Shown piece after piece: positions 1-64,000 of a stretch of DNA of 64,000 bases. Numbering within the stretch: position 1 is the stretch's first letter; every line of letters begins with the position of its first letter. Both the position numbers and the translations under genes were made by a program. Source of the DNA: a virus. Its lineage: Duplodnaviria; Heunggongvirae; Uroviricota; Caudoviricetes. The notes below the pieces were generated by a model. The model saw nothing but the letters and a program-made list of their open reading frames with translations. It had not been told where the DNA came from and made no database searches. The DNA is taken from IMG/VR virus record IMGVR_UViG_3300006217_000028. The stretch is one strand, 5' to 3'.

Positions 1-74
1 AATTTACCTCACACCTCAAACTGAGCTCCACAACCTCTGCCAATCTAAAAAGCACTTTCAAGGGCTTGTTCGCG

Positions 75-3000
75 ATGCTGGACATCGTTGGACAGGCCTT
101 TTCTGCTGTCTTTCATGCGGCAAAGCCTCTGCTCGGAATTTTCGGAAACCTTAGTGGAGGTGTGCTTGGCGTAACTGGCTCTTGGGGCGAATGGCTTGTT
201 AATCTCGATGAATCCATCCGAAAAAATGACACTTTTGGGAAAGCCATTCAGAAGGTTATCGACCTCGTTAAGGGTGCTAAAACGGCAGTCGATGAGTTTG
301 TTCAAAATGCAAAGGACAAATTCAATCTACCGACCCTTGACGAAATGAAAGTCTCAGTAAAGGACTTTGTCAAATCGCTGAAAGAGAACTTCAAGCTGCC
401 TGGATTTGAATCTTTCCATTCTGCTCTGGAAAAGGCGCATAAAAATCTGTCCAGCCTCAGCAATATTGCCAGATCGGTTAAAAACGCCGTTGCAAACGTC
501 TTCAAATCCATAGGAAAAGCGGCGGCTGATTTCGACATCGCGCATGCATTCCAAAGTATCCTTGGCGGTATTACCACCTTTATCGGTGGGATAGCCAAGA
601 TAGTCAGCGGGCTTATCAAGGACGTATTTACCAATATCGGTCAGGCCGATCTTGGCGGGTTGTTCCAGCTTGCCGGGGCATTTGCTACAGGCGGAATTGG
701 CATAGGCATCAAGAAGTTCTTTGACAGTATGTCTGACGCCTTTGGCGGCGTGGATGATTTGTTCGACAGCGCAGACGGTATGCTGAAGAAAGTTACTGGT
801 ATTTTAGACGGCGTCAAAGACTGTTTCAAAGCATACCAAACCGAGTTGAAGGCCTCTGCTTTGCTGAAGATAGCAGGCGCAATCGGCATTCTAGCCTTAT
901 CCTTGACCGCTATCGCGGGTATCGACGCTGAAAAGTTGAACGGGGCATTGGGTGCTATTACCATCCTCTTTACGGATTTGATGGCCTCCATGGCGATTTT
1001 CTCAAAGATAAGCGGTGAGATGAAGGGCGCGACAAAGACCACAACGCTGATGTTGGGGCTTGCTGTATCCATCCGAATTCTGGTTTCGGCGCTGAAGAGT
1101 GTTGCGGAATTGGAATGGGAGGACATAGGTAAAGGTCTTCTGGGCGTCACCGTCTTGATGGGTGAAATGGTCGCGGCACTGAAGCTGCTTGGCAGTGACG
1201 GCAAGAAAGTCGGTAAAGGGGCAACCAACGTCCTGGTTTTCGCGGCAGCAATAAAAGTGCTTGCATCGGCCTGTAAGGATCTTGGTCAACTGAGCTGGGA
1301 CGAGCTGGGAAAAGGTTTGCTTGGCATAGGCGTTCTGCTTGGGGAGATTGATATATTCCTCAACACGGCCAAATTTAGTGGAAAGACGATTACGACAGCA
1401 ACCGGCATCGTGGTCCTATCAGCCGCTATTAAGATTCTGGCGTCTGCCTGCAAGGACTTTGGGCAGATGAGCTGGGAAGGGATCGCCAAAGGTCTGGGCG
1501 GTATCGGCGTACTTCTTGCCGAAATCACGGCATTTACCAAGCTGAATGGAAGCGCGAAAGGGATGGTATCCACCGGTGTGTCGCTGATAGCTATTGGTGC
1601 GGCGATGAAGATATTTGCCTCGGCGGTATCGGACTTTGGCCAGATGTCATGGGAGCAGATAGGGAAAGGCCTGGCCGCTATGGGCGGAGCCTTAGCCGAG
1701 GTAGCCATAGCCGTCAATGTTATGCCTAAGAATATGCTGAGTGTAGGTGCCGGCCTCGTAGTTGTCGGCGCAGCTCTGGAAATCATCTCACATGTGCTTG
1801 GCAAAATGGGCGGTATGTCTTGGGAAGAGATTGCTAAAGGGCTTGTTGTCATAGGCGGCGCGCTTGCGGAACTCTCGATTGCGTTGAACCTCATGAAGGG
1901 CACCCTGACTGGTTCTGCGGCTTTGCTGGTGGCCTCTGCGGCGATCGCGGTACTGACCCCGTCTCTGGCGATTCTTGGAGCAATGAGTTGGGAGGCTATC
2001 GCGAAAGGGCTTGTCACCATTGCCGGGGCGTTCACCATCATGGGTGTGGCCGGAGCGGTATTAGGGCCTCTTACCCCGACCATCCTTGCTCTAAGCGGCG
2101 CATTCGCGTTGTTTGGAGTTGGCGTTGCGGCTATAGGCGTTGGTCTTGTAGCGGCGGGTGCTGGTTTGTCGGCGATTGCTGTCGGTCTTACAGCTTTGGC
2201 GGCGGCCACCGCGGCAGATGTAGGCGCAATCGTCGCGTCTCTATCACTTATTGTCACAGGTATTGCTGACCTGATTCCGGTTGTAATCGGTAAAATTGGT
2301 GAGGGCATTGTCGAGTTCGGTAAAGCCATAGCGCTTGGAGCACCTTCACTCGGTGAGGCCGCGAAAGCGATAATCCTTACGCTGGTCGACGTTCTGGTGG
2401 AATGCGTACCGCAGATTGCGGATGGTGCTTTACAGCTAATAGACGGCGTCTTAGCGGCTCTGGTTCAGTATACACCTTCTATCGTGAATTCGTTGTTCCA
2501 GTTCCTGATTCTTTTGCTGGACGGCGTGGCCGACAATCTCCCGGCACTTATTCAGTCCGCGATGAACGTAATCATGGCTTTCTTCCAAGGCGTGGTTGAC
2601 GCTTTGAGTGGGCTTGATGTGGATACGCTGATTAAGGGTGTTGCGGGCGTTGGGATTATGTCGGCCATGATGTTCGCCCTCAGCGCGGTGGCATCCCTTG
2701 TCCCAGGTGCTTTGATTGGCGTAGCGGGTATGGCGGCTGTTATCGCGGAAATGGCGTTACTACTGGCTGCCATTGGCGGGCTTGCCCAGATTCCTGGCCT
2801 GAACTGGCTGATAACTGAGGGGGGCAACCTTCTTCAAAATGTAGGTACCGCTATCGGGCAGTTTATCGGCGGTATTGCCGGTGGATTTATGACAGGTGTG
2901 TCCAGCCAATTCCCACAGATCGCCACAGACTTGTCCAATTTCATGACCAATCTCCAACCCTTTATTGATGGGGCTAGAGGTATCGACTCATCTATGATGG

Positions 3001-6000
3001 CGGGTGTTGGTGCCCTGGCCGGAGTAATACTTGCGCTGACGGCCGCTGATATCCTGAACGGAATTGCCTCCTGGATAACTGGAGGCTCATCGCTCTCGGA
3101 TTTCGCAGAACAGCTTGTCCCCTTTGGTGAGGCCATCGCGGCTTTCTCGGATGTGGTCGATGGGAAAATCAATGAGGGCGCTGTGTCCGCGGCAGCAAAC
3201 GCCGGAGCCATACTGGCTGAGCTGGCAGGCAATCTGCCCAACAGCGGCGGGGTCTTGGGTTGGATCATGGGCAATAACGACCTGGACGACTTTGCATCAA
3301 GGTTGGAGCCTTTCGCGGACGCTATTGTAACATTCTCGTCAAAAGTAGATGGTAAAGTCAGTGAGAGTGCGGTTCAGGCGGCAGCGAATGCTGGTGCAAC
3401 ATTAGCTGCTCTTGCGTCCGATTTGCCTAACACTGGCGGCGTACTCGGCTGGCTTGTGGGCGAAAACAACATCGATGATTTTGCGTCTCGACTGGTTCCG
3501 TTTGGAGAGGCTATTGCCGAGTTTTCATCCACGGTAAACGGAAAGGTCAGCGAAAGTGCCGTACAGGCTGCCGCTAATGCCGGCGCTACTTTGACCGCTC
3601 TTGCGAAGGATATTCCAAACAGCGGAGGGGTCTTGGGTTGGATTATGGGCGAAAACGACATTGATGCGTTTGGCTCACAACTGATTTCTTTCGGGGAGAA
3701 CTTTGCCGCCTACTCCGACAAAATGAGCAGCGTTGATTCAAATATCGTTACCGCGACTACAAATGCCGCGAAAGCTCTTGTATCATTGAGCAACAGCCTC
3801 CCTGAAAAGGGCGGATGGTTCTCTGGAGATATGAGCCTTTCTGACTTTGGCAGCGATATTTCCTTATTTGGCTCTTTCTTTGCCGGATTCTACAGTTCCA
3901 TAAGCGGGATTGACCCTTCGACTTTATCGGCGGTTATCGCCGAATTTGAGAAGATGGTATCTTTAGCAAATGGCGCGAGCAGCGTTGACTTTACCGGGAT
4001 GTCTACCTTTGGCCAGTCTTTGACCAATCTTGGGCAGGCTGGTGTCAATGGCTTTATCAAAGCGTTTACTGACGCTATGCCGCGTGTGAATGTACAAGGC
4101 GCTGCTTTGATTACCAATGCAAAAAACGGAGTTCAAACAGGGGTGTCTGGTTTCTACTCCCTTGGTATTAACGCCGGCCAAGGCTTTATCAATGGTCTCT
4201 ATGCCATGAACGGTCCTGCTTGGTCCGCGGGCTGGAGTATTGGCAACGCTGCACTCATGGCCGCAAAAGCCGCTCTGGACAGCCACTCTCCTTCCCGAGA
4301 GTTCATCTATTTGGGGCAGCATACCGGCGAGGGCTATGTGATTGGCGTTAATAATAGTATTGGTTCTGTCAAGAATGCTACATCGGCGATGATGAACCAA
4401 TCGATTGCTACCGCCAAAAAAGGAATCAACACCTTCGAGGACTGGCTGGATGAGCGGAAATACTACAACGAAATCTCCATCAAAGAAGAGCTTGCCGGTT
4501 GGGAACAGCTCCAGAAACAGTACAAGGAAGGTTCCGAGGAACGCAAGAAAATCGACCGGGAAGTGTTCCGTTGTCAAAATGAGCTTGTTAAAGCGACTTA
4601 TCAGTTCTCTGTTGACTGGATTGAAAAAGAGAAGTATTATAAGCGGCTCAGTCTGGAGGACGAGCTTGCCGCATGGAAACGGGTTCAGTCCCGGTATATG
4701 GCGGGCTCCGAGGAACGCAAACAAGCTGACCGGGAAGTGTTCCGGGTCGAGAATGAGCTGGAAGACGAGCGCTACCAGAAGAGACTTGACCACATCGACA
4801 ACGAGGTATTCTATGGCCGCATGAGTGTTCAGGAAGAATTGGCCGCTCTGGAAGAACTTCAGAAACAGTATGAAGTGAACTCCGAGAAATACCTTGAAAT
4901 CGATAAAATGATCTACTCCAAACGGAAAGAGGTCGTTAAGGAGTTTTACGATAATCTCAACGAGTACATCAATAACGAGAAGACGTATAACCGGATGGGT
5001 GATATAGGCGAGCTTGGCACAATCCTTGCGTATATTGACCAGTTCGAAGAAGGCACCGACGAATGGAAAAAGGGCATGACGGCGGCGTACAATCTGGTTA
5101 TTTCCATAGGCGAAGCGCAGCTCCAGTATGAAAAGGACGTGGCCGCTGCCGAAGCGGATCACGCTGAGAAACGCCTGCAACTGGAACGAGAGTATGCTGA
5201 CTATGTAAAAGAGGTCAATCAACAGCTTGAGGCAGATATAGAAAGCCTTAACAAGAAGTATGAGGATGCCGTCCAGTCCCGAGCCGACAGCCTGTACCGG
5301 TCTTATGGGCTGTTCGATGAGGTAAAACAGAAGGATGACGTAAGCGGCGATACGCTTATCAACAACCTGAAGGGCCAGGTCGCCGAGTTTGACGAATGGC
5401 AAGCTATGCTGAAGTCTCTTGCTGCCAAAGGTGTCAGCGGCGAATTGATTGAGGAACTTCAGGAGATGGGGCCGTCCTCGATTGCCAACGTCCGTGCCCT
5501 GAACGGTATGACCTCTACCCAGCTCACCCAGTATGTGAATCTTTGGTCCACAAAGCACCGTCAGGCCAAAGACCAGGCAACCAGTGAACTGGAAGGAATG
5601 CGGGTCGAAACCCAGAAACAGATTGCACAGCTCAAGGTTGATGCGGCAAATGACCTGGAGGAGTACAAGAAAGTCTGGCAGACAAAAATGTCCGAGTTGG
5701 ACGCCTCCTTACAGAAGACGCTTAAAGATCTGGAAACGGATTTCCATAAGTCTATTGGCCTGATTTCAAAATACACCCAGGAAGAGCTTAACACAATGGC
5801 TGGGAACGTCAGTCAGCTTTTGGGCGAAAAAGGGTTCAATATTGGAACAAATCTACTTCAGGGAATCATCAAGGGGTTTGAAGAGGAAAAACCCAACTTG
5901 ATTAACGCTTCAAAAGCTGTTGCGGCTAACATTGTAGATCCTATCGAAGGAGAACTGGATATCCATTCTCCTTCCCGGGTTACATATCAATTAGCGGTGT

Positions 6001-6479
6001 TTGCGGTACGCGGGTTCGTTAATGCTCTTAATGATATGTGCCCGAGCGTATATGACGCGAGTAATAACCTTGCCGAGGCATCCAGTGAAGGTATTGGAAA
6101 AGCTATCCAGTATATGATGCGGCTGCTTGATGGCGACATCGAAACACAGCCAACGATTCGTCCAGTGCTGGATTTGTCTGATGTGTCAAGTGCGGCAGCC
6201 AAGCTGGATAACCTGCTTTATGCAGAACGAACCGCACGGCTCGCAAGCGATCTTGAATTGAGTATGAACCGAAAATCTCCGGCGACGGGCAGAATTGTTA
6301 TAGACAACGGGGATGTGGTAGAGGCCATCCAAGATCTCAGGCGGGATATGGCTGCCATGTCAGACGCAGTCACGCATATGCAGGTAGTCTTGGACACAGG
6401 TGTTCTCGCTGGCGAAATGACCGGGCCTTTGGACAGGAATCTTGGCCGCAGGCAAATCTATAGAGGAAGGGGGAACTGA
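75..6479 (+). CDS. Tail tape measure protein (about 2135 aa). The reading frame is open back to nt 1, so the true start may lie upstream of the window; TTG at 66 and ATG at 75 are candidate starts.
   Basis: Very long ORF. Tandem hydrophobic repeats (about 6 copies of LSWDELGKGLLGIGVLLGEI-like units at nt 1150-2100). About 4 copies of DDFASRLVPFGEAIAEFSS...VDGKVSESAVQAAANAGATL (nt 3060-3700). Coiled-coil repeats YYxxxSxxEELAxWExLQKQY (nt 4450-4900). Two HSPSREF / IHSPSR motifs typical of TMP C-terminal regions. Lies immediately upstream of Dit/Tal. Confidence 0.85.
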   Translation: MLDIVGQAFSAVFHAAKPLLGIFGNLSGGVLGVTGSWGEWLVNLDESIRKNDTFGKAIQKVIDLVKGAKTAVDEFVQNAKDKFNLPTLDEMKVSVKDFVKSLKENFKLPGFESFHSALEKAHKNLSSLSNIARSVKNAVANVFKSIGKAAADFDIAHAFQSILGGITTFIGGIAKIVSGLIKDVFTNIGQADLGGLFQLAGAFATGGIGIGIKKFFDSMSDAFGGVDDLFDSADGMLKKVTGILDGVKDCFKAYQTELKASALLKIAGAIGILALSLTAIAGIDAEKLNGALGAITILFTDLMASMAIFSKISGEMKGATKTTTLMLGLAVSIRILVSALKSVAELEWEDIGKGLLGVTVLMGEMVAALKLLGSDGKKVGKGATNVLVFAAAIKVLASACKDLGQLSWDELGKGLLGIGVLLGEIDIFLNTAKFSGKTITTATGIVVLSAAIKILASACKDFGQMSWEGIAKGLGGIGVLLAEITAFTKLNGSAKGMVSTGVSLIAIGAAMKIFASAVSDFGQMSWEQIGKGLAAMGGALAEVAIAVNVMPKNMLSVGAGLVVVGAALEIISHVLGKMGGMSWEEIAKGLVVIGGALAELSIALNLMKGTLTGSAALLVASAAIAVLTPSLAILGAMSWEAIAKGLVTIAGAFTIMGVAGAVLGPLTPTILALSGAFALFGVGVAAIGVGLVAAGAGLSAIAVGLTALAAATAADVGAIVASLSLIVTGIADLIPVVIGKIGEGIVEFGKAIALGAPSLGEAAKAIILTLVDVLVECVPQIADGALQLIDGVLAALVQYTPSIVNSLFQFLILLLDGVADNLPALIQSAMNVIMAFFQGVVDALSGLDVDTLIKGVAGVGIMSAMMFALSAVASLVPGALIGVAGMAAVIAEMALLLAAIGGLAQIPGLNWLITEGGNLLQNVGTAIGQFIGGIAGGFMTGVSSQFPQIATDLSNFMTNLQPFIDGARGIDSSMMAGVGALAGVILALTAADILNGIASWITGGSSLSDFAEQLVPFGEAIAAFSDVVDGKINEGAVSAAANAGAILAELAGNLPNSGGVLGWIMGNNDLDDFASRLEPFADAIVTFSSKVDGKVSESAVQAAANAGATLAALASDLPNTGGVLGWLVGENNIDDFASRLVPFGEAIAEFSSTVNGKVSESAVQAAANAGATLTALAKDIPNSGGVLGWIMGENDIDAFGSQLISFGENFAAYSDKMSSVDSNIVTATTNAAKALVSLSNSLPEKGGWFSGDMSLSDFGSDISLFGSFFAGFYSSISGIDPSTLSAVIAEFEKMVSLANGASSVDFTGMSTFGQSLTNLGQAGVNGFIKAFTDAMPRVNVQGAALITNAKNGVQTGVSGFYSLGINAGQGFINGLYAMNGPAWSAGWSIGNAALMAAKAALDSHSPSREFIYLGQHTGEGYVIGVNNSIGSVKNATSAMMNQSIATAKKGINTFEDWLDERKYYNEISIKEELAGWEQLQKQYKEGSEERKKIDREVFRCQNELVKATYQFSVDWIEKEKYYKRLSLEDELAAWKRVQSRYMAGSEERKQADREVFRVENELEDERYQKRLDHIDNEVFYGRMSVQEELAALEELQKQYEVNSEKYLEIDKMIYSKRKEVVKEFYDNLNEYINNEKTYNRMGDIGELGTILAYIDQFEEGTDEWKKGMTAAYNLVISIGEAQLQYEKDVAAAEADHAEKRLQLEREYADYVKEVNQQLEADIESLNKKYEDAVQSRADSLYRSYGLFDEVKQKDDVSGDTLINNLKGQVAEFDEWQAMLKSLAAKGVSGELIEELQEMGPSSIANVRALNGMTSTQLTQYVNLWSTKHRQAKDQATSELEGMRVETQKQIAQLKVDAANDLEEYKKVWQTKMSELDASLQKTLKDLETDFHKSIGLISKYTQEELNTMAGNVSQLLGEKGFNIGTNLLQGIIKGFEEEKPNLINASKAVAANIVDPIEGELDIHSPSRVTYQLAVFAVRGFVNALNDMCPSVYDASNNLAEASSEGIGKAIQYMMRLLDGDIETQPTIRPVLDLSDVSSAAAKLDNLLYAERTARLASDLELSMNRKSPATGRIVIDNGDVVEAIQDLRRDMAAMSDAVTHMQVVLDTGVLAGEMTGPLDRNLGRRQIYRGRGN

Positions 6480-6480
6480 G

Positions 6481-7257
6481 ATGTCAAAAGAATCCAAGCA
6501 ATACCATTCTGTCATTTTCGGGGAAAAGAACTCCTGGGATGATTGGCACCTGATCCCCACCTCCCGGCCGGTGTTCAATCCGCCCAAACCGAAGCTCAAA
6601 ACCGTGGATGTTCCAGGTGGGGACGGCCTTCTGGATGTTTCCGAGCTCCTCACCGGATATCCGGTTTATGAGAACCGCACAGGTTCCATTGAGTTTATGG
6701 TCCATAACGGATATGAGGAATGGCAGGTGGCCTATTCGAACATCATGGACTATCTTCACGGGCAAAGGCTCCGGGCCGTTCTGGAAGACGACCCTGATTA
6801 TTTCTACGAGGGCCGCTATTCAGTCAACATCTGGAAATCAGATAAGTCCCACTCTTTGATTACCATTGACTACAGCGTAAACCCCTACAAGCAGTCCGTT
6901 CTCTCTACCACGGATGAATGGCTGTGGGACCCGTTTAATTTCCACACAGGCATGGCTCTGACAAGGACCTTCAAAAACATTCCGGTTACTGAAATCTATG
7001 AGCCCCACCACTTCATAGACGACATTATGGGCCGGGCTCCGGTATGCCCTACTTTCGATATCCAAACCGAAACAGGAGGCGGAATCTATATCCGTTTCGT
7101 GAATGAGCATTTGGATATTGACATTGAAAAACATGCTCCGGATGGGAAAAGACGCTATCCGGAGTTTGTCTTTCGTGGAAAAGCGCCGGTCATCTACTTC
7201 AAGACTGTAACCGGCCGGGGCACTGTGTCGGTAGATTACCGTTCAGGGAGGTTGTGA
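6481..7257 (+). CDS. Distal tail protein (Dit)-like phage tail family protein
   Basis: 259-aa ORF directly after the TMP in the position conserved for Dit in siphoviruses. ATG 6481 is preceded by GGAAGGGGGAA. The ORF-track start at 6442 overlaps the TMP and lacks an RBS. Confidence 0.55.
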   Translation: MSKESKQYHSVIFGEKNSWDDWHLIPTSRPVFNPPKPKLKTVDVPGGDGLLDVSELLTGYPVYENRTGSIEFMVHNGYEEWQVAYSNIMDYLHGQRLRAVLEDDPDYFYEGRYSVNIWKSDKSHSLITIDYSVNPYKQSVLSTTDEWLWDPFNFHTGMALTRTFKNIPVTEIYEPHHFIDDIMGRAPVCPTFDIQTETGGGIYIRFVNEHLDIDIEKHAPDGKRRYPEFVFRGKAPVIYFKTVTGRGTVSVDYRSGRL

Positions 7258-7259
7258 GT

Positions 7260-9935
7260 ATGTACAGTATTTATGCGGACGGGGTCTGCTTTTACAACGA
7301 TGCTTTCGCCCTGGAAGAACTGGCGGTGCTGGAGCCTAAGCTCACCATGGAGGACAACGCGGCCGGCTCTTTTAGTTTCAAGCTGCCGCAGAGCAATACC
7401 GCCTATGATTCGTTTGTCCGGCTTGCCACTGATATTTCTGTGTGTAAGAATGGAAAGGAGATATGGGCCGGTCGGGTGCTCACGGAAGATATGGATTTCT
7501 GGAACAACCGCAGTATTTATTGCGAGGGAGAGCTGGCGTTCTTCAATGACAGTTCCCAGCTGCAAAAGAAATACCACGGTACCATTCGCGGCTTTCTGGA
7601 AGCAATTATCGATGTCCATAACCAGCAGGTCAAGGCCAACCGGCAGTTTCAAGTGGGAGCGGTCACGGTTCAATTGGACGATCCCGCCGACTTTCTCACA
7701 GACTACCAGAAAACCATGGAGGTGGTCAACAGCTTGGTGGAAGCCTATGGCGGACACCTGCGTATCCGTAAGGTTGACGGAATCCGTTATCTGGACTATC
7801 TCTCAGACGACTCGCTGGAGGGAATCGACCAGTTGATTCAGTTTGGAGAAAATCTGCTGGATTTCACCAAGTCCTGGGATTCCACTGAGTATGCAACCGC
7901 CCTACTGCCTCTGGGTTCCAGAAATACCGGAGGAGCCTCCGATTCAGGCGGCAGTTCGGAAGAAGAACTCAGCGCCTACTACCTGACTGTGGAAAGCGTG
8001 AACGACGGTAAGCTCTATGTGGAAAATACCGCGGCCGTGGCCAAATACGGATGGATTGAGCGTGTGATTCGCTATGACGATGAGACGGACCCAGCGGCTC
8101 TGCTCAGCAAGGCAAAAAGCTATCTGAGCCAATTTCAAAATGGAGAAGTCACAGTGGTACTGCCCTATGGTGCGTTCCTTGGAACAACAGAAGAGGAGCC
8201 GGAGACGGATGAAACCATAACAGGCCTGGAATCCTATGTTACGGTGGAGAGCGTCAATCAGGGCAGTATCTTTGTGTCATCCTCCGAGCTGGTGGACAAG
8301 TACGGCTGGATTATCCAGATTGTCAACTTCGACGACGCCAGCGAGCCGGCCGAGCTGTTAGAGCGGGCGAAGAAGTACCTGCTGGACCTGCAATTCGACG
8401 CCATGCAGCTGGAGCTGAGTGCACTGGACCTGCATTATCTGAACCCGGAAATCAAAGACATCCGGCTGCTGGACAAAATCCGGGTGCTGTCCCGTCCCCA
8501 CCAGTTGGATGCCTGGTTTACGCTCACCCGGCTGGAAATTCCTCTGGATTCCCCGGAGAGTTCTAAGTTCATCCTGGGGGACACCGTCAAGACCTCATTG
8601 ACACAGGTCAACAACCAGATCAATACGGATTTGACAAAGAAGATCAATACCCTCCCCAAAGCCCATGATATTCTGGATGAGGCCAAGGAGAACGCGGTAC
8701 AGATCATTCAATCCGCTACCACAGGCCATATCACCATTACCCAAAACCAGCAAGGGGCGGACACCCTCTACATTTCTGAGGGAATGGACTATACCAAGTC
8801 CCAGCGCCTTTGGATATGGAACATGGGCGGCCTGGCTTATTCCAAGGATGGAGGCAAAACCGTTGAGGTCGCTATGACCATGGACGGCTCGATTACGGCC
8901 AATTTCATCACCGTAGGTACCATGGCCGCAGACCGTATCCGCACAGGACTTCTTCAATCCGAGAATGACAACTTCACTCTCAATCTGAACGACGGTACGC
9001 TGACCATGAAAAAAGGCTCCATTGATATAGGCGGCAAATTCACCGTTACCGATGAAGGACACCTGACTGCTAACGAGGCCACTATCATCGGTACAATCCG
9101 GGCATCCGCCGGTAGTATAGGCGGGCTGACCATCGACCCGGACGGTAAGCTCTACTCCAACAGCGGTAACTTGTATATCGGAGTCAACGGCTCGAATACC
9201 AACACGGAACGGGAGTATGCGTTCTGGACAGGAAACCCAACGCCTGGGAACGCGCCGTTCTGGGTAAAGAAAAACGGTGAGCTGTACGCCAGTAAAGGTA
9301 CATTCAGCGGCCGGCTGGAAGCGGCTACCGGCAATTTCCTCGGCGTGGTGCAGGCCAGCGACTTTCTGGACCGCAACGGCAACAGCATGTTCACAAGCCA
9401 GAACAAGTTTAAGGCCGACTATCTTGACCTATACGGGTTAACGGTCAGAAACAAATCCACGGGCCTGATTACATTCCAGGTGGACAAGAACGGCAAGGTT
9501 GCCATCAATGGCGACATCACTATGGGAGCGGCCAGTACCATTGACTGGGCCCTGGTGACCAACGTGAACATCAATTCCAACCCCGCCTATTCGCTGGCTC
9601 AGCAGGCCAAAAATGCCATTCCCAGTTACATTAAGTCAACACATATCAATGCGGTTACGATAGAGTCTCCTACGCTTCGCGGGGAAGAAATCAATGTAAT
9701 CGCGGGGAAGGAACGCGGCAGTTTCAATCTGTACGCTACGTATGGTTCCCGCCTTTATCACATGTTTACGATTGATTACTGGGAAGGAATGTCGCCGGAA
9801 GTTCATCTGTACAGTCCCGCTGACGCGGATATGTATTTCGGTAAAGATGGATATTGCTTTATCTATTTTATCGGGGATGTTTCGTTTGAAGGAACGGTCG
9901 ATTTTTCAAGGGCTACCGTAAAAGGTTTGAAATAA
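7260..9935 (+). CDS. Tail-associated lysin / tail tip protein (Tal-like minor structural protein)
   Basis: 891 aa, third gene of the TMP-Dit-Tal trio. Internal duplicated about 50-aa module (YLTVESVNDGKLYVENTAAVAKYGWIERVIRYDDETDPAALLSKAKSYL / YVTVESVNQGSIFVSSSELVDKYGWIIQIVNFDDASEPAELLERAKKYL). RBS GGGAGG before ATG 7260; GTG 7254 is an alternative start. Confidence 0.55.
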   Translation: MYSIYADGVCFYNDAFALEELAVLEPKLTMEDNAAGSFSFKLPQSNTAYDSFVRLATDISVCKNGKEIWAGRVLTEDMDFWNNRSIYCEGELAFFNDSSQLQKKYHGTIRGFLEAIIDVHNQQVKANRQFQVGAVTVQLDDPADFLTDYQKTMEVVNSLVEAYGGHLRIRKVDGIRYLDYLSDDSLEGIDQLIQFGENLLDFTKSWDSTEYATALLPLGSRNTGGASDSGGSSEEELSAYYLTVESVNDGKLYVENTAAVAKYGWIERVIRYDDETDPAALLSKAKSYLSQFQNGEVTVVLPYGAFLGTTEEEPETDETITGLESYVTVESVNQGSIFVSSSELVDKYGWIIQIVNFDDASEPAELLERAKKYLLDLQFDAMQLELSALDLHYLNPEIKDIRLLDKIRVLSRPHQLDAWFTLTRLEIPLDSPESSKFILGDTVKTSLTQVNNQINTDLTKKINTLPKAHDILDEAKENAVQIIQSATTGHITITQNQQGADTLYISEGMDYTKSQRLWIWNMGGLAYSKDGGKTVEVAMTMDGSITANFITVGTMAADRIRTGLLQSENDNFTLNLNDGTLTMKKGSIDIGGKFTVTDEGHLTANEATIIGTIRASAGSIGGLTIDPDGKLYSNSGNLYIGVNGSNTNTEREYAFWTGNPTPGNAPFWVKKNGELYASKGTFSGRLEAATGNFLGVVQASDFLDRNGNSMFTSQNKFKADYLDLYGLTVRNKSTGLITFQVDKNGKVAINGDITMGAASTIDWALVTNVNINSNPAYSLAQQAKNAIPSYIKSTHINAVTIESPTLRGEEINVIAGKERGSFNLYATYGSRLYHMFTIDYWEGMSPEVHLYSPADADMYFGKDGYCFIYFIGDVSFEGTVDFSRATVKGLK

Positions 9936-9956
9936 GTAAGAAAGGAGGCGCCTGGT

Positions 9957-10346
9957 ATGAAGAGAACTCTTAAAAACTCGGTTATGGTTGACATGCTCAT
10001 GCAGCTGAAACCGCTGCTTTCCCGACGTGACAAGATTGGCTATGCCGCTGCCCGGAATCATCGCAGGCTGGCCGAGTGCTTGACCGAGTATGAACGGTTC
10101 CGCAACAGTCTGATTGAGAAGTACGGTGAGTATGAGAAAGATGAGCACGGGAACGAACTCCCGTCAATCTCCCTGAGCTCTACTTCGCCCAATTTCAAAA
10201 TGTTTCTGAGCGAGCTCGCCCCTTACAATGAAATGGAGCATGAGGTGGAACTTATGGAGCTGCCCTACAGTGAGGTAATCGGCAGTTTGTCAGGAGAAGA
10301 AATCCTCGCGATTGACTGGATGCTGGTAGATGGGGAGGAAGAGTAA
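9957..10346 (+). CDS. Hypothetical phage protein (129 aa)
   Basis: Strong RBS AAGGAGG. Stop overlaps the next start (TAATG). Sits in the tail module. Confidence 0.5.
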   Translation: MKRTLKNSVMVDMLMQLKPLLSRRDKIGYAAARNHRRLAECLTEYERFRNSLIEKYGEYEKDEHGNELPSISLSSTSPNFKMFLSELAPYNEMEHEVELMELPYSEVIGSLSGEEILAIDWMLVDGEEE

Positions 10347-11449
10347 TGGCAGATATTTCTTCACAGCTCCAAAAAATACTGGAAGCCATATATGGCGAAG
10401 AGGTCCGAGGTTCTATCCATGACGCTCTGGCGGCCATGAATGTGGAATCCAACGCCGCCATGGAGTTTGCGGCTACGGCAAAGGATTCCGCTATGAACAG
10501 CGCTGCTGCCGCAAAGGCATCAGAGGAGAAAGCAGCCCTGTCCGAATCAGCAGCCAAAGAATCCGAAACTAACGCCGCTGCATCAGAGCAAGCAGCGTTT
10601 GAAAGCGCGTCAGAATCTATTGACGCGGCAAATGCCGCTAAAAATTCTGAAATAAATTCCGCCGCATCCGAGGCCGCAGCTAAGGCATCCGAAACCAATG
10701 CCGCCAACTCCGAATCAGCAGCAAAAGAATCGGAGACTAACGCTGCCGTATCGGCAGCCACTGCTACAGAGAAAGCGGCGGCATCCTCCGCCTCAGCAGA
10801 GGCCGCAAAAGCGTCCGAGGAAAAAGCCGCCGTATCAGAGAATGCCGCTAAGACTTCGGAGACCAACGCCGCATCCTCTGCCTCCACCGCGTCTGAAAAA
10901 GCGGCCGAGGCGTCTTCTTCCGCGTCTGCCGCAAAGGTTTCCGAAGCGAACGCCTCTGATTCTGAAGTGGCCGCGAAAAAGTCAGAGGTTAACGCGTCCG
11001 CATCCGCCAATGCCGCTGCGGCAAGCGAAACAAACGCAAAGGCCTCTGAAACAAGCGCCGCTCAATCTGCCGCTCACGCCATACAGGAGAGAGAAGACTA
11101 CTCCCAATGGGTGGAACAGCAGGAGGCCGCTTTTACTCAGTGGTTCGATGGTATTAAGGAACAATTTGGCGACGACGTTGCGGGCAATCTTACCAACCAG
11201 ATTAACAAAGAAGAAATCGACAGAATCCTGAGTGCGGGTTTTGCGGACGGCGTCAAGGAGTTCAGTGAGGACGGCACAACTATCACCATGACCGCTCCGG
11301 ATGGCCGGACTCTTACCAAGACCTTCACCAACAGCTTTCAGACCATGACGGCTGTTCTCAGGAAAGCCGATAAGACCGTTGCTGCCACACTGACAAAAGA
11401 GTTTGCGGCAGACGGAAGTACAATCAGCACGACTATAACCTACTCATGA
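10346..11449 (+). CDS. Structural protein with Ala/Ser/Glu-rich low-complexity repeats (putative fibre shaft or stalk)
   Basis: 367 aa. The central 200 aa are 10-11-residue repeats (AAKxSETNAAxSExAAKESETNAA). Globular N- and C-terminal ends. Located between Tal and the DGR-targeted fibre gene. Confidence 0.5.
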   Translation: MADISSQLQKILEAIYGEEVRGSIHDALAAMNVESNAAMEFAATAKDSAMNSAAAAKASEEKAALSESAAKESETNAAASEQAAFESASESIDAANAAKNSEINSAASEAAAKASETNAANSESAAKESETNAAVSAATATEKAAASSASAEAAKASEEKAAVSENAAKTSETNAASSASTASEKAAEASSSASAAKVSEANASDSEVAAKKSEVNASASANAAAASETNAKASETSAAQSAAHAIQEREDYSQWVEQQEAAFTQWFDGIKEQFGDDVAGNLTNQINKEEIDRILSAGFADGVKEFSEDGTTITMTAPDGRTLTKTFTNSFQTMTAVLRKADKTVAATLTKEFAADGSTISTTITYS

Positions 11450-11465
11450 AAGGAGAGAATTCAAA

Positions 11466-13976
11466 ATGGCAGAAGAAGATATGCTCTACGGCAAAGCACG
11501 GCATCTTTTCGGCGGCATCGAGCCGTCCAACATGAAAGCTTTTTCCGTAACCGCACCGGGCAGCGGTAGGCCGGTTATCACAGCGGTTCTGCCGGACAAT
11601 ACCGTTATCGATGGTCAGACCCTGTGTACTGTGGCGGGGGCCGTGATTCGCAAAAAGTCCACCGGCTACCCCAAGGACGAGTTCGATGGGGAGAAGGTAG
11701 CGGAAATCGCGGAATCTACTACCTTCACAGACGTCACTGCCAATGCGGACGGCACCTATTATTACGCGGCTTATCCGTTTACCACGCAGGGTGTATATAA
11801 CCGCAACCCGGCTAACCGGGCCGTGTTCAACGAACCAGAGCCTATGGCTGCTTTCACTTCCCGACTGGTATACAGTTCCGCGTCCCAGACCTCCCATGTG
11901 GAGCTGACCGCCACTCTGCCTCGGGGTGCGGCCGGAGCGGTGATTCGTAAATCCACCGTGGGCTATCCACAGGACGAGGAAGACGGCGAGGCGTTCCAGA
12001 ACATCACCGCCAGCACGGTTATCACAGACACAGACGTGGAAGAGGACGTCACCTATTACTATAGCGCCTTTGTCTACACCAGTACCGGAGCTTACAACCG
12101 AGACCCGGCCAACCGGACAAGCTGCACCGTATACGCGGGAGAAGCCCCGGACGACATGGCCGCTTTCAGTGTTGTATGCGACGCGGTCAATCAGGCGAAA
12201 ATCACGGCAACTCTTCCTGGCAACAAGACCGAAGGTGATGTTGAGATTTGCACTGTGGCCGGCGCCATTATTCGCCGCAAGACAGGCAGCTACCCAGTCA
12301 ACGAGACGGACGGCGAGGAAGTTACCGATTTGAAACAGAGCGGTACTTACACCGATATGGGCCTGACCGGCGATACAATCTACTATTACGCCGCTTTCCC
12401 CTACTCCGACCGGGGGATGTTCAACCGTAACCAGACTGCGGAAAATCAGGCAAGCTGTAAGGTGTTCGCTCCGGTTGCTCCCGGCAATATGAAAACATTC
12501 TCTGCCAGTTCCGCGGCCGCCGGCAAAATTGTCCTGACCGCCACTCTGCCGGACAATACCGTAGAGAGCGGGGTGACTACCAGTGCCGTGGCGGGCGTTA
12601 TGATCCGCAGGAAGCTGGACGGCTATCCCGCCAATGAAACAGATGGGACCCTGGTGGCAAACCTGACCGAGAGCGGAACCTACACGGATACGGACATTGT
12701 GGGCGGGCAGATGTACTACTATGGGGCGTTCCCCTATTCCGACAAAGGCCTGTACAATCAAAATGCGGTTCCGGACAATCAGGCCAGCGCCGAGGGTAAG
12801 ACCTATGAGTATCTCTATGGCTATGACCTGGACACTGCCAACAGCAATCCGGCTACCCGGGTCACTTACCCCGCAGACGTGGACAACACGGGCTTTGCCG
12901 CGGCAAAGATGGGAACCAGCGCGTTTAACTATGGCGGCTGGCCCAGCACTCCGGGCGAGAAATTCATGCCCAGGCCCTGTATGCTGACTTTTGCGGGAAA
13001 AGTAGACCACTACCTGAACCCCAATGACTATACAAAGAAAACAGATGGCACGGCCTCTAAAGTTGCGGATACATCCTTTGGCGGAAACGCCATGATGGAA
13101 TGGCCCAAAATCTTTGTAAAGCGTTGGCAGGAGGGCAATATCTACCACTTCCGTGTCTCTGATGTGAAGCTGGATGACGATTTCGAGTGCTGGTCCAACT
13201 ATGACCTCCAGAATCATGAGATTGAGCACTTCTACACGCCAATCTTCTTCGGCTCCAATGTTTCCAGTAAACTTCGCTCCATCAGTGGCCAGGCGAACAG
13301 CGTGTCGACTACTGCTGACCAGGAAATCACCTATGCCAAGGCAAACGGCGCGGACTGGTACACCGAGGTTGTGGCGGACCGTATGCTAATCAACGACTTG
13401 CTGACCATGATGGCCAAGTCTACCGATTTGCAGACCGCGTATGGCTCCGGCAGAACAAAGAGTTCCAACAGCAGCGCGATAGCTCCTGGTACCATGAACA
13501 CAAAAGGAATGTTCTGGGGTTCCACGAATGGTACGGACGGCGTCAAGGTTTTTGGCATGGAAAACTGGTGGGGGAACATTTGGCGGCGTATTGCCGGGTG
13601 GATGCTGGTAAATAGCGTTCAGAAAGTCAAGCTGACTCGCGGAACGAAAGACGGAACTACCGCAGCCGATTATAATACTACCGGCGATGGATATAAGTCT
13701 CTGAGTAATGCTGCGCCTACTGGTTCCAGCGGCGGCTACATTTCAAAATGTAAAACCGAGAAGTTTGGGCGGTTCCCATACGAGTTGTCGGGTTCGGCCA
13801 CAACCTTTGAGTGTGATGCTATGTGGTATTCCACTGGAACACGATACGCGTATGTCGGCGGCGGCTGGAACGATTACCTTCGAGCGGGTCCCTTCTGCGT
13901 GAACCTGGACAATGCGCCGTCGTACTCCAACTCGAGCCGTGGCGCGGCCCTCTCTTGTAAACCGCTTGCGGCCTAG
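11466..13976 (+). CDS. DGR target protein: putative receptor-binding tail fibre with 4-5 tandem about 100-aa Ig/FN3-like repeats and a C-terminal VR-bearing C-type-lectin/FGE-like domain
   Basis: 836 aa. Repeats such as TATLPDNTVxxG..CTVAGAxIRxKxxGYPxxExDGxxV...GTYTD....YYYAAFPYxxxGxxNRN occur 4-5 times (nt 11520-12790). The last about 37 codons are the DGR variable repeat, with ...YAYVGGGWNDYLRAGPFCVNLDNAPSYSNSSRGAAL reminiscent of CLec/FGE-fold VR scaffolds. Confidence 0.75.
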   Translation: MAEEDMLYGKARHLFGGIEPSNMKAFSVTAPGSGRPVITAVLPDNTVIDGQTLCTVAGAVIRKKSTGYPKDEFDGEKVAEIAESTTFTDVTANADGTYYYAAYPFTTQGVYNRNPANRAVFNEPEPMAAFTSRLVYSSASQTSHVELTATLPRGAAGAVIRKSTVGYPQDEEDGEAFQNITASTVITDTDVEEDVTYYYSAFVYTSTGAYNRDPANRTSCTVYAGEAPDDMAAFSVVCDAVNQAKITATLPGNKTEGDVEICTVAGAIIRRKTGSYPVNETDGEEVTDLKQSGTYTDMGLTGDTIYYYAAFPYSDRGMFNRNQTAENQASCKVFAPVAPGNMKTFSASSAAAGKIVLTATLPDNTVESGVTTSAVAGVMIRRKLDGYPANETDGTLVANLTESGTYTDTDIVGGQMYYYGAFPYSDKGLYNQNAVPDNQASAEGKTYEYLYGYDLDTANSNPATRVTYPADVDNTGFAAAKMGTSAFNYGGWPSTPGEKFMPRPCMLTFAGKVDHYLNPNDYTKKTDGTASKVADTSFGGNAMMEWPKIFVKRWQEGNIYHFRVSDVKLDDDFECWSNYDLQNHEIEHFYTPIFFGSNVSSKLRSISGQANSVSTTADQEITYAKANGADWYTEVVADRMLINDLLTMMAKSTDLQTAYGSGRTKSSNSSAIAPGTMNTKGMFWGSTNGTDGVKVFGMENWWGNIWRRIAGWMLVNSVQKVKLTRGTKDGTTAADYNTTGDGYKSLSNAAPTGSSGGYISKCKTEKFGRFPYELSGSATTFECDAMWYSTGTRYAYVGGGWNDYLRAGPFCVNLDNAPSYSNSSRGAALSCKPLAA
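13837..13947 (+). repeat. DGR variable repeat (VR), 3-prime end of the fibre gene
   Basis: About 111 bp roughly 88 percent identical to 14428-14538. At the differing positions the template copy has A, while this copy has G, T or C. Confidence 0.8.
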
Positions 13977-13992
13977 GAGAGGTCTGGAGAAC
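13975..13992 (+). promoter_or_regulatory. Perfect 18-bp palindrome GGAGAACCTAGGTTCTCC just after the VR and fibre stop (possible hairpin/cruciform target-recognition element)
   Basis: Its reverse complement equals itself. Lies 27 bp after the VR homology ends. No following T-run, so it is not a classic terminator. Confidence 0.5.
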
Positions 13993-14019
13993 CTAGGTTC
14001 TCCGGGAAAACGATGGCTA

Positions 14020-14343
14020 CTAGAGCATGGACGCTAGGCATTTAAGTTCGGCTACTTCATCCGCAGTTATTTCAGCGTCATCCCACTCTGAGACTTCAAC
14101 GGCGTGCATGGCGAATGCCGCGTATAGTTTCGGATCGTCCTTGATTTTGTTGACGAATAGTGACGCGCGATTTAATGCGGATTTGTTCATGGCCATCATG
14201 TCTTGTTGGGAAATGCTATATTTTACATGCACGTCTTCGATAACCTGTCTGAAGATGTAGCTGGCCAGTGCTTTTGCGTGAGCATCCGGTATGCTGTATG
14301 CTGTTCGTAAGAATAAAGCGCCCAGTTCATCCATAAGTTCCAT
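14020..14343 (-). CDS. Hypothetical 107-aa helical protein encoded antisense between VR and TR (candidate DGR accessory gene; not recognisably Avd)
   Basis: Clean ORF on the minus strand. The overlapping + strand ORF (14027-14260) is Ser-rich and looks spurious. The protein is acidic and helical, unlike basic Avd proteins. Confidence 0.4.
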   Translation of the reverse strand: MELMDELGALFLRTAYSIPDAHAKALASYIFRQVIEDVHVKYSISQQDMMAMNKSALNRASLFVNKIKDDPKLYAAFAMHAVEVSEWDDAEITADEVAELKCLASML

Positions 14344-14427
14344 CTCCTTGCTGCTTTTTCATAGATTATATCATTCTGTGGAAAAAGATGCAAGGTTCTG
14401 ATTTTAGGGGTATGCGCTGCGCCTGCG

Positions 14428-14538
14428 CGCGTATGTCGGCGGCAACTGGAACAATAACCTTCAAGCGGGTCCCTTCTACGTGAACCTGAACAATGCGCCG
14501 TCGAACTCCAACTCGAACATTGGCGCGGCCCAATCTTA
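14428..14538 (+). repeat. DGR template repeat (TR)
   Basis: Non-coding copy of the VR placed 130 bp upstream of the RT gene. Rich in AAC/AAT codons in the VR frame (AAC TGG AAC AAT AAC ... AAC TCC AAC TCG AAC ATT). About 14 mismatches to the VR, 13 of them at TR adenines. Confidence 0.8.
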
Positions 14539-14670
14539 TCCAATACATGGTAATATGTTTCTCGATTTTTAATGCAGCGCATATTCCTCACCCCTTGGTG
14601 AAAATCAACTCGATGCAAGCGCCTGCCGGTAGCTGAAAAAGGACGAAAGCGGGCGAGAGGATAAGAGAGA

Positions 14671-15774
14671 ATGAAATCCTACACTCACTTGTATGAAATA
14701 TGTACATCCGAACAAAACAGAATAAGAAGCGTGCAGTCGGCCAAGAAGAGCAAGCGTATCCGAAACATCATCAAGGCCCGGCATTTGTCTGACGCGGCTC
14801 TGGCGGAAAAATCCCGTGATTGGATTATCAATTACGAGATCAAGGAGCATGACCCCATTTATATTTTAGATGGGATCAGCCATAAGCAGCGGACAATCTA
14901 TGTGCCGACCTTGGAAGAGCTTATTGTCCAGCACTGCGTAGTGAACGCTCTCAAGCCCATGTTCTATAAAGGTATGTATGAGCACAGCTATGCCAGTCTG
15001 CCGGGACGAGGCTCCCACAAAGCCAAAAAGGTCATTGAGAAGTGGATTCGCACTGACGGGAAGAATGTAAAGTATGTCTTAAAAATGGACATCAGGCATT
15101 TCTTTGACAGCGTTCCCCACGATGTTCTCAAGGCAAAGCTCTCCAAACACATTCATGACGAGCTTATGCTGGATTTGCTGTTTAAGATTATTGACACCAC
15201 GGACGAGGGGATTCCTCTGGGGTTTCACACCTCCCAGTGGCTGGCAAACTGGTTCCTGCAAGGATTGGACCATTACATCAAGGAACAGCTCCAAGCAGCC
15301 CATTATGTCCGGTATATGGATGATATGGTGATTTTCGGCAGCAATAAAAAAGCCCTCCACAAGATGCGTCAGGCAATTTCGGAGTATCTTGGAAAAGAGC
15401 TTGGTCTTGCGTTAAAAGGAAATTGGCAGGTGTTCCGGTTCTCCTATGTGAAGAATGGCGAATACCTGGGGAGAGACCTTGACTTTATGGGATTCCGGTT
15501 TTACCGGGACCACACTGTTTTGCGGAGAAGTATCATGTACAAGGCCAGTAGGAAAGCGAAAAAACTTGCGTCAAAGGCCAGACCAACTGTTTACGACGCC
15601 CGGCAGATGCTATCGTATCTTGGCTGGATCAAGTCCACAGACACCTATTCTATGTATTCAAAATGGATTAAACCTTACGTCAACTTCAAGAACTTGAAAC
15701 GAAAGGTATCCAAGTCTGACAAGAATAATCCCTTACAGATATATTACCGGCTGGCGAGGGTTTATCAAACATAA
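14671..15774 (+). CDS. DGR reverse transcriptase
   Basis: 367 aa. RT motifs RTIYVPTLEELIVQHCVVNALKP (motifs 1-2). GIPLGFHTSQWLANWFL matches the DGR-specific (I/L)GxxxSQ form of the QGxxxSP motif. YVRYMDDMVIFG is the YxDD catalytic motif. The size is typical of DGR RTs. Confidence 0.85.
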   Translation: MKSYTHLYEICTSEQNRIRSVQSAKKSKRIRNIIKARHLSDAALAEKSRDWIINYEIKEHDPIYILDGISHKQRTIYVPTLEELIVQHCVVNALKPMFYKGMYEHSYASLPGRGSHKAKKVIEKWIRTDGKNVKYVLKMDIRHFFDSVPHDVLKAKLSKHIHDELMLDLLFKIIDTTDEGIPLGFHTSQWLANWFLQGLDHYIKEQLQAAHYVRYMDDMVIFGSNKKALHKMRQAISEYLGKELGLALKGNWQVFRFSYVKNGEYLGRDLDFMGFRFYRDHTVLRRSIMYKASRKAKKLASKARPTVYDARQMLSYLGWIKSTDTYSMYSKWIKPYVNFKNLKRKVSKSDKNNPLQIYYRLARVYQT

Positions 15775-15789
15775 AAAGGAGGCGGTTTC

Positions 15790-16080
15790 ATGGAACCTAC
15801 TTACCGGTATTCCGAAAGCACCGTCCGGCCAGAGCAGGTCCAGATTTCCGGCGATACCGTATATCTGCGCAAGGACATCAAAGAATCCAAGCGCGAAGAT
15901 ATGAACGGCGGGACAGTCAGCTATTGGACGTACCAGGAGGCGGCTATGTCAACCGAGGAGTTCAACCGGAATTCCAGCGCTCTTCTCCTGAAGAGGCAGT
16001 TGAACAGCGACGGCGACATGCTGGCCATTATGGAGGCCATGGCTGATATGTATGACGTGCTGGCTATGCTGATGGAGTAA
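15790..16080 (+). CDS. Hypothetical phage protein (96 aa)
   Basis: RBS AAAAGGAGG 7 nt upstream. Confidence 0.5.
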   Translation: MEPTYRYSESTVRPEQVQISGDTVYLRKDIKESKREDMNGGTVSYWTYQEAAMSTEEFNRNSSALLLKRQLNSDGDMLAIMEAMADMYDVLAMLME

Positions 16081-16086
16081 AGTGCA

Positions 16087-16215
16087 ATGAAAAAGAACTG
16101 GGATGATTGGGGCAATTTATGCGTTATCATTGGGAACATCATCTTGTATGGTGGAATCCTTTCGTTCGTAGGCTTTATTGCCCTTCTCGCAATATTGATT
16201 CGAAAGGGCTGTTGA
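16087..16215 (+). CDS. Small hydrophobic membrane peptide (42 aa)
   Basis: MKKNWDDWGNLCVIIGNIILYGGILSFVGFIALLAILIRKGC. Weak RBS GGAG. Too short for the ORF track. Confidence 0.3.
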   Translation: MKKNWDDWGNLCVIIGNIILYGGILSFVGFIALLAILIRKGC

Positions 16216-16216
16216 C

Positions 16217-16354
16217 ATGGTAAACATCTACTGTACGCTTATCATCAATAAGCGAAGGAACTTTGATGATATCCGGGAGGACTTCAAAGAAAAAGTAAAA
16301 GCCCGACTGAAAGAACTCGGTTACGATACCAATGGCGACAAGCTGGAGGCGTGA
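16217..16354 (+). CDS. Small protein (45 aa), paralogue of 16402-16533
   Basis: MVNIYCTLIINKRRNFDDIREDFKEKVKARLKELGYDTNGDKLEA. Matches the IINGRRSFDKVPDKFKDAVRADLEALG motif of the next ORF. Confidence 0.4.
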   Translation: MVNIYCTLIINKRRNFDDIREDFKEKVKARLKELGYDTNGDKLEA

Positions 16355-16401
16355 CCGTGCTTTTTTATATTTTAACTAAACTTCTGATTGGAGGTAACAA
16401 C

Positions 16402-16533
16402 ATGGTTGCATTGTATGTAGCGCTCATTATCAACGGCAGGCGGTCTTTCGATAAGGTGCCCGACAAGTTCAAGGATGCGGTCAGGGCTGACCTGGAGGCC
16501 CTGGGCCTTACCGAGAACGGCGCCCCGGTGTAA
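16402..16533 (+). CDS. Small protein (43 aa), paralogue of 16217-16354
   Basis: RBS GGAGGT before the internal ATG of track ORF 16351-16533. Confidence 0.45.
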   Translation: MVALYVALIINGRRSFDKVPDKFKDAVRADLEALGLTENGAPV

Positions 16534-16544
16534 GGTGACCGCCT

Positions 16545-16955
16545 ATGGTTGACACCGGAAGTTGGGTACTGGTCAGCAGGCGGCTGCCGCCATATTCCAG
16601 GCCGGATTCTAAGGCAATCGAGTCCTGGTGCGGCCTTTCTGCTGATCTTGATATGCTGCCCAAAACAGGATGCACAGGCAGCACGGCTTATTGCATCGAC
16701 ACAGGAGACCGTTACATGTTTGAGGAGACTACCGATACCTGGTATCCCATGCCCTCCTCGGGTGGCAGCGGTTCAGCTCCAGAGGGGGTGGAGTCCTACA
16801 CAGGACCCTACAGCGTGACCCCGAAAGCGTCCGTGACGCAGATCCTGCCCACTTCCAGCAAATACATGAAGAACAATGTTACCGTGGCTAAAATCCCATA
16901 TTCTGAGACGAGCAACGCATCTGACGGTACCACGGTAAGCATTGCGGCAAGCTGA
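16545..16955 (+). CDS. Hypothetical protein (136 aa) sharing its C-terminal module with 18431-19024
   Basis: C-terminus ...QILPTSSKYMKNNVTVAKIPYSETSNASDGTTVSI resembles ...QIVLPDEEYNCLSQVTVAAIPYVEAENAAGGTTVTI. Confidence 0.5.
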   Translation: MVDTGSWVLVSRRLPPYSRPDSKAIESWCGLSADLDMLPKTGCTGSTAYCIDTGDRYMFEETTDTWYPMPSSGGSGSAPEGVESYTGPYSVTPKASVTQILPTSSKYMKNNVTVAKIPYSETSNASDGTTVSIAAS

Positions 16956-16970
16956 TGGAGGTGATGGATA

Positions 16971-17306
16971 ATGGAAGGTGAATTCATTTCACGAGCTGAG
17001 CACGAGGAGTTCCGGCGCAGTATGGACGCCGAGCACCAGCGTCTGGAAGACGAAAATAACCGTCAGAACCGCCGCTTAGAAATCCTGGAAAGCGCCACTA
17101 AACAAATCGGGGACATTTCTACATCGGTAGAAAAGCTAGCTCTGAACATGGAGAATATGCTTAAGGAGCAGATTTCCCAGGGTAAACGCTTGACCGTGCT
17201 GGAGAGCCAGGATGGGCAGAAGTGGCGTCAGTTTGTGGGATATATCTTTGCAGCCGCTGTGGGTGTTATTGTCGGCTTTTTGTTTAAGCAGGCCGGGATT
17301 TTTTAA
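16971..17306 (+). CDS. XhlA-family haemolysin-like lysis-associated membrane protein
   Basis: 111 aa. N-terminal coiled coil (RRLEILESATKQIGDISTSVEKLALNMENMLKEQ) plus a C-terminal transmembrane helix (FVGYIFAAAVGVIVGFLF). Sits next to the holin. Confidence 0.6.
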   Translation: MEGEFISRAEHEEFRRSMDAEHQRLEDENNRQNRRLEILESATKQIGDISTSVEKLALNMENMLKEQISQGKRLTVLESQDGQKWRQFVGYIFAAAVGVIVGFLFKQAGIF

Positions 17307-17338
17307 CATCAAATATCATGAAGTGGGAGGAATAATCT

Positions 17339-17590
17339 ATGGATTTTGGAAAGGCAATCGAGGCTGTAAAGGCGGGTAGGAAAGCATCCCGCGCTGGATG
17401 GAACGGCAAAGGCCAGTATATCGAGCTGGCTGCCTGCGTCAGCTATAAAAATGCAGCCGGAGAAATCATCAACGTAAACCATGACGCGCTCGGCAACAAT
17501 GCGATTGCGTTTGTCGGTACTTCCGGCGTGCAGCTCGGTTGGCTGGCCTCTCAGGCAGATATGCTTGCCGAGGATTGGCAGATTCTGTAA
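17339..17590 (+). CDS. DUF2829-like phage protein
   Basis: MDFGKAIEAVKAGRKASRAGWNGKGQYI... is the characteristic DUF2829 N-terminus. Confidence 0.5.
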   Translation: MDFGKAIEAVKAGRKASRAGWNGKGQYIELAACVSYKNAAGEIINVNHDALGNNAIAFVGTSGVQLGWLASQADMLAEDWQIL

Positions 17591-17607
17591 GAGAAGAGGA
17601 AACAGAC

Positions 17608-17871
17608 ATGGTTGATAAAAACACTGGCGCCGAAGTTATCTTTTTGTGCGATGGTAAGGCTTGCCCAGAGGATAAAAAGGTAAACTGTTTTACCCAGCAA
17701 CCTGAAGAACGAACCCTCAACAGCTTCACTCATGAACCGGATAAGCCCTGTCGCCATACCGCAGACATAAGGCACGCCGTGAATTTTGAGGATTTCCACT
17801 CTGATGGAACGGCGTTTTGCGAGATAATTAAGGAGGAACTTCGCGACACGGTCTACTTCTGCAAGGGCTAG
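17608..17871 (+). CDS. Cys-rich small protein (87 aa), C-terminal AVNFxxF motif shared with 19561-19765
   Basis: RBS GAGGAAACAGAC before ATG 17608. Confidence 0.4.
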   Translation: MVDKNTGAEVIFLCDGKACPEDKKVNCFTQQPEERTLNSFTHEPDKPCRHTADIRHAVNFEDFHSDGTAFCEIIKEELRDTVYFCKG

Positions 17872-17956
17872 GAGAACGCTCGCGGGTGTAAGTTCGAACA
17901 CACGATCGCCGGGGCATATGGCCTAAACATTATGTACGACGAGTAGGAGGGTTCTT

Positions 17957-18160
17957 GTGAGAGCCATTATTATCGAAGGAAGTGTTAAGGAAATTTCTGA
18001 GTTTGTAAAAGGGCTCGAAAAAGAAAAAACCATTTATGATCTCGAAATGGAGATTTACGAGAAAACGCATTCAGGGCATAAAAGAACCATTTTTAGCTCA
18101 GAGGAAGCACCGAAAGAAGACAAGGACATTTCTGAGCATTTTGCAGCAAATAAGGAGTGA
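17957..18160 (+). CDS. Hypothetical small protein (67 aa)
   Basis: GTG start with RBS AGGAGGG. Lys/Glu-rich. Confidence 0.35.
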   Translation: MRAIIIEGSVKEISEFVKGLEKEKTIYDLEMEIYEKTHSGHKRTIFSSEEAPKEDKDISEHFAANKE

Positions 18161-18166
18161 TTCAAA

Positions 18167-18427
18167 ATGAACATCAACTGGAAAGTGCGCATCGCGAACA
18201 AGCAGTTCTGGTTCTCGCTGGTACCGGCGATTCTGCTGGTTATCCAGGCTGGCGCGGCCATCTTTGGTTATACTGTGAATTTCGGCGAGCTTGGGAACAG
18301 CCTGCTGGCCTTTGTGGACGCAGTGTTCGTTATCCTGGTGCTGCTGGGCATCGTCAATGACCCCACCACCGCCGGGTACGGTGACAGTCATCGGGCAAGG
18401 CATTACGAGACTCCTTGGGAGGATTAG
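18167..18427 (+). CDS. Holin (phi-LC3 / LL-H type)
   Basis: MNINWKVRIANKQFWFSLVPAILLVIQAGAAIFG...LGIVNDPTTAGYGDS. N-terminal NWK motif, transmembrane helices, and the conserved VNDPTT segment of this holin family. Confidence 0.75.
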   Translation: MNINWKVRIANKQFWFSLVPAILLVIQAGAAIFGYTVNFGELGNSLLAFVDAVFVILVLLGIVNDPTTAGYGDSHRARHYETPWED

Positions 18428-18430
18428 CCT

Positions 18431-19024
18431 ATGCCTGAAACCGTAACCAAGAACATCAACAAAGTCATCTACAACGGCGAGGTACTTATTGACCTGACCG
18501 CCGATACCGTGACTGCGGACAACCTGCTGAAGGATGTCACGGCCCATGACAAGTCCGGCTCGGCGATTGTCGGCGCCTGTCCCTTTGACGTGGATTCTTC
18601 CGATGCTACTGCCGCAGTCGGCGAACTGCTGGAAGGTAAGACCGCCTACGCCAGAGGGGCAAAGATTACCGGCGCCATGAAGGACAATGCCGCTGTCGCT
18701 GGGGTGATTGCCACCAAGGAGCAAGAATACACCGTTCCACAGGGCTACCACGACGGTTCGGGTAAGGTGTCCATCGACGCCAACGAACAGGCCAAGCTGG
18801 TTCCCGGAAACATTCGCGAGGGTGTAACTGTCCTGGGTGTTGAGGGTACTATGTCCGGCAGCGAGGACTCCAAGCCCCAGGCCAAGAGCGTAATACCCTC
18901 AGCAGAGGAGCAGATAGTTCTCCCCGACGAGGAGTACAACTGCCTGTCCCAGGTGACAGTGGCGGCGATTCCCTATGTGGAAGCGGAAAACGCGGCCGGA
19001 GGCACCACCGTAACCATTGGCTGA
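18431..19024 (+). CDS. Hypothetical protein (197 aa); N-module shared with 19038-19481, C-module shared with 16545-16955
   Basis: Paralogy visible by eye (NKVIYNGEVLIDLTADTVTADNLLKDVTAHDKSG vs NKVIANGEVLIDLTGDTVTAGSLKKGVTAHDKAG). No lysin catalytic motifs recognised. Confidence 0.5.
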   Translation: MPETVTKNINKVIYNGEVLIDLTADTVTADNLLKDVTAHDKSGSAIVGACPFDVDSSDATAAVGELLEGKTAYARGAKITGAMKDNAAVAGVIATKEQEYTVPQGYHDGSGKVSIDANEQAKLVPGNIREGVTVLGVEGTMSGSEDSKPQAKSVIPSAEEQIVLPDEEYNCLSQVTVAAIPYVEAENAAGGTTVTIG

Positions 19025-19037
19025 AGGAGTGAGCCAG

Positions 19038-19481
19038 ATGGCTGTAAATAAAGTTATAGCGAACGGCGAAGTCCTTATCGACCTGACTGGCGACACGGTA
19101 ACCGCCGGTTCGCTGAAAAAGGGCGTGACAGCCCATGACAAGGCCGGTGAGATTATCACTGGAACGCTTGACCAAAGTGAAGAAATTGACGACATTGACC
19201 TGGTACTGACCTATGGATTCTCTGAGGGAACAAGAACGTTTGCAGATGACGGCACTGTCGTAGCGCAGGACTCTGCCGGCAGGATGCTGACTCGGACGTT
19301 CTCCGAAGATGGAGAGACTTGTACGTCCGTACTCACTGACAAGGCTGGTGAAGAGCTTGGCAGAATGGTGAGAATCTATGGGGAGGACTTCTCCCAAGTC
19401 ACCATCACAGACCGGCACGGTAATGTCAAGGTCAAAAAGATTTCGTACAACGGTTCGCAGGTGGATGTGAACGTTGAGTAG
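19038..19481 (+). CDS. Hypothetical protein (147 aa), N-module paralogue of 18431-19024
   Basis: ATG 19038 is preceded by GAAGGAGTGAG; the track start at 19017 is TTG. Confidence 0.5.
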   Translation: MAVNKVIANGEVLIDLTGDTVTAGSLKKGVTAHDKAGEIITGTLDQSEEIDDIDLVLTYGFSEGTRTFADDGTVVAQDSAGRMLTRTFSEDGETCTSVLTDKAGEELGRMVRIYGEDFSQVTITDRHGNVKVKKISYNGSQVDVNVE

Positions 19482-19560
19482 ATAGAAGAAGATCCCGGCT
19501 GTCTATGAGATGCGTCTCAACGATGGCCGGGATTTCTTTTATATTTAAGGAGGAAATGAG

Positions 19561-19765
19561 CATGTCTAAAATATCATACTTATGTAAAGGTGAACGAGAA
19601 TGTTCTACAAATCCTCATTGTTTCAAAAATGGTGGAGAATGTAGATATAGTGACCGAGTACAAGACGCCGTAAATTTTGTAGAATTCCCTTATCCTGGAA
19701 GTGATTTTTTTGTAGAGCAGAGTGAGTTTATTTGCCCGGAATCAGTCCTACCAGATGACCGATAA
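19561..19765 (+). CDS. Cys-rich small protein (68 aa)
   Basis: RBS AAGGAGG. CxxxxxxC...C...C pattern and DAVNFVEF motif. Confidence 0.4.
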
Positions 19766-19844
19766 TCTCGGCAACATCTTTGGCGCCGTTTACAAATCGA
19801 TTTTGACTAGGGTGGAAGTGTAACATTAGAGCATCCTTCTGCTT

Positions 19845-20264
19845 TTAACGTAATTTCCTTACTACTCGCTTACCCCCAACGGCAGCTAAACTTCCAAAGG
19901 CAATACCGGCTAGAATGTACAGCAACTTATGAGACGTCGCCTTATGTAACTCGTATTGGCGGATATCAGACTGATCCACAGCGTTAGTATGCTCTTTGAT
20001 TCTATCTAGGTATTGCATTGCCTGTTCAAATGTCAAATCTTTTCTCTGTAGTTGCTCATGTATTATATCGATAGCTTTGCAATGTACGGTCATAACGTTT
20101 TCATGTGTTTTACTCGTTTCACTGTTAATATCACCATGAATACTTGAAACAACTTCAGCTATCTTACCGTTAAATTTTCTAAGCTCCTCAGGGATAGACA
20201 GCTCTTTGTCGCTAGTAATATCATTTGTGTTGACAAGGTTTTTCTTATCCACGATAACCTCCAT
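19845..20264 (-). CDS. Hypothetical membrane-anchored protein (139 aa) in an AT-rich moron island
   Basis: Only a few genes here are on the minus strand. C-terminal transmembrane helix LLYILAGIAFGSLAAVGG. Local GC is far below the phage average (about 19790-20560). Confidence 0.5.
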   Translation of the reverse strand: MEVIVDKKNLVNTNDITSDKELSIPEELRKFNGKIAEVVSSIHGDINSETSKTHENVMTVHCKAIDIIHEQLQRKDLTFEQAMQYLDRIKEHTNAVDQSDIRQYELHKATSHKLLYILAGIAFGSLAAVGGKRVVRKLR

Positions 20265-20342
20265 AGGTAATAGATTTCAAATGTAGCGCGAATTATGCAA
20301 GCCCTTTTATGACCGATAATATATGAAAGGATGGGAAATGGC

Positions 20343-20501
20343 ATGAAGAATTTCACTATGATGTTTGTTGGAGGATTGGCCGTAATTTTCGTTGTTGAAA
20401 GCATCACAATTGTCCGACAGCGAAAATTTATATCCATTCTTACAAGAGTGATTCTGAATGACATCAAGAACGATCAGGAAAACGGCAACGAGAGTGGGTA
20501 A
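20343..20501 (+). CDS. Small membrane peptide (52 aa)
   Basis: MKNFTMMFVGGLAVIFVVESITIV... In the AT-rich island. Confidence 0.3.
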   Translation: MKNFTMMFVGGLAVIFVVESITIVRQRKFISILTRVILNDIKNDQENGNESG

Positions 20502-20584
20502 AACCACTTTCTTTTATTTTTTGTAACCCATTATAAACTATAGGTCAAGGAAAGTCAACCCTGCTAACCGAAAGGAGAATCAAA

Positions 20585-20794
20585 GTGGGAAAACAACATT
20601 ACAGCCTAAAGCCCATCCAGGCTCAAGATGCTCTCAACGAGCTCTGCGAATATCTGCTAGGTAAAGATTATTATATAGTCGACCCACTAGGACCTAGCCA
20701 AGCCAACGCCATCATAGTCGATGACATCAAAGAGAAGTATCCTCCTGCTAATGGCGGATTCATTTCGTGGTTTCGCTGGAAGTTTGGGAGGTGA
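20585..20794 (+). CDS. Hypothetical protein (69 aa)
   Basis: GTG start with RBS AAGGAG. Confidence 0.4.
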   Translation: MGKQHYSLKPIQAQDALNELCEYLLGKDYYIVDPLGPSQANAIIVDDIKEKYPPANGGFISWFRWKFGR

Positions 20795-20799
20795 ACCGT

Positions 20800-20991
20800 A
20801 TGAATCATGAAAACACAACAGTGATAAGAGTAGACGAGCTTGCTAAAATACTCTCTATAGGCCGCAACACTGCCTACGAACTTGTCCGCTCCAGCAAAAT
20901 CCGCAGCGTGAAAATAGGTCGGACCTACAGAATTCCGCTCACGGCAGTAGAAGACTACTTGAATGCCTCTGACGAAACTGGTATAATGTAG
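20800..20991 (+). CDS. xis: Excisionase / helix-turn-helix DNA-binding protein
   Basis: 63 aa. VDELAKILSIGRNTAYELVRSSKIRSVKIGRTYRIPLTAVEDYL matches the excisionase-family HTH pattern. Immediately upstream of the integrase. Confidence 0.6.
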   Translation: MNHENTTVIRVDELAKILSIGRNTAYELVRSSKIRSVKIGRTYRIPLTAVEDYLNASDETGIM

Positions 20992-21030
20992 TCAGTATCT
21001 GCTGTACGGCATTTCTGAAAGGAGGCAATT

Positions 21031-22218
21031 ATGCCGAGCAGCAAAAAGACCGCCAATGGCGGCGGCAGTATCCGTAAGAAGACCGTGATGAAAAAGGGAA
21101 AAGAGTACATATATTGGGAAGCCCGTGTGACTGTCGGAGCTGATCCAATGACCGGAAAGCAGAGGCAGCGCTCCATTACAGGTAAGACCCAGCAAGAGGT
21201 TGCTCAAAAACTGAGGCAGCTTACCGCTGAAATAGACAACGGGACTTATCGCGAACCCTCTAAGATGACCGTAGGGGAGTGGTTGGATACTTGGCAGGAA
21301 CAGTATCTCAACGACCTAAAGCCTCTTACCAAAGAGATGTACGCGACCGCTGTCCGTATCCATCTGAAACCCGCCTTGGGGATGAAGAAATTAGACGCCT
21401 TGCTGCCGGCTGATATTCAACGGTTTTACAACTCCCTGATGCAAGGTGAAAAGCCTCTGTCGGCTAAGACCATAAAGAACATCCATGGGATTTTCCATAG
21501 GGCTTTGCAACAGGCCCTTGACTTAGGTTATCTTCGCAACAACCCCGCAAACCCATGCAGGCTTCCGAGAGTCGAGAAACCGATTATTCACACGCTTGAC
21601 GATGTGAGCACCAAGAAGTTTCTAAAAGCGATACAAGGCCATCGTTTTGAAAACCTCTTCCTCGTGACGCTGTTTACCGGGTTGCGTGAGGGAGAGGCTC
21701 TTGGGTTAAAATGGGATTGTGTGGACTTTACTGGCAGCTCTCTCTTGGTCGGGAGACAGCTCCAGCGTAAACGAGACGGCTCAAGTCAATACTACCTGAT
21801 TTCTCCGAAGAACGGCAAGTTTCGCAAAGTCGTCCTGGCTCCTTTCGTGTTGGATATTCTTCACAGGCAAAGAGCCGAACAGGAGATATGGAAACGCATC
21901 GCTGGTAAAAGCTGGATGGATACCGGGCTGGTATTCACGGATGAACTGGGTGACAATCTCACGCCTGAAACAGTCTATAAGAACTTCAAGAAGATTGCCA
22001 TTGAGATTGGATGCGAATCTCTGCATTTCCACAGTCTCAGACATTCCTACGCAGTAGCTGCCCTCCACAGCGGGGATGACATCAAGACTGTGCAGGAGAA
22101 TCTTGGGCACTACACGGCAGCCTTTACTTTGGATGTGTATGGACATGTTACCGACAAGATGAGGCAGGACAGCGCCGACCGTATGCAGAAATATATTGAT
22201 ATTCTACATGACGAGTAA
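21031..22218 (+). CDS. int: Tyrosine-type site-specific integrase
   Basis: 395 aa. The C-terminal catalytic region HSLRHSYAVAALHSGDDIKTVQENLGHYTAAFTLDVYGHV (R..H..R....Y) is the classic phage integrase signature. N-terminal SAM-like and core-binding domains. Confidence 0.9.
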   Translation: MPSSKKTANGGGSIRKKTVMKKGKEYIYWEARVTVGADPMTGKQRQRSITGKTQQEVAQKLRQLTAEIDNGTYREPSKMTVGEWLDTWQEQYLNDLKPLTKEMYATAVRIHLKPALGMKKLDALLPADIQRFYNSLMQGEKPLSAKTIKNIHGIFHRALQQALDLGYLRNNPANPCRLPRVEKPIIHTLDDVSTKKFLKAIQGHRFENLFLVTLFTGLREGEALGLKWDCVDFTGSSLLVGRQLQRKRDGSSQYYLISPKNGKFRKVVLAPFVLDILHRQRAEQEIWKRIAGKSWMDTGLVFTDELGDNLTPETVYKNFKKIAIEIGCESLHFHSLRHSYAVAALHSGDDIKTVQENLGHYTAAFTLDVYGHVTDKMRQDSADRMQKYIDILHDE

Positions 22219-22219
22219 A

Positions 22220-22580
22220 AGCTGGTAAGGGAAAATTAACGGAAAACTTCGTGCCGGGGAAAAGAAAAAATCCCAAAAAACGGCGGTGTTAAGCCATTTC
22301 TCAGGATTTATCTGTGGCAGGGGCAGAAGGATTCGAATTTACAGCAGTGCTGTTTCCTGGTGTTGTCTAGTGTTTATACATACTAGATGTTGCGCTTTTT
22401 CGGCGCCCCAATTACCGTCAAATACCTTCTAGTACCACCTAGTACCTCCCTCTTAAGGGAAAAAATAAGGGAAACTTTTTGAAACCTTCAGTACAGCAGA
22501 TACTCCATTTTTATGGTTTACCTAAAACAATAAGAAACATTTTCCTAGTTGATTCATTATCCGTAATCATATAGAATGTG
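22220..22580. other. Putative attP / integration-site region (non-coding, AT-rich)
   Basis: 360-bp non-coding gap directly after int. Contains direct repeats CTAGTACCACCTAGTACC, which could be arm-type sites, and a tRNA 3-prime-like string (TTCGAATCC...CCA on the minus strand around 22311-22345) that does not fold as a full tRNA. Confidence 0.35.
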
Positions 22581-22629
22581 ATTGAGAACATCGTCCGAAT
22601 TCTATCCTAGATTAAAGGAGAGCTCGGGT

Positions 22630-22944
22630 ATGGTTATCAATAATGAATCAAGTTGTCCAGAGTGCGGAGGTAAATTGAAATATTACGATAGAGTTGAGAG
22701 AATTGTACGGACGAAAGGCCGCAGTACCAAGTGGGTAACAGTACGCCGCCTGAAATGTTGCAGATGTGGTATGCTGCACAGAGAGCTTCCAGAGTATGTA
22801 TATCCGTATAAACAGTATGAGATGGAAGTCATCACGGGTGTTTTGGATGGGATAATTACATCAGACACCCTTGGATATGAGGATTATCCTTGTGGTATGA
22901 CCATGGCAAACTGGATTTCGCATAAATCCCAGTTCCTCTTATGA
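22630..22944 (+). CDS. Zinc-ribbon protein (CxxC...CCxC), DUF6431-like
   Basis: CPECGGKLKYYDRVERIVRTKGRSTKWVTVRRLKCCRCGMLHRELPEYVYPYKQY. RBS AAAGGAGAG. Confidence 0.45.
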   Translation: MVINNESSCPECGGKLKYYDRVERIVRTKGRSTKWVTVRRLKCCRCGMLHRELPEYVYPYKQYEMEVITGVLDGIITSDTLGYEDYPCGMTMANWISHKSQFLL

Positions 22945-22966
22945 ATACATACTTAGGAGGTTCACT

Positions 22967-23176
22967 ATGGCAAACAAGAGTACCGACATGGATAAAGAGA
23001 TGGTAAAGCTACTTGAGCACTTTGCGCAAGAGTACCACAAGATAGTTGTAAAAGAAACTGTAACGCTGGTTATGCTATGCGCCGGGGCATCGGTTCTGGC
23101 ATCTTTTACCGTTGAGAGTATAAAGCAGTGTGTTCGGGAACACAACTTCAGAAAGATGTATAGAAAAAAGAAGTGA
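22967..23176 (+). CDS. Hypothetical protein (69 aa)
   Basis: RBS TAGGAGG. Followed by a hairpin and T-run. Confidence 0.45.
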   Translation: MANKSTDMDKEMVKLLEHFAQEYHKIVVKETVTLVMLCAGASVLASFTVESIKQCVREHNFRKMYRKKK

Positions 23177-23206
23177 GGGGCCAGCACGGCCTCTTTCTTT
23201 TTTGCT
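23175..23206 (+). terminator. Rho-independent terminator
   Basis: GAGGGGCCAGCACGGCCTC followed by TTTCTTTTTT. Confidence 0.5.
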
Positions 23207-23207
23207 C

Positions 23208-23238
23208 CGCGAAATTCGCAAAGGCTATTGTGAAGGGA
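23208..23238 (+). promoter_or_regulatory. Conserved promoter-like motif, copy 1 (CGCGAAATTCGCAAAGGCTAT-TGTGAAGG)
   Basis: One of 10 copies sharing CGC, 18 nt, then T(A/G)TG(G/A)A, with exactly 21 nt from the C of CGC to the T. Confidence 0.5.
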
Positions 23239-23352
23239 GTGTCTTTTATTGGCGTTCTCTATTACTTTTTCACCGACTTCTTTTTTACTTTAGAATTATT
23301 CTAACCTAGAATAGAAATCGGAGGGAAACTTAAGCCGAAAGGAGCAAGTATT

Positions 23353-23775
23353 ATGAGTAAGAATTTGAGGCATCCGGAACTATCGGAGAAAAATCCATAC
23401 TGGATTGAGAGGCACCGTTACTACGAGCTTAAGCATTTCTGCTTGCAGTACCCTCTCTGGAAGAAAGCCTATGAGGCTATTGATGGAGCGCAAAAGCGTC
23501 ACGAAGATTTGGGTACAGTTATCCAAGTAAGCGGTCACAGAGACCCCACCGCAAAAGCGGCCGAGGCAATGATCTATTTTTCGACTAGGATGGACATGGT
23601 TAAGAAAGCCGCTGCTGATTCGGACGAACTACTCGCAAAGTATCTTGTCATAGGAATTACGGAGGGATGGTCCTACGATGCGCTGAAAGCTAGGTTAGAA
23701 ATTCCATGCGGTAAGGATACATATTATGACCGGTATAGGAAGTTCTTCTGGTTGCTGGACAAGATTAGAGGATAA
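23353..23775 (+). CDS. ArpU/RinA-family phage transcriptional regulator (sigma region-4-like)
   Basis: 140 aa. The C-terminal ...EIPCGKDTYYDRYRKFFWLLDKI resembles the conserved tail of RinA/ArpU activators. Size fits. Confidence 0.45.
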   Translation: MSKNLRHPELSEKNPYWIERHRYYELKHFCLQYPLWKKAYEAIDGAQKRHEDLGTVIQVSGHRDPTAKAAEAMIYFSTRMDMVKKAAADSDELLAKYLVIGITEGWSYDALKARLEIPCGKDTYYDRYRKFFWLLDKIRG

Positions 23776-23818
23776 GCGCAAAAATCGCAGTCCCTGTTAT
23801 GAAAGGAGGCGATATTTT

Positions 23819-24001
23819 ATGGCTGACAAAGGAACCGGAGTTCGTCAAGCAATGCGATCGTGTATTATCGACGAGGTTGCTAAACTGCGTAGGGAAGGTA
23901 AGTCTTACAAAGAAATCGCAGTGGACCTAGGGATACCGATAGGCTACGAAGTCCGCGAGCTGCTTTGTGATACCGCTGAAAAGAATCGCCAAAAGATGTG
24001 A
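23819..24001 (+). CDS. Small HTH DNA-binding protein (60 aa)
   Basis: KSYKEIAVDLGIPIGYEVRELL is a sigma-70 region 4 / LuxR-type HTH. RBS AAAGGAGG. Confidence 0.45.
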   Translation: MADKGTGVRQAMRSCIIDEVAKLRREGKSYKEIAVDLGIPIGYEVRELLCDTAEKNRQKM

Positions 24002-24130
24002 AGACGAAGGGGCTGTGGGGACACAGCCTTTTCTTCTTGATATTTTCCAGTACGCAAACGCCCGGGAAGCGTGCTATTTTAATATCGGAAAAATTCCCGG
24101 CTGGGAAATTTCGGAAAACATTTCAAACTC

Positions 24131-24160
24131 CGCGAGAATATCATCGCCTTTTATGGAACG
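24131..24160 (+). promoter_or_regulatory. Conserved promoter-like motif, copy 2 (CGCGAGAATATCATCGCCTTT-TATGGAACG)
   Basis: See the motif family. Upstream of 24189. Confidence 0.5.
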
Positions 24161-24188
24161 ATATTTTCATTGAAAGGGGCCCATAAAC

Positions 24189-24581
24189 ATGGACGAGAAA
24201 ATTAAAGAACTGTTGGACGAGGAGATACGGTCACAAATTATCGACCTTGCCTCATTCAAGAGCGGCAGTAAAGAAAAGGCGGATGCGATCGATGATCTGG
24301 CCACACTATACAAGCTGCGTATCGAGGAGGTTAAAGCCGAGATGGACCTGGACGATAAAGTCGACGCTCGCGACAGCGAAGACCGTTATCGTCAGGAACA
24401 GCTGAAGGAAAGGACCAAAGACCGGTACATCAACTTGGGCATAGCTGCGGCTGGTATTGTATTACCGCTGATATTTAACTGCGTCTGGATGAGCAAAGGG
24501 TTTGAGTTTGAGAAGACTGGAACATTTACCTCTACCACATTCCGAAATCTGTTCAGCCGTTTTAGGACGACCACGAAGTAA
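24189..24581 (+). CDS. Hypothetical protein with C-terminal membrane segment (130 aa)
   Basis: RBS AAAGGGG. Charged N-terminus and hydrophobic C-terminal third. Confidence 0.5.
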   Translation: MDEKIKELLDEEIRSQIIDLASFKSGSKEKADAIDDLATLYKLRIEEVKAEMDLDDKVDARDSEDRYRQEQLKERTKDRYINLGIAAAGIVLPLIFNCVWMSKGFEFEKTGTFTSTTFRNLFSRFRTTTK

Positions 24582-24630
24582 GTTCCAATCGGGGAGTGCG
24601 CGCAATACGCGTGTCCTCTTCGATTTTACT

Positions 24631-24661
24631 CGCTAAAAATACATATCCTTTTATGGAAAAG
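24631..24661 (+). promoter_or_regulatory. Conserved promoter-like motif, copy 3 (CGCTAAAAATACATATCCTTT-TATGGAAAAG)
   Basis: See the motif family. Upstream of 24752. Confidence 0.5.
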
Positions 24662-24751
24662 AGAACAAAGAGCTCTTTACTCTTGACTAATTCAAGGATG
24701 GACTGTACACTGATTACAGAACTTCCGAGTTAAACATAGGAGGAATATGTT

Positions 24752-24985
24752 ATGAATTTCTTTAATGAGGCAAAAATCAAGGCGTTCGAAACCGGACGAT
24801 ATATCTGCGAGAAATGCGGGTCCGTGATGAAATTCGAGAATGAATGGGAAGAAACCCTAATCTGCGAGAAATGTGGCCATGAGGTAGAGTTAGAGAAATA
24901 TGGCTTCACAGATGAAGAATATGAGGATCTGTATCCAACCTTAGAAGAAGTGTTGGAGCTGGAAGAAGGTTCGAACGACGATTAA
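24752..24985 (+). CDS. Zinc-ribbon small protein (77 aa)
   Basis: CEKCGSVMKF...CEKCGHEVE. RBS TAGGAGG. Confidence 0.5.
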   Translation: MNFFNEAKIKAFETGRYICEKCGSVMKFENEWEETLICEKCGHEVELEKYGFTDEEYEDLYPTLEEVLELEEGSNDD

Positions 24986-25007
24986 GAAACATAACAAAAA
25001 TTCACAG

Positions 25008-25043
25008 AGAGGAGAGTCCTGACGAGGGCTCTTTTCTTTTTTT
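25008..25043 (+). terminator. Rho-independent terminator
   Basis: GAGAGGAGAGTCCTGACGAGGGCTC followed by TTTTCTTTTTTT. Confidence 0.5.
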
Positions 25044-25044
25044 G

Positions 25045-25075
25045 CGCATTTTTTGCATTGTCTTTTATAGAAAAC
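25045..25075 (+). promoter_or_regulatory. Conserved promoter-like motif, copy 4 (CGCATTTTTTGCATTGTCTTT-TATAGAAAAC)
   Basis: See the motif family. Upstream of 25095. Confidence 0.5.
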
Positions 25076-25094
25076 TATAAATGGAGGTTGTCAT

Positions 25095-25310
25095 ATGGGA
25101 TACATAAAGCAAGGATTTCAATTGGTGATAGGGGTGTGTCTAGGAAAGGCGGTATATGACCTAATAAACAATGCCGGGGGTAGAGTAATTCAACACTTGG
25201 TGCCTGAAAAATATTGGAATATCCACCATCCTGATTATCCGCTTAGACCTAAGGTTGAAAAATCTGGGGAAATCCATAGTCAAAATCCGATAGGTTTCAA
25301 AGTAGATTGA
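25095..25310 (+). CDS. Hypothetical protein (71 aa)
   Basis: RBS ATGGAGG. Confidence 0.45.
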   Translation: MGYIKQGFQLVIGVCLGKAVYDLINNAGGRVIQHLVPEKYWNIHHPDYPLRPKVEKSGEIHSQNPIGFKVD

Positions 25311-25350
25311 GTCGCACAGGCTCTTTCTATTTTTTGTTGGGAGGACAACG

Positions 25351-25710
25351 ATGCGGTACCACTACAAGAAGCCTGTAATATGCCTGACTATGTACGGCAA
25401 AGTCTATATCTGTAATCATCCGGTGTACAACCGCTGCACTTTATTTCAGATAGGCGATAAAGGATTAGCCGTGATTCAGCAAAGGTTTTCTCACGATACG
25501 AAATCTACATATTGGAGCGAGATAGACCCATGGCTGGCAAACGATTTATATTTACATCCGAAATTCAAGCAATATTTTGACAGCCGTGCAGGAACTTGTA
25601 CGGACGAGCTTTATCCAACAGTAACAGTTAGGCAAATCATGTGGGCGTTAAAGATGAAACCGCTGAAAAGAGAAAGATGGGAAACCGTCTTCGATAGACG
25701 AAACATTTAA
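25351..25710 (+). CDS. Hypothetical protein (119 aa)
   Basis: RBS GGGAGGACAACG. Confidence 0.5.
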   Translation: MRYHYKKPVICLTMYGKVYICNHPVYNRCTLFQIGDKGLAVIQQRFSHDTKSTYWSEIDPWLANDLYLHPKFKQYFDSRAGTCTDELYPTVTVRQIMWALKMKPLKRERWETVFDRRNI

Positions 25711-25725
25711 TTTGTGGAGGACAGT

Positions 25726-25923
25726 ATGAAACAGCTTACTGGATATTTGAACATTGACAAAGTGTCCTTAACTTATCCGGATTTCTTGATGATAACCAAA
25801 AACGCTTGCAAAAACATCCGCGAGCGTTACTACGAAAAGTTAGATAAGGACACCGTATATACGTCGTTTACAATAGGACTTCGTGATGGTGAGATTTTGA
25901 TACGAAAACTTCCATACCATTAA
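25726..25923 (+). CDS. Hypothetical protein (65 aa; alternative GTG start at 25714)
   Basis: RBS GGAGG 5 nt before ATG 25726. Confidence 0.4.
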   Translation: MKQLTGYLNIDKVSLTYPDFLMITKNACKNIRERYYEKLDKDTVYTSFTIGLRDGEILIRKLPYH

Positions 25924-25929
25924 GTTTCA

Positions 25930-25957
25930 CGCAATTTTTGCAATTCATATTATGAAA
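25930..25957 (+). promoter_or_regulatory. Conserved promoter-like motif, copy 5 (CGCAATTTTTGCAATTCATAT-TATGAAAG)
   Basis: See the motif family. Upstream of 25981. Confidence 0.5.
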
Positions 25958-25980
25958 GTAAATCTGAAAGGAGCATTCGT

Positions 25981-26175
25981 ATGAAAGAATTCAAAGAATG
26001 GAACACCTGGTCAATCGGAGTCAAGATTGTAATGCTAGTATGGGCCGTACTTACGATAATAAGCGCTATTTATAGCGCCGTAAGTACAGTCCTGCTGGTC
26101 GAGCCGAAATGGTTCCGGGACGCCAGAAAGTACATGAGTTATCAAGTGAGAAAACACCGAAAGCAGATTTATTGA
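25981..26175 (+). CDS. Small membrane protein (64 aa)
   Basis: Hydrophobic core VKIVMLVWAVLTIISAIYSAVSTVLLV. RBS AAAGGAG. Confidence 0.5.
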   Translation: MKEFKEWNTWSIGVKIVMLVWAVLTIISAIYSAVSTVLLVEPKWFRDARKYMSYQVRKHRKQIY

Positions 26176-26182
26176 TTAAGGC

Positions 26183-26210
26183 GGAGGCCCGGGCAGGGCC
26201 TTTTCGTCTT
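26183..26210 (+). terminator. Rho-independent terminator
   Basis: GGAGGCCCGGGCAGGGCC followed by TTTTCGTCTT. Confidence 0.45.
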
Positions 26211-26211
26211 G

Positions 26212-26242
26212 CGCCAATTTTCCATGTTCCTTTATGAAAACC
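26212..26242 (+). promoter_or_regulatory. Conserved promoter-like motif, copy 6 (CGCCAATTTTCCATGTTCCTT-TATGAAAACC)
   Basis: See the motif family. Upstream of 26268. Confidence 0.5.
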
Positions 26243-26267
26243 ACATTCTGAAAGGAGCAGAAGGAGC

Positions 26268-26483
26268 ATGGACGAAATGAAAATTGTCTCTGGATTCACA
26301 ACTACACTGGTGTCGAAAGTGCTGAGGTTCGCTTTAAGGAAGAAGTTGGGTTATGATATTCATATCCAGCTTAACATCTTAGAAGCCACCATCAAAGACG
26401 GTAAGACGCATGTGCATATTGACGCGGATGCGGAGATGGATAAGGACGAGCTTGCAAAAGTTCTGAAGTCTGTTGGAATTTAA
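26268..26483 (+). CDS. Hypothetical protein (71 aa)
   Basis: RBS GAAAGGAGCAGAAGGAG. Confidence 0.5.
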   Translation: MDEMKIVSGFTTTLVSKVLRFALRKKLGYDIHIQLNILEATIKDGKTHVHIDADAEMDKDELAKVLKSVGI

Positions 26484-26485
26484 GA

Positions 26486-26515
26486 GATGGCCCGCAAGGG
26501 CTTTTCTCTTTTCGA
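26486..26515 (+). terminator. Rho-independent terminator
   Basis: GATGGCCCGCAAGGGC followed by TTTTCTCTTTTC. Confidence 0.45.
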
Positions 26516-26558
26516 TTTCCGTTGTGAACCTTTTACTTTTTAGAAAGGAGTATATGCT

Positions 26559-27407
26559 ATGAAATTGTTCAAGTCATTAAGCAGAGTCTGTTTCAAGGCG
26601 TGTATGAGCTTAAAACGAGGCTCACCTACTATTCTGACATGTGTTGGCGCTGTTGGATTTGTAGCAACTGTAGTGATGGCTGTGCGTGCTACGCCGAAAG
26701 CAGTTAAGTTGATAGAGAACGACAGCCTAAAACAACACGACGGCGACCCATATGCGTATACAAAGAAAGAGGCGGTTCGCTCTGCCTGGAAATGTTACCT
26801 TCCCTCCGCAGCCGTAGGCGCAGCGACTTTAGCCTGTATGTTTGGTGCAAACGCTTTGAACAAACGGCAGCAAGCGTCTATTGCTAGTTTATACGCCCTT
26901 GTGGACCGTTCTTATAAGGAGTATCGCAGTAAGGTCAAGGAACTTCTTGGGGAAGACGGAGACAAGCAGATCCGAGAAGAAATAGCCAAAGACAAGTGCG
27001 CCGAAACACGTCCGCCTGAAGAGGGTTACTTGCTATTCTGCGATGAGTATCGAGGGGAGTGTTTTGAGCGCACCATGACGCAGGTCATCCAGGCAGAGTA
27101 TCATTTTAACCGCAATTTTGTACTGCGGGGCGAGGCCAGCTTGAATGAGTTCTACAGTTTCTTGAACTTGGAGCCGATTGATGGCGGTGACGAAATCGGC
27201 TGGGACATTGGTTTTGGAGAGGAATTCGCAGGATATTCCTGGATAGATTTTGAGCACGAAACATTTACAATGGAAGACGGCATGGAATGCTGCTTGATAA
27301 ACTATCCATTTCCGCCAGTTCATCTGTTAGCTACTCTCGAAGACGTTGAGGAGTACAATAAAATGCTGGAGGCGTATTATCCGCAAAAATCGCAGGCTCT
27401 GTTATGA
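26559..27407 (+). CDS. Membrane-anchored protein, paralogue family member 1 (282 aa)
   Basis: N-terminal signal-anchor SPTILTCVGAVGFVATVVMAVRATPKAVKLI plus conserved segments shared with 27630-28397 and 29459-30400 (SAxxGAxxLAC...N..NKRQQA; GWDIGFG). Confidence 0.6.
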   Translation: MKLFKSLSRVCFKACMSLKRGSPTILTCVGAVGFVATVVMAVRATPKAVKLIENDSLKQHDGDPYAYTKKEAVRSAWKCYLPSAAVGAATLACMFGANALNKRQQASIASLYALVDRSYKEYRSKVKELLGEDGDKQIREEIAKDKCAETRPPEEGYLLFCDEYRGECFERTMTQVIQAEYHFNRNFVLRGEASLNEFYSFLNLEPIDGGDEIGWDIGFGEEFAGYSWIDFEHETFTMEDGMECCLINYPFPPVHLLATLEDVEEYNKMLEAYYPQKSQALL

Positions 27408-27422
27408 AAGGAGGCGTAGTGA

Positions 27423-27584
27423 ATGAACAAATCTAACCTTTTGAAAGGCTTGAGTATTCTTGCCGCAGGAGCCGGTTTAGTATTGAACATACTGAACAGT
27501 TTTATCGATGACAAGAAGATGGAGCAAAAGATTGAGGAAAAAGTGAATGAAGCGCTGTCCAAAAGAGAGCAGGAGTCCTGACAG
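27423..27584 (+). CDS. Small membrane protein (53 aa)
   Basis: MNKSNLLKGLSILAAGAGLVLNILNSF.... RBS AAAGGAGG. Its stop is embedded in a terminator hairpin. Confidence 0.35.
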
Positions 27585-27600
27585 GGACTCTTTCTCTTTA
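27566..27600 (+). terminator. Rho-independent terminator
   Basis: GGAGTCCTGACAGGGACTC followed by TTTCTCTTTATATTTTT. Confidence 0.5.
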
Positions 27601-27629
27601 TATTTTTACAATCGAAAGGAGAGTCAGAA

Positions 27630-28397
27630 ATGGCTAAGATCAATTTTTCAGCCATTGCCAAAACTTTTGGCCGAGGTTTGAAGGAACGAAGTCCTGAAAT
27701 CCTGGTTGGTATAGGTATCGTCGGAATGATAGGTGCAGCTATTATGGCGGTAAAGGCTACACCAAAAGCCTTGGAGCAGATTAAAGAAACTGAAAGGGAA
27801 ACGAAGGAGTCGCTCACTCCTAAAGATACTTTCAAGGTAACGTGGAGGAATTATGTTCCGTCCGTAGTAACGGGGACACTCTCGGCGGCCTGCATTATTG
27901 GCGCAAATTCTATACACCTGCGTAGGAAAGCAGCCTTGTCGGCGGCATGCGCTTTGTCAGAAACAGCATTGGCAAACTTCAAATCTCATGCCATCGAGCG
28001 TATCGGCGAAAAGAAAGTTAAGGAGATTGCGGACGATGTTGCAAAAGAGCAAATTGATAAGAACCCGGTTTCTGACAAAGAGATCATCTTCACGTCTAAG
28101 GGCAATACCCTTTGCTACGACCCATGGTGTGGCAGATATTTCAGAGGAGACATAGACTACATCCGGAAAGCAGAATATTATCTCAATCAAGAGATGCAGT
28201 CCATGGGTTATACATCGCTGAATAATTTCTACTATCTGATAGGCCTCGACGAAACCAGGGTTGGAGAAACGTTGGGGTGGAACATTGCAAATGGCCGGGT
28301 GGAACTCGACTTGAGTTCTCAGCTTGCAAAAAACGATGAGCCATGCGTTGTTTTGGGTTTTTATAAAGATCCCCATTACGATTTTGAGGGCCGGTAA
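27630..28397 (+). CDS. Membrane-anchored protein, paralogue family member 2 (255 aa)
   Basis: SPEILVGIGIVGMIGAAIMAVKATPKALEQI plus the conserved core shared with members 1 and 3. Confidence 0.6.
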   Translation: MAKINFSAIAKTFGRGLKERSPEILVGIGIVGMIGAAIMAVKATPKALEQIKETERETKESLTPKDTFKVTWRNYVPSVVTGTLSAACIIGANSIHLRRKAALSAACALSETALANFKSHAIERIGEKKVKEIADDVAKEQIDKNPVSDKEIIFTSKGNTLCYDPWCGRYFRGDIDYIRKAEYYLNQEMQSMGYTSLNNFYYLIGLDETRVGETLGWNIANGRVELDLSSQLAKNDEPCVVLGFYKDPHYDFEGR

Positions 28398-28399
28398 CC

Positions 28400-28428
28400 C
28401 GCGAAAAACACAACCTCTATTATGGAAC
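28400..28428 (+). promoter_or_regulatory. Conserved promoter-like motif, copy 7 (CGCGAAAAACACAACCTCTAT-TATGGAAC)
   Basis: See the motif family. Upstream of 28464. Confidence 0.5.
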
Positions 28429-28463
28429 AGAATTCCAAATAAACTTAAAGGAGCGTACAAATT

Positions 28464-28760
28464 ATGGAAAACGCAGAAGTTGTAACGAATGAGATTATCG
28501 ACATCGCTGATCATGTCATGGAGGCTGAACCGGCCCCGGTAACGGAGGTGATTGCCAAGCGCAATGGAGGCGCATTTATGACCGGAGCGATTGCGAGCAG
28601 TGTGGCCATTGCCGCGATCTATCTGGGCTACAAATATGTCGCCAGGCCGCTTTGGGCGAGACACAAGGCTAAGAGCCGGAAACCCGAAATGATCCATACG
28701 GACGGCAAAGAGGTCGAGACAGACAGCAGCAACGAAACGCCTGAGGAAGACGAGACCTGA
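28464..28760 (+). CDS. Small membrane protein (98 aa)
   Basis: Transmembrane helix GAFMTGAIASSVAIAAIYLGY. Acidic C-terminus. RBS AAAGGAG. Confidence 0.5.
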   Translation: MENAEVVTNEIIDIADHVMEAEPAPVTEVIAKRNGGAFMTGAIASSVAIAAIYLGYKYVARPLWARHKAKSRKPEMIHTDGKEVETDSSNETPEEDET

Positions 28761-28772
28761 GTGAAGAATTCT

Positions 28773-28820
28773 GAGAGGAGAGGGCGCCTGTAACAGGGCG
28801 TCTTCTCTTTTATATTTTTT
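28773..28820 (+). terminator. Rho-independent terminator
   Basis: GAGAGGGCGCCTGTAACAGGGCGTCTTCTC followed by TTTTATATTTTTTT. Confidence 0.5.
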
Positions 28821-28837
28821 TGAAAGGGGATTCCCCA

Positions 28838-29443
28838 ATGGAAGACTATAAGTCCAATTCCCATAAAGCACGGGAAAAGGAGAGTAAAAGGGCGGAGGCC
28901 CCGCCTAAAAAAGTGGAAAAAGTTGTTTCCGGAATCGCAAAGGTACAAAAGAAAAGCGGCGTTCAGAAGTTCGCCGGAGCGCTGGTATCGGATGATATGG
29001 AGAAAGTAAAAAGCTATATCCTTGAGGATGTTATCATACCGGCTCTTAAGGATACTATCCTGGACATTGTAAAAGCGGTTCTCGGAGTAAACGGACGCTC
29101 TGATAAAAACCGTTCTACCACAAAGGTACAGTATGGCAGTTTCTTTGACAAAGGCAACGGCCGTCGTGATAAAAGAGACTATCGTTCCAGAGATGACTGC
29201 GGTTACGATAATATCGTATTTTCATCAAGGGGTGACGCTGAGGCGGTATTAAGCACTATGGACGATATTTTGGACCAGTACGGTATTGTCAGTGTCAGCG
29301 ATTTGTACGAGGCGGCGGATATTGACACAAATAACTACACGCTCAATAAAATTGGTTGGACAAGTATCCGCAGCGCAGATATTATTCGGGTTCGAGATGG
29401 GTGGATGATTAAATTTCCAAAACCAGCCCCCATTGATGACTGA
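28838..29443 (+). CDS. Hypothetical basic protein (201 aa)
   Basis: ATG 28838 after RBS AAAGGGGA. Lys/Arg-rich N-terminal half. Confidence 0.5.
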   Translation: MEDYKSNSHKAREKESKRAEAPPKKVEKVVSGIAKVQKKSGVQKFAGALVSDDMEKVKSYILEDVIIPALKDTILDIVKAVLGVNGRSDKNRSTTKVQYGSFFDKGNGRRDKRDYRSRDDCGYDNIVFSSRGDAEAVLSTMDDILDQYGIVSVSDLYEAADIDTNNYTLNKIGWTSIRSADIIRVRDGWMIKFPKPAPIDD

Positions 29444-29458
29444 TTAAGGAGGAAATTC

Positions 29459-30400
29459 ATGAAAAACCTTGCTGTATCCGGCGCTTTGCAAAAGAAAATT
29501 AGCATGGCCGGACTGAAATTGAAAAAATACTCGCCAGAGATCCTGTTGATTGGTGGGGTTGTAGGGGTGGTGGCCACGATCGTGTTGGCCTGTCGTGCTA
29601 CTACGAAAGTTGGTGATGCCCTGTCAGAGGTTGCAGAGACCTCCGAAAAAATCAACGGCGCTCTTGCTGCTGGAGTAATTCGCCAGGCTTCTGACCCGGA
29701 AAAAGAAGAAAAGTATACGGAGGATGATGCCAAGCAAGACATGACTATTGCATATGTTCATACAGCGGTCAGGTTTGCGAAACTGTATGGTCCGGCGGCT
29801 CTTCTTGGCGCAGTGTCTATCTCCAGTATAGTCCTCTCCCACAATATCATGAATAAGCGCAATCAAGCTGTTTCTGCAACATTGGCAGCTGTTACAGCCA
29901 GCTACAGTGGTTATCGTAAGAGAGTAGCCGAGCGTTTCGGTGACGAGGTTGAGCGTGAACTCAAATATGGCATCAAAGCTCGGAAGTTTGAGGAAACGGT
30001 TACAGATGAGAAAGGCAAGGAAAAGAAAGTAAAAAGCACTGTTAATGTCGCCGACCCCAATGTAGAGGACCCCTACCTGCTCTGGTTTGATGATGTTACA
30101 AGACACTATGAGCCGAATCACGATTACAAGATGATGTTCCTGAAACAGGCCCAGAATCACGCGAACGACAAGCTCCGGGCGCAGGGATACTTGTTCCTCA
30201 GCGACGTGTATGACATGTTGGATATTGAGCGAACAAAAATGAGTCAGTGCGTAGGCTGGGTCTACCGGCCAGAGGATGACAGCCGGGACAACTATGTTGA
30301 CTTTGGTATCCAGGAGCTGAACAAGGTTTCCGGAGACACATACGAGCCCTCTATTTCGTTGTGCTTCAACGTGGATGGCAATATTCTCGATATGATTTGA
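29459..30400 (+). CDS. Membrane-anchored protein, paralogue family member 3 (313 aa)
   Basis: SPEILLIGGVVGVVATIVLACRATTKVGDAL plus the conserved core (NKRNQAVSATLAAV; GWVYRPEDD). Confidence 0.6.
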   Translation: MKNLAVSGALQKKISMAGLKLKKYSPEILLIGGVVGVVATIVLACRATTKVGDALSEVAETSEKINGALAAGVIRQASDPEKEEKYTEDDAKQDMTIAYVHTAVRFAKLYGPAALLGAVSISSIVLSHNIMNKRNQAVSATLAAVTASYSGYRKRVAERFGDEVERELKYGIKARKFEETVTDEKGKEKKVKSTVNVADPNVEDPYLLWFDDVTRHYEPNHDYKMMFLKQAQNHANDKLRAQGYLFLSDVYDMLDIERTKMSQCVGWVYRPEDDSRDNYVDFGIQELNKVSGDTYEPSISLCFNVDGNILDMI

Positions 30401-30413
30401 GGAGGAAAAAGTC

Positions 30414-30503
30414 ATGAAAGGTATTATATTTTTAGCAATGTCTGCTATGGCCGGTATCTGCTTTATGAGTGGCCTGACGATTCTTACAGGAGGTAAAACG
30501 TAA
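30414..30503 (+). CDS. Tiny hydrophobic peptide (29 aa)
   Basis: MKGIIFLAMSAMAGICFMSGLTILTGGKT. RBS GAGGAGG. Stop overlaps the next start (TAATG). Confidence 0.3.
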   Translation: MKGIIFLAMSAMAGICFMSGLTILTGGKT

Positions 30504-30679
30504 TGACAGACAGCTTTGGTAACTTTATCTCTATGCTGGACTATGTCCTGAACACAAAACGTAAGCGGCACATTACCGGCGGCGTTCTGTTGAGCGTATC
30601 CTTGCTCTTTGGAGGACTGGCGCTTACAGCCATCACGCTAAGAGCTGATACAGATGAGGAGGAAGAGGACGATGAATAA
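30503..30679 (+). CDS. Small membrane peptide (58 aa) with an acidic tail, translationally coupled
   Basis: ...GGVLLSVSLLFGGLALTAITL...DEEEEDDE. Overlaps the start of 30672. Confidence 0.3.
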   Translation: MTDSFGNFISMLDYVLNTKRKRHITGGVLLSVSLLFGGLALTAITLRADTDEEEEDDE

Positions 30680-31253
30680 AAATCTGTGTTTCATTCTCGG
30701 TTGGATCGGTGGGGCGGCCTGTGGGGTTTTGGCCACAAGAAAGTTTTTCCGTGACAAATATGAACAGCAGGCCCAAGAAGAGATTGATTCGGTAAAGGAG
30801 AGTTTCGCCAAACTGACCGAGAAGTATAAAAAGAGCAAAGAAAAGCTCAATGCGGTTTACGGTCAGAATGCTATCCCTACGGCTAAACCAGACTTGGCCG
30901 AGTATACAGCGAAATTGAACGAATTCCACTATGTATCCTCTGCACAGGAGCCGACTTACGGCAGTGATATTGAGGTGATATCTCCAGAGGAGTACGCTGA
31001 AGACGACAGCTACGATACCATCAGTCTCACCTACTATGCGGACGGAGTCCTGGCAGATGACGATGACCGGCACATGGACGAGGAATCTATCCGAAATGCT
31101 GTGGGAGAGGACCCCTTCAAGCATTTTGGGGAGTATGAGGAGGACACGGTATATATCCGAAACGACACGCAGAAAACGTACTATGAAATTTGCCGCGACG
31201 AACGGACATATGATGAGGTCTTGGAAGAGCGGCCATATCTTGAGGAGGACTAA
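30672..31253 (+). CDS. Hypothetical acidic protein with N-terminal membrane anchor (193 aa)
   Basis: MNKNLCFILGWIGGAACGVLA then a highly acidic body. The track ORF begins at 30654. Confidence 0.5.
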   Translation: MNKNLCFILGWIGGAACGVLATRKFFRDKYEQQAQEEIDSVKESFAKLTEKYKKSKEKLNAVYGQNAIPTAKPDLAEYTAKLNEFHYVSSAQEPTYGSDIEVISPEEYAEDDSYDTISLTYYADGVLADDDDRHMDEESIRNAVGEDPFKHFGEYEEDTVYIRNDTQKTYYEICRDERTYDEVLEERPYLEED

Positions 31254-31789
31254 TGAAGGAGAAGGACGTGCAGATGCTGTATTACGATTGGCTCTGTGCT
31301 CATATCGGCGAAAAAACTGGTGGATACAGCAAGCTGCTGGAATATCTCTATGCCCGGGATTTTACATACATAATCCCACTGGACGGGAACCGCGCGGCAG
31401 ACGGCATCGACCTGAGATACAATTTCGGACGGGAAAAGGGTATTGCGGACTACATCATCGCAAGCTATCTGGATCACCGCCCTTGCAGCATTCTGGAAAT
31501 GATGGTTGCGCTTGCCACTCGGTGTGAAGTACACATTATGGATAACCCCGAGTACGGAAACCGGACGAGTCAATGGTTTTGGGAAATGGTGCAAAATCTC
31601 GGATTGTCGAAGATGACAGATGGGAGATTTCGCCATGGGGACGCTGAGCGCATTATTAACCGGTTCCTCGACCGTGAGTACGGGCCTGACGGGAGTGGAG
31701 GACTATTCACTGTCGGGAGCGGTCATGGAGACATGAGGTCTGTTGAAATATGGTATCAGATGGAATGGTACTTGGACAGATTCGATTGA
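31253..31789 (+). CDS. Hypothetical protein (178 aa)
   Basis: Start overlaps the upstream stop (TAATGA). Confidence 0.5.
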   Translation: MKEKDVQMLYYDWLCAHIGEKTGGYSKLLEYLYARDFTYIIPLDGNRAADGIDLRYNFGREKGIADYIIASYLDHRPCSILEMMVALATRCEVHIMDNPEYGNRTSQWFWEMVQNLGLSKMTDGRFRHGDAERIINRFLDREYGPDGSGGLFTVGSGHGDMRSVEIWYQMEWYLDRFD

Positions 31790-31823
31790 TATTTTGTAAG
31801 AGAGGAGGAGAGCACTGGATGGT

Positions 31824-34800
31824 ATGTTTGATTTTCTGATGATTTCAACTCGAAGTACAAAGCGCGGCGTGATAGAGATCTATCCTAAGTTCATCATTAA
31901 GAACAGCTCAGACTTAATGATACGAGGCGGAGACTTTTACGCTGTATGGCTTGAAGATCGGGGATTATGGTCTACTGACGAGCAGGACGTAGTCCGATAC
32001 ATTGATCGAGAGCTTGATATTTACGCAAAAGAAAACAGCCAGCGCTTTGACTCCAACATACAGGTTCTGCATATGTGGGACAATGAATCCGGGATGATAG
32101 ACTCCTGGCACAAATACTGCCAAAAACAAATGTGGGATAACTACCACATGCTTGACGGCAAGCTGGTATTTACCAACAGCCCGACAGACAAGAAGGATTA
32201 TTCCAGCAAGAGGCTCACATATCCCTTGGAACCCTGTGAGACACCTGCCTATGACCGTCTGACATCGGTTCTGTATACCGACGAGGAGCGTCATAAGTTT
32301 GAATGGGCGATTGGCGCAATTGTTACTGGCGCATCAAAAAAGCTACAAAAGTTTATGGTGTTCTATGGTGCTGCCGGAACAGGTAAGTCGACCATCGTGA
32401 ACATTATCGACCAGCTATTCGAGGGGTATTCCGTTGCGTTTTCAGCGAAGGAACTGGGTTCAGCGAGCAGTGCGTTTGCTATGGAACAGTTTCGGGCGAA
32501 CCCGTTGGTAGCGATAGACAATGACGCAAAACTGTCTCGGATTGACGATAATACTCGCATCAACAAGTTGGTGTCCCATGAAGTTATGACTGTAAATGAG
32601 AAGTTCCAAAAGACCTATACGAATAGTTTTCAATGTTTCCTTTTCCTGGCCACGAACGAACCTGTGAAAATTACGGACGCAAAATCCGGCCTAATCCGGC
32701 GACTGATCGACGTAGTCCCAACCGGAGATAAAATACCGGTAAAAGAGTATAACTCGCTTGTGGAACAGGTAAAGTTCGAGCTGGGGGGTATTGCCTGCCA
32801 TTGCCGGGATGTGTATCTCGCTGACCCGCACAGGTATGACGATTATATCCCAACTCGGATGTTGGGAGCGACTAATGACTTTTACAACTTTGTGCTGGAC
32901 TCCTATCCCATTTTCAAACAGGACGATGGGGTTTCAGCCAGTGCGGCCTGGGCCATGTATAAAACTTATTGTGAGGAGGCAAGGGTGCTCAATCCATTAT
33001 CCAGCAGGCCGTTTAAGGAGGAACTAAAGAACTACTTCCGTGAGTTCAAAGACCGGCCCACCCTATCGGACGGTACAAGACCTAGGCAGTATTATAGCGG
33101 ATTTCGTTTTGAGAAGTTTATGTACGATCAAAACCAGGAAAGTGCAAATTCGGAAACAGGGCCGGCCTGGCTTAACTTAGCAGAGCAACCGTCTATATTT
33201 GATACTGTGTGTGCAGACTGTCCCGCTCAGTATGCGTCATCAAAGGATACGCCAACTAGAAAATGGGATAATGTTGTCACTAAGCTGTCGGATTTGGATA
33301 CTTCAAAGGTTCATTATGCGAAGGTGCAGGAGGCTCATATAGTCGCCGACTTTGATATGGTGGACGAAAATGGTAACAAGTCTTTAGAACTCAACATGAA
33401 AGAGGCCGTCAAATGGCCACCAACATACGCCGAACTAAGCAAAAGCGGTGCCGGTATCCATCTCCATTACATGTATACAGGTGATGTGTCAAAACTAAGC
33501 CGGGTATATGACGACCATATTGAAATTAAAGTATTTACAGGCAAGTCTTCACTCCGCCGCAAATTGACAAAGTGTAATAATCTCTCAATATCGGAGATCA
33601 GCTCTGGCTTGCCATTGAAGGAGGACAGCAAAATTGTAAATTTTGAATCTATAAAAAACGAGAAAGGGCTTCGCACACTGATAAAGCGTAATCTCGCTAA
33701 AGAGATACACCCAGGAACGAAACCAAGTGTGGATTTCATATATAAGATTTTGGAGGATGCATACAATGATGGCCTGAACTATGATGTGACCAATATGCGC
33801 GGTTCAGTCCTTGCTTTTGCGGCTGGCAGCACACATCAGGCCGATTACTGCATCAAACTTGTCAACAAGATGAAGTTCAAGTCGGACGAGCCGTCCGAGC
33901 CTATCGCTAATACTTTAGAAGAAAAGCCGCTGGTGTTCTATGATGTGGAGGTCTTCCCTAACCTATTCCTTGTGAACTGGAAGGTTCAGGGCGAGGGAAA
34001 GCCAGTTGCCAGAATGATTAACCCTAAGCCGAAAGAACTTGAGGAACTTCTTAGCTTTAGGTTAGTTGGATTTAACTGCCGCCGGTACGATAACCACATC
34101 CTGTATGCAAGATATATCGGATATGATAATGAGCAGTTGTACAAGCTTTCGCAGAAAATTATATCCGGAAATTCAAACTGTTTCTTTGGGGAAGCGTATA
34201 ACCTCTCCTACACGGATGTATATGACTTTTCCAGTAAAAAGCAGTCGCTCAAAAAGTTTGAGATCGAGCTTGGCATTCACCATCAAGAGCTGGGATTGCC
34301 TTGGGATCAACCAGTGCCGGAGGAGCTGTGGATTAAAGTTGCAGAGTATTGCGACAACGATGTTTTGGCTACCGAGGCGGTGTTCAATGCTCGTAAAGCT
34401 GATTTCACAGCTAGGCAAATTCTGGCCGACGTGGCTGGTATGACTGTCAATGACACGACCAACTCGCTGACTACCAGGATTATCTTCGGTAAGAACAAGA
34501 AACCACAGAACGTCTTCAACTACCGTAACATGGGGGTAATTCCTACAGACGAGGCGGTATGTACCCATACTATCACTCCGGATGGCGTCTTCTTTACCAA
34601 TTTCGGAGATGAGGATTACACCGTATTTGACGAGTGCGGATGTCCTATCTTTCCGGGGTATAAGTATGAAAACGGCAAGTCTACATATCGCGGTGAAGAA
34701 GTTGGCGAGGGTGGATATGTCTACTCTGAGCCTGGTATGTACAGCAACATTGCCCTGCTTGATATAGCCTCTATGCATCCGTCGAGCATCGTTGCCGAGA

Positions 34801-35876
34801 AACTGTTTGGAGAAGAGTACACGCAGCGATTCAAAGATATTTTGGACGCTCGTATCGCCATTAAGCACAAGGACTTTGATAAAGCCCGGAAGATGCTGAA
34901 TGGCGCTTTGGCGAAATATCTGAACGACGAAAATGCTGCTGCCGACTTGGCTCAGGCTTTGAAAATAGCCATTAACTCGGTGTATGGCCTGACTGCCGCA
35001 AACTTTGAGAACGCATTCCGCGATGCTCGGAACAAGGACAATATAGTTGCCAAGAGAGGCGCACTGTTCATGATCAACCTCAAGCATGAAGTACAGAAAC
35101 GCGGCTTCACCGTTGCTCATATCAAAACAGATTCCATCAAGATTCCGGACGCAACTCCCGAAATCATTCAGTTTGTTATGGATTACGGTCAGCAGTACGG
35201 CTACAACTTTGAGCATGAGGCTACTTATGACCGTATGTGCCTGGTAAACGACGCCGTGTATATTGCTAAATACGCAACGGTTGAGCGGTGTGTTGATTTG
35301 TACGGGCAAGACTATGTACTCAACGCCAAGGATACAGTGAAAGACTGTAAGAAACATCCTGGCGAATGGACTGCTACCGGAACCCAGTTCCAAGTTCCCT
35401 ACGTGTTCAAGAAACTTTTCAGCAGGGAAGACATCAAGTTCGAGGATATGTGCGAGACGAAATCGGTCAGCACCGCCATCTATATCGACCGTGATCCCGA
35501 GGAAGCCTTACGCTACATCAATAATCCAAACATGACTGTCGATACCGAGAGTGATATTTGGCTGGACAACAAGCATTTGCTGCACTTTGTCGGTAAAGTA
35601 GGCTTATTTACACCGGTAAAGCCTGGAGCAGGAGGCGGTACTTTGGTTCGTAAAAGCAAGGCGAAAGACGGTACAGATAAGTACGATGCCGTTACCGGGA
35701 CGAAGGGGCATAACTGGATGGAATCCGAGATGGTGCGTATCTTGAACAAAGAAGACTATATTGACCGCTCTTACTATGATAATTTGGTTACTGAAGCGGC
35801 CGAGTCCATCTCAAAGCACGGTGATTTCGAGTGGTTCACATCGGACGATGTTTTGGAGGCTGCCAAGACCGCGTAA
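31824..35876 (+). CDS. Multidomain replicase: SF3 (D5/P4-type) helicase + primase-like domain + family B DNA polymerase with 3-prime to 5-prime exonuclease
   Basis: 1350 aa. Walker A VFYGAAGTGKST. The P4/D5 helicase C-terminal signature ...SHEVMTVNEKFQKTYTNSFQCFLFLATNEP. Primase-like DxD (IVADFDMVDENG) and sGxGxH (SGAGIHLHYMY). PolB Exo I YDVEV and Exo II (delta-type) YCDNDVLAT. Motif A LLDIASMHPSSI (DxxSLYPS), motif B KIAINSVYG (KxxxNSxYG), motif C HIKTDSI (YGDTDS-like). Confidence 0.8.
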   Translation: MFDFLMISTRSTKRGVIEIYPKFIIKNSSDLMIRGGDFYAVWLEDRGLWSTDEQDVVRYIDRELDIYAKENSQRFDSNIQVLHMWDNESGMIDSWHKYCQKQMWDNYHMLDGKLVFTNSPTDKKDYSSKRLTYPLEPCETPAYDRLTSVLYTDEERHKFEWAIGAIVTGASKKLQKFMVFYGAAGTGKSTIVNIIDQLFEGYSVAFSAKELGSASSAFAMEQFRANPLVAIDNDAKLSRIDDNTRINKLVSHEVMTVNEKFQKTYTNSFQCFLFLATNEPVKITDAKSGLIRRLIDVVPTGDKIPVKEYNSLVEQVKFELGGIACHCRDVYLADPHRYDDYIPTRMLGATNDFYNFVLDSYPIFKQDDGVSASAAWAMYKTYCEEARVLNPLSSRPFKEELKNYFREFKDRPTLSDGTRPRQYYSGFRFEKFMYDQNQESANSETGPAWLNLAEQPSIFDTVCADCPAQYASSKDTPTRKWDNVVTKLSDLDTSKVHYAKVQEAHIVADFDMVDENGNKSLELNMKEAVKWPPTYAELSKSGAGIHLHYMYTGDVSKLSRVYDDHIEIKVFTGKSSLRRKLTKCNNLSISEISSGLPLKEDSKIVNFESIKNEKGLRTLIKRNLAKEIHPGTKPSVDFIYKILEDAYNDGLNYDVTNMRGSVLAFAAGSTHQADYCIKLVNKMKFKSDEPSEPIANTLEEKPLVFYDVEVFPNLFLVNWKVQGEGKPVARMINPKPKELEELLSFRLVGFNCRRYDNHILYARYIGYDNEQLYKLSQKIISGNSNCFFGEAYNLSYTDVYDFSSKKQSLKKFEIELGIHHQELGLPWDQPVPEELWIKVAEYCDNDVLATEAVFNARKADFTARQILADVAGMTVNDTTNSLTTRIIFGKNKKPQNVFNYRNMGVIPTDEAVCTHTITPDGVFFTNFGDEDYTVFDECGCPIFPGYKYENGKSTYRGEEVGEGGYVYSEPGMYSNIALLDIASMHPSSIVAEKLFGEEYTQRFKDILDARIAIKHKDFDKARKMLNGALAKYLNDENAAADLAQALKIAINSVYGLTAANFENAFRDARNKDNIVAKRGALFMINLKHEVQKRGFTVAHIKTDSIKIPDATPEIIQFVMDYGQQYGYNFEHEATYDRMCLVNDAVYIAKYATVERCVDLYGQDYVLNAKDTVKDCKKHPGEWTATGTQFQVPYVFKKLFSREDIKFEDMCETKSVSTAIYIDRDPEEALRYINNPNMTVDTESDIWLDNKHLLHFVGKVGLFTPVKPGAGGGTLVRKSKAKDGTDKYDAVTGTKGHNWMESEMVRILNKEDYIDRSYYDNLVTEAAESISKHGDFEWFTSDDVLEAAKTA

Positions 35877-35894
35877 AACGCACGTTATATAACG

Positions 35895-35937
35895 AAAGGG
35901 AGAGGACCTTAGAGGTTCTTTCCCTTTATTTTTTTCA
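35895..35937 (+). terminator. Rho-independent terminator
   Basis: AAAGGGAGAGGACCTTAGAGGTTCTTTCCCTTT followed by ATTTTTTT. Confidence 0.5.
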
Positions 35938-35951
35938 AGGGAGGCCAGATT

Positions 35952-36446
35952 ATGGCTCGCAAAGATATACCCAATATCATTATTGAAGAAGCTAATATCC
36001 TGTTCCGTAACTTCGCCGGTAAGGCGGACAAGTACAACCGTGAAGGCAACCGCAATTTCTGTGTGATTATCGACGATACGGAACAGGCGCAGAGACTCTT
36101 GGAAGACGGATGGAATGTTCGCATTCTTCCAGCCAGGGATGAAGACGAGGAGCCTCGCCATTACATCCAAGTAGCCGTGAGTTTCAAGAACATTCCGCCC
36201 CAGGTGCATCTGCTGACAGAACGGCAGCGTCGTAGAAAAGAGGCCGGAACACGACTGGACGAAGAGTCTATCGTATGCCTTGATACGGCAGATATTGTGA
36301 ACGTAGATCTTGTCATTCGTCCATACGAGTGGGAAGTCAACGACAAGAGAGGCGTCAAAGCCTATCTGAAGACCATGTATGTAACCATCGAAGAAGACGA
36401 GTTTGCTGAGAAGTACGCAGCTTTGGAGGGGCCTGCTGACGACTAA
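35952..36446 (+). CDS. Hypothetical protein (164 aa), possibly SSB-like (DUF2815-like)
   Basis: RBS AAGGGAGG. Placed after the polymerase. The call rests on weak pattern similarity only. Confidence 0.4.
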
Positions 36447-36550
36447 GCAAATGGATATTTTCGGAGTGCCGTCTTTACATGACGTGTTAAATGTCCAGTA
36501 AACCGAGATAAGAGGAAACAGCTCCATGTAAACTGAAAGGAGAATCTAGC

Positions 36551-37429
36551 ATGGCGAAGTATAAGAAACCGGATTGGAAACCGAATGATGCGCCAAATAG
36601 CTGGAATGCTCGCAAAGAAAAGAAACATCCCGAACCATTAAAAAAGTCCAGTCATTACCCATGGAGCTCTAGCGAAAACGTTTCGACATCGCTCAATCAT
36701 CAAGGGGAGTTTTCGAAAAAGATAAAAACTCTTGCGTATAGCAGACCCCTTTTTGAAGTGTGGAATGATTTTGTTATGCTTGCGTCCTGCGCCATATCCA
36801 ATGCGTTTGACAGAATGAATTTCGAACAGCGTGAGAATCTCTATATGCGTATTATCAGTAAGTATAGGGACAACGACCGTTATGTGTTTACAGAGTTACT
36901 TACGCTAACAGTTGACGCGCTGGAAAAGAATCCAGACCAGGACTTCCTCGGGAGTATCTTTATAGAGTTAGGGCTGGCCAATAAGCACAACGGACAATAT
37001 TTCACACCGTACGATGTTGCAAAAGCTATGGCAGAGATAACTCTTGGTGACGTTGAGGACACCTTGGCCAAGAGTGGAGCTGTTACAATACATGACTCAT
37101 GCTGCGGCAGCGGCGCTCTTTTAATTGCATCCATAAACGTAGCGCGTAAGAAGTTAAGTTGTAGTGGGATAAATTTCCAAAACGTTGTCTTTGTTTCGGC
37201 TCAAGATATTGACCCAACTGTGGCGGCCATGTGTTACATCCAGCTTTCACTTCATGGTGTAGCGGGGCACGTTAAGGTTGGAAACGCCCTTGTGGAGCCT
37301 GTAGCGACTACAGATTACTTCGAGAATTACTGGTTTACACCTATGTACTTTTCTGATGTATGGCGTACCCGGAGAACAATTGCGGCATTCATGGACTTGA
37401 TAGGGGGTATTGACAATGAAAAAATTTGA
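36551..37429 (+). CDS. HsdM-like N6-adenine methyltransferase homologue, truncated, lacking the NPPF catalytic motif
   Basis: 292 aa. DFLGSIFIELGLANKHNGQYFTPYDVAKAMAEI (HsdM N-terminal substrate-binding region). Motif I IHDSCCGSGALLIA (DPACGSG). ...DIDPTVAAMCYIQLSLHGV matches E.N..T..LA.MNL.LHGI. NPPF is replaced by ...YWFTPMYF..., and the protein ends about 150 aa short of a full HsdM. Confidence 0.55.
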   Translation: MAKYKKPDWKPNDAPNSWNARKEKKHPEPLKKSSHYPWSSSENVSTSLNHQGEFSKKIKTLAYSRPLFEVWNDFVMLASCAISNAFDRMNFEQRENLYMRIISKYRDNDRYVFTELLTLTVDALEKNPDQDFLGSIFIELGLANKHNGQYFTPYDVAKAMAEITLGDVEDTLAKSGAVTIHDSCCGSGALLIASINVARKKLSCSGINFQNVVFVSAQDIDPTVAAMCYIQLSLHGVAGHVKVGNALVEPVATTDYFENYWFTPMYFSDVWRTRRTIAAFMDLIGGIDNEKI

Positions 37430-37697
37430 CCTCGGTATGCTTGTAGCAACGCTCGGGGTAAACAGCCGCATGGCATTCGACACGAGTTTTCGCGTATTTG
37501 TAACAACTTCGTTACAACGATACGAAGCCTGCGATTGGGGCACTCTTAGCAACGAAGATAAAGCTCAAAGCGAATATGCGGTCGAGCATGATGAACGCAT
37601 CATGGGGCAGTACGAGTGTTCCGGTCAACCAAAAATATGGATCATCACCGAACCGAATCGGAGCACCACTACGGTTCTATTTCCTGAAGAATACTAA
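37416..37697 (+). CDS. Hypothetical protein (93 aa)
   Basis: RBS AGGGGGT. Overlaps the upstream stop by 14 nt. C-terminal KIWIITEPNRSTTTVLFPEEY. Confidence 0.45.
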   Translation: MKKFDLGMLVATLGVNSRMAFDTSFRVFVTTSLQRYEACDWGTLSNEDKAQSEYAVEHDERIMGQYECSGQPKIWIITEPNRSTTTVLFPEEY

Positions 37698-37707
37698 GGA
37701 GGCTATC

Positions 37708-38016
37708 ATGAGAGTGATTTTGACACTGGAAGACTGCCGGTGCAAATTGGTAGATTTCTATGAAACCGTAGCAAAAAGGGCAGGAATTAAGTTCGATGAC
37801 AATTCCATGTTCGACTGCCGGAAAATCCTGATTACAAAAAGGGTCCAATTTGAAATCAGGTCTTATTATCACGAACAGGGTATGACCGAGGAGGAAATCG
37901 GTATCACTCTTGCTCAGTATGGACCAAAAGCGTCATTGCAGGAAACCTTGGAGACGCCGTACATAGCCGAGATTCAGGACGGCTTTATCACCGAGTATCC
38001 AAGGTCTAGTGTGTAG
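37708..38016 (+). CDS. Hypothetical protein (102 aa)
   Basis: RBS AAGGAGG before the internal ATG. Stop abuts the next start (TAGATG). Confidence 0.45.
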   Translation: MRVILTLEDCRCKLVDFYETVAKRAGIKFDDNSMFDCRKILITKRVQFEIRSYYHEQGMTEEEIGITLAQYGPKASLQETLETPYIAEIQDGFITEYPRSSV

Positions 38017-39582
38017 ATGAGTATTGAACTTCGTAATCACCAGCTTGACGCAGTGCAGCGAATGCGTAACGGCTGTATCCTTTGCGGCGGGGTCGGTTCT
38101 GGCAAGTCCAGGGCGGCCCTGTCCTATTATTATCTTGAACAAGGCGGCGATCCCATCAGTTTGACGGGCGGCGAATATATGCCAATGGATGATACCAGAA
38201 TTCAAGACCTATATATCATCACTACCGCCAGAAAGCGCGATACGCTGGAATGGAACGGTGAACTCATACCGTTTCTGATGACCGCTGGCACTGAGAGCAA
38301 ACTATACAATCATAAAGTAATAATAGATTCCTGGAACAATATAGGAAAGTATTCGGATGTTACAGATGCTTTCTTTATATTTGATGAACAGAGGGTGGTT
38401 GGCTCTGGCGCATGGGTCAAAGCGTTCCTAAAAATCACCATGCGGAACAACTGGATTCTTTTATCAGCAACCCCAGGGGACACATGGTCTGACTATATTC
38501 CGGTGTTCATTGCTAACGGATTCTATAAAAATCGAACGGAGTTTATCCGCGAGCATATCATTTATAAGCGGTTCAGCAAGTTCCCGCAAGTAGACCGGTA
38601 TGTTAACACCAAAAGGCTTATTCGACTACGCGACCGCATCTTGGTAGACATGGATTTCGACAGACAAACTGTTTCCCATCACGAGGATGTACATGTCGGG
38701 TATGATGTTCTTGCCTATAAAGCGATAAAACGTGACCGTTGGAATCCGTTCGAGGATAAACCCATCAAAGACGCAAATGAGTTCTTTCGACTTCAAAGAA
38801 AGCTGGTAAACTCTGACGAGTCTCGCAGCGTCGCGGTTTTGGAGCTGATGGAAAAACATCCCAAAGCCATCATCTTCTATAACTTCGACTACGAGCTTGA
38901 TATTCTGAAAGAACTGGGTTACGCTGAAGGGACAGAAGTGGCAGAGTGGAACGGCCATAAGCATCAACCCATACCAGAAGGCGACGCTTGGGTCTACCTG
39001 GTTCAGTATAACGCCGGCTGTGAAGGATGGAACTGCGTTAAGACAGATACCATCATTTTCTACTCACTGAACTACAGCTATAAGGTGATGGAGCAAGCTT
39101 CTGGACGGATAGACAGGATGGACACGCCGTATAAGGATTTGTATTACTATCATCTGAAGTCAAACAGTTGGATTGACATCGAGATCAGTAAGTCGTTGGC
39201 TAATAAAAAAGACTTTAATGAGGGGGCGCATCGAGCAAAGGTGAAAAAGCAATTTGAAGAGGATGCGATAGCGGCTAAAATAGCACAGCGGCGAAGGCAG
39301 GTTCTTGTCCATAGCGTTATCTACTATCGGATGAATGATAACATTGTGGATGATCAAACCTGGTCGAAATGGGCGCTTGAGCTGGAAGAACTGCAAAAGG
39401 CATACCCCGAGATTGCCGCCAGCCTTCCTTATGCTGAAGAATTCAAAGACTTCGATCACTCCAGCGGCTACAATTTGCCTCTGGACGACCCGTGGGCTGT
39501 AAAAAAAGCGAAACAACTATTACAATGGGAAGGGAAAGGTTCTACGTATGGGACGCAAACTGAATTCGGAAACGCCGCTTGA
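38017..39582 (+). CDS. SF2 helicase (DEAD/SNF2-like phage-associated helicase)
   Basis: 521 aa. HQLDAV...CGGVGSGKS (motif I). FIFDEQ (motif II). LLSATPG (motif III). Confidence 0.65.
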   Translation: MSIELRNHQLDAVQRMRNGCILCGGVGSGKSRAALSYYYLEQGGDPISLTGGEYMPMDDTRIQDLYIITTARKRDTLEWNGELIPFLMTAGTESKLYNHKVIIDSWNNIGKYSDVTDAFFIFDEQRVVGSGAWVKAFLKITMRNNWILLSATPGDTWSDYIPVFIANGFYKNRTEFIREHIIYKRFSKFPQVDRYVNTKRLIRLRDRILVDMDFDRQTVSHHEDVHVGYDVLAYKAIKRDRWNPFEDKPIKDANEFFRLQRKLVNSDESRSVAVLELMEKHPKAIIFYNFDYELDILKELGYAEGTEVAEWNGHKHQPIPEGDAWVYLVQYNAGCEGWNCVKTDTIIFYSLNYSYKVMEQASGRIDRMDTPYKDLYYYHLKSNSWIDIEISKSLANKKDFNEGAHRAKVKKQFEEDAIAAKIAQRRRQVLVHSVIYYRMNDNIVDDQTWSKWALELEELQKAYPEIAASLPYAEEFKDFDHSSGYNLPLDDPWAVKKAKQLLQWEGKGSTYGTQTEFGNAA

Positions 39583-39790
39583 AATCACCATCAAGACTCG
39601 AAACAACCAAGAGCGCAACCAGATTGGCGAGAAGATTCATAATGTGCTAAAGGGTAATCCCGACTATGTTAATAACGCTATCGTTTTGAATATCGACCGT
39701 GATAAGCGGGTACGATTGTGGGTCTATGACGAATCAGAAACGCAGCTAAACATGGTTGCGACTAAGGAGGTGGCTCATGAAGACGGGTGA
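39548..39790 (+). CDS. Hypothetical protein (80 aa)
   Basis: Overlaps the helicase 3-prime end. Weak RBS. Confidence 0.35.
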   Translation: MGRKLNSETPLEITIKTRNNQERNQIGEKIHNVLKGNPDYVNNAIVLNIDRDKRVRLWVYDESETQLNMVATKEVAHEDG

Positions 39791-40004
39791 CGTGGTTATT
39801 GTAAAAGTCGATCCCTTCGTCGACAGGCATTACCTATACACCGGAAAAAGGAAGGCTGCCTTTATGACCGGCATAGTGGAGTTTGTATCTGAGCGGTGGA
39901 TAACGGTCATGCTGTTAAGCGACAAAAACCGTTCTCCGCTATACCGAGAGTCTTTCTGGAAGGAAAACGTTTACAAAAAACGCAGAAGGGGATATCAAAA
40001 ATGA
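39777..40004 (+). CDS. Hypothetical protein (75 aa)
   Basis: RBS AAGGAGGTGG before ATG 39777. Confidence 0.4.
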   Translation: MKTGDVVIVKVDPFVDRHYLYTGKRKAAFMTGIVEFVSERWITVMLLSDKNRSPLYRESFWKENVYKKRRRGYQK

Positions 40005-40366
40005 TTGACGCATCTCAAATCAATTGGAACATCATTGCGGTGGACTTTGACGGCACGTTGTGTGAGAACAAATATCCGAAGATAGGCGAACCGAATGAGC
40101 AGATCATCGCTTACATTCGCGGGATGAAAAAACTAGGCGCCCGGTTAATTCTTTGGACATGCCGTGCTGGGAAACTCCTCCAGGATGCGGTGGAGTGGTG
40201 TAGTGAACGGGGTATCGTCTTTGACGCCGTGAATGAGAATCTTCCGGACATCATCGAATATTTCGGCGGCGATACAAGGAAGGTCTACGCCCATGAGTAC
40301 ATAGATGATAAGAACTGCAAATTATTCGACTTGCCTTACAAGGCCGAGAGAGGAGAAATCAAATGA
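40001..40366 (+). CDS. HAD-superfamily hydrolase (putative nucleotidase/phosphatase)
   Basis: 121 aa. IIAVDFDGTLC is HAD motif I (DxDGT). Size and motifs resemble small 5-prime(3-prime)-deoxyribonucleotidases. Confidence 0.5.
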   Translation: MIDASQINWNIIAVDFDGTLCENKYPKIGEPNEQIIAYIRGMKKLGARLILWTCRAGKLLQDAVEWCSERGIVFDAVNENLPDIIEYFGGDTRKVYAHEYIDDKNCKLFDLPYKAERGEIK

Positions 40367-40923
40367 GTAAATCCTATTTTGACATCGCGATCGGAGTAGT
40401 TGGTCTTGCCGCCAGCCTGCTGGGCATCGGCTACGCTATTGGCCAGCGCAAAAAGCTGAAGGATGTGAGCGAGAAAATCGACCGCTCCGTGAGTGAGCTG
40501 TCCTCCAACATTAACATTGATATTTCGGAGGAAGTGGTCAACCGTGCCGTCACAAAAGCTATTGAGCGGGAAACTTCTCTTGCAGCCAGCCGTGCCACGG
40601 TTAATGTAGCGAACGCTATAGAATCCGATATCAGCGGTCAGGTGCGGAAGGCTGTCAACGACACTTATCAGGACATCAGGAAGTCCGTGGAAGAAGAGAC
40701 CGCGAAGAAAGTAGCGAAGATTGATATTTCTTCCTTGAAGAAGGAGGTCGTCAAAAAGGCCAAAGAGGCGGTTGCCGAGAAGTTTGACGACAGCTTGGAT
40801 GAGGTCCTGTCAGAGTTTAAGGACAATCTGGGGAATGTGGCAAAAATCTATCAATCGATAGCCAGCGTGTTCCCCAACTCTTCATCGGGAGGAAAAGCGT
40901 TCACGTTCAGCTTGGGCGCTTAG
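40363..40923 (+). CDS. Membrane-anchored coiled-coil protein (186 aa)
   Basis: N-terminal transmembrane helix IAIGVVGLAASLLGIGYAI then a long charged helical region. Confidence 0.5.
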   Translation: MSKSYFDIAIGVVGLAASLLGIGYAIGQRKKLKDVSEKIDRSVSELSSNINIDISEEVVNRAVTKAIERETSLAASRATVNVANAIESDISGQVRKAVNDTYQDIRKSVEEETAKKVAKIDISSLKKEVVKKAKEAVAEKFDDSLDEVLSEFKDNLGNVAKIYQSIASVFPNSSSGGKAFTFSLGA

Positions 40924-40988
40924 GCCTTGGCGAGTTCAGTTGATATTTTTCCTAATCAATGCTATACTCATAATAGATACACTCAGCA

Positions 40989-41019
40989 CGCGCAAAATAC
41001 AGTTTCTATTATGGAAGGA
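40989..41019 (+). promoter_or_regulatory. Conserved promoter-like motif, copy 8 (CGCGCAAAATACAGTTTCTAT-TATGGAAGGA)
   Basis: See the motif family. Upstream of 41033. Confidence 0.5.
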
Positions 41020-41032
41020 GGTTGACTAAGCT

Positions 41033-41233
41033 ATGGCTGAACGCGACAATTCTTACCTTCTGGATGGAGGTGATTCTGTGGGCATGACGAACGAACAGTA
41101 CAAGGGAATGCTGCTGGATGAGTTGGAAGATTGGCAGGAAGTCCTTGAGATGGCCGTTGCGTCCGAGAACGCCGAGATTCAGAAGAAGGCTGAGAAACAA
41201 ATCGCAAAGATCAATCAAAAGCTGAAGTTCTAA
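41033..41233 (+). CDS. Hypothetical protein (66 aa)
   Basis: RBS AAGGAGGT. Confidence 0.5.
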   Translation: MAERDNSYLLDGGDSVGMTNEQYKGMLLDELEDWQEVLEMAVASENAEIQKKAEKQIAKINQKLKF

Positions 41234-41245
41234 TCTCACTACCAA

Positions 41246-41290
41246 AGGAGAGGGTCTACGGAAACGTAGGCTCTTTCTTTTTATATTTTG
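41246..41290 (+). terminator. Rho-independent terminator
   Basis: GGAGAGGGTCTACGGAAACGTAGGCTC followed by TTTCTTTTTATATTTTG. Confidence 0.5.
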
Positions 41291-41304
41291 AAAGGAGATA
41301 AATC

Positions 41305-41634
41305 ATGAAAGTAAAAACCTTAATCACATATCTTTCTCAGTTTAATCCGGAGGCCACGGTCGCTCTAAATGATTATTACGGTTATGAGGCATTGTTTGTT
41401 CTTGCCCGGTCCGATGATGACAGCAAAGTGTGGATTGAGGGAGAAGCCGACTGTGATATTCAATCTGAGATCCTAGCTCGATACGAAGCTGTTGAGGCTG
41501 GCGAATTAACTGAACTTGATTTTTACTCTGATCTTATTGAAATAGGTATAGACTATGATTTGATAAAGCGTGAGATAGGAGAAAAGGAAGCCATTTGTAT
41601 GCAAAAGTTCTGTGAAGAACACGGACTGATATAG
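41305..41634 (+). CDS. Hypothetical protein (109 aa)
   Basis: RBS AAAGGAGA. Confidence 0.5.
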   Translation: MKVKTLITYLSQFNPEATVALNDYYGYEALFVLARSDDDSKVWIEGEADCDIQSEILARYEAVEAGELTELDFYSDLIEIGIDYDLIKREIGEKEAICMQKFCEEHGLI

Positions 41635-41661
41635 AGCAAACTGCTTTGAAAGGGTGATATC

Positions 41662-41928
41662 ATGAGCACCAATGTATGCCAGGAAACTCGCTTTTGCAAG
41701 GTGGGTGAGGAGCATGGCTATTTTCACACTTGGGAGCATTACTCAAAACCTCTTCCAGCTAGTCCACTAATTGGTGGCGAGCCTGCTGGAGTGTTTAGCC
41801 AGGTATTTGGAATTGTAGAGTTTCATGATGGCGTCCGCCGGATAGATCCAGTACGAATCACATTCCTCGACGAGGTTCCGAAAGAACTAATGGATATAAA
41901 GAAATATATCGAGGAGGAAATAAAGTAA
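41662..41928 (+). CDS. Hypothetical protein (88 aa)
   Basis: RBS AAAGGGTGA. Confidence 0.45.
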   Translation: MSTNVCQETRFCKVGEEHGYFHTWEHYSKPLPASPLIGGEPAGVFSQVFGIVEFHDGVRRIDPVRITFLDEVPKELMDIKKYIEEEIK

Positions 41929-41974
41929 AGCTAGAGACAGTCCTAGTTCTTATATACTTGAAAGGAGAAAAAAC

Positions 41975-44026
41975 ATGAGCATGGAATTTATCAACTTCAG
42001 AACGGCTATTATGGAGCACTTTGCCAAGCTGAGCGAGACTGCTGATCACCTTTACGAGGTAGAAGTAGACAAGGACGAACTGTGGAACCTGTATCTGGAC
42101 AGCTTCCCGGCTGGAACAAATGAAATCTATCGGGAGCGCCGCGAGTACGATTGCAGTTGCTGCCGGCAGTTCATCCGTGCTATCGGCAATGCTGTAGTCA
42201 TTAAAGACGCTATTGTCCATACCATTTGGGAACTTACCGATCTCGGTTCCACATTCCAGCCAGTTGCAGATGCTCTGGACGCTTTTATCAAGACCCACGC
42301 TGTCACGGATGTTTATATTTCCAAGTTTGCTAAGATTGGAACCAATAAGAACCACGAACAGCTTTCAGACGGCACTGTTAAAACATGGAATCATCTCTAT
42401 TTGGAACTCTCCTCCAAATTCGTCGATACGAGCAAACGTTCTGTCGGCGACCTTAAAGGACCGTACCGGGATACTAAAAACGTCTTCAAACGTTCTCTGG
42501 AGGAGATTACAGATGATGCCGTTGACACTGTGTTGGAACTGATTGGCCAGAAGTCCTTATACAAGGGTGAAGAGTGGCAGCACGCTTTGAAGGAGTTTAA
42601 GAAGTACAAGACCCTGTATACTGCCACGCCAGATGATCTCCGTGACAACTTTGCCTGGGAACAGTCTATGAAAGCCGGTATGACAGTGGGGCGAATCCGT
42701 AATCACAGCATGGGCACCCTTCTGACTAACATCAGCGAGGGAATGGCGCTGGATGAAGCTGTCCGTAAATACGAGGCTATCGTGGCCCCAACAAATTACA
42801 AGCGCCCGAAAGCTATTTATACGAAAAGGATGTTGGAGGATGCAAAGAAAACAATCTCTGACTTAGGATATTTGTCGTCCCTCGGAAGGCGGTTTGCCAC
42901 TTTGGATGACATCACGGTAAACAATATCCTGTTTGCCAATAGAAATGCAACGCGGCGTATCAATGCTGCAAATGATATTTTCGGTGAGATGGAGCAGGAA
43001 ATCTCAGTGGATCCGAGAAAGTTCTCTCGGGTACAGGAGATCTCGATTGAGGACTTCATTAAGAATGTCCTGCCGACTGCAACTTCTGTGGAGGCTTTGT
43101 TGGAAAACCGACACGCGTCAAATATGGTCTCGTTGATTGCTCCAGCCGAAAAGCAGAGCCCTTCAATGTTTAAGTGGAACAACGGCTTCAGCTGGGCCTA
43201 CGCTGGTAATATCACCGACAGTAATATCCGGGAAAATGTGAAGATGGCCGGTGGCAAGGTAGATGGTGTCCTTCGTTTCTCTATCCAGTGGAACGATGAA
43301 GATTACTGCCCGAACGACTATGATGCTCACTGCAAACTTCCCACTGGAAATGAAATTTATTATGGTTGTAAGCGAGATGCATATAGTGGTTGCGCACTGG
43401 ATGTCGATATCATCGACCCGAGACGGGGTATACCGGCAGTTGAGAATATCGTATGGCCGTCAAAAGAGCGCATTAGAAAAGGCACATATCTGATGTACGT
43501 TCACTGCTACACCAACAGGCGCGGAACAACTGGTTTTAAGGCGGAGATAGAGTTTGACGGAACAATCCACTCCTTTGAGTACAATAAGGCCCTTCGGCAG
43601 GATGAGATTGTCAAAGTTGCAGAGATTACCTATGATCCTGCAACCGGATTCTCTATCAGGCCACTGATCCCCGACACCGTGTCTGCCAGGGATATTTGGG
43701 GAGTCAAGAGTAACCAGTTTGTACCTGTCTCTGTAATCATGTTCTCCCCGAACTATTGGGATGAGCAGGATGGGATCGGGCACAGGCACTATTTCTTCAT
43801 GCTCAAGGATTGCGTCAACCCGGAAAGGCCAAATGGGTTCTATAACGAATTCCTGAAGCCGGAACTTGAGCAGCATCGTCGAGTCTTTGAAGCTCTCGGA
43901 AGCAAGGCGGCGGTACAGGACGTGGAGAATCAGCTTTCTGGACTGGGCTTCTCTGCTACCAAGCGGAACAGCCTGTTGGTTAAGGTCAAAGGCGCCACCG
44001 AGCGCATTTTGAAAATTATATTTTAA
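41975..44026 (+). CDS. Large hypothetical protein (683 aa)
   Basis: RBS AAAGGAGAAAAAAC. No motifs I can assign with confidence. Confidence 0.55.
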   Translation: MSMEFINFRTAIMEHFAKLSETADHLYEVEVDKDELWNLYLDSFPAGTNEIYRERREYDCSCCRQFIRAIGNAVVIKDAIVHTIWELTDLGSTFQPVADALDAFIKTHAVTDVYISKFAKIGTNKNHEQLSDGTVKTWNHLYLELSSKFVDTSKRSVGDLKGPYRDTKNVFKRSLEEITDDAVDTVLELIGQKSLYKGEEWQHALKEFKKYKTLYTATPDDLRDNFAWEQSMKAGMTVGRIRNHSMGTLLTNISEGMALDEAVRKYEAIVAPTNYKRPKAIYTKRMLEDAKKTISDLGYLSSLGRRFATLDDITVNNILFANRNATRRINAANDIFGEMEQEISVDPRKFSRVQEISIEDFIKNVLPTATSVEALLENRHASNMVSLIAPAEKQSPSMFKWNNGFSWAYAGNITDSNIRENVKMAGGKVDGVLRFSIQWNDEDYCPNDYDAHCKLPTGNEIYYGCKRDAYSGCALDVDIIDPRRGIPAVENIVWPSKERIRKGTYLMYVHCYTNRRGTTGFKAEIEFDGTIHSFEYNKALRQDEIVKVAEITYDPATGFSIRPLIPDTVSARDIWGVKSNQFVPVSVIMFSPNYWDEQDGIGHRHYFFMLKDCVNPERPNGFYNEFLKPELEQHRRVFEALGSKAAVQDVENQLSGLGFSATKRNSLLVKVKGATERILKIIF

Positions 44027-44039
44027 GGAGGACATAACA

Positions 44040-44426
44040 ATGGAGGCTAACAAAATGTTTGAGGTCGCGGTTCGTAACAAATTCCGCTTCCCCTTCAGAG
44101 GAGCTATTTCTGTGGAGGACCTGTGGGATCTGTCGGTTCAGCAGTTGGACGGCATCTTCAAAACACTCAAGTCCCAGGAAAAGAAGGCCACAGAAGAGAG
44201 CCTGTTGGACACCCAGACACCGGAAGACGAAATGCTGAAGACCAAAATCGAGATTATCCGGTACATCGTCTCGGTAAAGCTGGATGAGATTAAGGCGGCT
44301 CAGTACGCCAAGGATACTCGCGACAAACGCGAGAAGATAATGGCTGTTCTCGCCGACAAGCAGGATGAGGATCTTCGTAGCAAGACGTCGGAAGAGCTCC
44401 AGGCCATGTTGGAGCAGCTTAAATAA
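44040..44426 (+). CDS. Hypothetical protein (128 aa)
   Basis: RBS AAGGAGG. Lys/Glu-rich helical. Confidence 0.5.
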   Translation: MEANKMFEVAVRNKFRFPFRGAISVEDLWDLSVQQLDGIFKTLKSQEKKATEESLLDTQTPEDEMLKTKIEIIRYIVSVKLDEIKAAQYAKDTRDKREKIMAVLADKQDEDLRSKTSEELQAMLEQLK

Positions 44427-44440
44427 GAGAGTACGAATAA

Positions 44441-44480
44441 TGGGGAGGGCCTCAGAATGCTGGGGCTCTCTTTCATTATA
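44441..44480 (+). terminator. Rho-independent terminator
   Basis: GGGGAGGGCCTCAGAATGCTGGGGCTCTC followed by TTTCATTATATTTC. Confidence 0.4.
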
Positions 44481-44665
44481 TTTCAAGGAGAAAATGAGAT
44501 GAACGAGCTCGTAAAAGTATTACTTGTCACCTGTCTGGTTTGTTCTGAATGGCAGATGGCAAAAGGATATCATCGTAAGCAAAGTTTGATAGATATTGTT
44601 TATTGAGGGATTTTAAGACTTATCCTTATTATCTCTCTTAAATGACCAATCGAAAGGAGAAAAAG

Positions 44666-45421
44666 ATGCCTAATTGGGTTAAGAATATCGTTTGCATGAA
44701 GGGAATCGCTCAGGAACCGCTTTTCACGGAGGAGGGTGGCGTTAAGAAATTCGATTTTAATACGTTGATTCGTATGCCGCCATCACTCAATATTGAGAGT
44801 GGTTCCATGACTGATGAAAATATTATCTATTATCTTACCGAGCGGTGCACCATACCATTGGATAAGCTCTCAGAAGATAAAAAGGAACTTTTGAATAAGC
44901 TTGTCAGAAACATACTCGGCGGTGAGAAATGGCATGAGACAGTGTTTCTTAGAGTAATGTCTCATGCGTTCGATGAATCCGAGGAAAAAAAGACAAAACG
45001 ATATACGGATGGCGGAGTATATGTCGCCAACTATCAGCGCTATGGTGCACCAACATGGTATAACTGGTGCTGTGAAAATTGGGGGACAAAATGGAACGCT
45101 TGTAGAACAAACACTGTGGACGATAACACCATCAGCTTCAACACAGCTTGGGGAACTCCCTTACCTGTCATTGCACGATTAGCGGAGACGTATCCAAATC
45201 GAAAGATTGAGCATTGGTGGGCAGATGAAGATGTTGGTCGCAACGATGGATATGCTAAATACATCGGCGGCATTCGGGAAGTTTGTATTCATTATGATGA
45301 ATACTCAAAGGGTGCCTGTGCTACTTATATTCGCTGCTGGGGTGAGAGTAGGTGCTTATATAAAGATGAAGACGGAGAATGGCACAAACACGACTGTGAT
45401 GATTGCCATGGTTGCGACTGA
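44666..45421 (+). CDS. Cys-rich protein, DUF1281-like (251 aa)
   Basis: WCCENWGTKWNAC motif. C-terminal HKHDCDDCHGCD. RBS AAAGGAGAAAAAG. Confidence 0.45.
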   Translation: MPNWVKNIVCMKGIAQEPLFTEEGGVKKFDFNTLIRMPPSLNIESGSMTDENIIYYLTERCTIPLDKLSEDKKELLNKLVRNILGGEKWHETVFLRVMSHAFDESEEKKTKRYTDGGVYVANYQRYGAPTWYNWCCENWGTKWNACRTNTVDDNTISFNTAWGTPLPVIARLAETYPNRKIEHWWADEDVGRNDGYAKYIGGIREVCIHYDEYSKGACATYIRCWGESRCLYKDEDGEWHKHDCDDCHGCD

Positions 45422-45467
45422 TCTACTGTAAGTCCATGTAAAAACAAATTAAAATGAAGGAGGATCT

Positions 45468-46154
45468 ATGGATATTTTAGTTGGAAAACGCAATCAGGGT
45501 AAAACGACGCATTTGATTGAAATGTCAGCGGCTGGGAAAGGAATTATTGTGACACCGAGTGAGCGGAGCGTCAAGTACATTATCAATCGGGCCAAGGAAA
45601 TGAAGCTAGATATTCCCGAACCAATTAGTTGGGGTCGGTTAGTTTTGCCCGGTTATCATCGTGGTTACAGAGGCCCCTTCCTTCTCGATGAACTTGGCGG
45701 AATCCTAAGGGGGCTTGAAATCGAAACCGCAATTCTCGATGATGAATGTAATGTCGAGAATCTGTCTGGTGAACCGTTGCACTACGGTGATAGGCTGACT
45801 GAAAAGATCCGGGAGAGTGCAAAGGATTTCAACAAGCTTTCGGACTTTGACAAGTTTGTCCTAAATAACGGGTATCGGTATGAAACTCGGGAGGCGTTGC
45901 AAGCTGGATATGACCGTCACTGGAAAGCAACCCATGATATTTTGGTGACAATTGAGGAGTTTCTCGCAGAAGCTGAAAAGAAACCGAGTGATCCGGCCAC
46001 TGGTGTATATGAAGTCCTTGTCAGCCTTGTTGAGGATAAGAAACTCCGTCCCAGAGAAGTTCTCAGTTATGCGCACTTCCGTTGGTGTCTCGACGCTCCG
46101 GAGGCGATTGTCGCTTGGCAAACGTTTTCAGATTATGTTCATGAGCATGGGTGA
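45468..46154 (+). CDS. P-loop NTPase-like hypothetical protein (228 aa)
   Basis: GKRNQGKTT Walker-A-like motif. RBS GAAGGAGG. Confidence 0.5.
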   Translation: MDILVGKRNQGKTTHLIEMSAAGKGIIVTPSERSVKYIINRAKEMKLDIPEPISWGRLVLPGYHRGYRGPFLLDELGGILRGLEIETAILDDECNVENLSGEPLHYGDRLTEKIRESAKDFNKLSDFDKFVLNNGYRYETREALQAGYDRHWKATHDILVTIEEFLAEAEKKPSDPATGVYEVLVSLVEDKKLRPREVLSYAHFRWCLDAPEAIVAWQTFSDYVHEHG

Positions 46155-46734
46155 GCCGCTCCTCAACTGGAATGAGGTTGAACTGGCTATCAGAAAACTC
46201 CACGAAAATTTTCCAACTGCCGAATTGCTGCTTTCCACGATTGCTCCGTCCGGTCGAGAAGTTTGGGATAGTGTGATACAGCTCTCTACGGACATCAATA
46301 AGGTCGGCCTGCAATTCTCTATTCATAAGTCAACCGACCAGGATCGCAATCTACTTATCCCCTACGAAAATAAGCTGACATTGCGAGAAATCCGAGACAT
46401 TGGGATTGTTTGGTGGCGGGAAACTGGTCGGCATCCTTATCTCAACTATTGCATCGATGGATCCAACAATATGTACGCCGACGTAGAACGGCTTACTACA
46501 TTATTCTCACCAATTATATTTAACTTTACATTCAGCGTGGTCTGCTCCGCGAATGAAAGTATGAAGGAGGCTGGCTTCCGAGAGTTAGATACTGTGAGGG
46601 CTTTTGAAAGTAAGTTTGCAGAAAAAGGCTACAATACACGGGTGTTCAATCCAGATGGTCAGGACGACATTGGTGGCGGCTGCGGCCAGCTCTGGTATGT
46701 TCAGAAATGGATGAGGGAGAACGGACGAAAATGA
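46135..46734 (+). CDS. RlmN/Cfr-family C-terminal domain protein lacking the radical-SAM CxxxCxxC motif (199 aa)
   Basis: MFMSMGEPLLNWNEV matches RlmN MMGMGEPLLNLNNV. LQFSIHKSTDQDRNLLIP matches LAISLHAPNDEIRDEIVP. C-terminal VFNPDGQDDIGGGCGQL matches RKTRGDDIDAACGQL (the methyl-carrying Cys region). No Cys cluster in any upstream frame. First ATG codons overlap the stop of 45468-46154. Confidence 0.5.
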   Translation: MFMSMGEPLLNWNEVELAIRKLHENFPTAELLLSTIAPSGREVWDSVIQLSTDINKVGLQFSIHKSTDQDRNLLIPYENKLTLREIRDIGIVWWRETGRHPYLNYCIDGSNNMYADVERLTTLFSPIIFNFTFSVVCSANESMKEAGFRELDTVRAFESKFAEKGYNTRVFNPDGQDDIGGGCGQLWYVQKWMRENGRK

Positions 46735-46994
46735 CTGATGAACAACTCCTGAATTTTTGCCAAGATCATAATGTAGAAATTAGTTTTAGCTTCGAGTCCA
46801 CATCAAATAGTTATTTATTAAGAATGTGTAGATGGGGTAAAGATAACAAATCTGTAATTCAAAGCAACCATACTATTCATTATGAAGAATGTTCACGCTC
46901 AACATTTTGGCCGTTTATCATCAGAATGACTTTAACTGATATGCTCCATGAAATTGAGCACCAAGAGAGGAGAATAAGTAATGATCAAAATTGA
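46731..46994 (+). CDS. Hypothetical protein (87 aa)
   Basis: Overlaps the upstream stop. Cys/His-containing. Confidence 0.4.
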   Translation: MTDEQLLNFCQDHNVEISFSFESTSNSYLLRMCRWGKDNKSVIQSNHTIHYEECSRSTFWPFIIRMTLTDMLHEIEHQERRISNDQN

Positions 46995-47694
46995 AAACAC
47001 TCAGGTCGTTGGCCTGGAAGCGGCAATCCGTGGGATGCGGAATCCGATGAACAGTTGGGAGAAGTCGGATAGCATATTTGCTAATTCTGGAGATGACGAC
47101 GTACATTATTTGAATGGCGAACCCTGCATTTGCCATCCCAGTAACGAATACAGAGCATATATTGGCCCCAACGACCACGATCTCATGATGCGTTTGGCCA
47201 AGCAAGGGCCTGTTCACGGCAAGTTCCGCCGGATGATTGTGGTGTATGTTGACATCACCGCCCCGCTCTACTGGTGGAAACAGTTCGATACCTATCAGGT
47301 TGGTACTGTAAAAAACTCCTGCTCTACCATGCACAAGATTCACGCTAAGGAGTTTACATTGGAGGATTTTTCCAGCGAGTATCTAATTTGTTGGGGGGAC
47401 GTTGAGAAGGAAGTTCTTGTTGCTATGAAAGGCGTCCTTGACGCTTTGAACTTCGCCCGCAATAAGTATCTTGAAACGAAGGACGAAAGATACTGGTACC
47501 AGATGATCCAACTCCTACCTAACAGCTACAACCAAAAACGGACGGTCATGCTGAACTACGAGGTCCTGGCTAATATCTATCAGTATCGCTGGAATCACAA
47601 GCTGGACGAATGGCGAGAGTTCTGCGTGTGGATAGACTCCCTACCCTACAGCGATATTATCGCTTGCAGTTCATATGGTGAAGACCGTGAATAA
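46981..47694 (+). CDS. ThyX-like (flavin-dependent thymidylate synthase fold) protein with substituted RHR motif
   Basis: 237 aa. HGKFRRMIVVYVDITAPLYWWKQF matches ThyX [25 protein letters not shown]. At the ThyX RHRxxSxxxxSxRY position the sequence reads DTYQVGTVKNSCSTMH. N-terminal MIKIENTQVVGLEAAIRGMRN and C-terminal RTVMLNYEVLANIYQYR also align to ThyX. Confidence 0.5.
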   Translation: MIKIENTQVVGLEAAIRGMRNPMNSWEKSDSIFANSGDDDVHYLNGEPCICHPSNEYRAYIGPNDHDLMMRLAKQGPVHGKFRRMIVVYVDITAPLYWWKQFDTYQVGTVKNSCSTMHKIHAKEFTLEDFSSEYLICWGDVEKEVLVAMKGVLDALNFARNKYLETKDERYWYQMIQLLPNSYNQKRTVMLNYEVLANIYQYRWNHKLDEWREFCVWIDSLPYSDIIACSSYGEDRE

Positions 47695-47896
47695 GCAGCT
47701 GAGAAAGCGGTATAACCTCTGGCTATTCAAGAAGTATGGTTTTAACCGGGGACCATTCTTCGAGCGAATTCCTACGATTTACAAGTTGATTCCGCTGTGG
47801 TCGCCATCTTTGTATCATCACTGCGAAGGAACACAAATTTGTGAGCGGGTTATTCAAGGTCTTGAAGAAGGAATTAAAAAATATGAGCGAGGTTAA
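47675..47896 (+). CDS. Hypothetical protein (73 aa)
   Basis: Overlaps the 3-prime end of the previous gene. Weak signals. Confidence 0.3.
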   Translation: MVKTVNKQLRKRYNLWLFKKYGFNRGPFFERIPTIYKLIPLWSPSLYHHCEGTQICERVIQGLEEGIKKYERG

Positions 47897-48068
47897 CTAT
47901 CCGACTGATATTTTGGTAGTTGATGGTATGGGAGTATCAGTTGAAGAGACTATGGAAATTATTAAGGCACATAAGGAGGGTTATGGGCCTAATTCTTTCC
48001 ATGACGTCCCTTTTGACATATACATCATTAAAAAATTGGAGGTACCTATCTATGAAATTCTTTGTTGA
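47883..48068 (+). CDS. Hypothetical protein (61 aa)
   Basis: Internal ATG of track ORF 47841-48068. Confidence 0.3.
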   Translation: MSEVNYPTDILVVDGMGVSVEETMEIIKAHKEGYGPNSFHDVPFDIYIIKKLEVPIYEILC

Positions 48069-48984
48069 GAAAATTGAAAAGACCTACACTCGCTACGGCG
48101 CGGAATACACAGAAGTTGAACGCCGCCTCCGGCTTGATCGAATCATCATCTGCGGTGTAGCAGCCATCGTTGCTCTCGGACTGATATTTACCAGCTTCAC
48201 TGTTGTTGGGGCGGGCCATACTGGCGTGGTGTCCACGTTTGGTCAGGTAAGCGAGGACGTTTTGCAAGAGGGGTTCCACTTCAAGGCGCCCTGGCAGAAA
48301 GTCACCAAGATGGACAACCGGATCGTCAAGCTGGAGGTATCCACTGAGGCTTTCAGCTCAGACCTGCAAACGGTCAACGTGAACTTGGCCGTCAACTATC
48401 GCGTTGACACGGCGAAGTCTTTTTCCATTGTCAAGAACGTGGGCACCAACTATGAGGATGTACTTATTACGCCAGCAGTCAACGAGGTTATGAAGTCGAT
48501 TATGGCCAGCTATACTGCTGAGCAGAGCATTACCAACCGAAACATCATTTCTACAGCCTTGCTCGATGAATTGAACGATAAACTTTCAGACAGCGGAATT
48601 TATGTTTCAGATATTAACATCATTGACTTCGACTTTAGCGACGTATATGTGGCAGCTATCGAATCCAAGCAGGTTGCAGAACAAGAGAAACTTCGGGCAA
48701 AAATCGAACAGGAGCAGCTTACTATGGAAAAAGAGTCGGAGTCTGCCCGTCGGATAATCGACGCCGAAGCCGCTGCGGAGGTTGCCAAAATTGAGGCGGA
48801 AGCGGCGGCGTATGCTGGTGAGAAAGAGGCTGCCGCAAATGAAAAGATTGCGGAATCTCTGACACGGCCGCTCATCGAGTATTACAAAATCCAGCAGTGG
48901 GATGGTAAGCTCCCTTCGGTTACAGGAGCGGATACCATTATAACGATGGGTAACGAGAAATCGGACGAGAGCAAGGAGGAGTAA
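48052..48984 (+). CDS. SPFH / band-7 (prohibitin-like) domain membrane protein
   Basis: 310 aa. N-terminal transmembrane helix. GHTGVVSTFGQV...GFHFKAPWQKV...VNYRVD are SPFH core motifs. C-terminal Ala/Glu coiled coil. RBS GGAGGT. Confidence 0.7.
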   Translation: MKFFVEKIEKTYTRYGAEYTEVERRLRLDRIIICGVAAIVALGLIFTSFTVVGAGHTGVVSTFGQVSEDVLQEGFHFKAPWQKVTKMDNRIVKLEVSTEAFSSDLQTVNVNLAVNYRVDTAKSFSIVKNVGTNYEDVLITPAVNEVMKSIMASYTAEQSITNRNIISTALLDELNDKLSDSGIYVSDINIIDFDFSDVYVAAIESKQVAEQEKLRAKIEQEQLTMEKESESARRIIDAEAAAEVAKIEAEAAAYAGEKEAAANEKIAESLTRPLIEYYKIQQWDGKLPSVTGADTIITMGNEKSDESKEE

Positions 48985-48987
48985 TCA

Positions 48988-49194
48988 GTGGAAATTATAA
49001 CTCCGGGAAATCTCGAACGATTACACAACCCGAAGATATTTACGTGTAAAAGATGTGGATGTGTTTTCAAAGCTACCGATAAGGAGTATGTCTATAGCGA
49101 TTATATAGCCGCTACCCATGATGGCATATACGCTTCATGTACGTGTCCGTGCTGTGAAGACACTGTATATCTTTACTCATCAGACTTGGAATAA
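48988..49194 (+). CDS. Cys-rich zinc-ribbon protein (68 aa)
   Basis: CKRCGC...CTCPCC. GTG start right after the upstream stop. Confidence 0.45.
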   Translation: MEIITPGNLERLHNPKIFTCKRCGCVFKATDKEYVYSDYIAATHDGIYASCTCPCCEDTVYLYSSDLE

Positions 49195-49218
49195 TCCATT
49201 ATACAGTCGACTTTACTT

Positions 49219-49249
49219 CGTGAAAATTACAGACGCTATTGTGAAAGAG
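49219..49249 (+). promoter_or_regulatory. Conserved promoter-like motif, copy 10 (CGTGAAAATTACAGACGCTAT-TGTGAAAGAG)
   Basis: See the motif family. Followed by hairpin AGAGCTGAGAGAAATCTTGGCTCTTT. Upstream of 49303. Confidence 0.45.
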
Positions 49250-49302
49250 CTGAGAGAAATCTTGGCTCTTTTATATTTTTATTAGGAAGGGGCAAGGTTA
49301 GT

Positions 49303-49551
49303 ATGAACGAAACTGGCAAAGAAATCTTGTGTACCGGGTGCGCCCACAGAGAAGTATGCGAGCGAAAAAACGAATACCAGCACGCCGCGGTACTTGCAAA
49401 CGACATCATCGAAGAATTGATGGATAGAGTACGTTTACAGTTGCGCACTATTCCTTGGGTTCATGTACGGTCACCTGAAGTAAATTGCGATTATTTCATG
49501 AGGCGGCGCAAAATGGCGACGGTATGGGACAACGGAGGTACCAATGAGTAA
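49303..49551 (+). CDS. Hypothetical protein (82 aa)
   Basis: RBS AGGAAGGGG. Confidence 0.45.
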   Translation: MNETGKEILCTGCAHREVCERKNEYQHAAVLANDIIEELMDRVRLQLRTIPWVHVRSPEVNCDYFMRRRKMATVWDNGGTNE

Positions 49552-50506
49552 AGAATACGATGAATACCTACAAGAGCATCGATCAAACCTCTGCTTTGGT
49601 CTGGAATGGCTTAAGCAGAATCTTCCTGAGGTGCTTGAAGGAGCGTACAATATTGACTGGCTCGTTCAGAACGCCCATGACCATTCTAAGTACGGGTCGG
49701 AAGAATACAACGCCTACGATACATATTTCTACACAAACATCAAATCGTATCGCGTCCAGCAGGATTTTCAGCTAGCCTGGCTCCATCACATCCATCATAA
49801 CCCTCACCATTGGCAGCACTGGGTGCTTATCAACGACGATCCAGCAGAAGGAACTGTCTGCCTTGAGATGCCGCGATGCTATATCATTGAAATGATTTGC
49901 GACTGGTGGTCTTTCAGTTGGGCTAAGAATGATTTGACGGAGATATTTCGTTGGTATGACGAGCATCGGGAACACATACTGCTGCATAAGAACACTCGAG
50001 AGATGGTCGAGGATATTCTTGGCAAAATGGCGGAAAAACTTGACTATACGGGCGAGTTGTGTCATCATGGTGTAAAAGGGCAGAAGTGGGGTGTACGCAA
50101 TGGGCCGCCGTATCCTTTAGGCGAAGGTGATAAGTCGGCGGAGGAGAGAAAAGCTGATGGTAATAGAACTAACATCGTCAAACAGGCGATTCAGTCGGGA
50201 AAAGTTTCGACTAAAATTAACCGTGAAAAGCAAAAAAGACATACACAAGATGACCACACGCCAGGAAAAAGCTATATTCATGGAGATTTAATAGAGGCGC
50301 AACACCTTGTGGATACACTCAGTGGTACAGGGAAAGCACTTGAAGGGCGAGACGGAGCTTGGAACCATCGCGAAAGAGTTTCACATAGCGACATAATCGG
50401 TACGCATGTAGACGAAAAGGGTGTCGAAACTCCATCTAAAAATGCGATAATCGTTTATTCCAAGACTGGAAGTCACATTTATCCAGCAAAGAAGAAAGGA
50501 GACTAA
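49544..50506 (+). CDS. Hypothetical protein (320 aa) with His-rich segment HHIHHNPHHWQHW
   Basis: RBS GGAGGT. The C-terminal 20 aa recur in degenerate form at 50841-50900. Confidence 0.5.
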   Translation: MSKEYDEYLQEHRSNLCFGLEWLKQNLPEVLEGAYNIDWLVQNAHDHSKYGSEEYNAYDTYFYTNIKSYRVQQDFQLAWLHHIHHNPHHWQHWVLINDDPAEGTVCLEMPRCYIIEMICDWWSFSWAKNDLTEIFRWYDEHREHILLHKNTREMVEDILGKMAEKLDYTGELCHHGVKGQKWGVRNGPPYPLGEGDKSAEERKADGNRTNIVKQAIQSGKVSTKINREKQKRHTQDDHTPGKSYIHGDLIEAQHLVDTLSGTGKALEGRDGAWNHRERVSHSDIIGTHVDEKGVETPSKNAIIVYSKTGSHIYPAKKKGD

Positions 50507-50508
50507 AT

Positions 50509-50721
50509 ATGGAACTTACACAGGCGTTGGAAGGAAAACGTGTTCGAATCGTGGACATCGACGACAAGGTGTTCGAGGGAACTGTAACTGACTATTTCTT
50601 TCCTGAAGACAACGAGCCAGAAGGTGTCTCTGGGATAGCATTAGAAGACTGCCCACAGCGTCCGGGAGTGTGGCTTGGCTTTAATGAGCCCGAAATCAAG
50701 TCTATCGAGGTTATAGCATAG
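50509..50721 (+). CDS. Hypothetical small protein (70 aa)
   Basis: RBS AAAGGAGA. Has a truncated paralogue at 50896-51000. Confidence 0.5.
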   Translation: MELTQALEGKRVRIVDIDDKVFEGTVTDYFFPEDNEPEGVSGIALEDCPQRPGVWLGFNEPEIKSIEVIA

Positions 50722-50840
50722 GGGATTTGAATTATACTCAGCAGCCGGTAGACGAGTTGAGCGGAACGGGACAAGCAAAAAAAAGATAGATACGGTAACA
50801 ACTGGGTCAATAAAGAGGCCGTTATGAAACCGATTCTGCT

Positions 50841-51000
50841 ATGATTGTCTACTCAAAGACGGGTACCCACATTTACCCGAGAAAGGACGATAAAAATGAT
50901 TGAACTCAGAACACTCGAGGGCGAAAGAGTCTGTTTAGTTAGCACTAGCGGAGAGATATATGAGGGTAAGGTTGGGGATTACATTTTTCCCGAGAGGTGA
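50841..51000 (+). pseudogene. Degenerate tandem duplicate of 50447-50721 (gene tail plus small gene), truncated by stops
   Basis: MIVYSKTGTHIYPRKDDKND vs AIIVYSKTGSHIYPAKKKGD. MIELRTLEGERVCLVSTSGEIYEGKVGDYIFPER* vs MELTQALEGKRVRIVDIDDKVFEGTVTDYFFPEDNEPEG.... Confidence 0.45.
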
Positions 51001-51010
51001 TTTCCTGATA

Positions 51011-51163
51011 TGGATGAGAGCTATCAAGAGGTTCGCTATGATCTATACTGTAAGAACTGTAAACACTTTCGCTTACATGAGTATGAAGAGCCTTGCAACG
51101 AATGCCTAGAGTGTCCAGCGAGGCTTGACTCAAACATTCCAGAACGATTTGAAAAGAAGTAAA
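51011..51163 (+). CDS. Cys-rich small protein (50 aa)
   Basis: MDESYQEVRYDLYCKNCKHFRLHEYEEPCNECLECPARL.... Confidence 0.3.
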
Positions 51164-51181
51164 CAGGTGACGAAGGAAAAA

Positions 51182-51218
51182 GAGCTTAGAGAAATCTAGG
51201 CTCTTTCTTCATTTTTTA
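51182..51218 (+). terminator. Rho-independent terminator
   Basis: AGAGCTTAGAGAAATCTAGGCTCT followed by TTCTTCATTTTTT. Confidence 0.45.
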
Positions 51219-51224
51219 TAGGAG

Positions 51225-51410
51225 ATGAAAAAACACATGATAAAGCAAATCACATATCAAGACGGCCTTTCCTCTTTTTGGGTGGAGCGAGCTGAAGATG
51301 GATATTTGGCTTATCTGTCATTCAAGCACTATTTACGTGGAATAACGTCGCCAATGCTCATGGCTCACTTGGGTCAAAACGGGCTAAGGGCGGCGTATTT
51401 TTCTGTGTAA
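51225..51410 (+). CDS. Hypothetical protein (61 aa; alternative start 51237)
   Basis: RBS GGAG. Confidence 0.35.
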   Translation: MKKHMIKQITYQDGLSSFWVERAEDGYLAYLSFKHYLRGITSPMLMAHLGQNGLRAAYFSV

Positions 51411-51482
51411 TCATTACGGGTGCTTTTGGAACGAAGCCTATTGGTCATATCTTAAAACTATAAAAACAAGGAGTAACTAACG

Positions 51483-51740
51483 ATGAAAACTTTGAAAAAC
51501 AAAATTGCAGTGGCACTTTCCGCGCTCTTTCTGATGGGGGTCCTGGCTGGGTGCAACAAGACGTTTATAGACACAACATATGCGTTCGACTATGCCTATG
51601 TGGAACTTCCCAATGGCACGGTAGTCGAAGGTAAAGTTCAGTCATGGAAAGACTTTGATGACGGAGATCAGATTCAAGTGACCATAGACGGAAAAACATA
51701 TCTTACAAACAGCACACGGGTCGTACTTGTAACGAGGTGA
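51483..51740 (+). CDS. Lipoprotein (85 aa)
   Basis: Signal peptide with lipobox MKTLKNKIAVALSALFLMGVLAGC. RBS AAGGAG. Confidence 0.55.
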   Translation: MKTLKNKIAVALSALFLMGVLAGCNKTFIDTTYAFDYAYVELPNGTVVEGKVQSWKDFDDGDQIQVTIDGKTYLTNSTRVVLVTR

Positions 51741-51747
51741 TATAAGG

Positions 51748-52080
51748 ATGAAGGTTAACGTTTTAGGAACTGATTACACGATTGTTTTGGTTAGCGACGC
51801 CGAAGACAAACGGCTATCCAACATTGATGGGTTTTGTGACGAGTCCACGAGCGAAATTCGTGTAGATAATTACGAATCTCATCGGGGCGACCCGCACAAC
51901 AAAGCAAACTTGGATAAGCAAATCAAAAAGAACATCCGGCATGAATTGATTCACGCGTTTCTGTTTGAGAGCGGTCTTGCCGAGAACAGCCCCTGGGCAC
52001 AAAACGAAGAATTGGTCGACTGGATTGCGATACAGGGGCCAAAGCTGTGGAAAGCATGGCAGGAGGCGGATGCTGTATGA
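51748..52080 (+). CDS. HExxH zinc-metallopeptidase-like protein (110 aa)
   Basis: RHELIHAFL motif. RBS GAGGTGATATAAGG. Confidence 0.4.
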   Translation: MKVNVLGTDYTIVLVSDAEDKRLSNIDGFCDESTSEIRVDNYESHRGDPHNKANLDKQIKKNIRHELIHAFLFESGLAENSPWAQNEELVDWIAIQGPKLWKAWQEADAV

Positions 52081-52601
52081 TTATGTCCGGTCTAGAAATT
52101 CACCAACACATCGGCAAAGAGATTGTTATCAATCCATTCGATGAATCCAGGCTCAATCCGAACAGCTACAACCTACGGTTGGCTGACGAGCTGCTGGTAT
52201 ACAACAATAAAGTCCTGTTTATGGATGAGGATAACCCCGTAACACACATTGCGATTCCTAGAACCGGCTTACTTCTGGAGCCGGGAAAACTATATCTTGG
52301 GCGGACCTTGGAGTACACAAAAACCGAAGGGTTTGTACCAATGCTTGAGGGACGCTCTTCTGTTGGTAGACTCGGGTTGTTCATCCATGTGACAGCAGGT
52401 TTCGGGGATGTCGGTTTTGCTGGCTACTGGACGCTGGAAATGCACTGTGTTCAGCCAGTGATGGTATTTCCGGGGGTGGAAATATGCCAGATTTACTACC
52501 ATACACTGCAAGGAGATTATAAGCCTTATCAGTCCGGCAAATATCAAAACAATAATGGTGTGCAGCCAAGTATGCTATGGAAAGACTTTCTTGCTAAATA
52601 A
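52077..52601 (+). CDS. dcd: dCTP deaminase
   Basis: 174 aa. GRSSVGRLGLFIHVTAGFGDVGFAGYWTLEMHC aligns with E. coli Dcd [33 protein letters not shown]. Start overlaps the upstream stop (ATGA). Confidence 0.7.
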   Translation: MIMSGLEIHQHIGKEIVINPFDESRLNPNSYNLRLADELLVYNNKVLFMDEDNPVTHIAIPRTGLLLEPGKLYLGRTLEYTKTEGFVPMLEGRSSVGRLGLFIHVTAGFGDVGFAGYWTLEMHCVQPVMVFPGVEICQIYYHTLQGDYKPYQSGKYQNNNGVQPSMLWKDFLAK

Positions 52602-52612
52602 AGCGCGATTTA

Positions 52613-52822
52613 GTGATGGTTCCTTTGGGGTTTCTATGCACGATTGCCAACGTATTGTATGCGCTCACATCATGGAGTGTGTTTGCGAGATTGGCGGTTA
52701 CGTTGGCGAAGCTTGATCTAAAGGTCTATTTGCTAATACGATATATTGCAGCAACATGGCTAACTGAAAAAGAACTTTCCGAGATAGAGTCTGAACTAGA
52801 TATATTTCATAAAGACAGTTAA
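52613..52822 (+). CDS. Small membrane protein (69 aa)
   Basis: Hydrophobic N-terminal half. Confidence 0.4.
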   Translation: MMVPLGFLCTIANVLYALTSWSVFARLAVTLAKLDLKVYLLIRYIAATWLTEKELSEIESELDIFHKDS

Positions 52823-52825
52823 TCT

Positions 52826-52866
52826 CATTAGAGAAGAGTTGCGGCAGCAGCTTTTCTCTTTTTTGT
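52826..52866 (+). terminator. Rho-independent terminator
   Basis: AGAGAAGAGTTGCGGCAGCAGCTTTTCTCT followed by TTTTTGTTG. Confidence 0.45.
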
Positions 52867-52880
52867 TGAAAGGAGACAGC

Positions 52881-52991
52881 GATGATTGGGTACTACACGG
52901 ACTACGGCTACATGGGATATGTTGGCGGTGAGTGGATGCTTTTTGCTACCGAGGATGAATACTACGAATATCTTAAGGAGGATGCGGCGTG
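52881..52991 (+). CDS. Small Tyr-rich peptide (36 aa)
   Basis: RBS AAAGGAGACAGCG. Stop overlaps the next GTG start. Confidence 0.3.
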
Positions 52992-53621
52992 AATACCAAA
53001 GTACAGGCTCACAAGGAAATCTGTGAGTATTTGAACAACTTGTACGAACGCAAGAACCATGACTATGGTGACAGCTTTCATCAGACCTTTGTTGAGGAAG
53101 GGATGGCAATGGTCCGAATCCGGCTGGGGGACAAGCTTTCTCGGTTTAAGACTTTGACTCTTAATGGCAGCCAACAGGTGCAGGATGAGTCGGTACGCGA
53201 CACTTTGCTCGACCTGGCTAACTATGCCATCATGACTGTGATGGAGATGGAGATGGATTTAGTCGACATGAATGAATCGAAAACCGATGAAGAATCTGAC
53301 ATCACAATTCGTGATCCCTTGAGCATGGTTCAAGCGAATGACGAACATTCAGTAGTTTCGACTCCTTATTGTTTTGGTTATCACATGGCCGCAAAAGAGT
53401 TTCTCGAAGAGGTCAATGACCATATTGCGAAATATGGTTTAATCAGTGTAGCTGATGTAAGGCGTATGCGAAATGAACCTGCAAAAGCGGAAGATACATA
53501 TCTCGGCTGGATATCAAAAATCTCTGTTAAAAATATAACTCAAGGGTTTTCCAAAAAGAGAGGTGGTAGCTATTATTGGGTTAAGTTTCCGACCCCAGTA
53601 AAATTAGATGGCGTAAAATAA
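52989..53621 (+). CDS. DUF1599-like phage protein (210 aa)
   Basis: N-terminal KNHDYGDSFHQTF...GMAMVRIRLGDKLSRF resembles the DUF1599 domain found in phages. Confidence 0.4.
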   Translation: MNTKVQAHKEICEYLNNLYERKNHDYGDSFHQTFVEEGMAMVRIRLGDKLSRFKTLTLNGSQQVQDESVRDTLLDLANYAIMTVMEMEMDLVDMNESKTDEESDITIRDPLSMVQANDEHSVVSTPYCFGYHMAAKEFLEEVNDHIAKYGLISVADVRRMRNEPAKAEDTYLGWISKISVKNITQGFSKKRGGSYYWVKFPTPVKLDGVK

Positions 53622-53655
53622 CGCCAAAATCAAACCGAATCGGAGGGATATAGTC

Positions 53656-54165
53656 ATGGATATTCCGAGATATATCCATTATGGAGCGACAGAATTCATA
53701 CCCACGAAAGGATTCCCAATCAAAAATCTAGAGCATTTCATGAAACCAAAAGGTGGATTATGGGCCTCACGGAAAAACGCTTCATTTGGTTGGAAAGACT
53801 GGTGTGAACAGGAAGATTTCCGGCATTGTGACATGGAAAATTCGTTTGAGTTTACATTTACTAACCAGGCAAAAATAGTTACGATTAGCACAGTTCAACA
53901 GCTGCACAATCTTCCCCAAATGGAGGATGGTGGACTTTCATGGTGTTATAGCATTGACTTTGAGAAATGCTTACACTTGGGGATTGATGCGATAGAGCTT
54001 TGCTGGTATGGGAACGAATACCGCGATGTAGCATTTGGCGATTTGTATACCGAATTATATGGATGGGATTGTGATTCTATAGTTGTACTAAATCCAGATG
54101 CAATCAAGCAGATAGATAATCAAAAAGAAAGAGAGGCATCTTCATGTATATTATCAAGGATCTAA
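53656..54165 (+). CDS. Hypothetical protein (169 aa)
   Basis: RBS ATCGGAGGG. Confidence 0.5.
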   Translation: MDIPRYIHYGATEFIPTKGFPIKNLEHFMKPKGGLWASRKNASFGWKDWCEQEDFRHCDMENSFEFTFTNQAKIVTISTVQQLHNLPQMEDGGLSWCYSIDFEKCLHLGIDAIELCWYGNEYRDVAFGDLYTELYGWDCDSIVVLNPDAIKQIDNQKEREASSCILSRI

Positions 54166-54347
54166 CAAAATCTGTTCGACCTACATATCATATACGCGAT
54201 GCTAAGGATGCTAAAGACATCGTAATCGGTATTACCGGGAACGACTTGTATGGCTGTGAGGCATTGAACATAGCAGTCAACATGCATTTTGGTGATCGGT
54301 TTTTAAGATCTAATCTCTATTCAATTCGGTGTGTCGAGGAACATTGA
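54144..54347 (+). CDS. Hypothetical protein (67 aa)
   Basis: RBS GAGAGG. Overlaps the upstream gene's end. Confidence 0.4.
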   Translation: MYIIKDLTKSVRPTYHIRDAKDAKDIVIGITGNDLYGCEALNIAVNMHFGDRFLRSNLYSIRCVEEH

Positions 54348-54350
54348 TGA

Positions 54351-54581
54351 ATGTTAAGCTATAATTTAGTATTCAATAAACTCATAGCACTCGTACTGAT
54401 TGGTGCGGGGGCTTTTGCTGTTTGGATGGAGGGCGATGGTACATTCCTGATGTTTGCGCTGTTAATCGGCGTGCCTATATTCTTCGCAAAAGAAAACTGG
54501 ACAACGATTGAAGTGAGAGAAATTGATGAAGAACTATCCACCACTTCCATTACCACCGAAACCACCAATAGAGTTGTGTAA
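54351..54581 (+). CDS. Small membrane protein (76 aa)
   Basis: Two hydrophobic helices (LIALVLIGAGAFAVWM; FLMFALLIGVPIFFA). Confidence 0.4.
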   Translation: MLSYNLVFNKLIALVLIGAGAFAVWMEGDGTFLMFALLIGVPIFFAKENWTTIEVREIDEELSTTSITTETTNRVV

Positions 54582-54801
54582 TTCTTGGAGTAATTGGGTT
54601 CTTGGTATCATGTCACCATCTAAGCACTTTTACGGGTCTATTCAGCCGGCAGAATCGATCCTTTGCTAGTCGCTTGTTTTTTGAGCAGGAATGGAGATAC
54701 CATCAGAACATGCTGCTCTGTAAAATTGAGGCCAGACTGATGAACAGCTATGAATGGAAGTGCTACTACCGAAACGAGAGAAGGAAAAAGAGGTTAGCGT
54801 G

Positions 54802-55026
54802 ATGGATCAATATGAATACAGAAAAAAGCAATTAGAACGCCAGAGGCAACTCCTGAATGATATGGTAAAGGGAGTCGATTGTGACCCTGATATCTGGAAT
54901 CTGAAATACATGCTTACTGAAATAGCGCCTGGTTCTCGTGCATGGAGATCCGGATATATTCGTTCGCTTAGGAGAGCAATTAGAGCGCTTGAGCGGGAAA
55001 ATAAAGAAAAGGAGCGAACTGGATGA
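54802..55026 (+). CDS. Hypothetical protein (74 aa)
   Basis: Internal ATG of track ORF 54754-55026. Coiled-coil-like. Confidence 0.4.
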   Translation: MDQYEYRKKQLERQRQLLNDMVKGVDCDPDIWNLKYMLTEIAPGSRAWRSGYIRSLRRAIRALERENKEKERTG

Positions 55027-55334
55027 AAGCAGCATATCGACCCCGGTTAAGTGCCGGAGAACGTAAAGCTATGGATATGGAAATCAAGCGCCAGTGTGCC
55101 GAGTACGATAAGAGGAATGCTGCTGAGATTGATGCTATGGTGCTGTGGATACTCCATCAGGAGTTTGGCTTTGGACCAGAAAGACTGCGTAGATTCCACG
55201 AGCGTTTCTTTGCTGGCATGGATGCTTTGGTAAAGAGGTACGAGATGGAGGACGAGGCTTGGATCTGCACGCAGAAGCTTAGAGAGTATGGGGTGGATGT
55301 GGAGAGTTGGGCGGATAATATGAACCACTCATAA
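55023..55334 (+). CDS. Hypothetical protein (103 aa)
   Basis: RBS AGGAGCGAACTGG. Overlaps the upstream stop. Confidence 0.5.
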   Translation: MKAAYRPRLSAGERKAMDMEIKRQCAEYDKRNAAEIDAMVLWILHQEFGFGPERLRRFHERFFAGMDALVKRYEMEDEAWICTQKLREYGVDVESWADNMNHS

Positions 55335-56081
55335 CTCTGGCTCGATAAAAGTATAATCAGGCAAGGTTTTATCGCTTTCAAACTCAACACCGTAGTATTT
55401 ATAGGCAACCCGGGATACAGGCGAGTTTGAAAAAACATCCACATATGCGCCACTGTATACATATGCTGAGTTGCCTTCCCAAAACGTGGGACCTTTATAT
55501 GTTGTAACCGACTTGTAGTGCGTATTCCTCCTCTTAGTATACCAATTCTCCTTTAGGTACTCCTGCCTCTCGTTACTGTCAAGATTTGGAAAATCCTCAT
55601 CCTCCCCCTTCACCAACACTACCACCCGGTTCATCTTTGCCTCGTCAAGGCCCAGCTGTTCCGCTAGGCAGAACAGACGGTAGGCCTTTTCAAAGTGGAG
55701 CTCATCCTTATCGCTCAGACCATATCCGTTGGCGTATATTACCCCCAGATTGTTACAGGCCTGAGCCTGATAGTCGCTCTCGATTACGCTGGCAATCTTG
55801 TACCAGTATATAGCATCGGTATATTCTCCGGTCTCATAATAGTGCTGGGCGAGAAACATCTGAGACTTAACGTCACCAGCGTTTGCCTTAACCACATAGT
55901 CGGTGTTCCATGGAAAAAATTGGGGGTACACATCAGACACAAAGGCCAGCATTCCCACAAAAATGCTGAGAGAGCTGACAATCCCTGCAACCAAATTCAC
56001 CCTCTCAAGCCACGGTTTCTTCGTCTTCTGTACAGATCCCCCACACTTTATGTATAAAATTGGCCGAATTCTCCTCTTCAT
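55329..56081 (-). CDS. Sel1/TPR-like repeat membrane protein (250 aa), minus-strand moron
   Basis: Transmembrane helix VAGIVSSLSIFVGMLAFV. Repeats ...AQHYYETGEYTDAIYWYKIAS... / ...AQACNNLGVIYANGYG... typical of Sel1 repeats. AT-rich region 55330-56300. Opposite strand to the neighbouring genes. Confidence 0.55.
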   Translation of the reverse strand: MKRRIRPILYIKCGGSVQKTKKPWLERVNLVAGIVSSLSIFVGMLAFVSDVYPQFFPWNTDYVVKANAGDVKSQMFLAQHYYETGEYTDAIYWYKIASVIESDYQAQACNNLGVIYANGYGLSDKDELHFEKAYRLFCLAEQLGLDEAKMNRVVVLVKGEDEDFPNLDSNERQEYLKENWYTKRRNTHYKSVTTYKGPTFWEGNSAYVYSGAYVDVFSNSPVSRVAYKYYGVEFESDKTLPDYTFIEPEL

Positions 56082-56290
56082 AATAGTTTACCTCTACTCT
56101 ATGATAATACTTACTATAAAGATTATAGCAAACCCAGATGGTTTGTCAATATCTTTTTCGTTACGAAAAAATTCTGTGCGGTCAAGTTGTAAAGAACTAT
56201 GGAAAGACACTTATTTGACAAAAATGTGACGGACAAAGAGTCTATTATTATGCAGGTAACTGCGGACAACCAAATTTGAGGAGGTAACAG

Positions 56291-56554
56291 ATGGAACGAC
56301 TAACTAAACCTGATAGCGACTATTGTCATGACAGATGCGGCAGTGTAAATGGTTGCACAAGGCTTACGGGCGACAAAAAGCGCTGCCGTGACTACGACTT
56401 GTACGAAAGGTTGAAGATTTATGAGAATGTTTGGCCCGCCATAGTCCTATTAGAGATAGAAAGCTCATTGCTACAAGGCAACGGAGCTGAGACGCTAATC
56501 AACGATCTACTGAATCGGCATCTATATCAGGAGGTATCAAAAAGTAATGAATAA
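56291..56554 (+). CDS. Hypothetical protein (87 aa)
   Basis: RBS GAGGAGGT. Confidence 0.45.
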   Translation: MERLTKPDSDYCHDRCGSVNGCTRLTGDKKRCRDYDLYERLKIYENVWPAIVLLEIESSLLQGNGAETLINDLLNRHLYQEVSKSNE

Positions 56555-56711
56555 CACTAAAAGGGACAAGACGGTAATCGGAACTGGTACCGGTTTTGAA
56601 CGAATTCGGCGCATAACCGGTTATCTGGTCGGCACTATTGACCGCTGGAACAACTCCAAAAGAGCTGAGGAACGCGACCGTGTCAAGCATGAGATGGGAG
56701 GCAAACAATGA
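56547..56711 (+). CDS. Small basic protein (54 aa)
   Basis: RBS AGGAGGT 10 nt upstream. Stop overlaps the next ATG. Confidence 0.35.
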   Translation: MNNTKRDKTVIGTGTGFERIRRITGYLVGTIDRWNNSKRAEERDRVKHEMGGKQ

Positions 56712-56995
56712 ACAAGACTGATAATCTGATGATTACTGCGGGGGTCGTCTCGGCCATGGCCGGCAGCGAATATTCTACACCGATGCTTAAGATGAGGTCG
56801 AATCGGCGGTCGATGGGGCAGCAAGTGCGCTGTCACATATGTGGTAAGGCGCGTGTGACACTATGTAAAGATGACTCCAACCCCGGCAAGTACATATGTA
56901 AGGCGTGCAAAGACTCGCTCATGCAAGCTATACCAAAGGCTGTTCTGAAGGAAGCATGTAACAAGATCAAAGAAGAATTGTACAATGAGTTATAA
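56708..56995 (+). CDS. Zinc-finger protein (95 aa)
   Basis: CHICGKARVTLCKDDSNPGKYICKACKD. Confidence 0.5.
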   Translation: MNKTDNLMITAGVVSAMAGSEYSTPMLKMRSNRRSMGQQVRCHICGKARVTLCKDDSNPGKYICKACKDSLMQAIPKAVLKEACNKIKEELYNEL

Positions 56996-57027
56996 CATAT
57001 AGACTGCTTATTCGTTAAGAAAGGACA

Positions 57028-57237
57028 TTGCATTTTATGACGGAAAGAGATCAGCGAAAGAATGCGGAGGGCTATGCAGATCCTACAGCGTACGAGGCCA
57101 TTCGAAATGTCGATAAAGATGACGAACGCTTTCATCGACTGCTGCACACAATCTTTTATATTTGTGAGTTGGCTGGCTTTCAGATCGAAGGTCGGGTCGT
57201 GCTCGTAGACAAGAGAAACGGAAGGGTATGGAGGTAG
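57028..57237 (+). CDS. Hypothetical protein (69 aa)
   Basis: RBS AAAGGACATTG. Confidence 0.45.
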   Translation: MHFMTERDQRKNAEGYADPTAYEAIRNVDKDDERFHRLLHTIFYICELAGFQIEGRVVLVDKRNGRVWR

Positions 57238-57244
57238 TAAATAT

Positions 57245-57472
57245 ATGGCTTTATCAAAACTGGCGCCTAAGTGCCGAGCCTGCCCTAAGGTGCTCACATG
57301 CGACCATAAAGAGATGGAAATGCATGGATTCCTGCCGATTCCCGAAGGTGGGTTTAATAATCCGGATGTTGATATTGTTGCGGGAGTTGACATCGACGGA
57401 TTATACCCGACTTTACCGGACGAACTCAAGCAGACCCTGACGAGAATCATGGAGGAGCGTAGTTGCAGCTGA
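57245..57472 (+). CDS. Hypothetical protein (75 aa)
   Basis: RBS GGAGGT. Confidence 0.45.
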   Translation: MALSKLAPKCRACPKVLTCDHKEMEMHGFLPIPEGGFNNPDVDIVAGVDIDGLYPTLPDELKQTLTRIMEERSCS

Positions 57473-57489
57473 TAAAAAGGAGGATGAAG

Positions 57490-57876
57490 ATGGTCTACTC
57501 GGACGAACAGGTAGCGAGACTAGAAAGCATTGTGGATGCTCTATGCGGTAAAGGACTTTTCAAATTTGCAGAACAAATCAGCCTTATAATGGAGGCAGTT
57601 GGCGAGTTTATGCAGTCCGTGAAAACAGTTACTGACTTTATAGCGGAAATGACAGCTCAATATATTCCACCAGAACCAGTCGACTTATTGTCGTTGGAGG
57701 AGGCATTTCAAAAGTTTGAAAAAGAGGCTAGCACCGTTTTAGACCGTAGCTTGTCTCCCCGTGAATACGGAGAACGGTTGAGCTGGGGTTCTCGCGACCA
57801 TCGGTACAAGTCTAGAAACTATCCTTACATACCGCTGTTCAAAAGGAATCTTCCATATCAAAAAAGAGCCGGGTAA
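57490..57876 (+). CDS. Hypothetical protein (128 aa)
   Basis: RBS AAAGGAGGATGAAG before ATG 57490. Confidence 0.45.
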   Translation: MVYSDEQVARLESIVDALCGKGLFKFAEQISLIMEAVGEFMQSVKTVTDFIAEMTAQYIPPEPVDLLSLEEAFQKFEKEASTVLDRSLSPREYGERLSWGSRDHRYKSRNYPYIPLFKRNLPYQKRAG

Positions 57877-57899
57877 AAGTATTATGGAGGGCAAAAATC

Positions 57900-58320
57900 G
57901 CTTGCCCTCTTCCGTCTTCAGAAAAAAATTCGGCTATTCTAGGTTAAAAACCCGGTGGATTTGGTTCTATTTTAGAATTAAATAATTGTACCACTAGGTA
58001 GTGAAAAACTGGCCAAAACCTGTCCAGAGGCCCAATTTTCTGTCCAAATACTTGAAATTCCAAAGTGGTGTAAAGGTGTTTGCTTTACAAAAACTGCTGA
58101 TTTTGGCCCAATTTTTGGACAGATGTACCACCTTTGTACCACTTTTTTTAACAAACTGGTACAACAAAAACCCAGTAATAATGCGGCTTTGCGGGCTCTT
58201 TGTACCAGTTTCCCACTTTTTTCTCTTAATTTAATGCGAAGAAAAAATTAATAATTATAAGTAAATATGGTCAAAAAAACTGGCCAACTGGCCAAAGGGC
58301 CATTAAGGAGGTGATTTTGC
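57900..58320. repeat. Repeat-dense non-coding region (candidate operator / iteron / origin): TGTACCAC-type and TGGCCAA / GGCCCAATTTT-type repeats
   Basis: TTGTACCACTAGG (57986). ATGTACCACCTTTGTACCAC (58124-58145). CTGGTACAAC (58158, inverted). TTTGTACCAG (58198). ACTGGCCAAAACCTGTCCAGAGGCCCAATTTTCTGTCCAAA (58007-58047) vs TTTTGGCCCAATTTTTGGACAGATG (58094-58118). AACTGGCCAACTGGCCAAAGGGCCA (58276-58300). A related CTAGTACCACCTAGTACC lies in the attP region at 22425. Confidence 0.5.
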
Positions 58321-58321
58321 A

Positions 58322-58496
58322 GTGAAAACCACGTGGCAAGATATTTTCAACGCGTTCAAACAAAAATACCCACGATTATCTTTGACAGCCGTTTCGTATC
58401 GCCCCTGTGATTTCATGACAATCGAGGTATTTTTAAGTGATGGTCAGCGTGTTCTCTATAGCGGATTTGGAGGGCAGGCAAAAGTGATATCGTGAA
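58322..58496 (+). CDS. Small protein (57 aa), GTG start
   Basis: RBS AAGGAGGTGA 7 nt before GTG. Confidence 0.3.
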
Positions 58497-58514
58497 AGTG
58501 TATTTAGGTATTCC

Positions 58515-58660
58515 ATTTTGTGAAAGGATGTGGTATACTGTACGTGCGAGACAATTCAATAAATCTTCTAGGCTTTATGGGACTAATACTCTGGCAAAGA
58601 GTGTTTTTCCTCTTATCTCGTATACCCTAAAGCCTAGGGAATGGGAATTGTCTCGCAAAC
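58515..58660 (+). promoter_or_regulatory. Promoter (TTGTGA, 17 nt, TGgTATACT) followed by a long imperfect inverted repeat forming a structured 5-prime leader for gene 58740
   Basis: Arms GCGAGACAATTCAATAAATCTTCTAGGCTTTATGGG (58546-58581) and CCCTAAAGCCTAGGGAATGGGAATTGTCTCGC (58625-58656) share a perfect 12-bp outer stem GCGAGACAATTC/GAATTGTCTCGC and a 10-bp inner stem CTAGGCTTTA/TAAAGCCTAG around a loop of about 43 nt. Confidence 0.5.
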
Positions 58661-58739
58661 AATGAGGGATACACGTTTGCGGGTGCGTCTCTTCATCGGG
58701 GCGCACTTTTATATTCTCGCTCAAATCGGAGGAATACTC

Positions 58740-59804
58740 ATGCCAGAGCAATACGAGTTTTCAGAGATGATAAACACGAATAATTTCTCAATAATGGAAT
58801 ACGAGGCGCCAATTGACCTTGCGACAAACTCCCAATTTAATAAACTGGCACTTAATCCACAGCAGAAAATTCAAGTTGGCGCTTTACTTCAACATACTCC
58901 TGCTGTAGCTGCCGCTAAAGCTATGAGTGACGTATACGTCCTTACCGTTCCGAAGGGACTGCCATATACCTTAATGGAACTTAAGCGTGGCGGTTATGCG
59001 GGAATATTTGTTGGCCAGGATAGTAAGATTGTTGGAATACCCGCTCTCCAAAAAATGACAGCTCCTGTTGCGGCTGTCGGCGCTTTTACCGCTATGGCGG
59101 CTGTGTCGGGGCAATATTTCCTATCGCAAATCAATGACGAGATGAAAATGATGCGTCAGAGCGTTGATGAAATTCTGAACTTTTTGAATGACGATAAACA
59201 ATCCGAGCTGTTGGCAGAGGTGAGTTTTGTTAAATATGCATTCCAAAACTACAGCTCAATTATGCAGTGTGACACGCAGCGGATTGCCACTATTATAGGG
59301 CTACAAGCTGCAAAAAAAGTCGCCACAAAAAATGTCGAATTCTATACAAGAGGGCTTGATAGTGCTCTGTCTAATAAGACAGATGTATTCGAATCCATTG
59401 ATGCTGCCGAAAAGGCTAAAGATAGTCTTGATCTATCTATCCAGCTATCCACTATGAGTTCTTTGCTCGAAGTATACTATTCACAGAATTTTGACCCTAC
59501 CTATTTGAAATGGGTCGAGTCTTCAGAAATAAAGTATATAACCGACCACTCCAAAAAAGTCAATGATATTTTTAACCGGCTGACTGGTAGGCTTGATGGT
59601 GTGGGAAAGGGAATCTTTTCCAAAGCGGTTAAAGATGACCGAAGGTCTGCTTATCAGGAAAAGCTCTCAGCATTGTTCGAGTCTCTTAGCGCGGATGATG
59701 AGCCGCAACTTTGTAAATCTTTAAGATCGGCACTAGGGGTTATTACCTCTGAAACAAAGCTTTACCTGACCAAAAACGGGGATGCGTACTTAAAAGCTAT
59801 ATAG
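58740..59804 (+). CDS. Hypothetical protein (354 aa)
   Basis: RBS GGAGGAATACTC. The track ORF starts at 58641 inside the inverted repeat. Confidence 0.55.
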   Translation: MPEQYEFSEMINTNNFSIMEYEAPIDLATNSQFNKLALNPQQKIQVGALLQHTPAVAAAKAMSDVYVLTVPKGLPYTLMELKRGGYAGIFVGQDSKIVGIPALQKMTAPVAAVGAFTAMAAVSGQYFLSQINDEMKMMRQSVDEILNFLNDDKQSELLAEVSFVKYAFQNYSSIMQCDTQRIATIIGLQAAKKVATKNVEFYTRGLDSALSNKTDVFESIDAAEKAKDSLDLSIQLSTMSSLLEVYYSQNFDPTYLKWVESSEIKYITDHSKKVNDIFNRLTGRLDGVGKGIFSKAVKDDRRSAYQEKLSALFESLSADDEPQLCKSLRSALGVITSETKLYLTKNGDAYLKAI

Positions 59805-59814
59805 AGTCTATGAC

Positions 59815-59862
59815 AAGATGAAGCAGGGATGTTTTACAGCACCCCTGCTTTTCTTTTTGCTC
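59815..59862 (+). terminator. Rho-independent terminator
   Basis: AGCAGGGATGTTTTACAGCACCCCTGCT followed by TTTCTTTTTGCTCTTTTTT. Confidence 0.5.
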
Positions 59863-59873
59863 TTTTTTAGCTA

Positions 59874-59902
59874 CGCGAAAAACGCACACCCTTTTATGAA
59901 GA
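59874..59902 (+). promoter_or_regulatory. Conserved promoter-like motif, copy 9 (CGCGAAAAACGCACACCCTTT-TATGAAGAG)
   Basis: See the motif family. Followed by hairpin AGAGAGAAGAAAATAAGGCCCGAAATACCTTTTGGGCTTTCTCT. Upstream of 59975. Confidence 0.5.
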
Positions 59903-59974
59903 GAGAAGAAAATAAGGCCCGAAATACCTTTTGGGCTTTCTCTTTTGAACTTTTTGTGGGAGGTGGGATTTTAC

Positions 59975-60265
59975 ATGCTTGAGAGCCAATTTCAACATGA
60001 TCTCATCGAAGATCTGGAAACAATGCTTCCAGACTGTATTATTCTGAAAAATGATCCTAATTATATCCAAGGTATTCCCGACCTTCTGGTGCTCTATCGG
60101 AATAAGTGGGCTGCTTTGGAGTGTAAGAAAAGCGCAACCGCTAAACAGCAACCGAACCAGGAGTATTATGTTGGGTGTATGAATGCGATGTCTTTTTCTA
60201 GGTTCATATATCCTGAAAATAAGGAGGAAGTTTTACATGAACTTCTACAGGCATTCCGATCTTGA
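59975..60265 (+). CDS. PD-(D/E)XK nuclease-like protein (VRR-NUC-like, 96 aa)
   Basis: GIPDLLVLYRNKWAALECKK shows a PD...E.K catalytic signature. RBS GGGAGGTGGG. Confidence 0.5.
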   Translation: MLESQFQHDLIEDLETMLPDCIILKNDPNYIQGIPDLLVLYRNKWAALECKKSATAKQQPNQEYYVGCMNAMSFSRFIYPENKEEVLHELLQAFRS

Positions 60266-60794
60266 AGGGCAGCACGCCTTTCTTGGAGCAAGCAAATTTC
60301 ATTGGATACGTTATGATGAAACAAAACTTGCGGATAGCTATACCAAGTTTCTTGCTATACAAAAGGGTACAGAACTCCACTCCTTCGCAGCTCAGTGTAT
60401 CCGTTTGGGGCAAAAGCTCCCTAAATCCAAGAAAACACTGAATATGTATGTTAACGACGCTATTGGCTTTAAGATGACGCCCGAGCAGCCTTTGTTCTAC
60501 TCAGAAAACTGTTTTGGCACGGCGGACGCGATCTCATTTCGAAAGAACCACCTCCAGATACACGATCTGAAGACAGGCGTAATACCCGCCCATATGGAGC
60601 AGCTGCTAATTTATGCTGCTCTTTTTTGTTTGGAGTATCAGATGAAAGCCTCTGGTATTACGATTGAACTTCGTATCTACCAGGCAAATGATATTTTAGT
60701 TTGCGTACCTACGTCAGAAGACGTAGCCCAGGTTATCGACAAGATTGTAACCTTCGACAAGGTGATTAACAAAATTAAACTTCAGGAGGGTTAA
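60237..60794 (+). CDS. PD-(D/E)XK-family nuclease-like protein (185 aa)
   Basis: CFGTADAISF...LQIHDLKTG (D...D.K). RBS AAGGAGGAAG. Overlaps the previous gene by 29 nt. Confidence 0.4.
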   Translation: MNFYRHSDLEGQHAFLGASKFHWIRYDETKLADSYTKFLAIQKGTELHSFAAQCIRLGQKLPKSKKTLNMYVNDAIGFKMTPEQPLFYSENCFGTADAISFRKNHLQIHDLKTGVIPAHMEQLLIYAALFCLEYQMKASGITIELRIYQANDILVCVPTSEDVAQVIDKIVTFDKVINKIKLQEG

Positions 60795-60798
60795 TCTT

Positions 60799-63618
60799 AT
60801 GGGGGCAATTTTGAACGAGATAGAAGATGTGCTGATGCACTATGGTATGCCGAGGCGTTCTGGACGGTATCCCTGGGGGTCAGGGGAAAATCCCTATCAG
60901 CATAGCGGCGACTTTCTCAGCCGTGTGTATGAGCTTAGAAAGCAAAACTTTACTTACACAGATGAGGATGGTAAGCTGTGGACTGGTGATACCGCTATCG
61001 CGAAGTCTATGGGCCTTACCAGCAGTCAGCTCAGAACTCAGATGAGTCTAGCAAAGGATGAGCGAAGATCACTACAAGTAGCCACGGCCAAGGGGCTGCG
61101 CGAGAAAGGGTACAGCCTTAATGAAATTGCCGAAAAGATGGGTTTCGCAAATGATTCATCTGTGCGCTCCCTACTCAACGAGAATGCTGAGGCTCGTATG
61201 AACAAGGCGAGAAATGTTGCCGATATTCTGCGGAATGAACTGGAAACAAAGAAAATGATCGACGTTGGCGCCGGTGTTGAGCGTGAACTCGGGGTCTCTC
61301 GGGAAAAACTCGAAGAGGCCCTCTATATTTTGCAGATGGAAGGTTATCCCGTCTACGGTGGTGGCGTTGCGCAGGCTACCAACAAAGGCAAGCAAACCAA
61401 CCTGAAAGTTCTATGCCAACCGGGTACGGAACACAAAGAGATGTACGAATACGGTGAGATACAGTCGCTTATCGACTATACTTCCGATGATGGCGGCGAA
61501 ACGTTTCGCAAGGCGTTTCAGTACCCTGAAAGTATGGATTCTGGCCGGCTACAAATTCGTTATGCGGAAGATGGCGGTGTCAACAAAGACGGCGTGATTG
61601 AACTTCGCCGAGGCGTTTCTGACTTGTCGCTAGGCGAATCCAACTATGCTCAGGTTCGAATTCTTGTCGACGGAAACCGGTATATCAAAGGTATGGCGGT
61701 TTATGGAGATGATGCTGACTTCCCTCCAGGGGTCGATGTAATCTTTAACACAAACAAGAAAAGCGGCGTTCCAAAGATGGATGTACTAAAACCCATCAGC
61801 GCTGACCCCGACAATCCCTTTGGGTCCCTTATTAAAGAGCATGGCGGGCAAAGCACCTACATCGACAAAGATGGTAAAGAAAGGCTGTCTCTTATCAATA
61901 AGCGCGCTGAAGAAGGCGATTGGGGGGATTGGAGCGACAATCTTCCCTCCCAGTTCTTATCAAAGCAAAGTATGCCGCTTATCAAGAAACAGCTTAATCT
62001 GGCTGCCGCTGATAGAGAGGCTGAATTCAACGAAATCTGTGCTCTTACCAATCCAACCGTTAAGAAACGGCTGTTACAATCGTTCGCTGATGATTGCGAT
62101 GCAGCGGCTGTGCATCTGAAAGCAGCGGCATTGCCAAGACAAAAGTATCAGGTAATTCTACCATTGACTTCCGTCAAGGACGCAGAAGTATATGCTCCTA
62201 ATTACCATGATGGCGAGACTGTGGCTCTTATTCGGTACCCCCATGGGGGTACTTTCGAGATACCTATCCTTAAGGTAAATAACAAGCTTCCTGAAGGGCA
62301 GAGAGTGCTTGGAAAGACCCCAGCTGACGCTATCGGAATAAATAAAAAGGTTGCTGATCGGTTATCAGGCGCTGACTTTGATGGGGACACGGTTATGGTA
62401 ATTCCCTGTAATTCCTCCCGGTCTAATGTGAAGATTACCTCGACTCCTCCTTTGAGGGGGCTTGAGGGATTTGACCCCAAAGATAAGTACCAGTATGACA
62501 CAAAGACCATGGACTCTGCCGGTAATGTTCACTATTACCGTAATGGGGTCGAATTCAAAGCGATGCGGAATACCCAGACAGAGATGGGTAAGATTTCCAA
62601 CTTGATTACGGATATGACGTTGAAAGGAGCCTGTCAGGATGAAATAGCCCGTGCCGTCCGGCACAGTATGGTTGTCATCGATGCTGAAAAACATGGCTTG
62701 GACTATAAGCGCAGCGCCCAGGAAAATGGTATATCCGCCCTTAAAAAGAGCTACCAGTACCGAGTTGATGAAGACGGTACTGTTCATGACGGAGCGTCAA
62801 CCCTTATTTCCAGGGCCAGCTCTGAGAAGTCGGTACCCAAGCGGCGTGGCAGTCCACAGATAGACCCTGATACTGGCGAGCAGAGCTGGAAACTTGCTAG
62901 AGATAGTGATCGTTTCTACACTGTGGAAAAAGTTAACAAGCGAACCGGCGAAGTAAAAACCGTGCAAAAAGAGCGAACTCAGCAGAGCACACAAATGGCC
63001 GAGACTCGTGACGCTAGGCGTCTGTCCTCCGGTACAAAACAGGAAGAAGCCTACGCTGATTATGCTAATCGGATGAAAGCACTTGGCAATAAAGCGAGAA
63101 AAGAGATGGTTTCGACTGGCCGCATAAAGTATGATGCCTCAGCTAAAGCGGTCTACAAGAAAGAAGTCGATTCTCTTAATGCAAAGCTGAATGTATCCTT
63201 GAAGAATGCTCCACGCGAACGCCAGGCTCAGACAATGGCCAACGCTACCATGAAGGCTAAAAAGCAAGAGTATCCAGACATGACTAAGGCTGAAGAGAAA
63301 AAAGCGAGTCAGCAAGCTCTTACTGCATCGCGCTTAAAAGTTGGTGCACAGCGCAGCCCGATTAAAATTACTGATCGTGAATGGGAAGCGATTCAAGCAG
63401 GCGCAATCACTGAGAATCAACTGTCAAAAATTCTTAACAATGCGGACATTGACGACATCCGGAAAAGAGCAACGCCTCGGGCAACGACACAGCTCAGCCA
63501 GTCTAAAATCAGTTTGATCTCCTCTCTCAAGGCGTCTGGCTACACTACGTCGCAAATCGCTGCTCGTCTCGGCATATCGTCTTCTACTGTAACAAAGTAT
63601 CTCAATGGAAAGGGGTGA
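60799..63618 (+). CDS. Putative YonO-like single-polypeptide two-barrel RNA polymerase with N- and C-terminal sigma-region-4-like HTH modules
   Basis: 939 aa. ...ALIRYPHGGTFEIPILKVNNKLPEGQRVLGKTPADAIGINKKVADRLSGADFDGDTVMVIP aligns with the beta-prime DPBB catalytic loop [48 protein letters not shown] (R.P, EP.L, ADFDGD..MaV.P). HTH-like GYSLNEIAEKMGFANDSSVRSLL at aa about 95-120. GYTTSQIAARLGISSSTVTKYL at the extreme C-terminus. Size is close to SPbeta YonO. Confidence 0.45.
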   Translation: MGAILNEIEDVLMHYGMPRRSGRYPWGSGENPYQHSGDFLSRVYELRKQNFTYTDEDGKLWTGDTAIAKSMGLTSSQLRTQMSLAKDERRSLQVATAKGLREKGYSLNEIAEKMGFANDSSVRSLLNENAEARMNKARNVADILRNELETKKMIDVGAGVERELGVSREKLEEALYILQMEGYPVYGGGVAQATNKGKQTNLKVLCQPGTEHKEMYEYGEIQSLIDYTSDDGGETFRKAFQYPESMDSGRLQIRYAEDGGVNKDGVIELRRGVSDLSLGESNYAQVRILVDGNRYIKGMAVYGDDADFPPGVDVIFNTNKKSGVPKMDVLKPISADPDNPFGSLIKEHGGQSTYIDKDGKERLSLINKRAEEGDWGDWSDNLPSQFLSKQSMPLIKKQLNLAAADREAEFNEICALTNPTVKKRLLQSFADDCDAAAVHLKAAALPRQKYQVILPLTSVKDAEVYAPNYHDGETVALIRYPHGGTFEIPILKVNNKLPEGQRVLGKTPADAIGINKKVADRLSGADFDGDTVMVIPCNSSRSNVKITSTPPLRGLEGFDPKDKYQYDTKTMDSAGNVHYYRNGVEFKAMRNTQTEMGKISNLITDMTLKGACQDEIARAVRHSMVVIDAEKHGLDYKRSAQENGISALKKSYQYRVDEDGTVHDGASTLISRASSEKSVPKRRGSPQIDPDTGEQSWKLARDSDRFYTVEKVNKRTGEVKTVQKERTQQSTQMAETRDARRLSSGTKQEEAYADYANRMKALGNKARKEMVSTGRIKYDASAKAVYKKEVDSLNAKLNVSLKNAPRERQAQTMANATMKAKKQEYPDMTKAEEKKASQQALTASRLKVGAQRSPIKITDREWEAIQAGAITENQLSKILNNADIDDIRKRATPRATTQLSQSKISLISSLKASGYTTSQIAARLGISSSTVTKYLNGKG

Positions 63619-63878
63619 GCTTGGTGATTGAAAGAAGATGCGCTCTGACCACCTTTGACAACCCGTACGATCCGTTCGACGAGTTCACTCAGTGGTGGCT
63701 CTATGACGAGATGCGTGGTTACCATTCTTGCGCGTATCTTGCTCGTATCGCCAGAACCTCCGATCAGTTCACCGATGAGGAGAATGATAGAGAGGTAGAG
63801 AGAGCCATCGACGAAATTATCGATCTTGATTTCATGGCGATATACAAGAAAGTGGTTCAAGAAACAGTTGCGGCTTAG
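63615..63878 (+). CDS. Hypothetical phage protein (87 aa)
   Basis: GTG start overlapping the upstream stop. Conserved-looking DNPYDPFDEFTQWWLYDE motif. Confidence 0.45.
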   Translation: MSLVIERRCALTTFDNPYDPFDEFTQWWLYDEMRGYHSCAYLARIARTSDQFTDEENDREVERAIDEIIDLDFMAIYKKVVQETVAA

Positions 63879-64000
63879 ATTGCAATCTTTTGTTTCGTAA
63901 ATCTTTAGAACGAGTAGATTCTAGTCAAGCCGCAATAAAGGATAGCTGTCATACCTCGCGAACCTATGGTGAGTATATAGGAGGGGGTCTCTCAAAACAC

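Follow-up and report, generated by a model that had tools for sequence, protein, structure and literature searches.

Does this phage genome code for an RNA polymerase that finds its own promoters? The question is raised by a gene at 60799..63618 (+ strand) of the window, by which we mean the whole 64,000-nucleotide stretch of Caudoviricetes DNA that was analyzed (IMG/VR record IMGVR_UViG_3300006217_000028). A first-pass annotation read the 939-aa product as a candidate YonO-like two-barrel RNA polymerase with sigma-region-4-like helix-turn-helix (HTH) segments at both ends, regarded such a fusion as unusual, and suggested that the enzyme may pair with a promoter-like motif repeated in the window. 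The open reading frame, a match to PHROG 4291, an AF2 model and fold matches indicate that the gene codes for a single-subunit RNA polymerase of the two-barrel type to which HTH modules are fused, and comparative genomics suggests that a 28-nt motif is its promoter.

The two-barrel catalytic core and its family

The open reading frame and its signature motifs were found where they had been described, with RYPHGG starting at aa 479, EIPIL at aa 487, SGADFDGD at aa 523 and GYTTSQIAARLGISSSTVTKYL at aa 914 near the C-terminus, except that 31 residues rather than 25 separate EIPIL from SGADFDGD. The full-length product matches PHROG 4291 ("RNA-dependent RNA polymerase") with E=0 and 1291 bits, aa 5-938 aligning to profile positions 5-908/909. 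The AF2 model (pLDDT 79.3, pTM 0.64) was compared with the PDB using Foldseek, and the top 18 matches are all to QDE-1 or RDR2 (E 1.3e-8 to 1.3e-4), with P74-26 gp62 as a further fold match, while a BFVD fold search returned only other phage 'RdRP' proteins (E ~4e-7). Structure prediction, which had been suggested as a check for two double-psi beta-barrel (DPBB) domains, places both in the protein as the catalytic centre that characterizes the two-barrel superfamily, with QDE-1/RDR as the nearest fold. This bears out the proposed polymerase core, as does the conservation of its catalytic residues in 48 homologs.

Specifically, the first, beta-subunit-like barrel (aa ~250-330, 61546..61788, + strand) is defined by modeled beta-strands at 251-317, DPBB fold matches and columns that are invariant in the 48 homologs, namely D264, R270, R287, K297, G298, D313 and K320. 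D264, R287 and K297 lie within this predicted barrel, and by their position in it may correspond to D709, R738 and K743 of the beta-like barrel of QDE-1 (PMC2919709). The HYLKG sequence of this barrel appears akin to the HGNKG motif of beta subunits. The second, beta'-like catalytic barrel (aa 449-537, 62143..62409, + strand) is assigned from invariant columns, fold matches and a sub-threshold match to PF05183, and it contains R479-x-P481 together with the metal-binding loop D526-F-D528-G-D530, whose codons are at 62374..62388 (+ strand). R479, P481, H482, G484 and S523-D530 are invariant in the 48 homologs, down to 39% identity, so the RYPHGG and SGADFDGD motifs are not chance features. Among these, R479, P481, D526, D528 and D530 make up the R-x-P and DxDxD signature of a beta'-like barrel, the QDE-1 counterparts being R962, P964, D1007, D1009 and D1011, and the R-to-D spacing is 47 residues versus 45 in QDE-1 (residue list in PMC2919709). 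Fold and conservation establish a two-barrel active site, and enzyme activity is presumed from it. On the 3' side of the catalytic barrel, two conserved helices (592-608 and 613-632 in the model; aa 590-634, 62566..62700, + strand) are a candidate equivalent of the bridge helix and trigger loop, with invariant residues that include M596, G597, S600, N601, D605, H622, D628, K631 and H632. The two barrels and the bridge-like helices hardly differ among three clades, whereas the HTH modules vary.

This kinship is detectable only by fold or HHpred-type methods. Searches of PDB-chain sequences with either the single protein or a 48-sequence profile returned HTH proteins and no polymerase. The Pfam RdRP model PF05183 scores 20.5 bits against a gathering cut-off of 23.8 (E 2.3e-4, aa 517-640 only), making the phage polymerase a fold relative of the eukaryotic RdRPs and not a member by the Pfam criterion, and neither Pfam nor NCBIfam holds a model for the family core. 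Aligning the 48-sequence profile to YonO with hhalign, a weak test given that YonO entered as a single sequence, gave a probability of 0.4% over 18 columns. Thus, 'YonO-like' holds only in the loose superfamily sense of an earlier review (PMC2919709).

The two-barrel reading is not itself new, as the family was predicted earlier in the literature and is annotated in PHROGs and RefSeq. The 2010 review of Ruprich-Robert and Thuriaux placed the phage-1706 family among "YonO-like" proteins (PMC2919709), and a 2021 preprint (bioRxiv 10.1101/842583) described the same architecture, RdRP-like by HHpred with a DxDGD loop and HTHs at both ends, for the 'HTH domain protein / putative RNA polymerase' of an actinophage supercluster plus FP_oengus. 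At 50% identity the family falls into at least 1,194 clusters, and the best 150 of these contain proteins of 864-1,068 aa that match end to end. The fusion of HTH, barrel, barrel and HTH is therefore the fixed architecture of a large family and not the oddity that it had been taken for. Identity to the 939-aa protein is 51% for FP_oengus, ~48% for Gordonia and Arthrobacter phage proteins and 38% for ORF75 of phage 1706 (BLASTP, full length). Faecalibacterium phage Oengus, whose protein belongs to the family, has been reported from as many as 40% of human gut virome samples (PMC5883640). The family is thus abundant, yet its records mostly carry the labels 'helix-turn-helix DNA-binding domain protein', with nothing further in many cases, or 'RNA-dependent RNA polymerase', the PHROG and RefSeq name that was transferred by homology. 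The database label of 1706 orf75, of its ReqiPoco6 homolog and of some JGI homologs is 'structural protein'.

HTH modules at both ends of the polymerase

In regards to the N-terminus, the protein begins with a conserved peptide of the form HYGxPRxSGRYPWGSGxNP (aa 8-36, 60820..60906, + strand) that is predicted to be disordered (pLDDT <50 for aa 1-37) and in which H14, G16, S21, G22, R23 and P25 are invariant. It was not found in distant clades or in other proteins of related phages. A link to DUF7211, a motif of putative head-internal/toxin proteins, was considered and rejected given a sub-threshold E of 0.058 and the absence of the peptide from distant clades; it stays a weak lead, and a role as a packaging signal is speculation. 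We also observed that the peptide is similar to HHGxKGQKWG peptides in neighboring proteins.

Next comes a helical stretch (aa 39-151, 60913..61251, + strand) that holds two HTH motifs and in which the model has helices at 63-70, 75-102, 107-114 and 119-125. These N-terminal HTHs (aa ~63-151, for example GYSLNEIAEKMG at 104) are supported by the model helices and by weak profile matches, including a PHROG 8 transcriptional regulator (E 1.5e-5 at aa 98-174) and SinR (E 0.45), and the family profile also matches HTHs of IS21-type transposases and CAP repeats in this region. A helix-helix-beta-hairpin in the model at aa 153-207 (61255..61419, + strand) may form a winged-helix-like module, as judged from secondary structure. 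At the other end lie two three-helix HTH modules (aa 855-937, 63361..63609, + strand; model helices 859-891 and 901-935), the last of which holds GYTTSQIAARLGISSSTVTKYL. Four Pfam models score above their cut-offs here, HTH_38 (29.1 bits), HTH_7, HTH_23 and, by a small margin, Sigma70_r4_2 (26.4 versus 25.7 bits), with Sigma70_r4 falling below its own (19.4 versus 24.1 bits). The description of these segments as sigma-region-4-like survives for the C-terminus, where the sigma matches are confined to aa 913-935, while the N-terminal segments are generic HTHs.

The polymerase is not a sigma factor and has at most a comparable HTH for reading an upstream promoter block. Its likeness to sigma-70 region 4 and to resolvase/IS30-type HTHs is limited to the last 40 residues, generic HTH families outscore the sigma model there, and neither sigma region 2 nor region 3 had a Pfam match among the best 25 of 33 families. 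A scan of 30 ORFs of 120 aa or longer for a phage sigma factor that might read the motif turned up no such domain.

A conserved operon and a 28-nt motif

The polymerase gene belongs to an operon on the + strand that starts with a VRR-Nuc-type endonuclease gene (59975..60265; PHROG 93, E 4.7e-13, and a gene call in a near-identical contig), continues with a Cas4-family/PD-(D/E)XK exonuclease gene that directly precedes the polymerase gene (60237..60794; PHROG 3953, E 1.5e-78), and has an 87-aa conserved ORF overlapping the polymerase stop codon (63615..63878; PHROG 4303, E 4.6e-34). The small ORF is present 3' of the polymerase gene in all related phages examined. The order VRR-Nuc, Cas4-type exonuclease, polymerase, small ORF and genome end recurs in Annihilus, Secretariat, Arcadia, FP_oengus and ReqiPoco6, with individual synteny assigned for the VRR-Nuc gene in Annihilus and for the exonuclease in FP_oengus, Arcadia, Secretariat and Annihilus. 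In Lactococcus phages P078 and 1706, the polymerase gene is preceded not by nucleases but by a lysin/amidase gene, plus a small ORF in 1706. On a circular map the next module after the polymerase gene is that for packaging and head (TerL/portal/capsid). An integrase gene at 21031..22218 indicates that the phage is temperate.

Upstream of this operon and of other non-structural genes lies a 28-nt motif, CGC-N8-CA-N4-CT-N-TWATG-RAA, with 14 copies in the window that are all on the + strand. A PWM scan gave these 14 sites at 25.8 bits or more, and no other site on either strand scored above 12 bits; the pattern itself was matched 13 times versus 0.38 expected. The copy directly upstream of the nuclease/nuclease/polymerase operon is at 59874..59901 (40.2 bits). 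The remaining copies are at 20287..20314 (32.4 bits), 22919..22946 (32.3), 23208..23235 (38.7), 23777..23804 (40.5), 24131..24158 (31.7), 24631..24658 (39.2), 25045..25072 (25.8; the most divergent, with TTATA for TTATG), 25930..25957 (31.8), 26212..26239 (31.3), 27382..27409 (42.0), 28400..28427 (39.0), 40989..41016 (34.8) and 49219..49246 (38.4). Those at 23777, 27382 and 40989 run directly into a GGAGG Shine-Dalgarno sequence at motif positions 29-33. Within the window's tail genes (1-20 kb) there are no copies, and neither are there any between the polymerase and portal genes in contig L012; in a variant contig, L013, copies are found upstream of small genes before TerL.

The same pattern occurs in register in phages of Gordonia (10 matches versus 0.24 expected), Arthrobacter (9 versus 0.43) and Faecalibacterium (7 versus 0.39), and by eye in a Streptomyces phage. 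Most phages examined also have a copy at the same position upstream of the operon, at 27684 in FP_oengus, 45972 in Gordonia phage Secretariat and 46053 in Arcadia, with weaker or by-eye copies at 13860 in ReqiPoco6 (PWM 11.3 bits) and 39422 in Annihilus. Actinophage copies carry CCCC at positions 29-32, and one FP_oengus copy abuts the 5' end of a tRNA such that tRNA position 1 is motif position 27. The motif has no -35 element, and a lenient sigma-70 scan picked up 1-2 of 11 motif sites, with canonical TTGACT-17-TATAAT sites present in the same region near the integrase. In actinophage and Lactococcus copies, positions 19-24 are TATAAT, the hexamer that housekeeping sigma factors universally have as their -10 consensus, and host RNA polymerase could therefore use such sites. 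A literature search with the motif strings returned unrelated primers only.

Two further candidates did not hold up. A second promoter class, [TG]ATATTT, was rejected for the window since its intergenic TATATTTT copies are the tails of hairpin terminators and its GATATTT copies are mostly coding. Covariation of an HTH recognition helix with the missing CGC block of Lactococcus phages was likewise rejected, as HTH-N2 is indeed most divergent there but is confounded by overall divergence. As a separate observation, TGATATTT in FP_oengus has a strand bias of 33:0.

A proposed self-guided polymerase weighed against other roles and known systems

Our preferred reading, which we hold to be somewhat probable, is that of a compact single-subunit two-barrel RNA polymerase that reads the 28-nt motif through its own HTHs and may be carried in the virion. 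The catalytic core would span approximately residues 250-650, closest in likeness to the QDE-1/RDR enzymes, with D526, D528 and D530 holding the catalytic magnesium and D264, R287 and K297 of the first barrel completing the active site. Two or three N-terminal and two C-terminal HTH modules flanking this core would find promoters on the double-stranded DNA of the phage with no need of a sigma factor. These promoters would be the 28-nt elements ahead of non-structural genes and of the polymerase's own operon, with three conserved blocks about one helical turn apart and transcription probably starting at ~G25-A27 within the TWATGRA block. The weakest step is that the enzyme might be made late, packed into the virion and brought in along with the DNA so as to start early transcription. 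Late synthesis and virion carriage are suggested by the 'structural protein' label of the 1706 homolog and by the location of the gene immediately upstream of the packaging/head module; that label is a database annotation, which counts against the firmness of this step. A fuller version is doubtful in our view. In it, a ~400-residue core with its own HTHs and no sigma or host subunit would read a three-block promoter from ~-24 to +3, be virion-carried, make early transcription independent of the host and work across phyla.

The pairing of polymerase and motif that had been suggested is strengthened by the cross-phage data, and the motif as promoter of this enzyme is what comparative genomics would predict, with the qualification that co-occurrence across phages is confounded by shared ancestry. 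An unlikely but sizable alternative is that the enzyme is a true DNA-dependent RNA polymerase that transcribes the downstream structural genes from another promoter, while host RNA polymerase, using a TATAAT-like -10 at positions 19-24 and possibly helped by a phage activator on the CGC/CA blocks, reads the motif for early/middle genes and the polymerase operon. YonO, the only characterized prophage relative, transcribes the late operon of SPbeta and not early genes, from one start site just downstream of yonO, and here too a structural module lies 3' of the polymerase gene while tail genes and the polymerase-to-portal interval in L012 are devoid of motif copies. The perfect TATAAT of the actinophage and Lactococcus copies speaks for use of the motif by host polymerase, as does the temperate lifestyle, since no virion-borne enzyme is at hand on induction and the host must then express the polymerase operon despite the same motif. 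However, a host sigma factor would not enforce the identical spacing of CGC, CA and CT in phages of Clostridia and Actinobacteria, and a motif that lacks a -35 element and is mostly passed over by the lenient sigma-70 scan is poorly suited to one. The FP_oengus tRNA, which begins 3 nt past the putative -10, argues in the same direction, although this is a single site that could also reflect an upstream promoter and processing. The CCCC of the actinophage copies also weighs against this alternative, as do the L013 copies before TerL and a search of the interval from the polymerase gene to TerL in three related phages, which yielded only coding similarities and a cos-like repeat and no late-promoter element common to them.

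Other roles are less probable. It is improbable that the enzyme is a primase or primer-synthesizing polymerase making RNA primers or processing replication intermediates in concert with the neighboring VRR-Nuc and Cas4-type nucleases, its HTHs targeting an origin, since a fused primase/DNA polymerase is already encoded at 31824..35876 (PHROG 4210 and primase matches), as it is in relatives, and five HTH-type modules with 14 dispersed, strand-specific sites directly upstream of genes suit transcription better. A true RdRP that uses RNA of the phage or host as template to make dsRNA or antisense RNA, with a role in regulation or counter-defense, would agree with the closest folds (QDE-1 and RDR2), the sub-threshold Pfam RdRP match and the name used by PHROG and RefSeq. 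We consider this quite improbable because that name was transferred by homology, QDE-1 is described as also being a DNA-dependent RNA polymerase (PMC9508822), the solved or characterized phage relatives (YonO, P23-45 gp64 and gp96) transcribe DNA, and multiple dsDNA-binding HTH modules are hard to reconcile with an RNA template. Very improbable indeed is an inactive relic, a DNA-binding regulator or virion structural protein with a leftover polymerase-like fold, as records that say only 'helix-turn-helix DNA-binding domain protein' or 'structural protein' might imply; across clades that reach down to 39% identity, every expected active-site residue is invariant and conservation is highest in the catalytic regions, the opposite of a decayed enzyme.

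The family offers a tractable case of promoter finding, given a small enzyme with built-in DNA-binding modules and a candidate promoter in phages of two bacterial phyla. The accompanying motif is a concrete handle for testing the family, and because modules and candidate promoter are defined, in vitro reconstitution and structural work are straightforward to design. If sigma-independent and promoter-specific, the enzyme could become a compact orthogonal expression tool for Gram-positive bacteria. If enzyme and promoter do travel together, the same expression system would serve Clostridia, lactococci and Actinobacteria alike, and this would go some way toward explaining how this phage lineage crossed phylum boundaries.

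Among known systems, YonO of the Bacillus prophage SPbeta is likewise a single-subunit two-barrel RNA polymerase of a temperate Firmicutes phage, with its gene directly upstream of late structural genes. It differs in serving one promoter and one late operon, and in that the published accounts consulted do not mention HTH modules; how YonO recognizes its promoter is a stated open question for single-subunit two-barrel polymerases (PMC5467207). QDE-1 of Neurospora and plant RDR2, eukaryotic cellular RdRPs of PF05183, share only 10-14% identity with the phage protein, whose core is much smaller and has HTH modules in place of the eukaryotic N-terminal domains, and the dsDNA-phage setting, unlike that of QDE-1 and RDR2, makes DNA-templated transcription the likelier role. 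The non-virion polymerase of P23-45/P74-26 (gp64/gp62), the virion polymerase gp96 and gp66 of phi14:2, a phage of crAss-like type, are unrelated in sequence, come from phages of Thermus or Bacteroidota, and have no described HTH fusions, gp96 being fused to a tape measure. For N4 vRNAP, phi14:2 gp66 and P23-45 gp96 the enzyme is packaged in the virion, a delivery that is suggested here by database annotation alone. The closest system is the ORF75 family of Lactococcus phage 1706, which has the same order of HTHs, two barrels and HTHs and the same place beside a Cas4-type exonuclease at the genome end. Papers on that family contained no structural confirmation, cross-phylum 28-nt motif or 'structural protein' link, and what is new relative to the published picture is thus the motif that travels with the polymerase together with the 'structural protein' annotation of the 1706 homolog. 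There is no essential difference between that family and the polymerase described here, which adds to it a new member from a temperate phage of gut Clostridia type.

Fold and conservation of the polymerase

Inspection of the + strand ORF at 60799..63618 confirmed that it encodes a 939-aa protein, and the motifs cited in the first-pass annotation were located at residues 479 (start of RYPHGG), 487 (EIPIL) and 523 (SGADFDGD), with the C-terminal GYTTSQIAARLGISSSTVTKYL at residue 914. EIPIL and SGADFDGD are however separated by 31 residues and not 25 as had been given there. The C-terminal HTH, previously described as sigma-region-4-like, scores above the Pfam thresholds for HTH_38, HTH_7 and HTH_23, and by a small margin also above that for Sigma70_r4_2. 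The sole polymerase-type Pfam signal is a sub-threshold match of aa 517-640 to RdRP PF05183 of the QDE-1 family (20.5 bits vs a cut-off of 23.8).

We also compared the predicted structure of the protein (mean pLDDT 79.3, pTM 0.64) with the PDB using Foldseek. All 18 matches with E <= 1.3e-4 are to QDE-1 or plant RDR2, with weak matches to beta'/Rpb1 chains coming next, so this comparison points to neither the lack of a DPBB fold nor the placement of the DFDGD loop in a TOPRIM fold. In an alignment of 48 homologs, which fall into three clades of roughly 70-100%, 50% and 40% identity, the invariant columns of the second barrel include R479, P481, H482 and D526-F-D528-G-D530, and those of the first barrel are D264, R270, R287, K297, G298, D313 and K320. 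D264, R287 and K297 would be the counterparts of QDE-1 D709, R738 and K743, a match based only on position and motif similarity. The two barrels and the pair of helices after them (aa 590-634) are nearly identical between clades, with the HTH modules being more variable. The core reading of a two-barrel RNA polymerase with HTHs is thus supported. The description of this protein as YonO-like is true only at the superfamily level, since a profile comparison of the polymerase family with YonO itself found no similarity (probability 0.4%).

The 28-nt motif and its candidate readers

A weight matrix built from the repeat families of the promoter-like 28-nt motif (CGC-N8-CA-N4-CT-N-TWATG-RAA, counted from CGC) identified 14 sites in the window at or above 25.8 bits, all on the + strand, with nothing else above 12 bits on either strand. 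The degenerate pattern CGC-N8-CA-N4-CY-N-TTATG has 13 matches in the window vs 0.38 expected. Every copy is followed, after 15-60 nt, by a Shine-Dalgarno sequence and a start codon; 11 are among small genes at 20.3-28.4 kb, and the remaining three are at 40989, 49219 and, just upstream of the polymerase operon, 59874. The pattern is also enriched, in register, in Gordonia phage Secretariat (10 vs 0.24 expected), Arthrobacter phage Arcadia (9 vs 0.43) and Faecalibacterium phage FP_oengus (7 vs 0.39), where 15 + strand motif sites include one before the Cas4/polymerase operon. In Streptomyces phage Annihilus the motif is visible by eye in six intergenic regions, and Lactococcus phage P078 has kept its 3' half (TTTTACATACCCTATAATG, about 10 copies) with the CGC block absent. 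The conserved blocks (positions 1-3, 12-13 and 18-25) are spaced about one helical turn apart.

Several features accompany these copies. A tRNA is immediately 3' of a copy in FP_oengus (L002 2936-3005; ARAGORN gave no anticodon) and in P078 (L005 19568-19631). Region 26559..30400 contains three paralogous DUF6353 genes (26559..27407, 27630..28397 and 29459..30400), the first two each preceded by a copy (26212 and 27382), and a copy at 28400 precedes both ORF 28820..29443 and the third paralog. Hairpin terminators at 24006-24033, 27571-27592, 28774-28811, 41264-41290, 44459-44485 and 49247-49280 share an unusual tail, CTCTTTCT(C)TTTATATTTTT, and several are just 5' of the ribosome-binding site of the next gene, giving promoter-gene-terminator cassettes in the non-structural region.

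We favor recognition of the motif by the phage polymerase, which would start transcription at about G25-A27, on the basis of several points against host RNAP and because a search of the 30 window ORFs of 120 aa or more returned no sigma factor domain. The phages share ancestry, which confounds the co-occurrence of enzyme and motif. Reading by host RNAP would account for the TATAAT at positions 19-24 of the actinophage and Lactococcus copies, but the motif has no -35 element, and a lenient sigma-70 scan that detects canonical sites near the lysogeny genes detected only 1-2 of the 11 motif sites at 20-29 kb. Also against host RNAP are the constant spacing of CGC, CA and CT across phages of two phyla, the GGAGG at positions 29-33 of three window copies, and the CCCC at positions 29-32 of actinophage copies that have purines at 25-27. 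Furthermore, position 1 of the FP_oengus tRNA (as delimited by Rfam) is motif position 27, only 3 nt past the putative -10, which is too close and so disfavors a sigma-70-type start at this site.

These points also bear on the main rival, in which the enzyme is a late-gene polymerase of the YonO type and the motif is read by host RNAP; given the YonO precedent, we consider this a serious though minority possibility. It is improbable that the enzyme is a primase, as the phage has its own fused primase/DNA polymerase (31824..35876), and slightly more so that it is a true RdRP, given its dsDNA-binding modules. An inactive relic is the least credible of these roles as the active-site residues are invariant.

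Host-type promoters are present in the window where the lysogeny genes are found. A - strand ORF without family match (19845..20264) is downstream of a near-consensus TTGACT-17-TATAAT (20558..20530, - strand), the integrase gene (21031..22218) is served by a separate TG-extended promoter TTGAAT-17-TG-TATAAT (20959..20987), and the first motif copy (20287) is situated between the two. The interval 19845..21031 is likely a lysogeny switch.

Genome context and virion association

The window is that of a temperate siphophage that, in addition to the integrase, codes for a tape measure protein (66..6479, with in-frame tandem repeats of ~177 nt), tail proteins, a helicase and nucleotide-metabolism genes. 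ORF 10346..11449 contains in-frame tandem repeats of 126/42 nt and is rich in alanine, serine and glutamate. A diversity-generating retroelement (11466..15774) comprises a 110-nt repeat pair, variable (13847-13956) and template (14428-14537), with the reverse transcriptase ORF 3' of it (14671..15774; PHROG 1423, E 2e-105). Adenines of the 14428 copy account for 12 of the 13 repeat-core mismatches, and the C-terminus of tail protein ORF 11466..13976 is encoded by the variable copy, so receptor binding is probably what the retroelement diversifies. The 8-mer TGATATTT is present 33 times on the + strand and 0 times on the - strand of FP_oengus, at coding and ribosome-binding-site-adjacent positions; related [TG]ATATTT words are strand-biased 51:10 in the window (20-61 kb), and C[TG]ATATTT is over-represented in Rhodococcus phage ReqiPoco6. 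Such words could serve as a strand-specific DNA signal, for instance a Chi-like one, or could be a codon artefact.

The polymerase gene comes third in an operon that starts with a VRR-Nuc endonuclease (59975..60265) and a Cas4-type exonuclease (60237..60794) and continues with a small ORF (63615..63878), a gene order common to FP_oengus and to Arthrobacter, Gordonia, Streptomyces and Rhodococcus phages. In contigs that encode an identical polymerase, a ~460-nt non-coding gap comes next, followed by connector, TerL, portal and capsid genes; the polymerase gene is therefore directly upstream of the late module on a circular map, a position that fits late expression and packaging. The gap spans 13080-13545 of L012, a related contig running past the window end, and its start is window 63879-64000. 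Within it are a GGAGGGGGT...ACCCCCTCC hairpin and an inverted repeat of ~23 bp (CCAGGGCTCTTTTAAGGACCTAT / ATAGGTCCTTAAAAGAGCCCTGG). FP_oengus and MT835495 have a similar element with CCCCGG, and the gap is probably a cos/packaging region.

A full-length homolog with 38% identity, phage 1706 orf75, is labelled "structural protein" in GenBank. Two further 1706 genes outside the morphogenesis module have the same label, which suggests that it has an experimental basis, reportedly the virion proteomics of Garneau et al. in 2008. The annotation of the ReqiPoco6 homolog cites that of 1706 orf75. A problem for a virion-carried polymerase is that the phage is temperate, so induction requires host-driven expression of the polymerase operon despite the same motif preceding it.

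The invariant yet predicted-disordered N-terminal peptide of the polymerase, HYGxPRxSGRYPWGSG, weakly resembles the DUF7211 peptide HHGxKGQKWG, a lead only, because in Pfam it scores below threshold (E 0.058) and we found nothing published on DUF7211. HHG(I/V)KGQKWGVR is present in three proteins (window 49544..50506, a toxin-domain protein, and L012 14850-15734 and 15983-16909), followed in one by an Ntox50 toxin domain, in another by a glutamine-deamidase papain-fold toxin domain and in the third by a coiled-coil region. The genes for two of the three lie between the cos-like gap and TerL, and these proteins may be virion-delivered effectors.

Relation to known polymerase families

From end to end, the polymerase matches PHROG 4291, which bears the name "RNA-dependent RNA polymerase" (E=0, 1291 bits). 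Using tblastn, full-length homologs with at most 54% identity were found in 250 phage records, including 95 from Arthrobacter, 55 from Gordonia, 54 from Streptomyces and 13 from Lactococcus phages, as well as Rhodococcus, Microbacterium and Curtobacterium phages and FP_oengus. They are annotated as "RNA-dependent RNA polymerase", "putative RNA polymerase", "helix-turn-helix DNA-binding domain protein" or "hypothetical protein", and twice as "structural protein". NCBIfam has no model for the polymerase core, and our literature search found no biochemical study on any PHROG 4291-family member. When 1.84 billion representative proteins were searched exhaustively with the family profile, 1,194 clusters were retrieved at E <= 1e-30, the best 150 of which are all 864-1,068 aa long and cover the profile end to end. 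The fusion of polymerase and HTHs, which the first-pass annotation had considered unusual, is the fixed state of the family.

Ruprich-Robert and Thuriaux (PMC2919709) placed the phage-1706 protein among five "YonO-like" families that share eight invariant active-site residues. Koert et al. (bioRxiv 10.1101/842583) described this protein as one that matches RdRP in HHpred, has a DxDGD loop and carries HTH domains at each terminus, the same terms as those of the first-pass annotation, and recognized it as a signature gene of a phage group that spans two host phyla. The polymerase is an added member of this previously predicted family, its activity likewise being predicted. What is new relative to these studies is the fold evidence, a promoter-like motif that crosses phyla and carries start-site constraints, and the link to virion annotations, which together make of an annotation a mechanism that can be tested directly.
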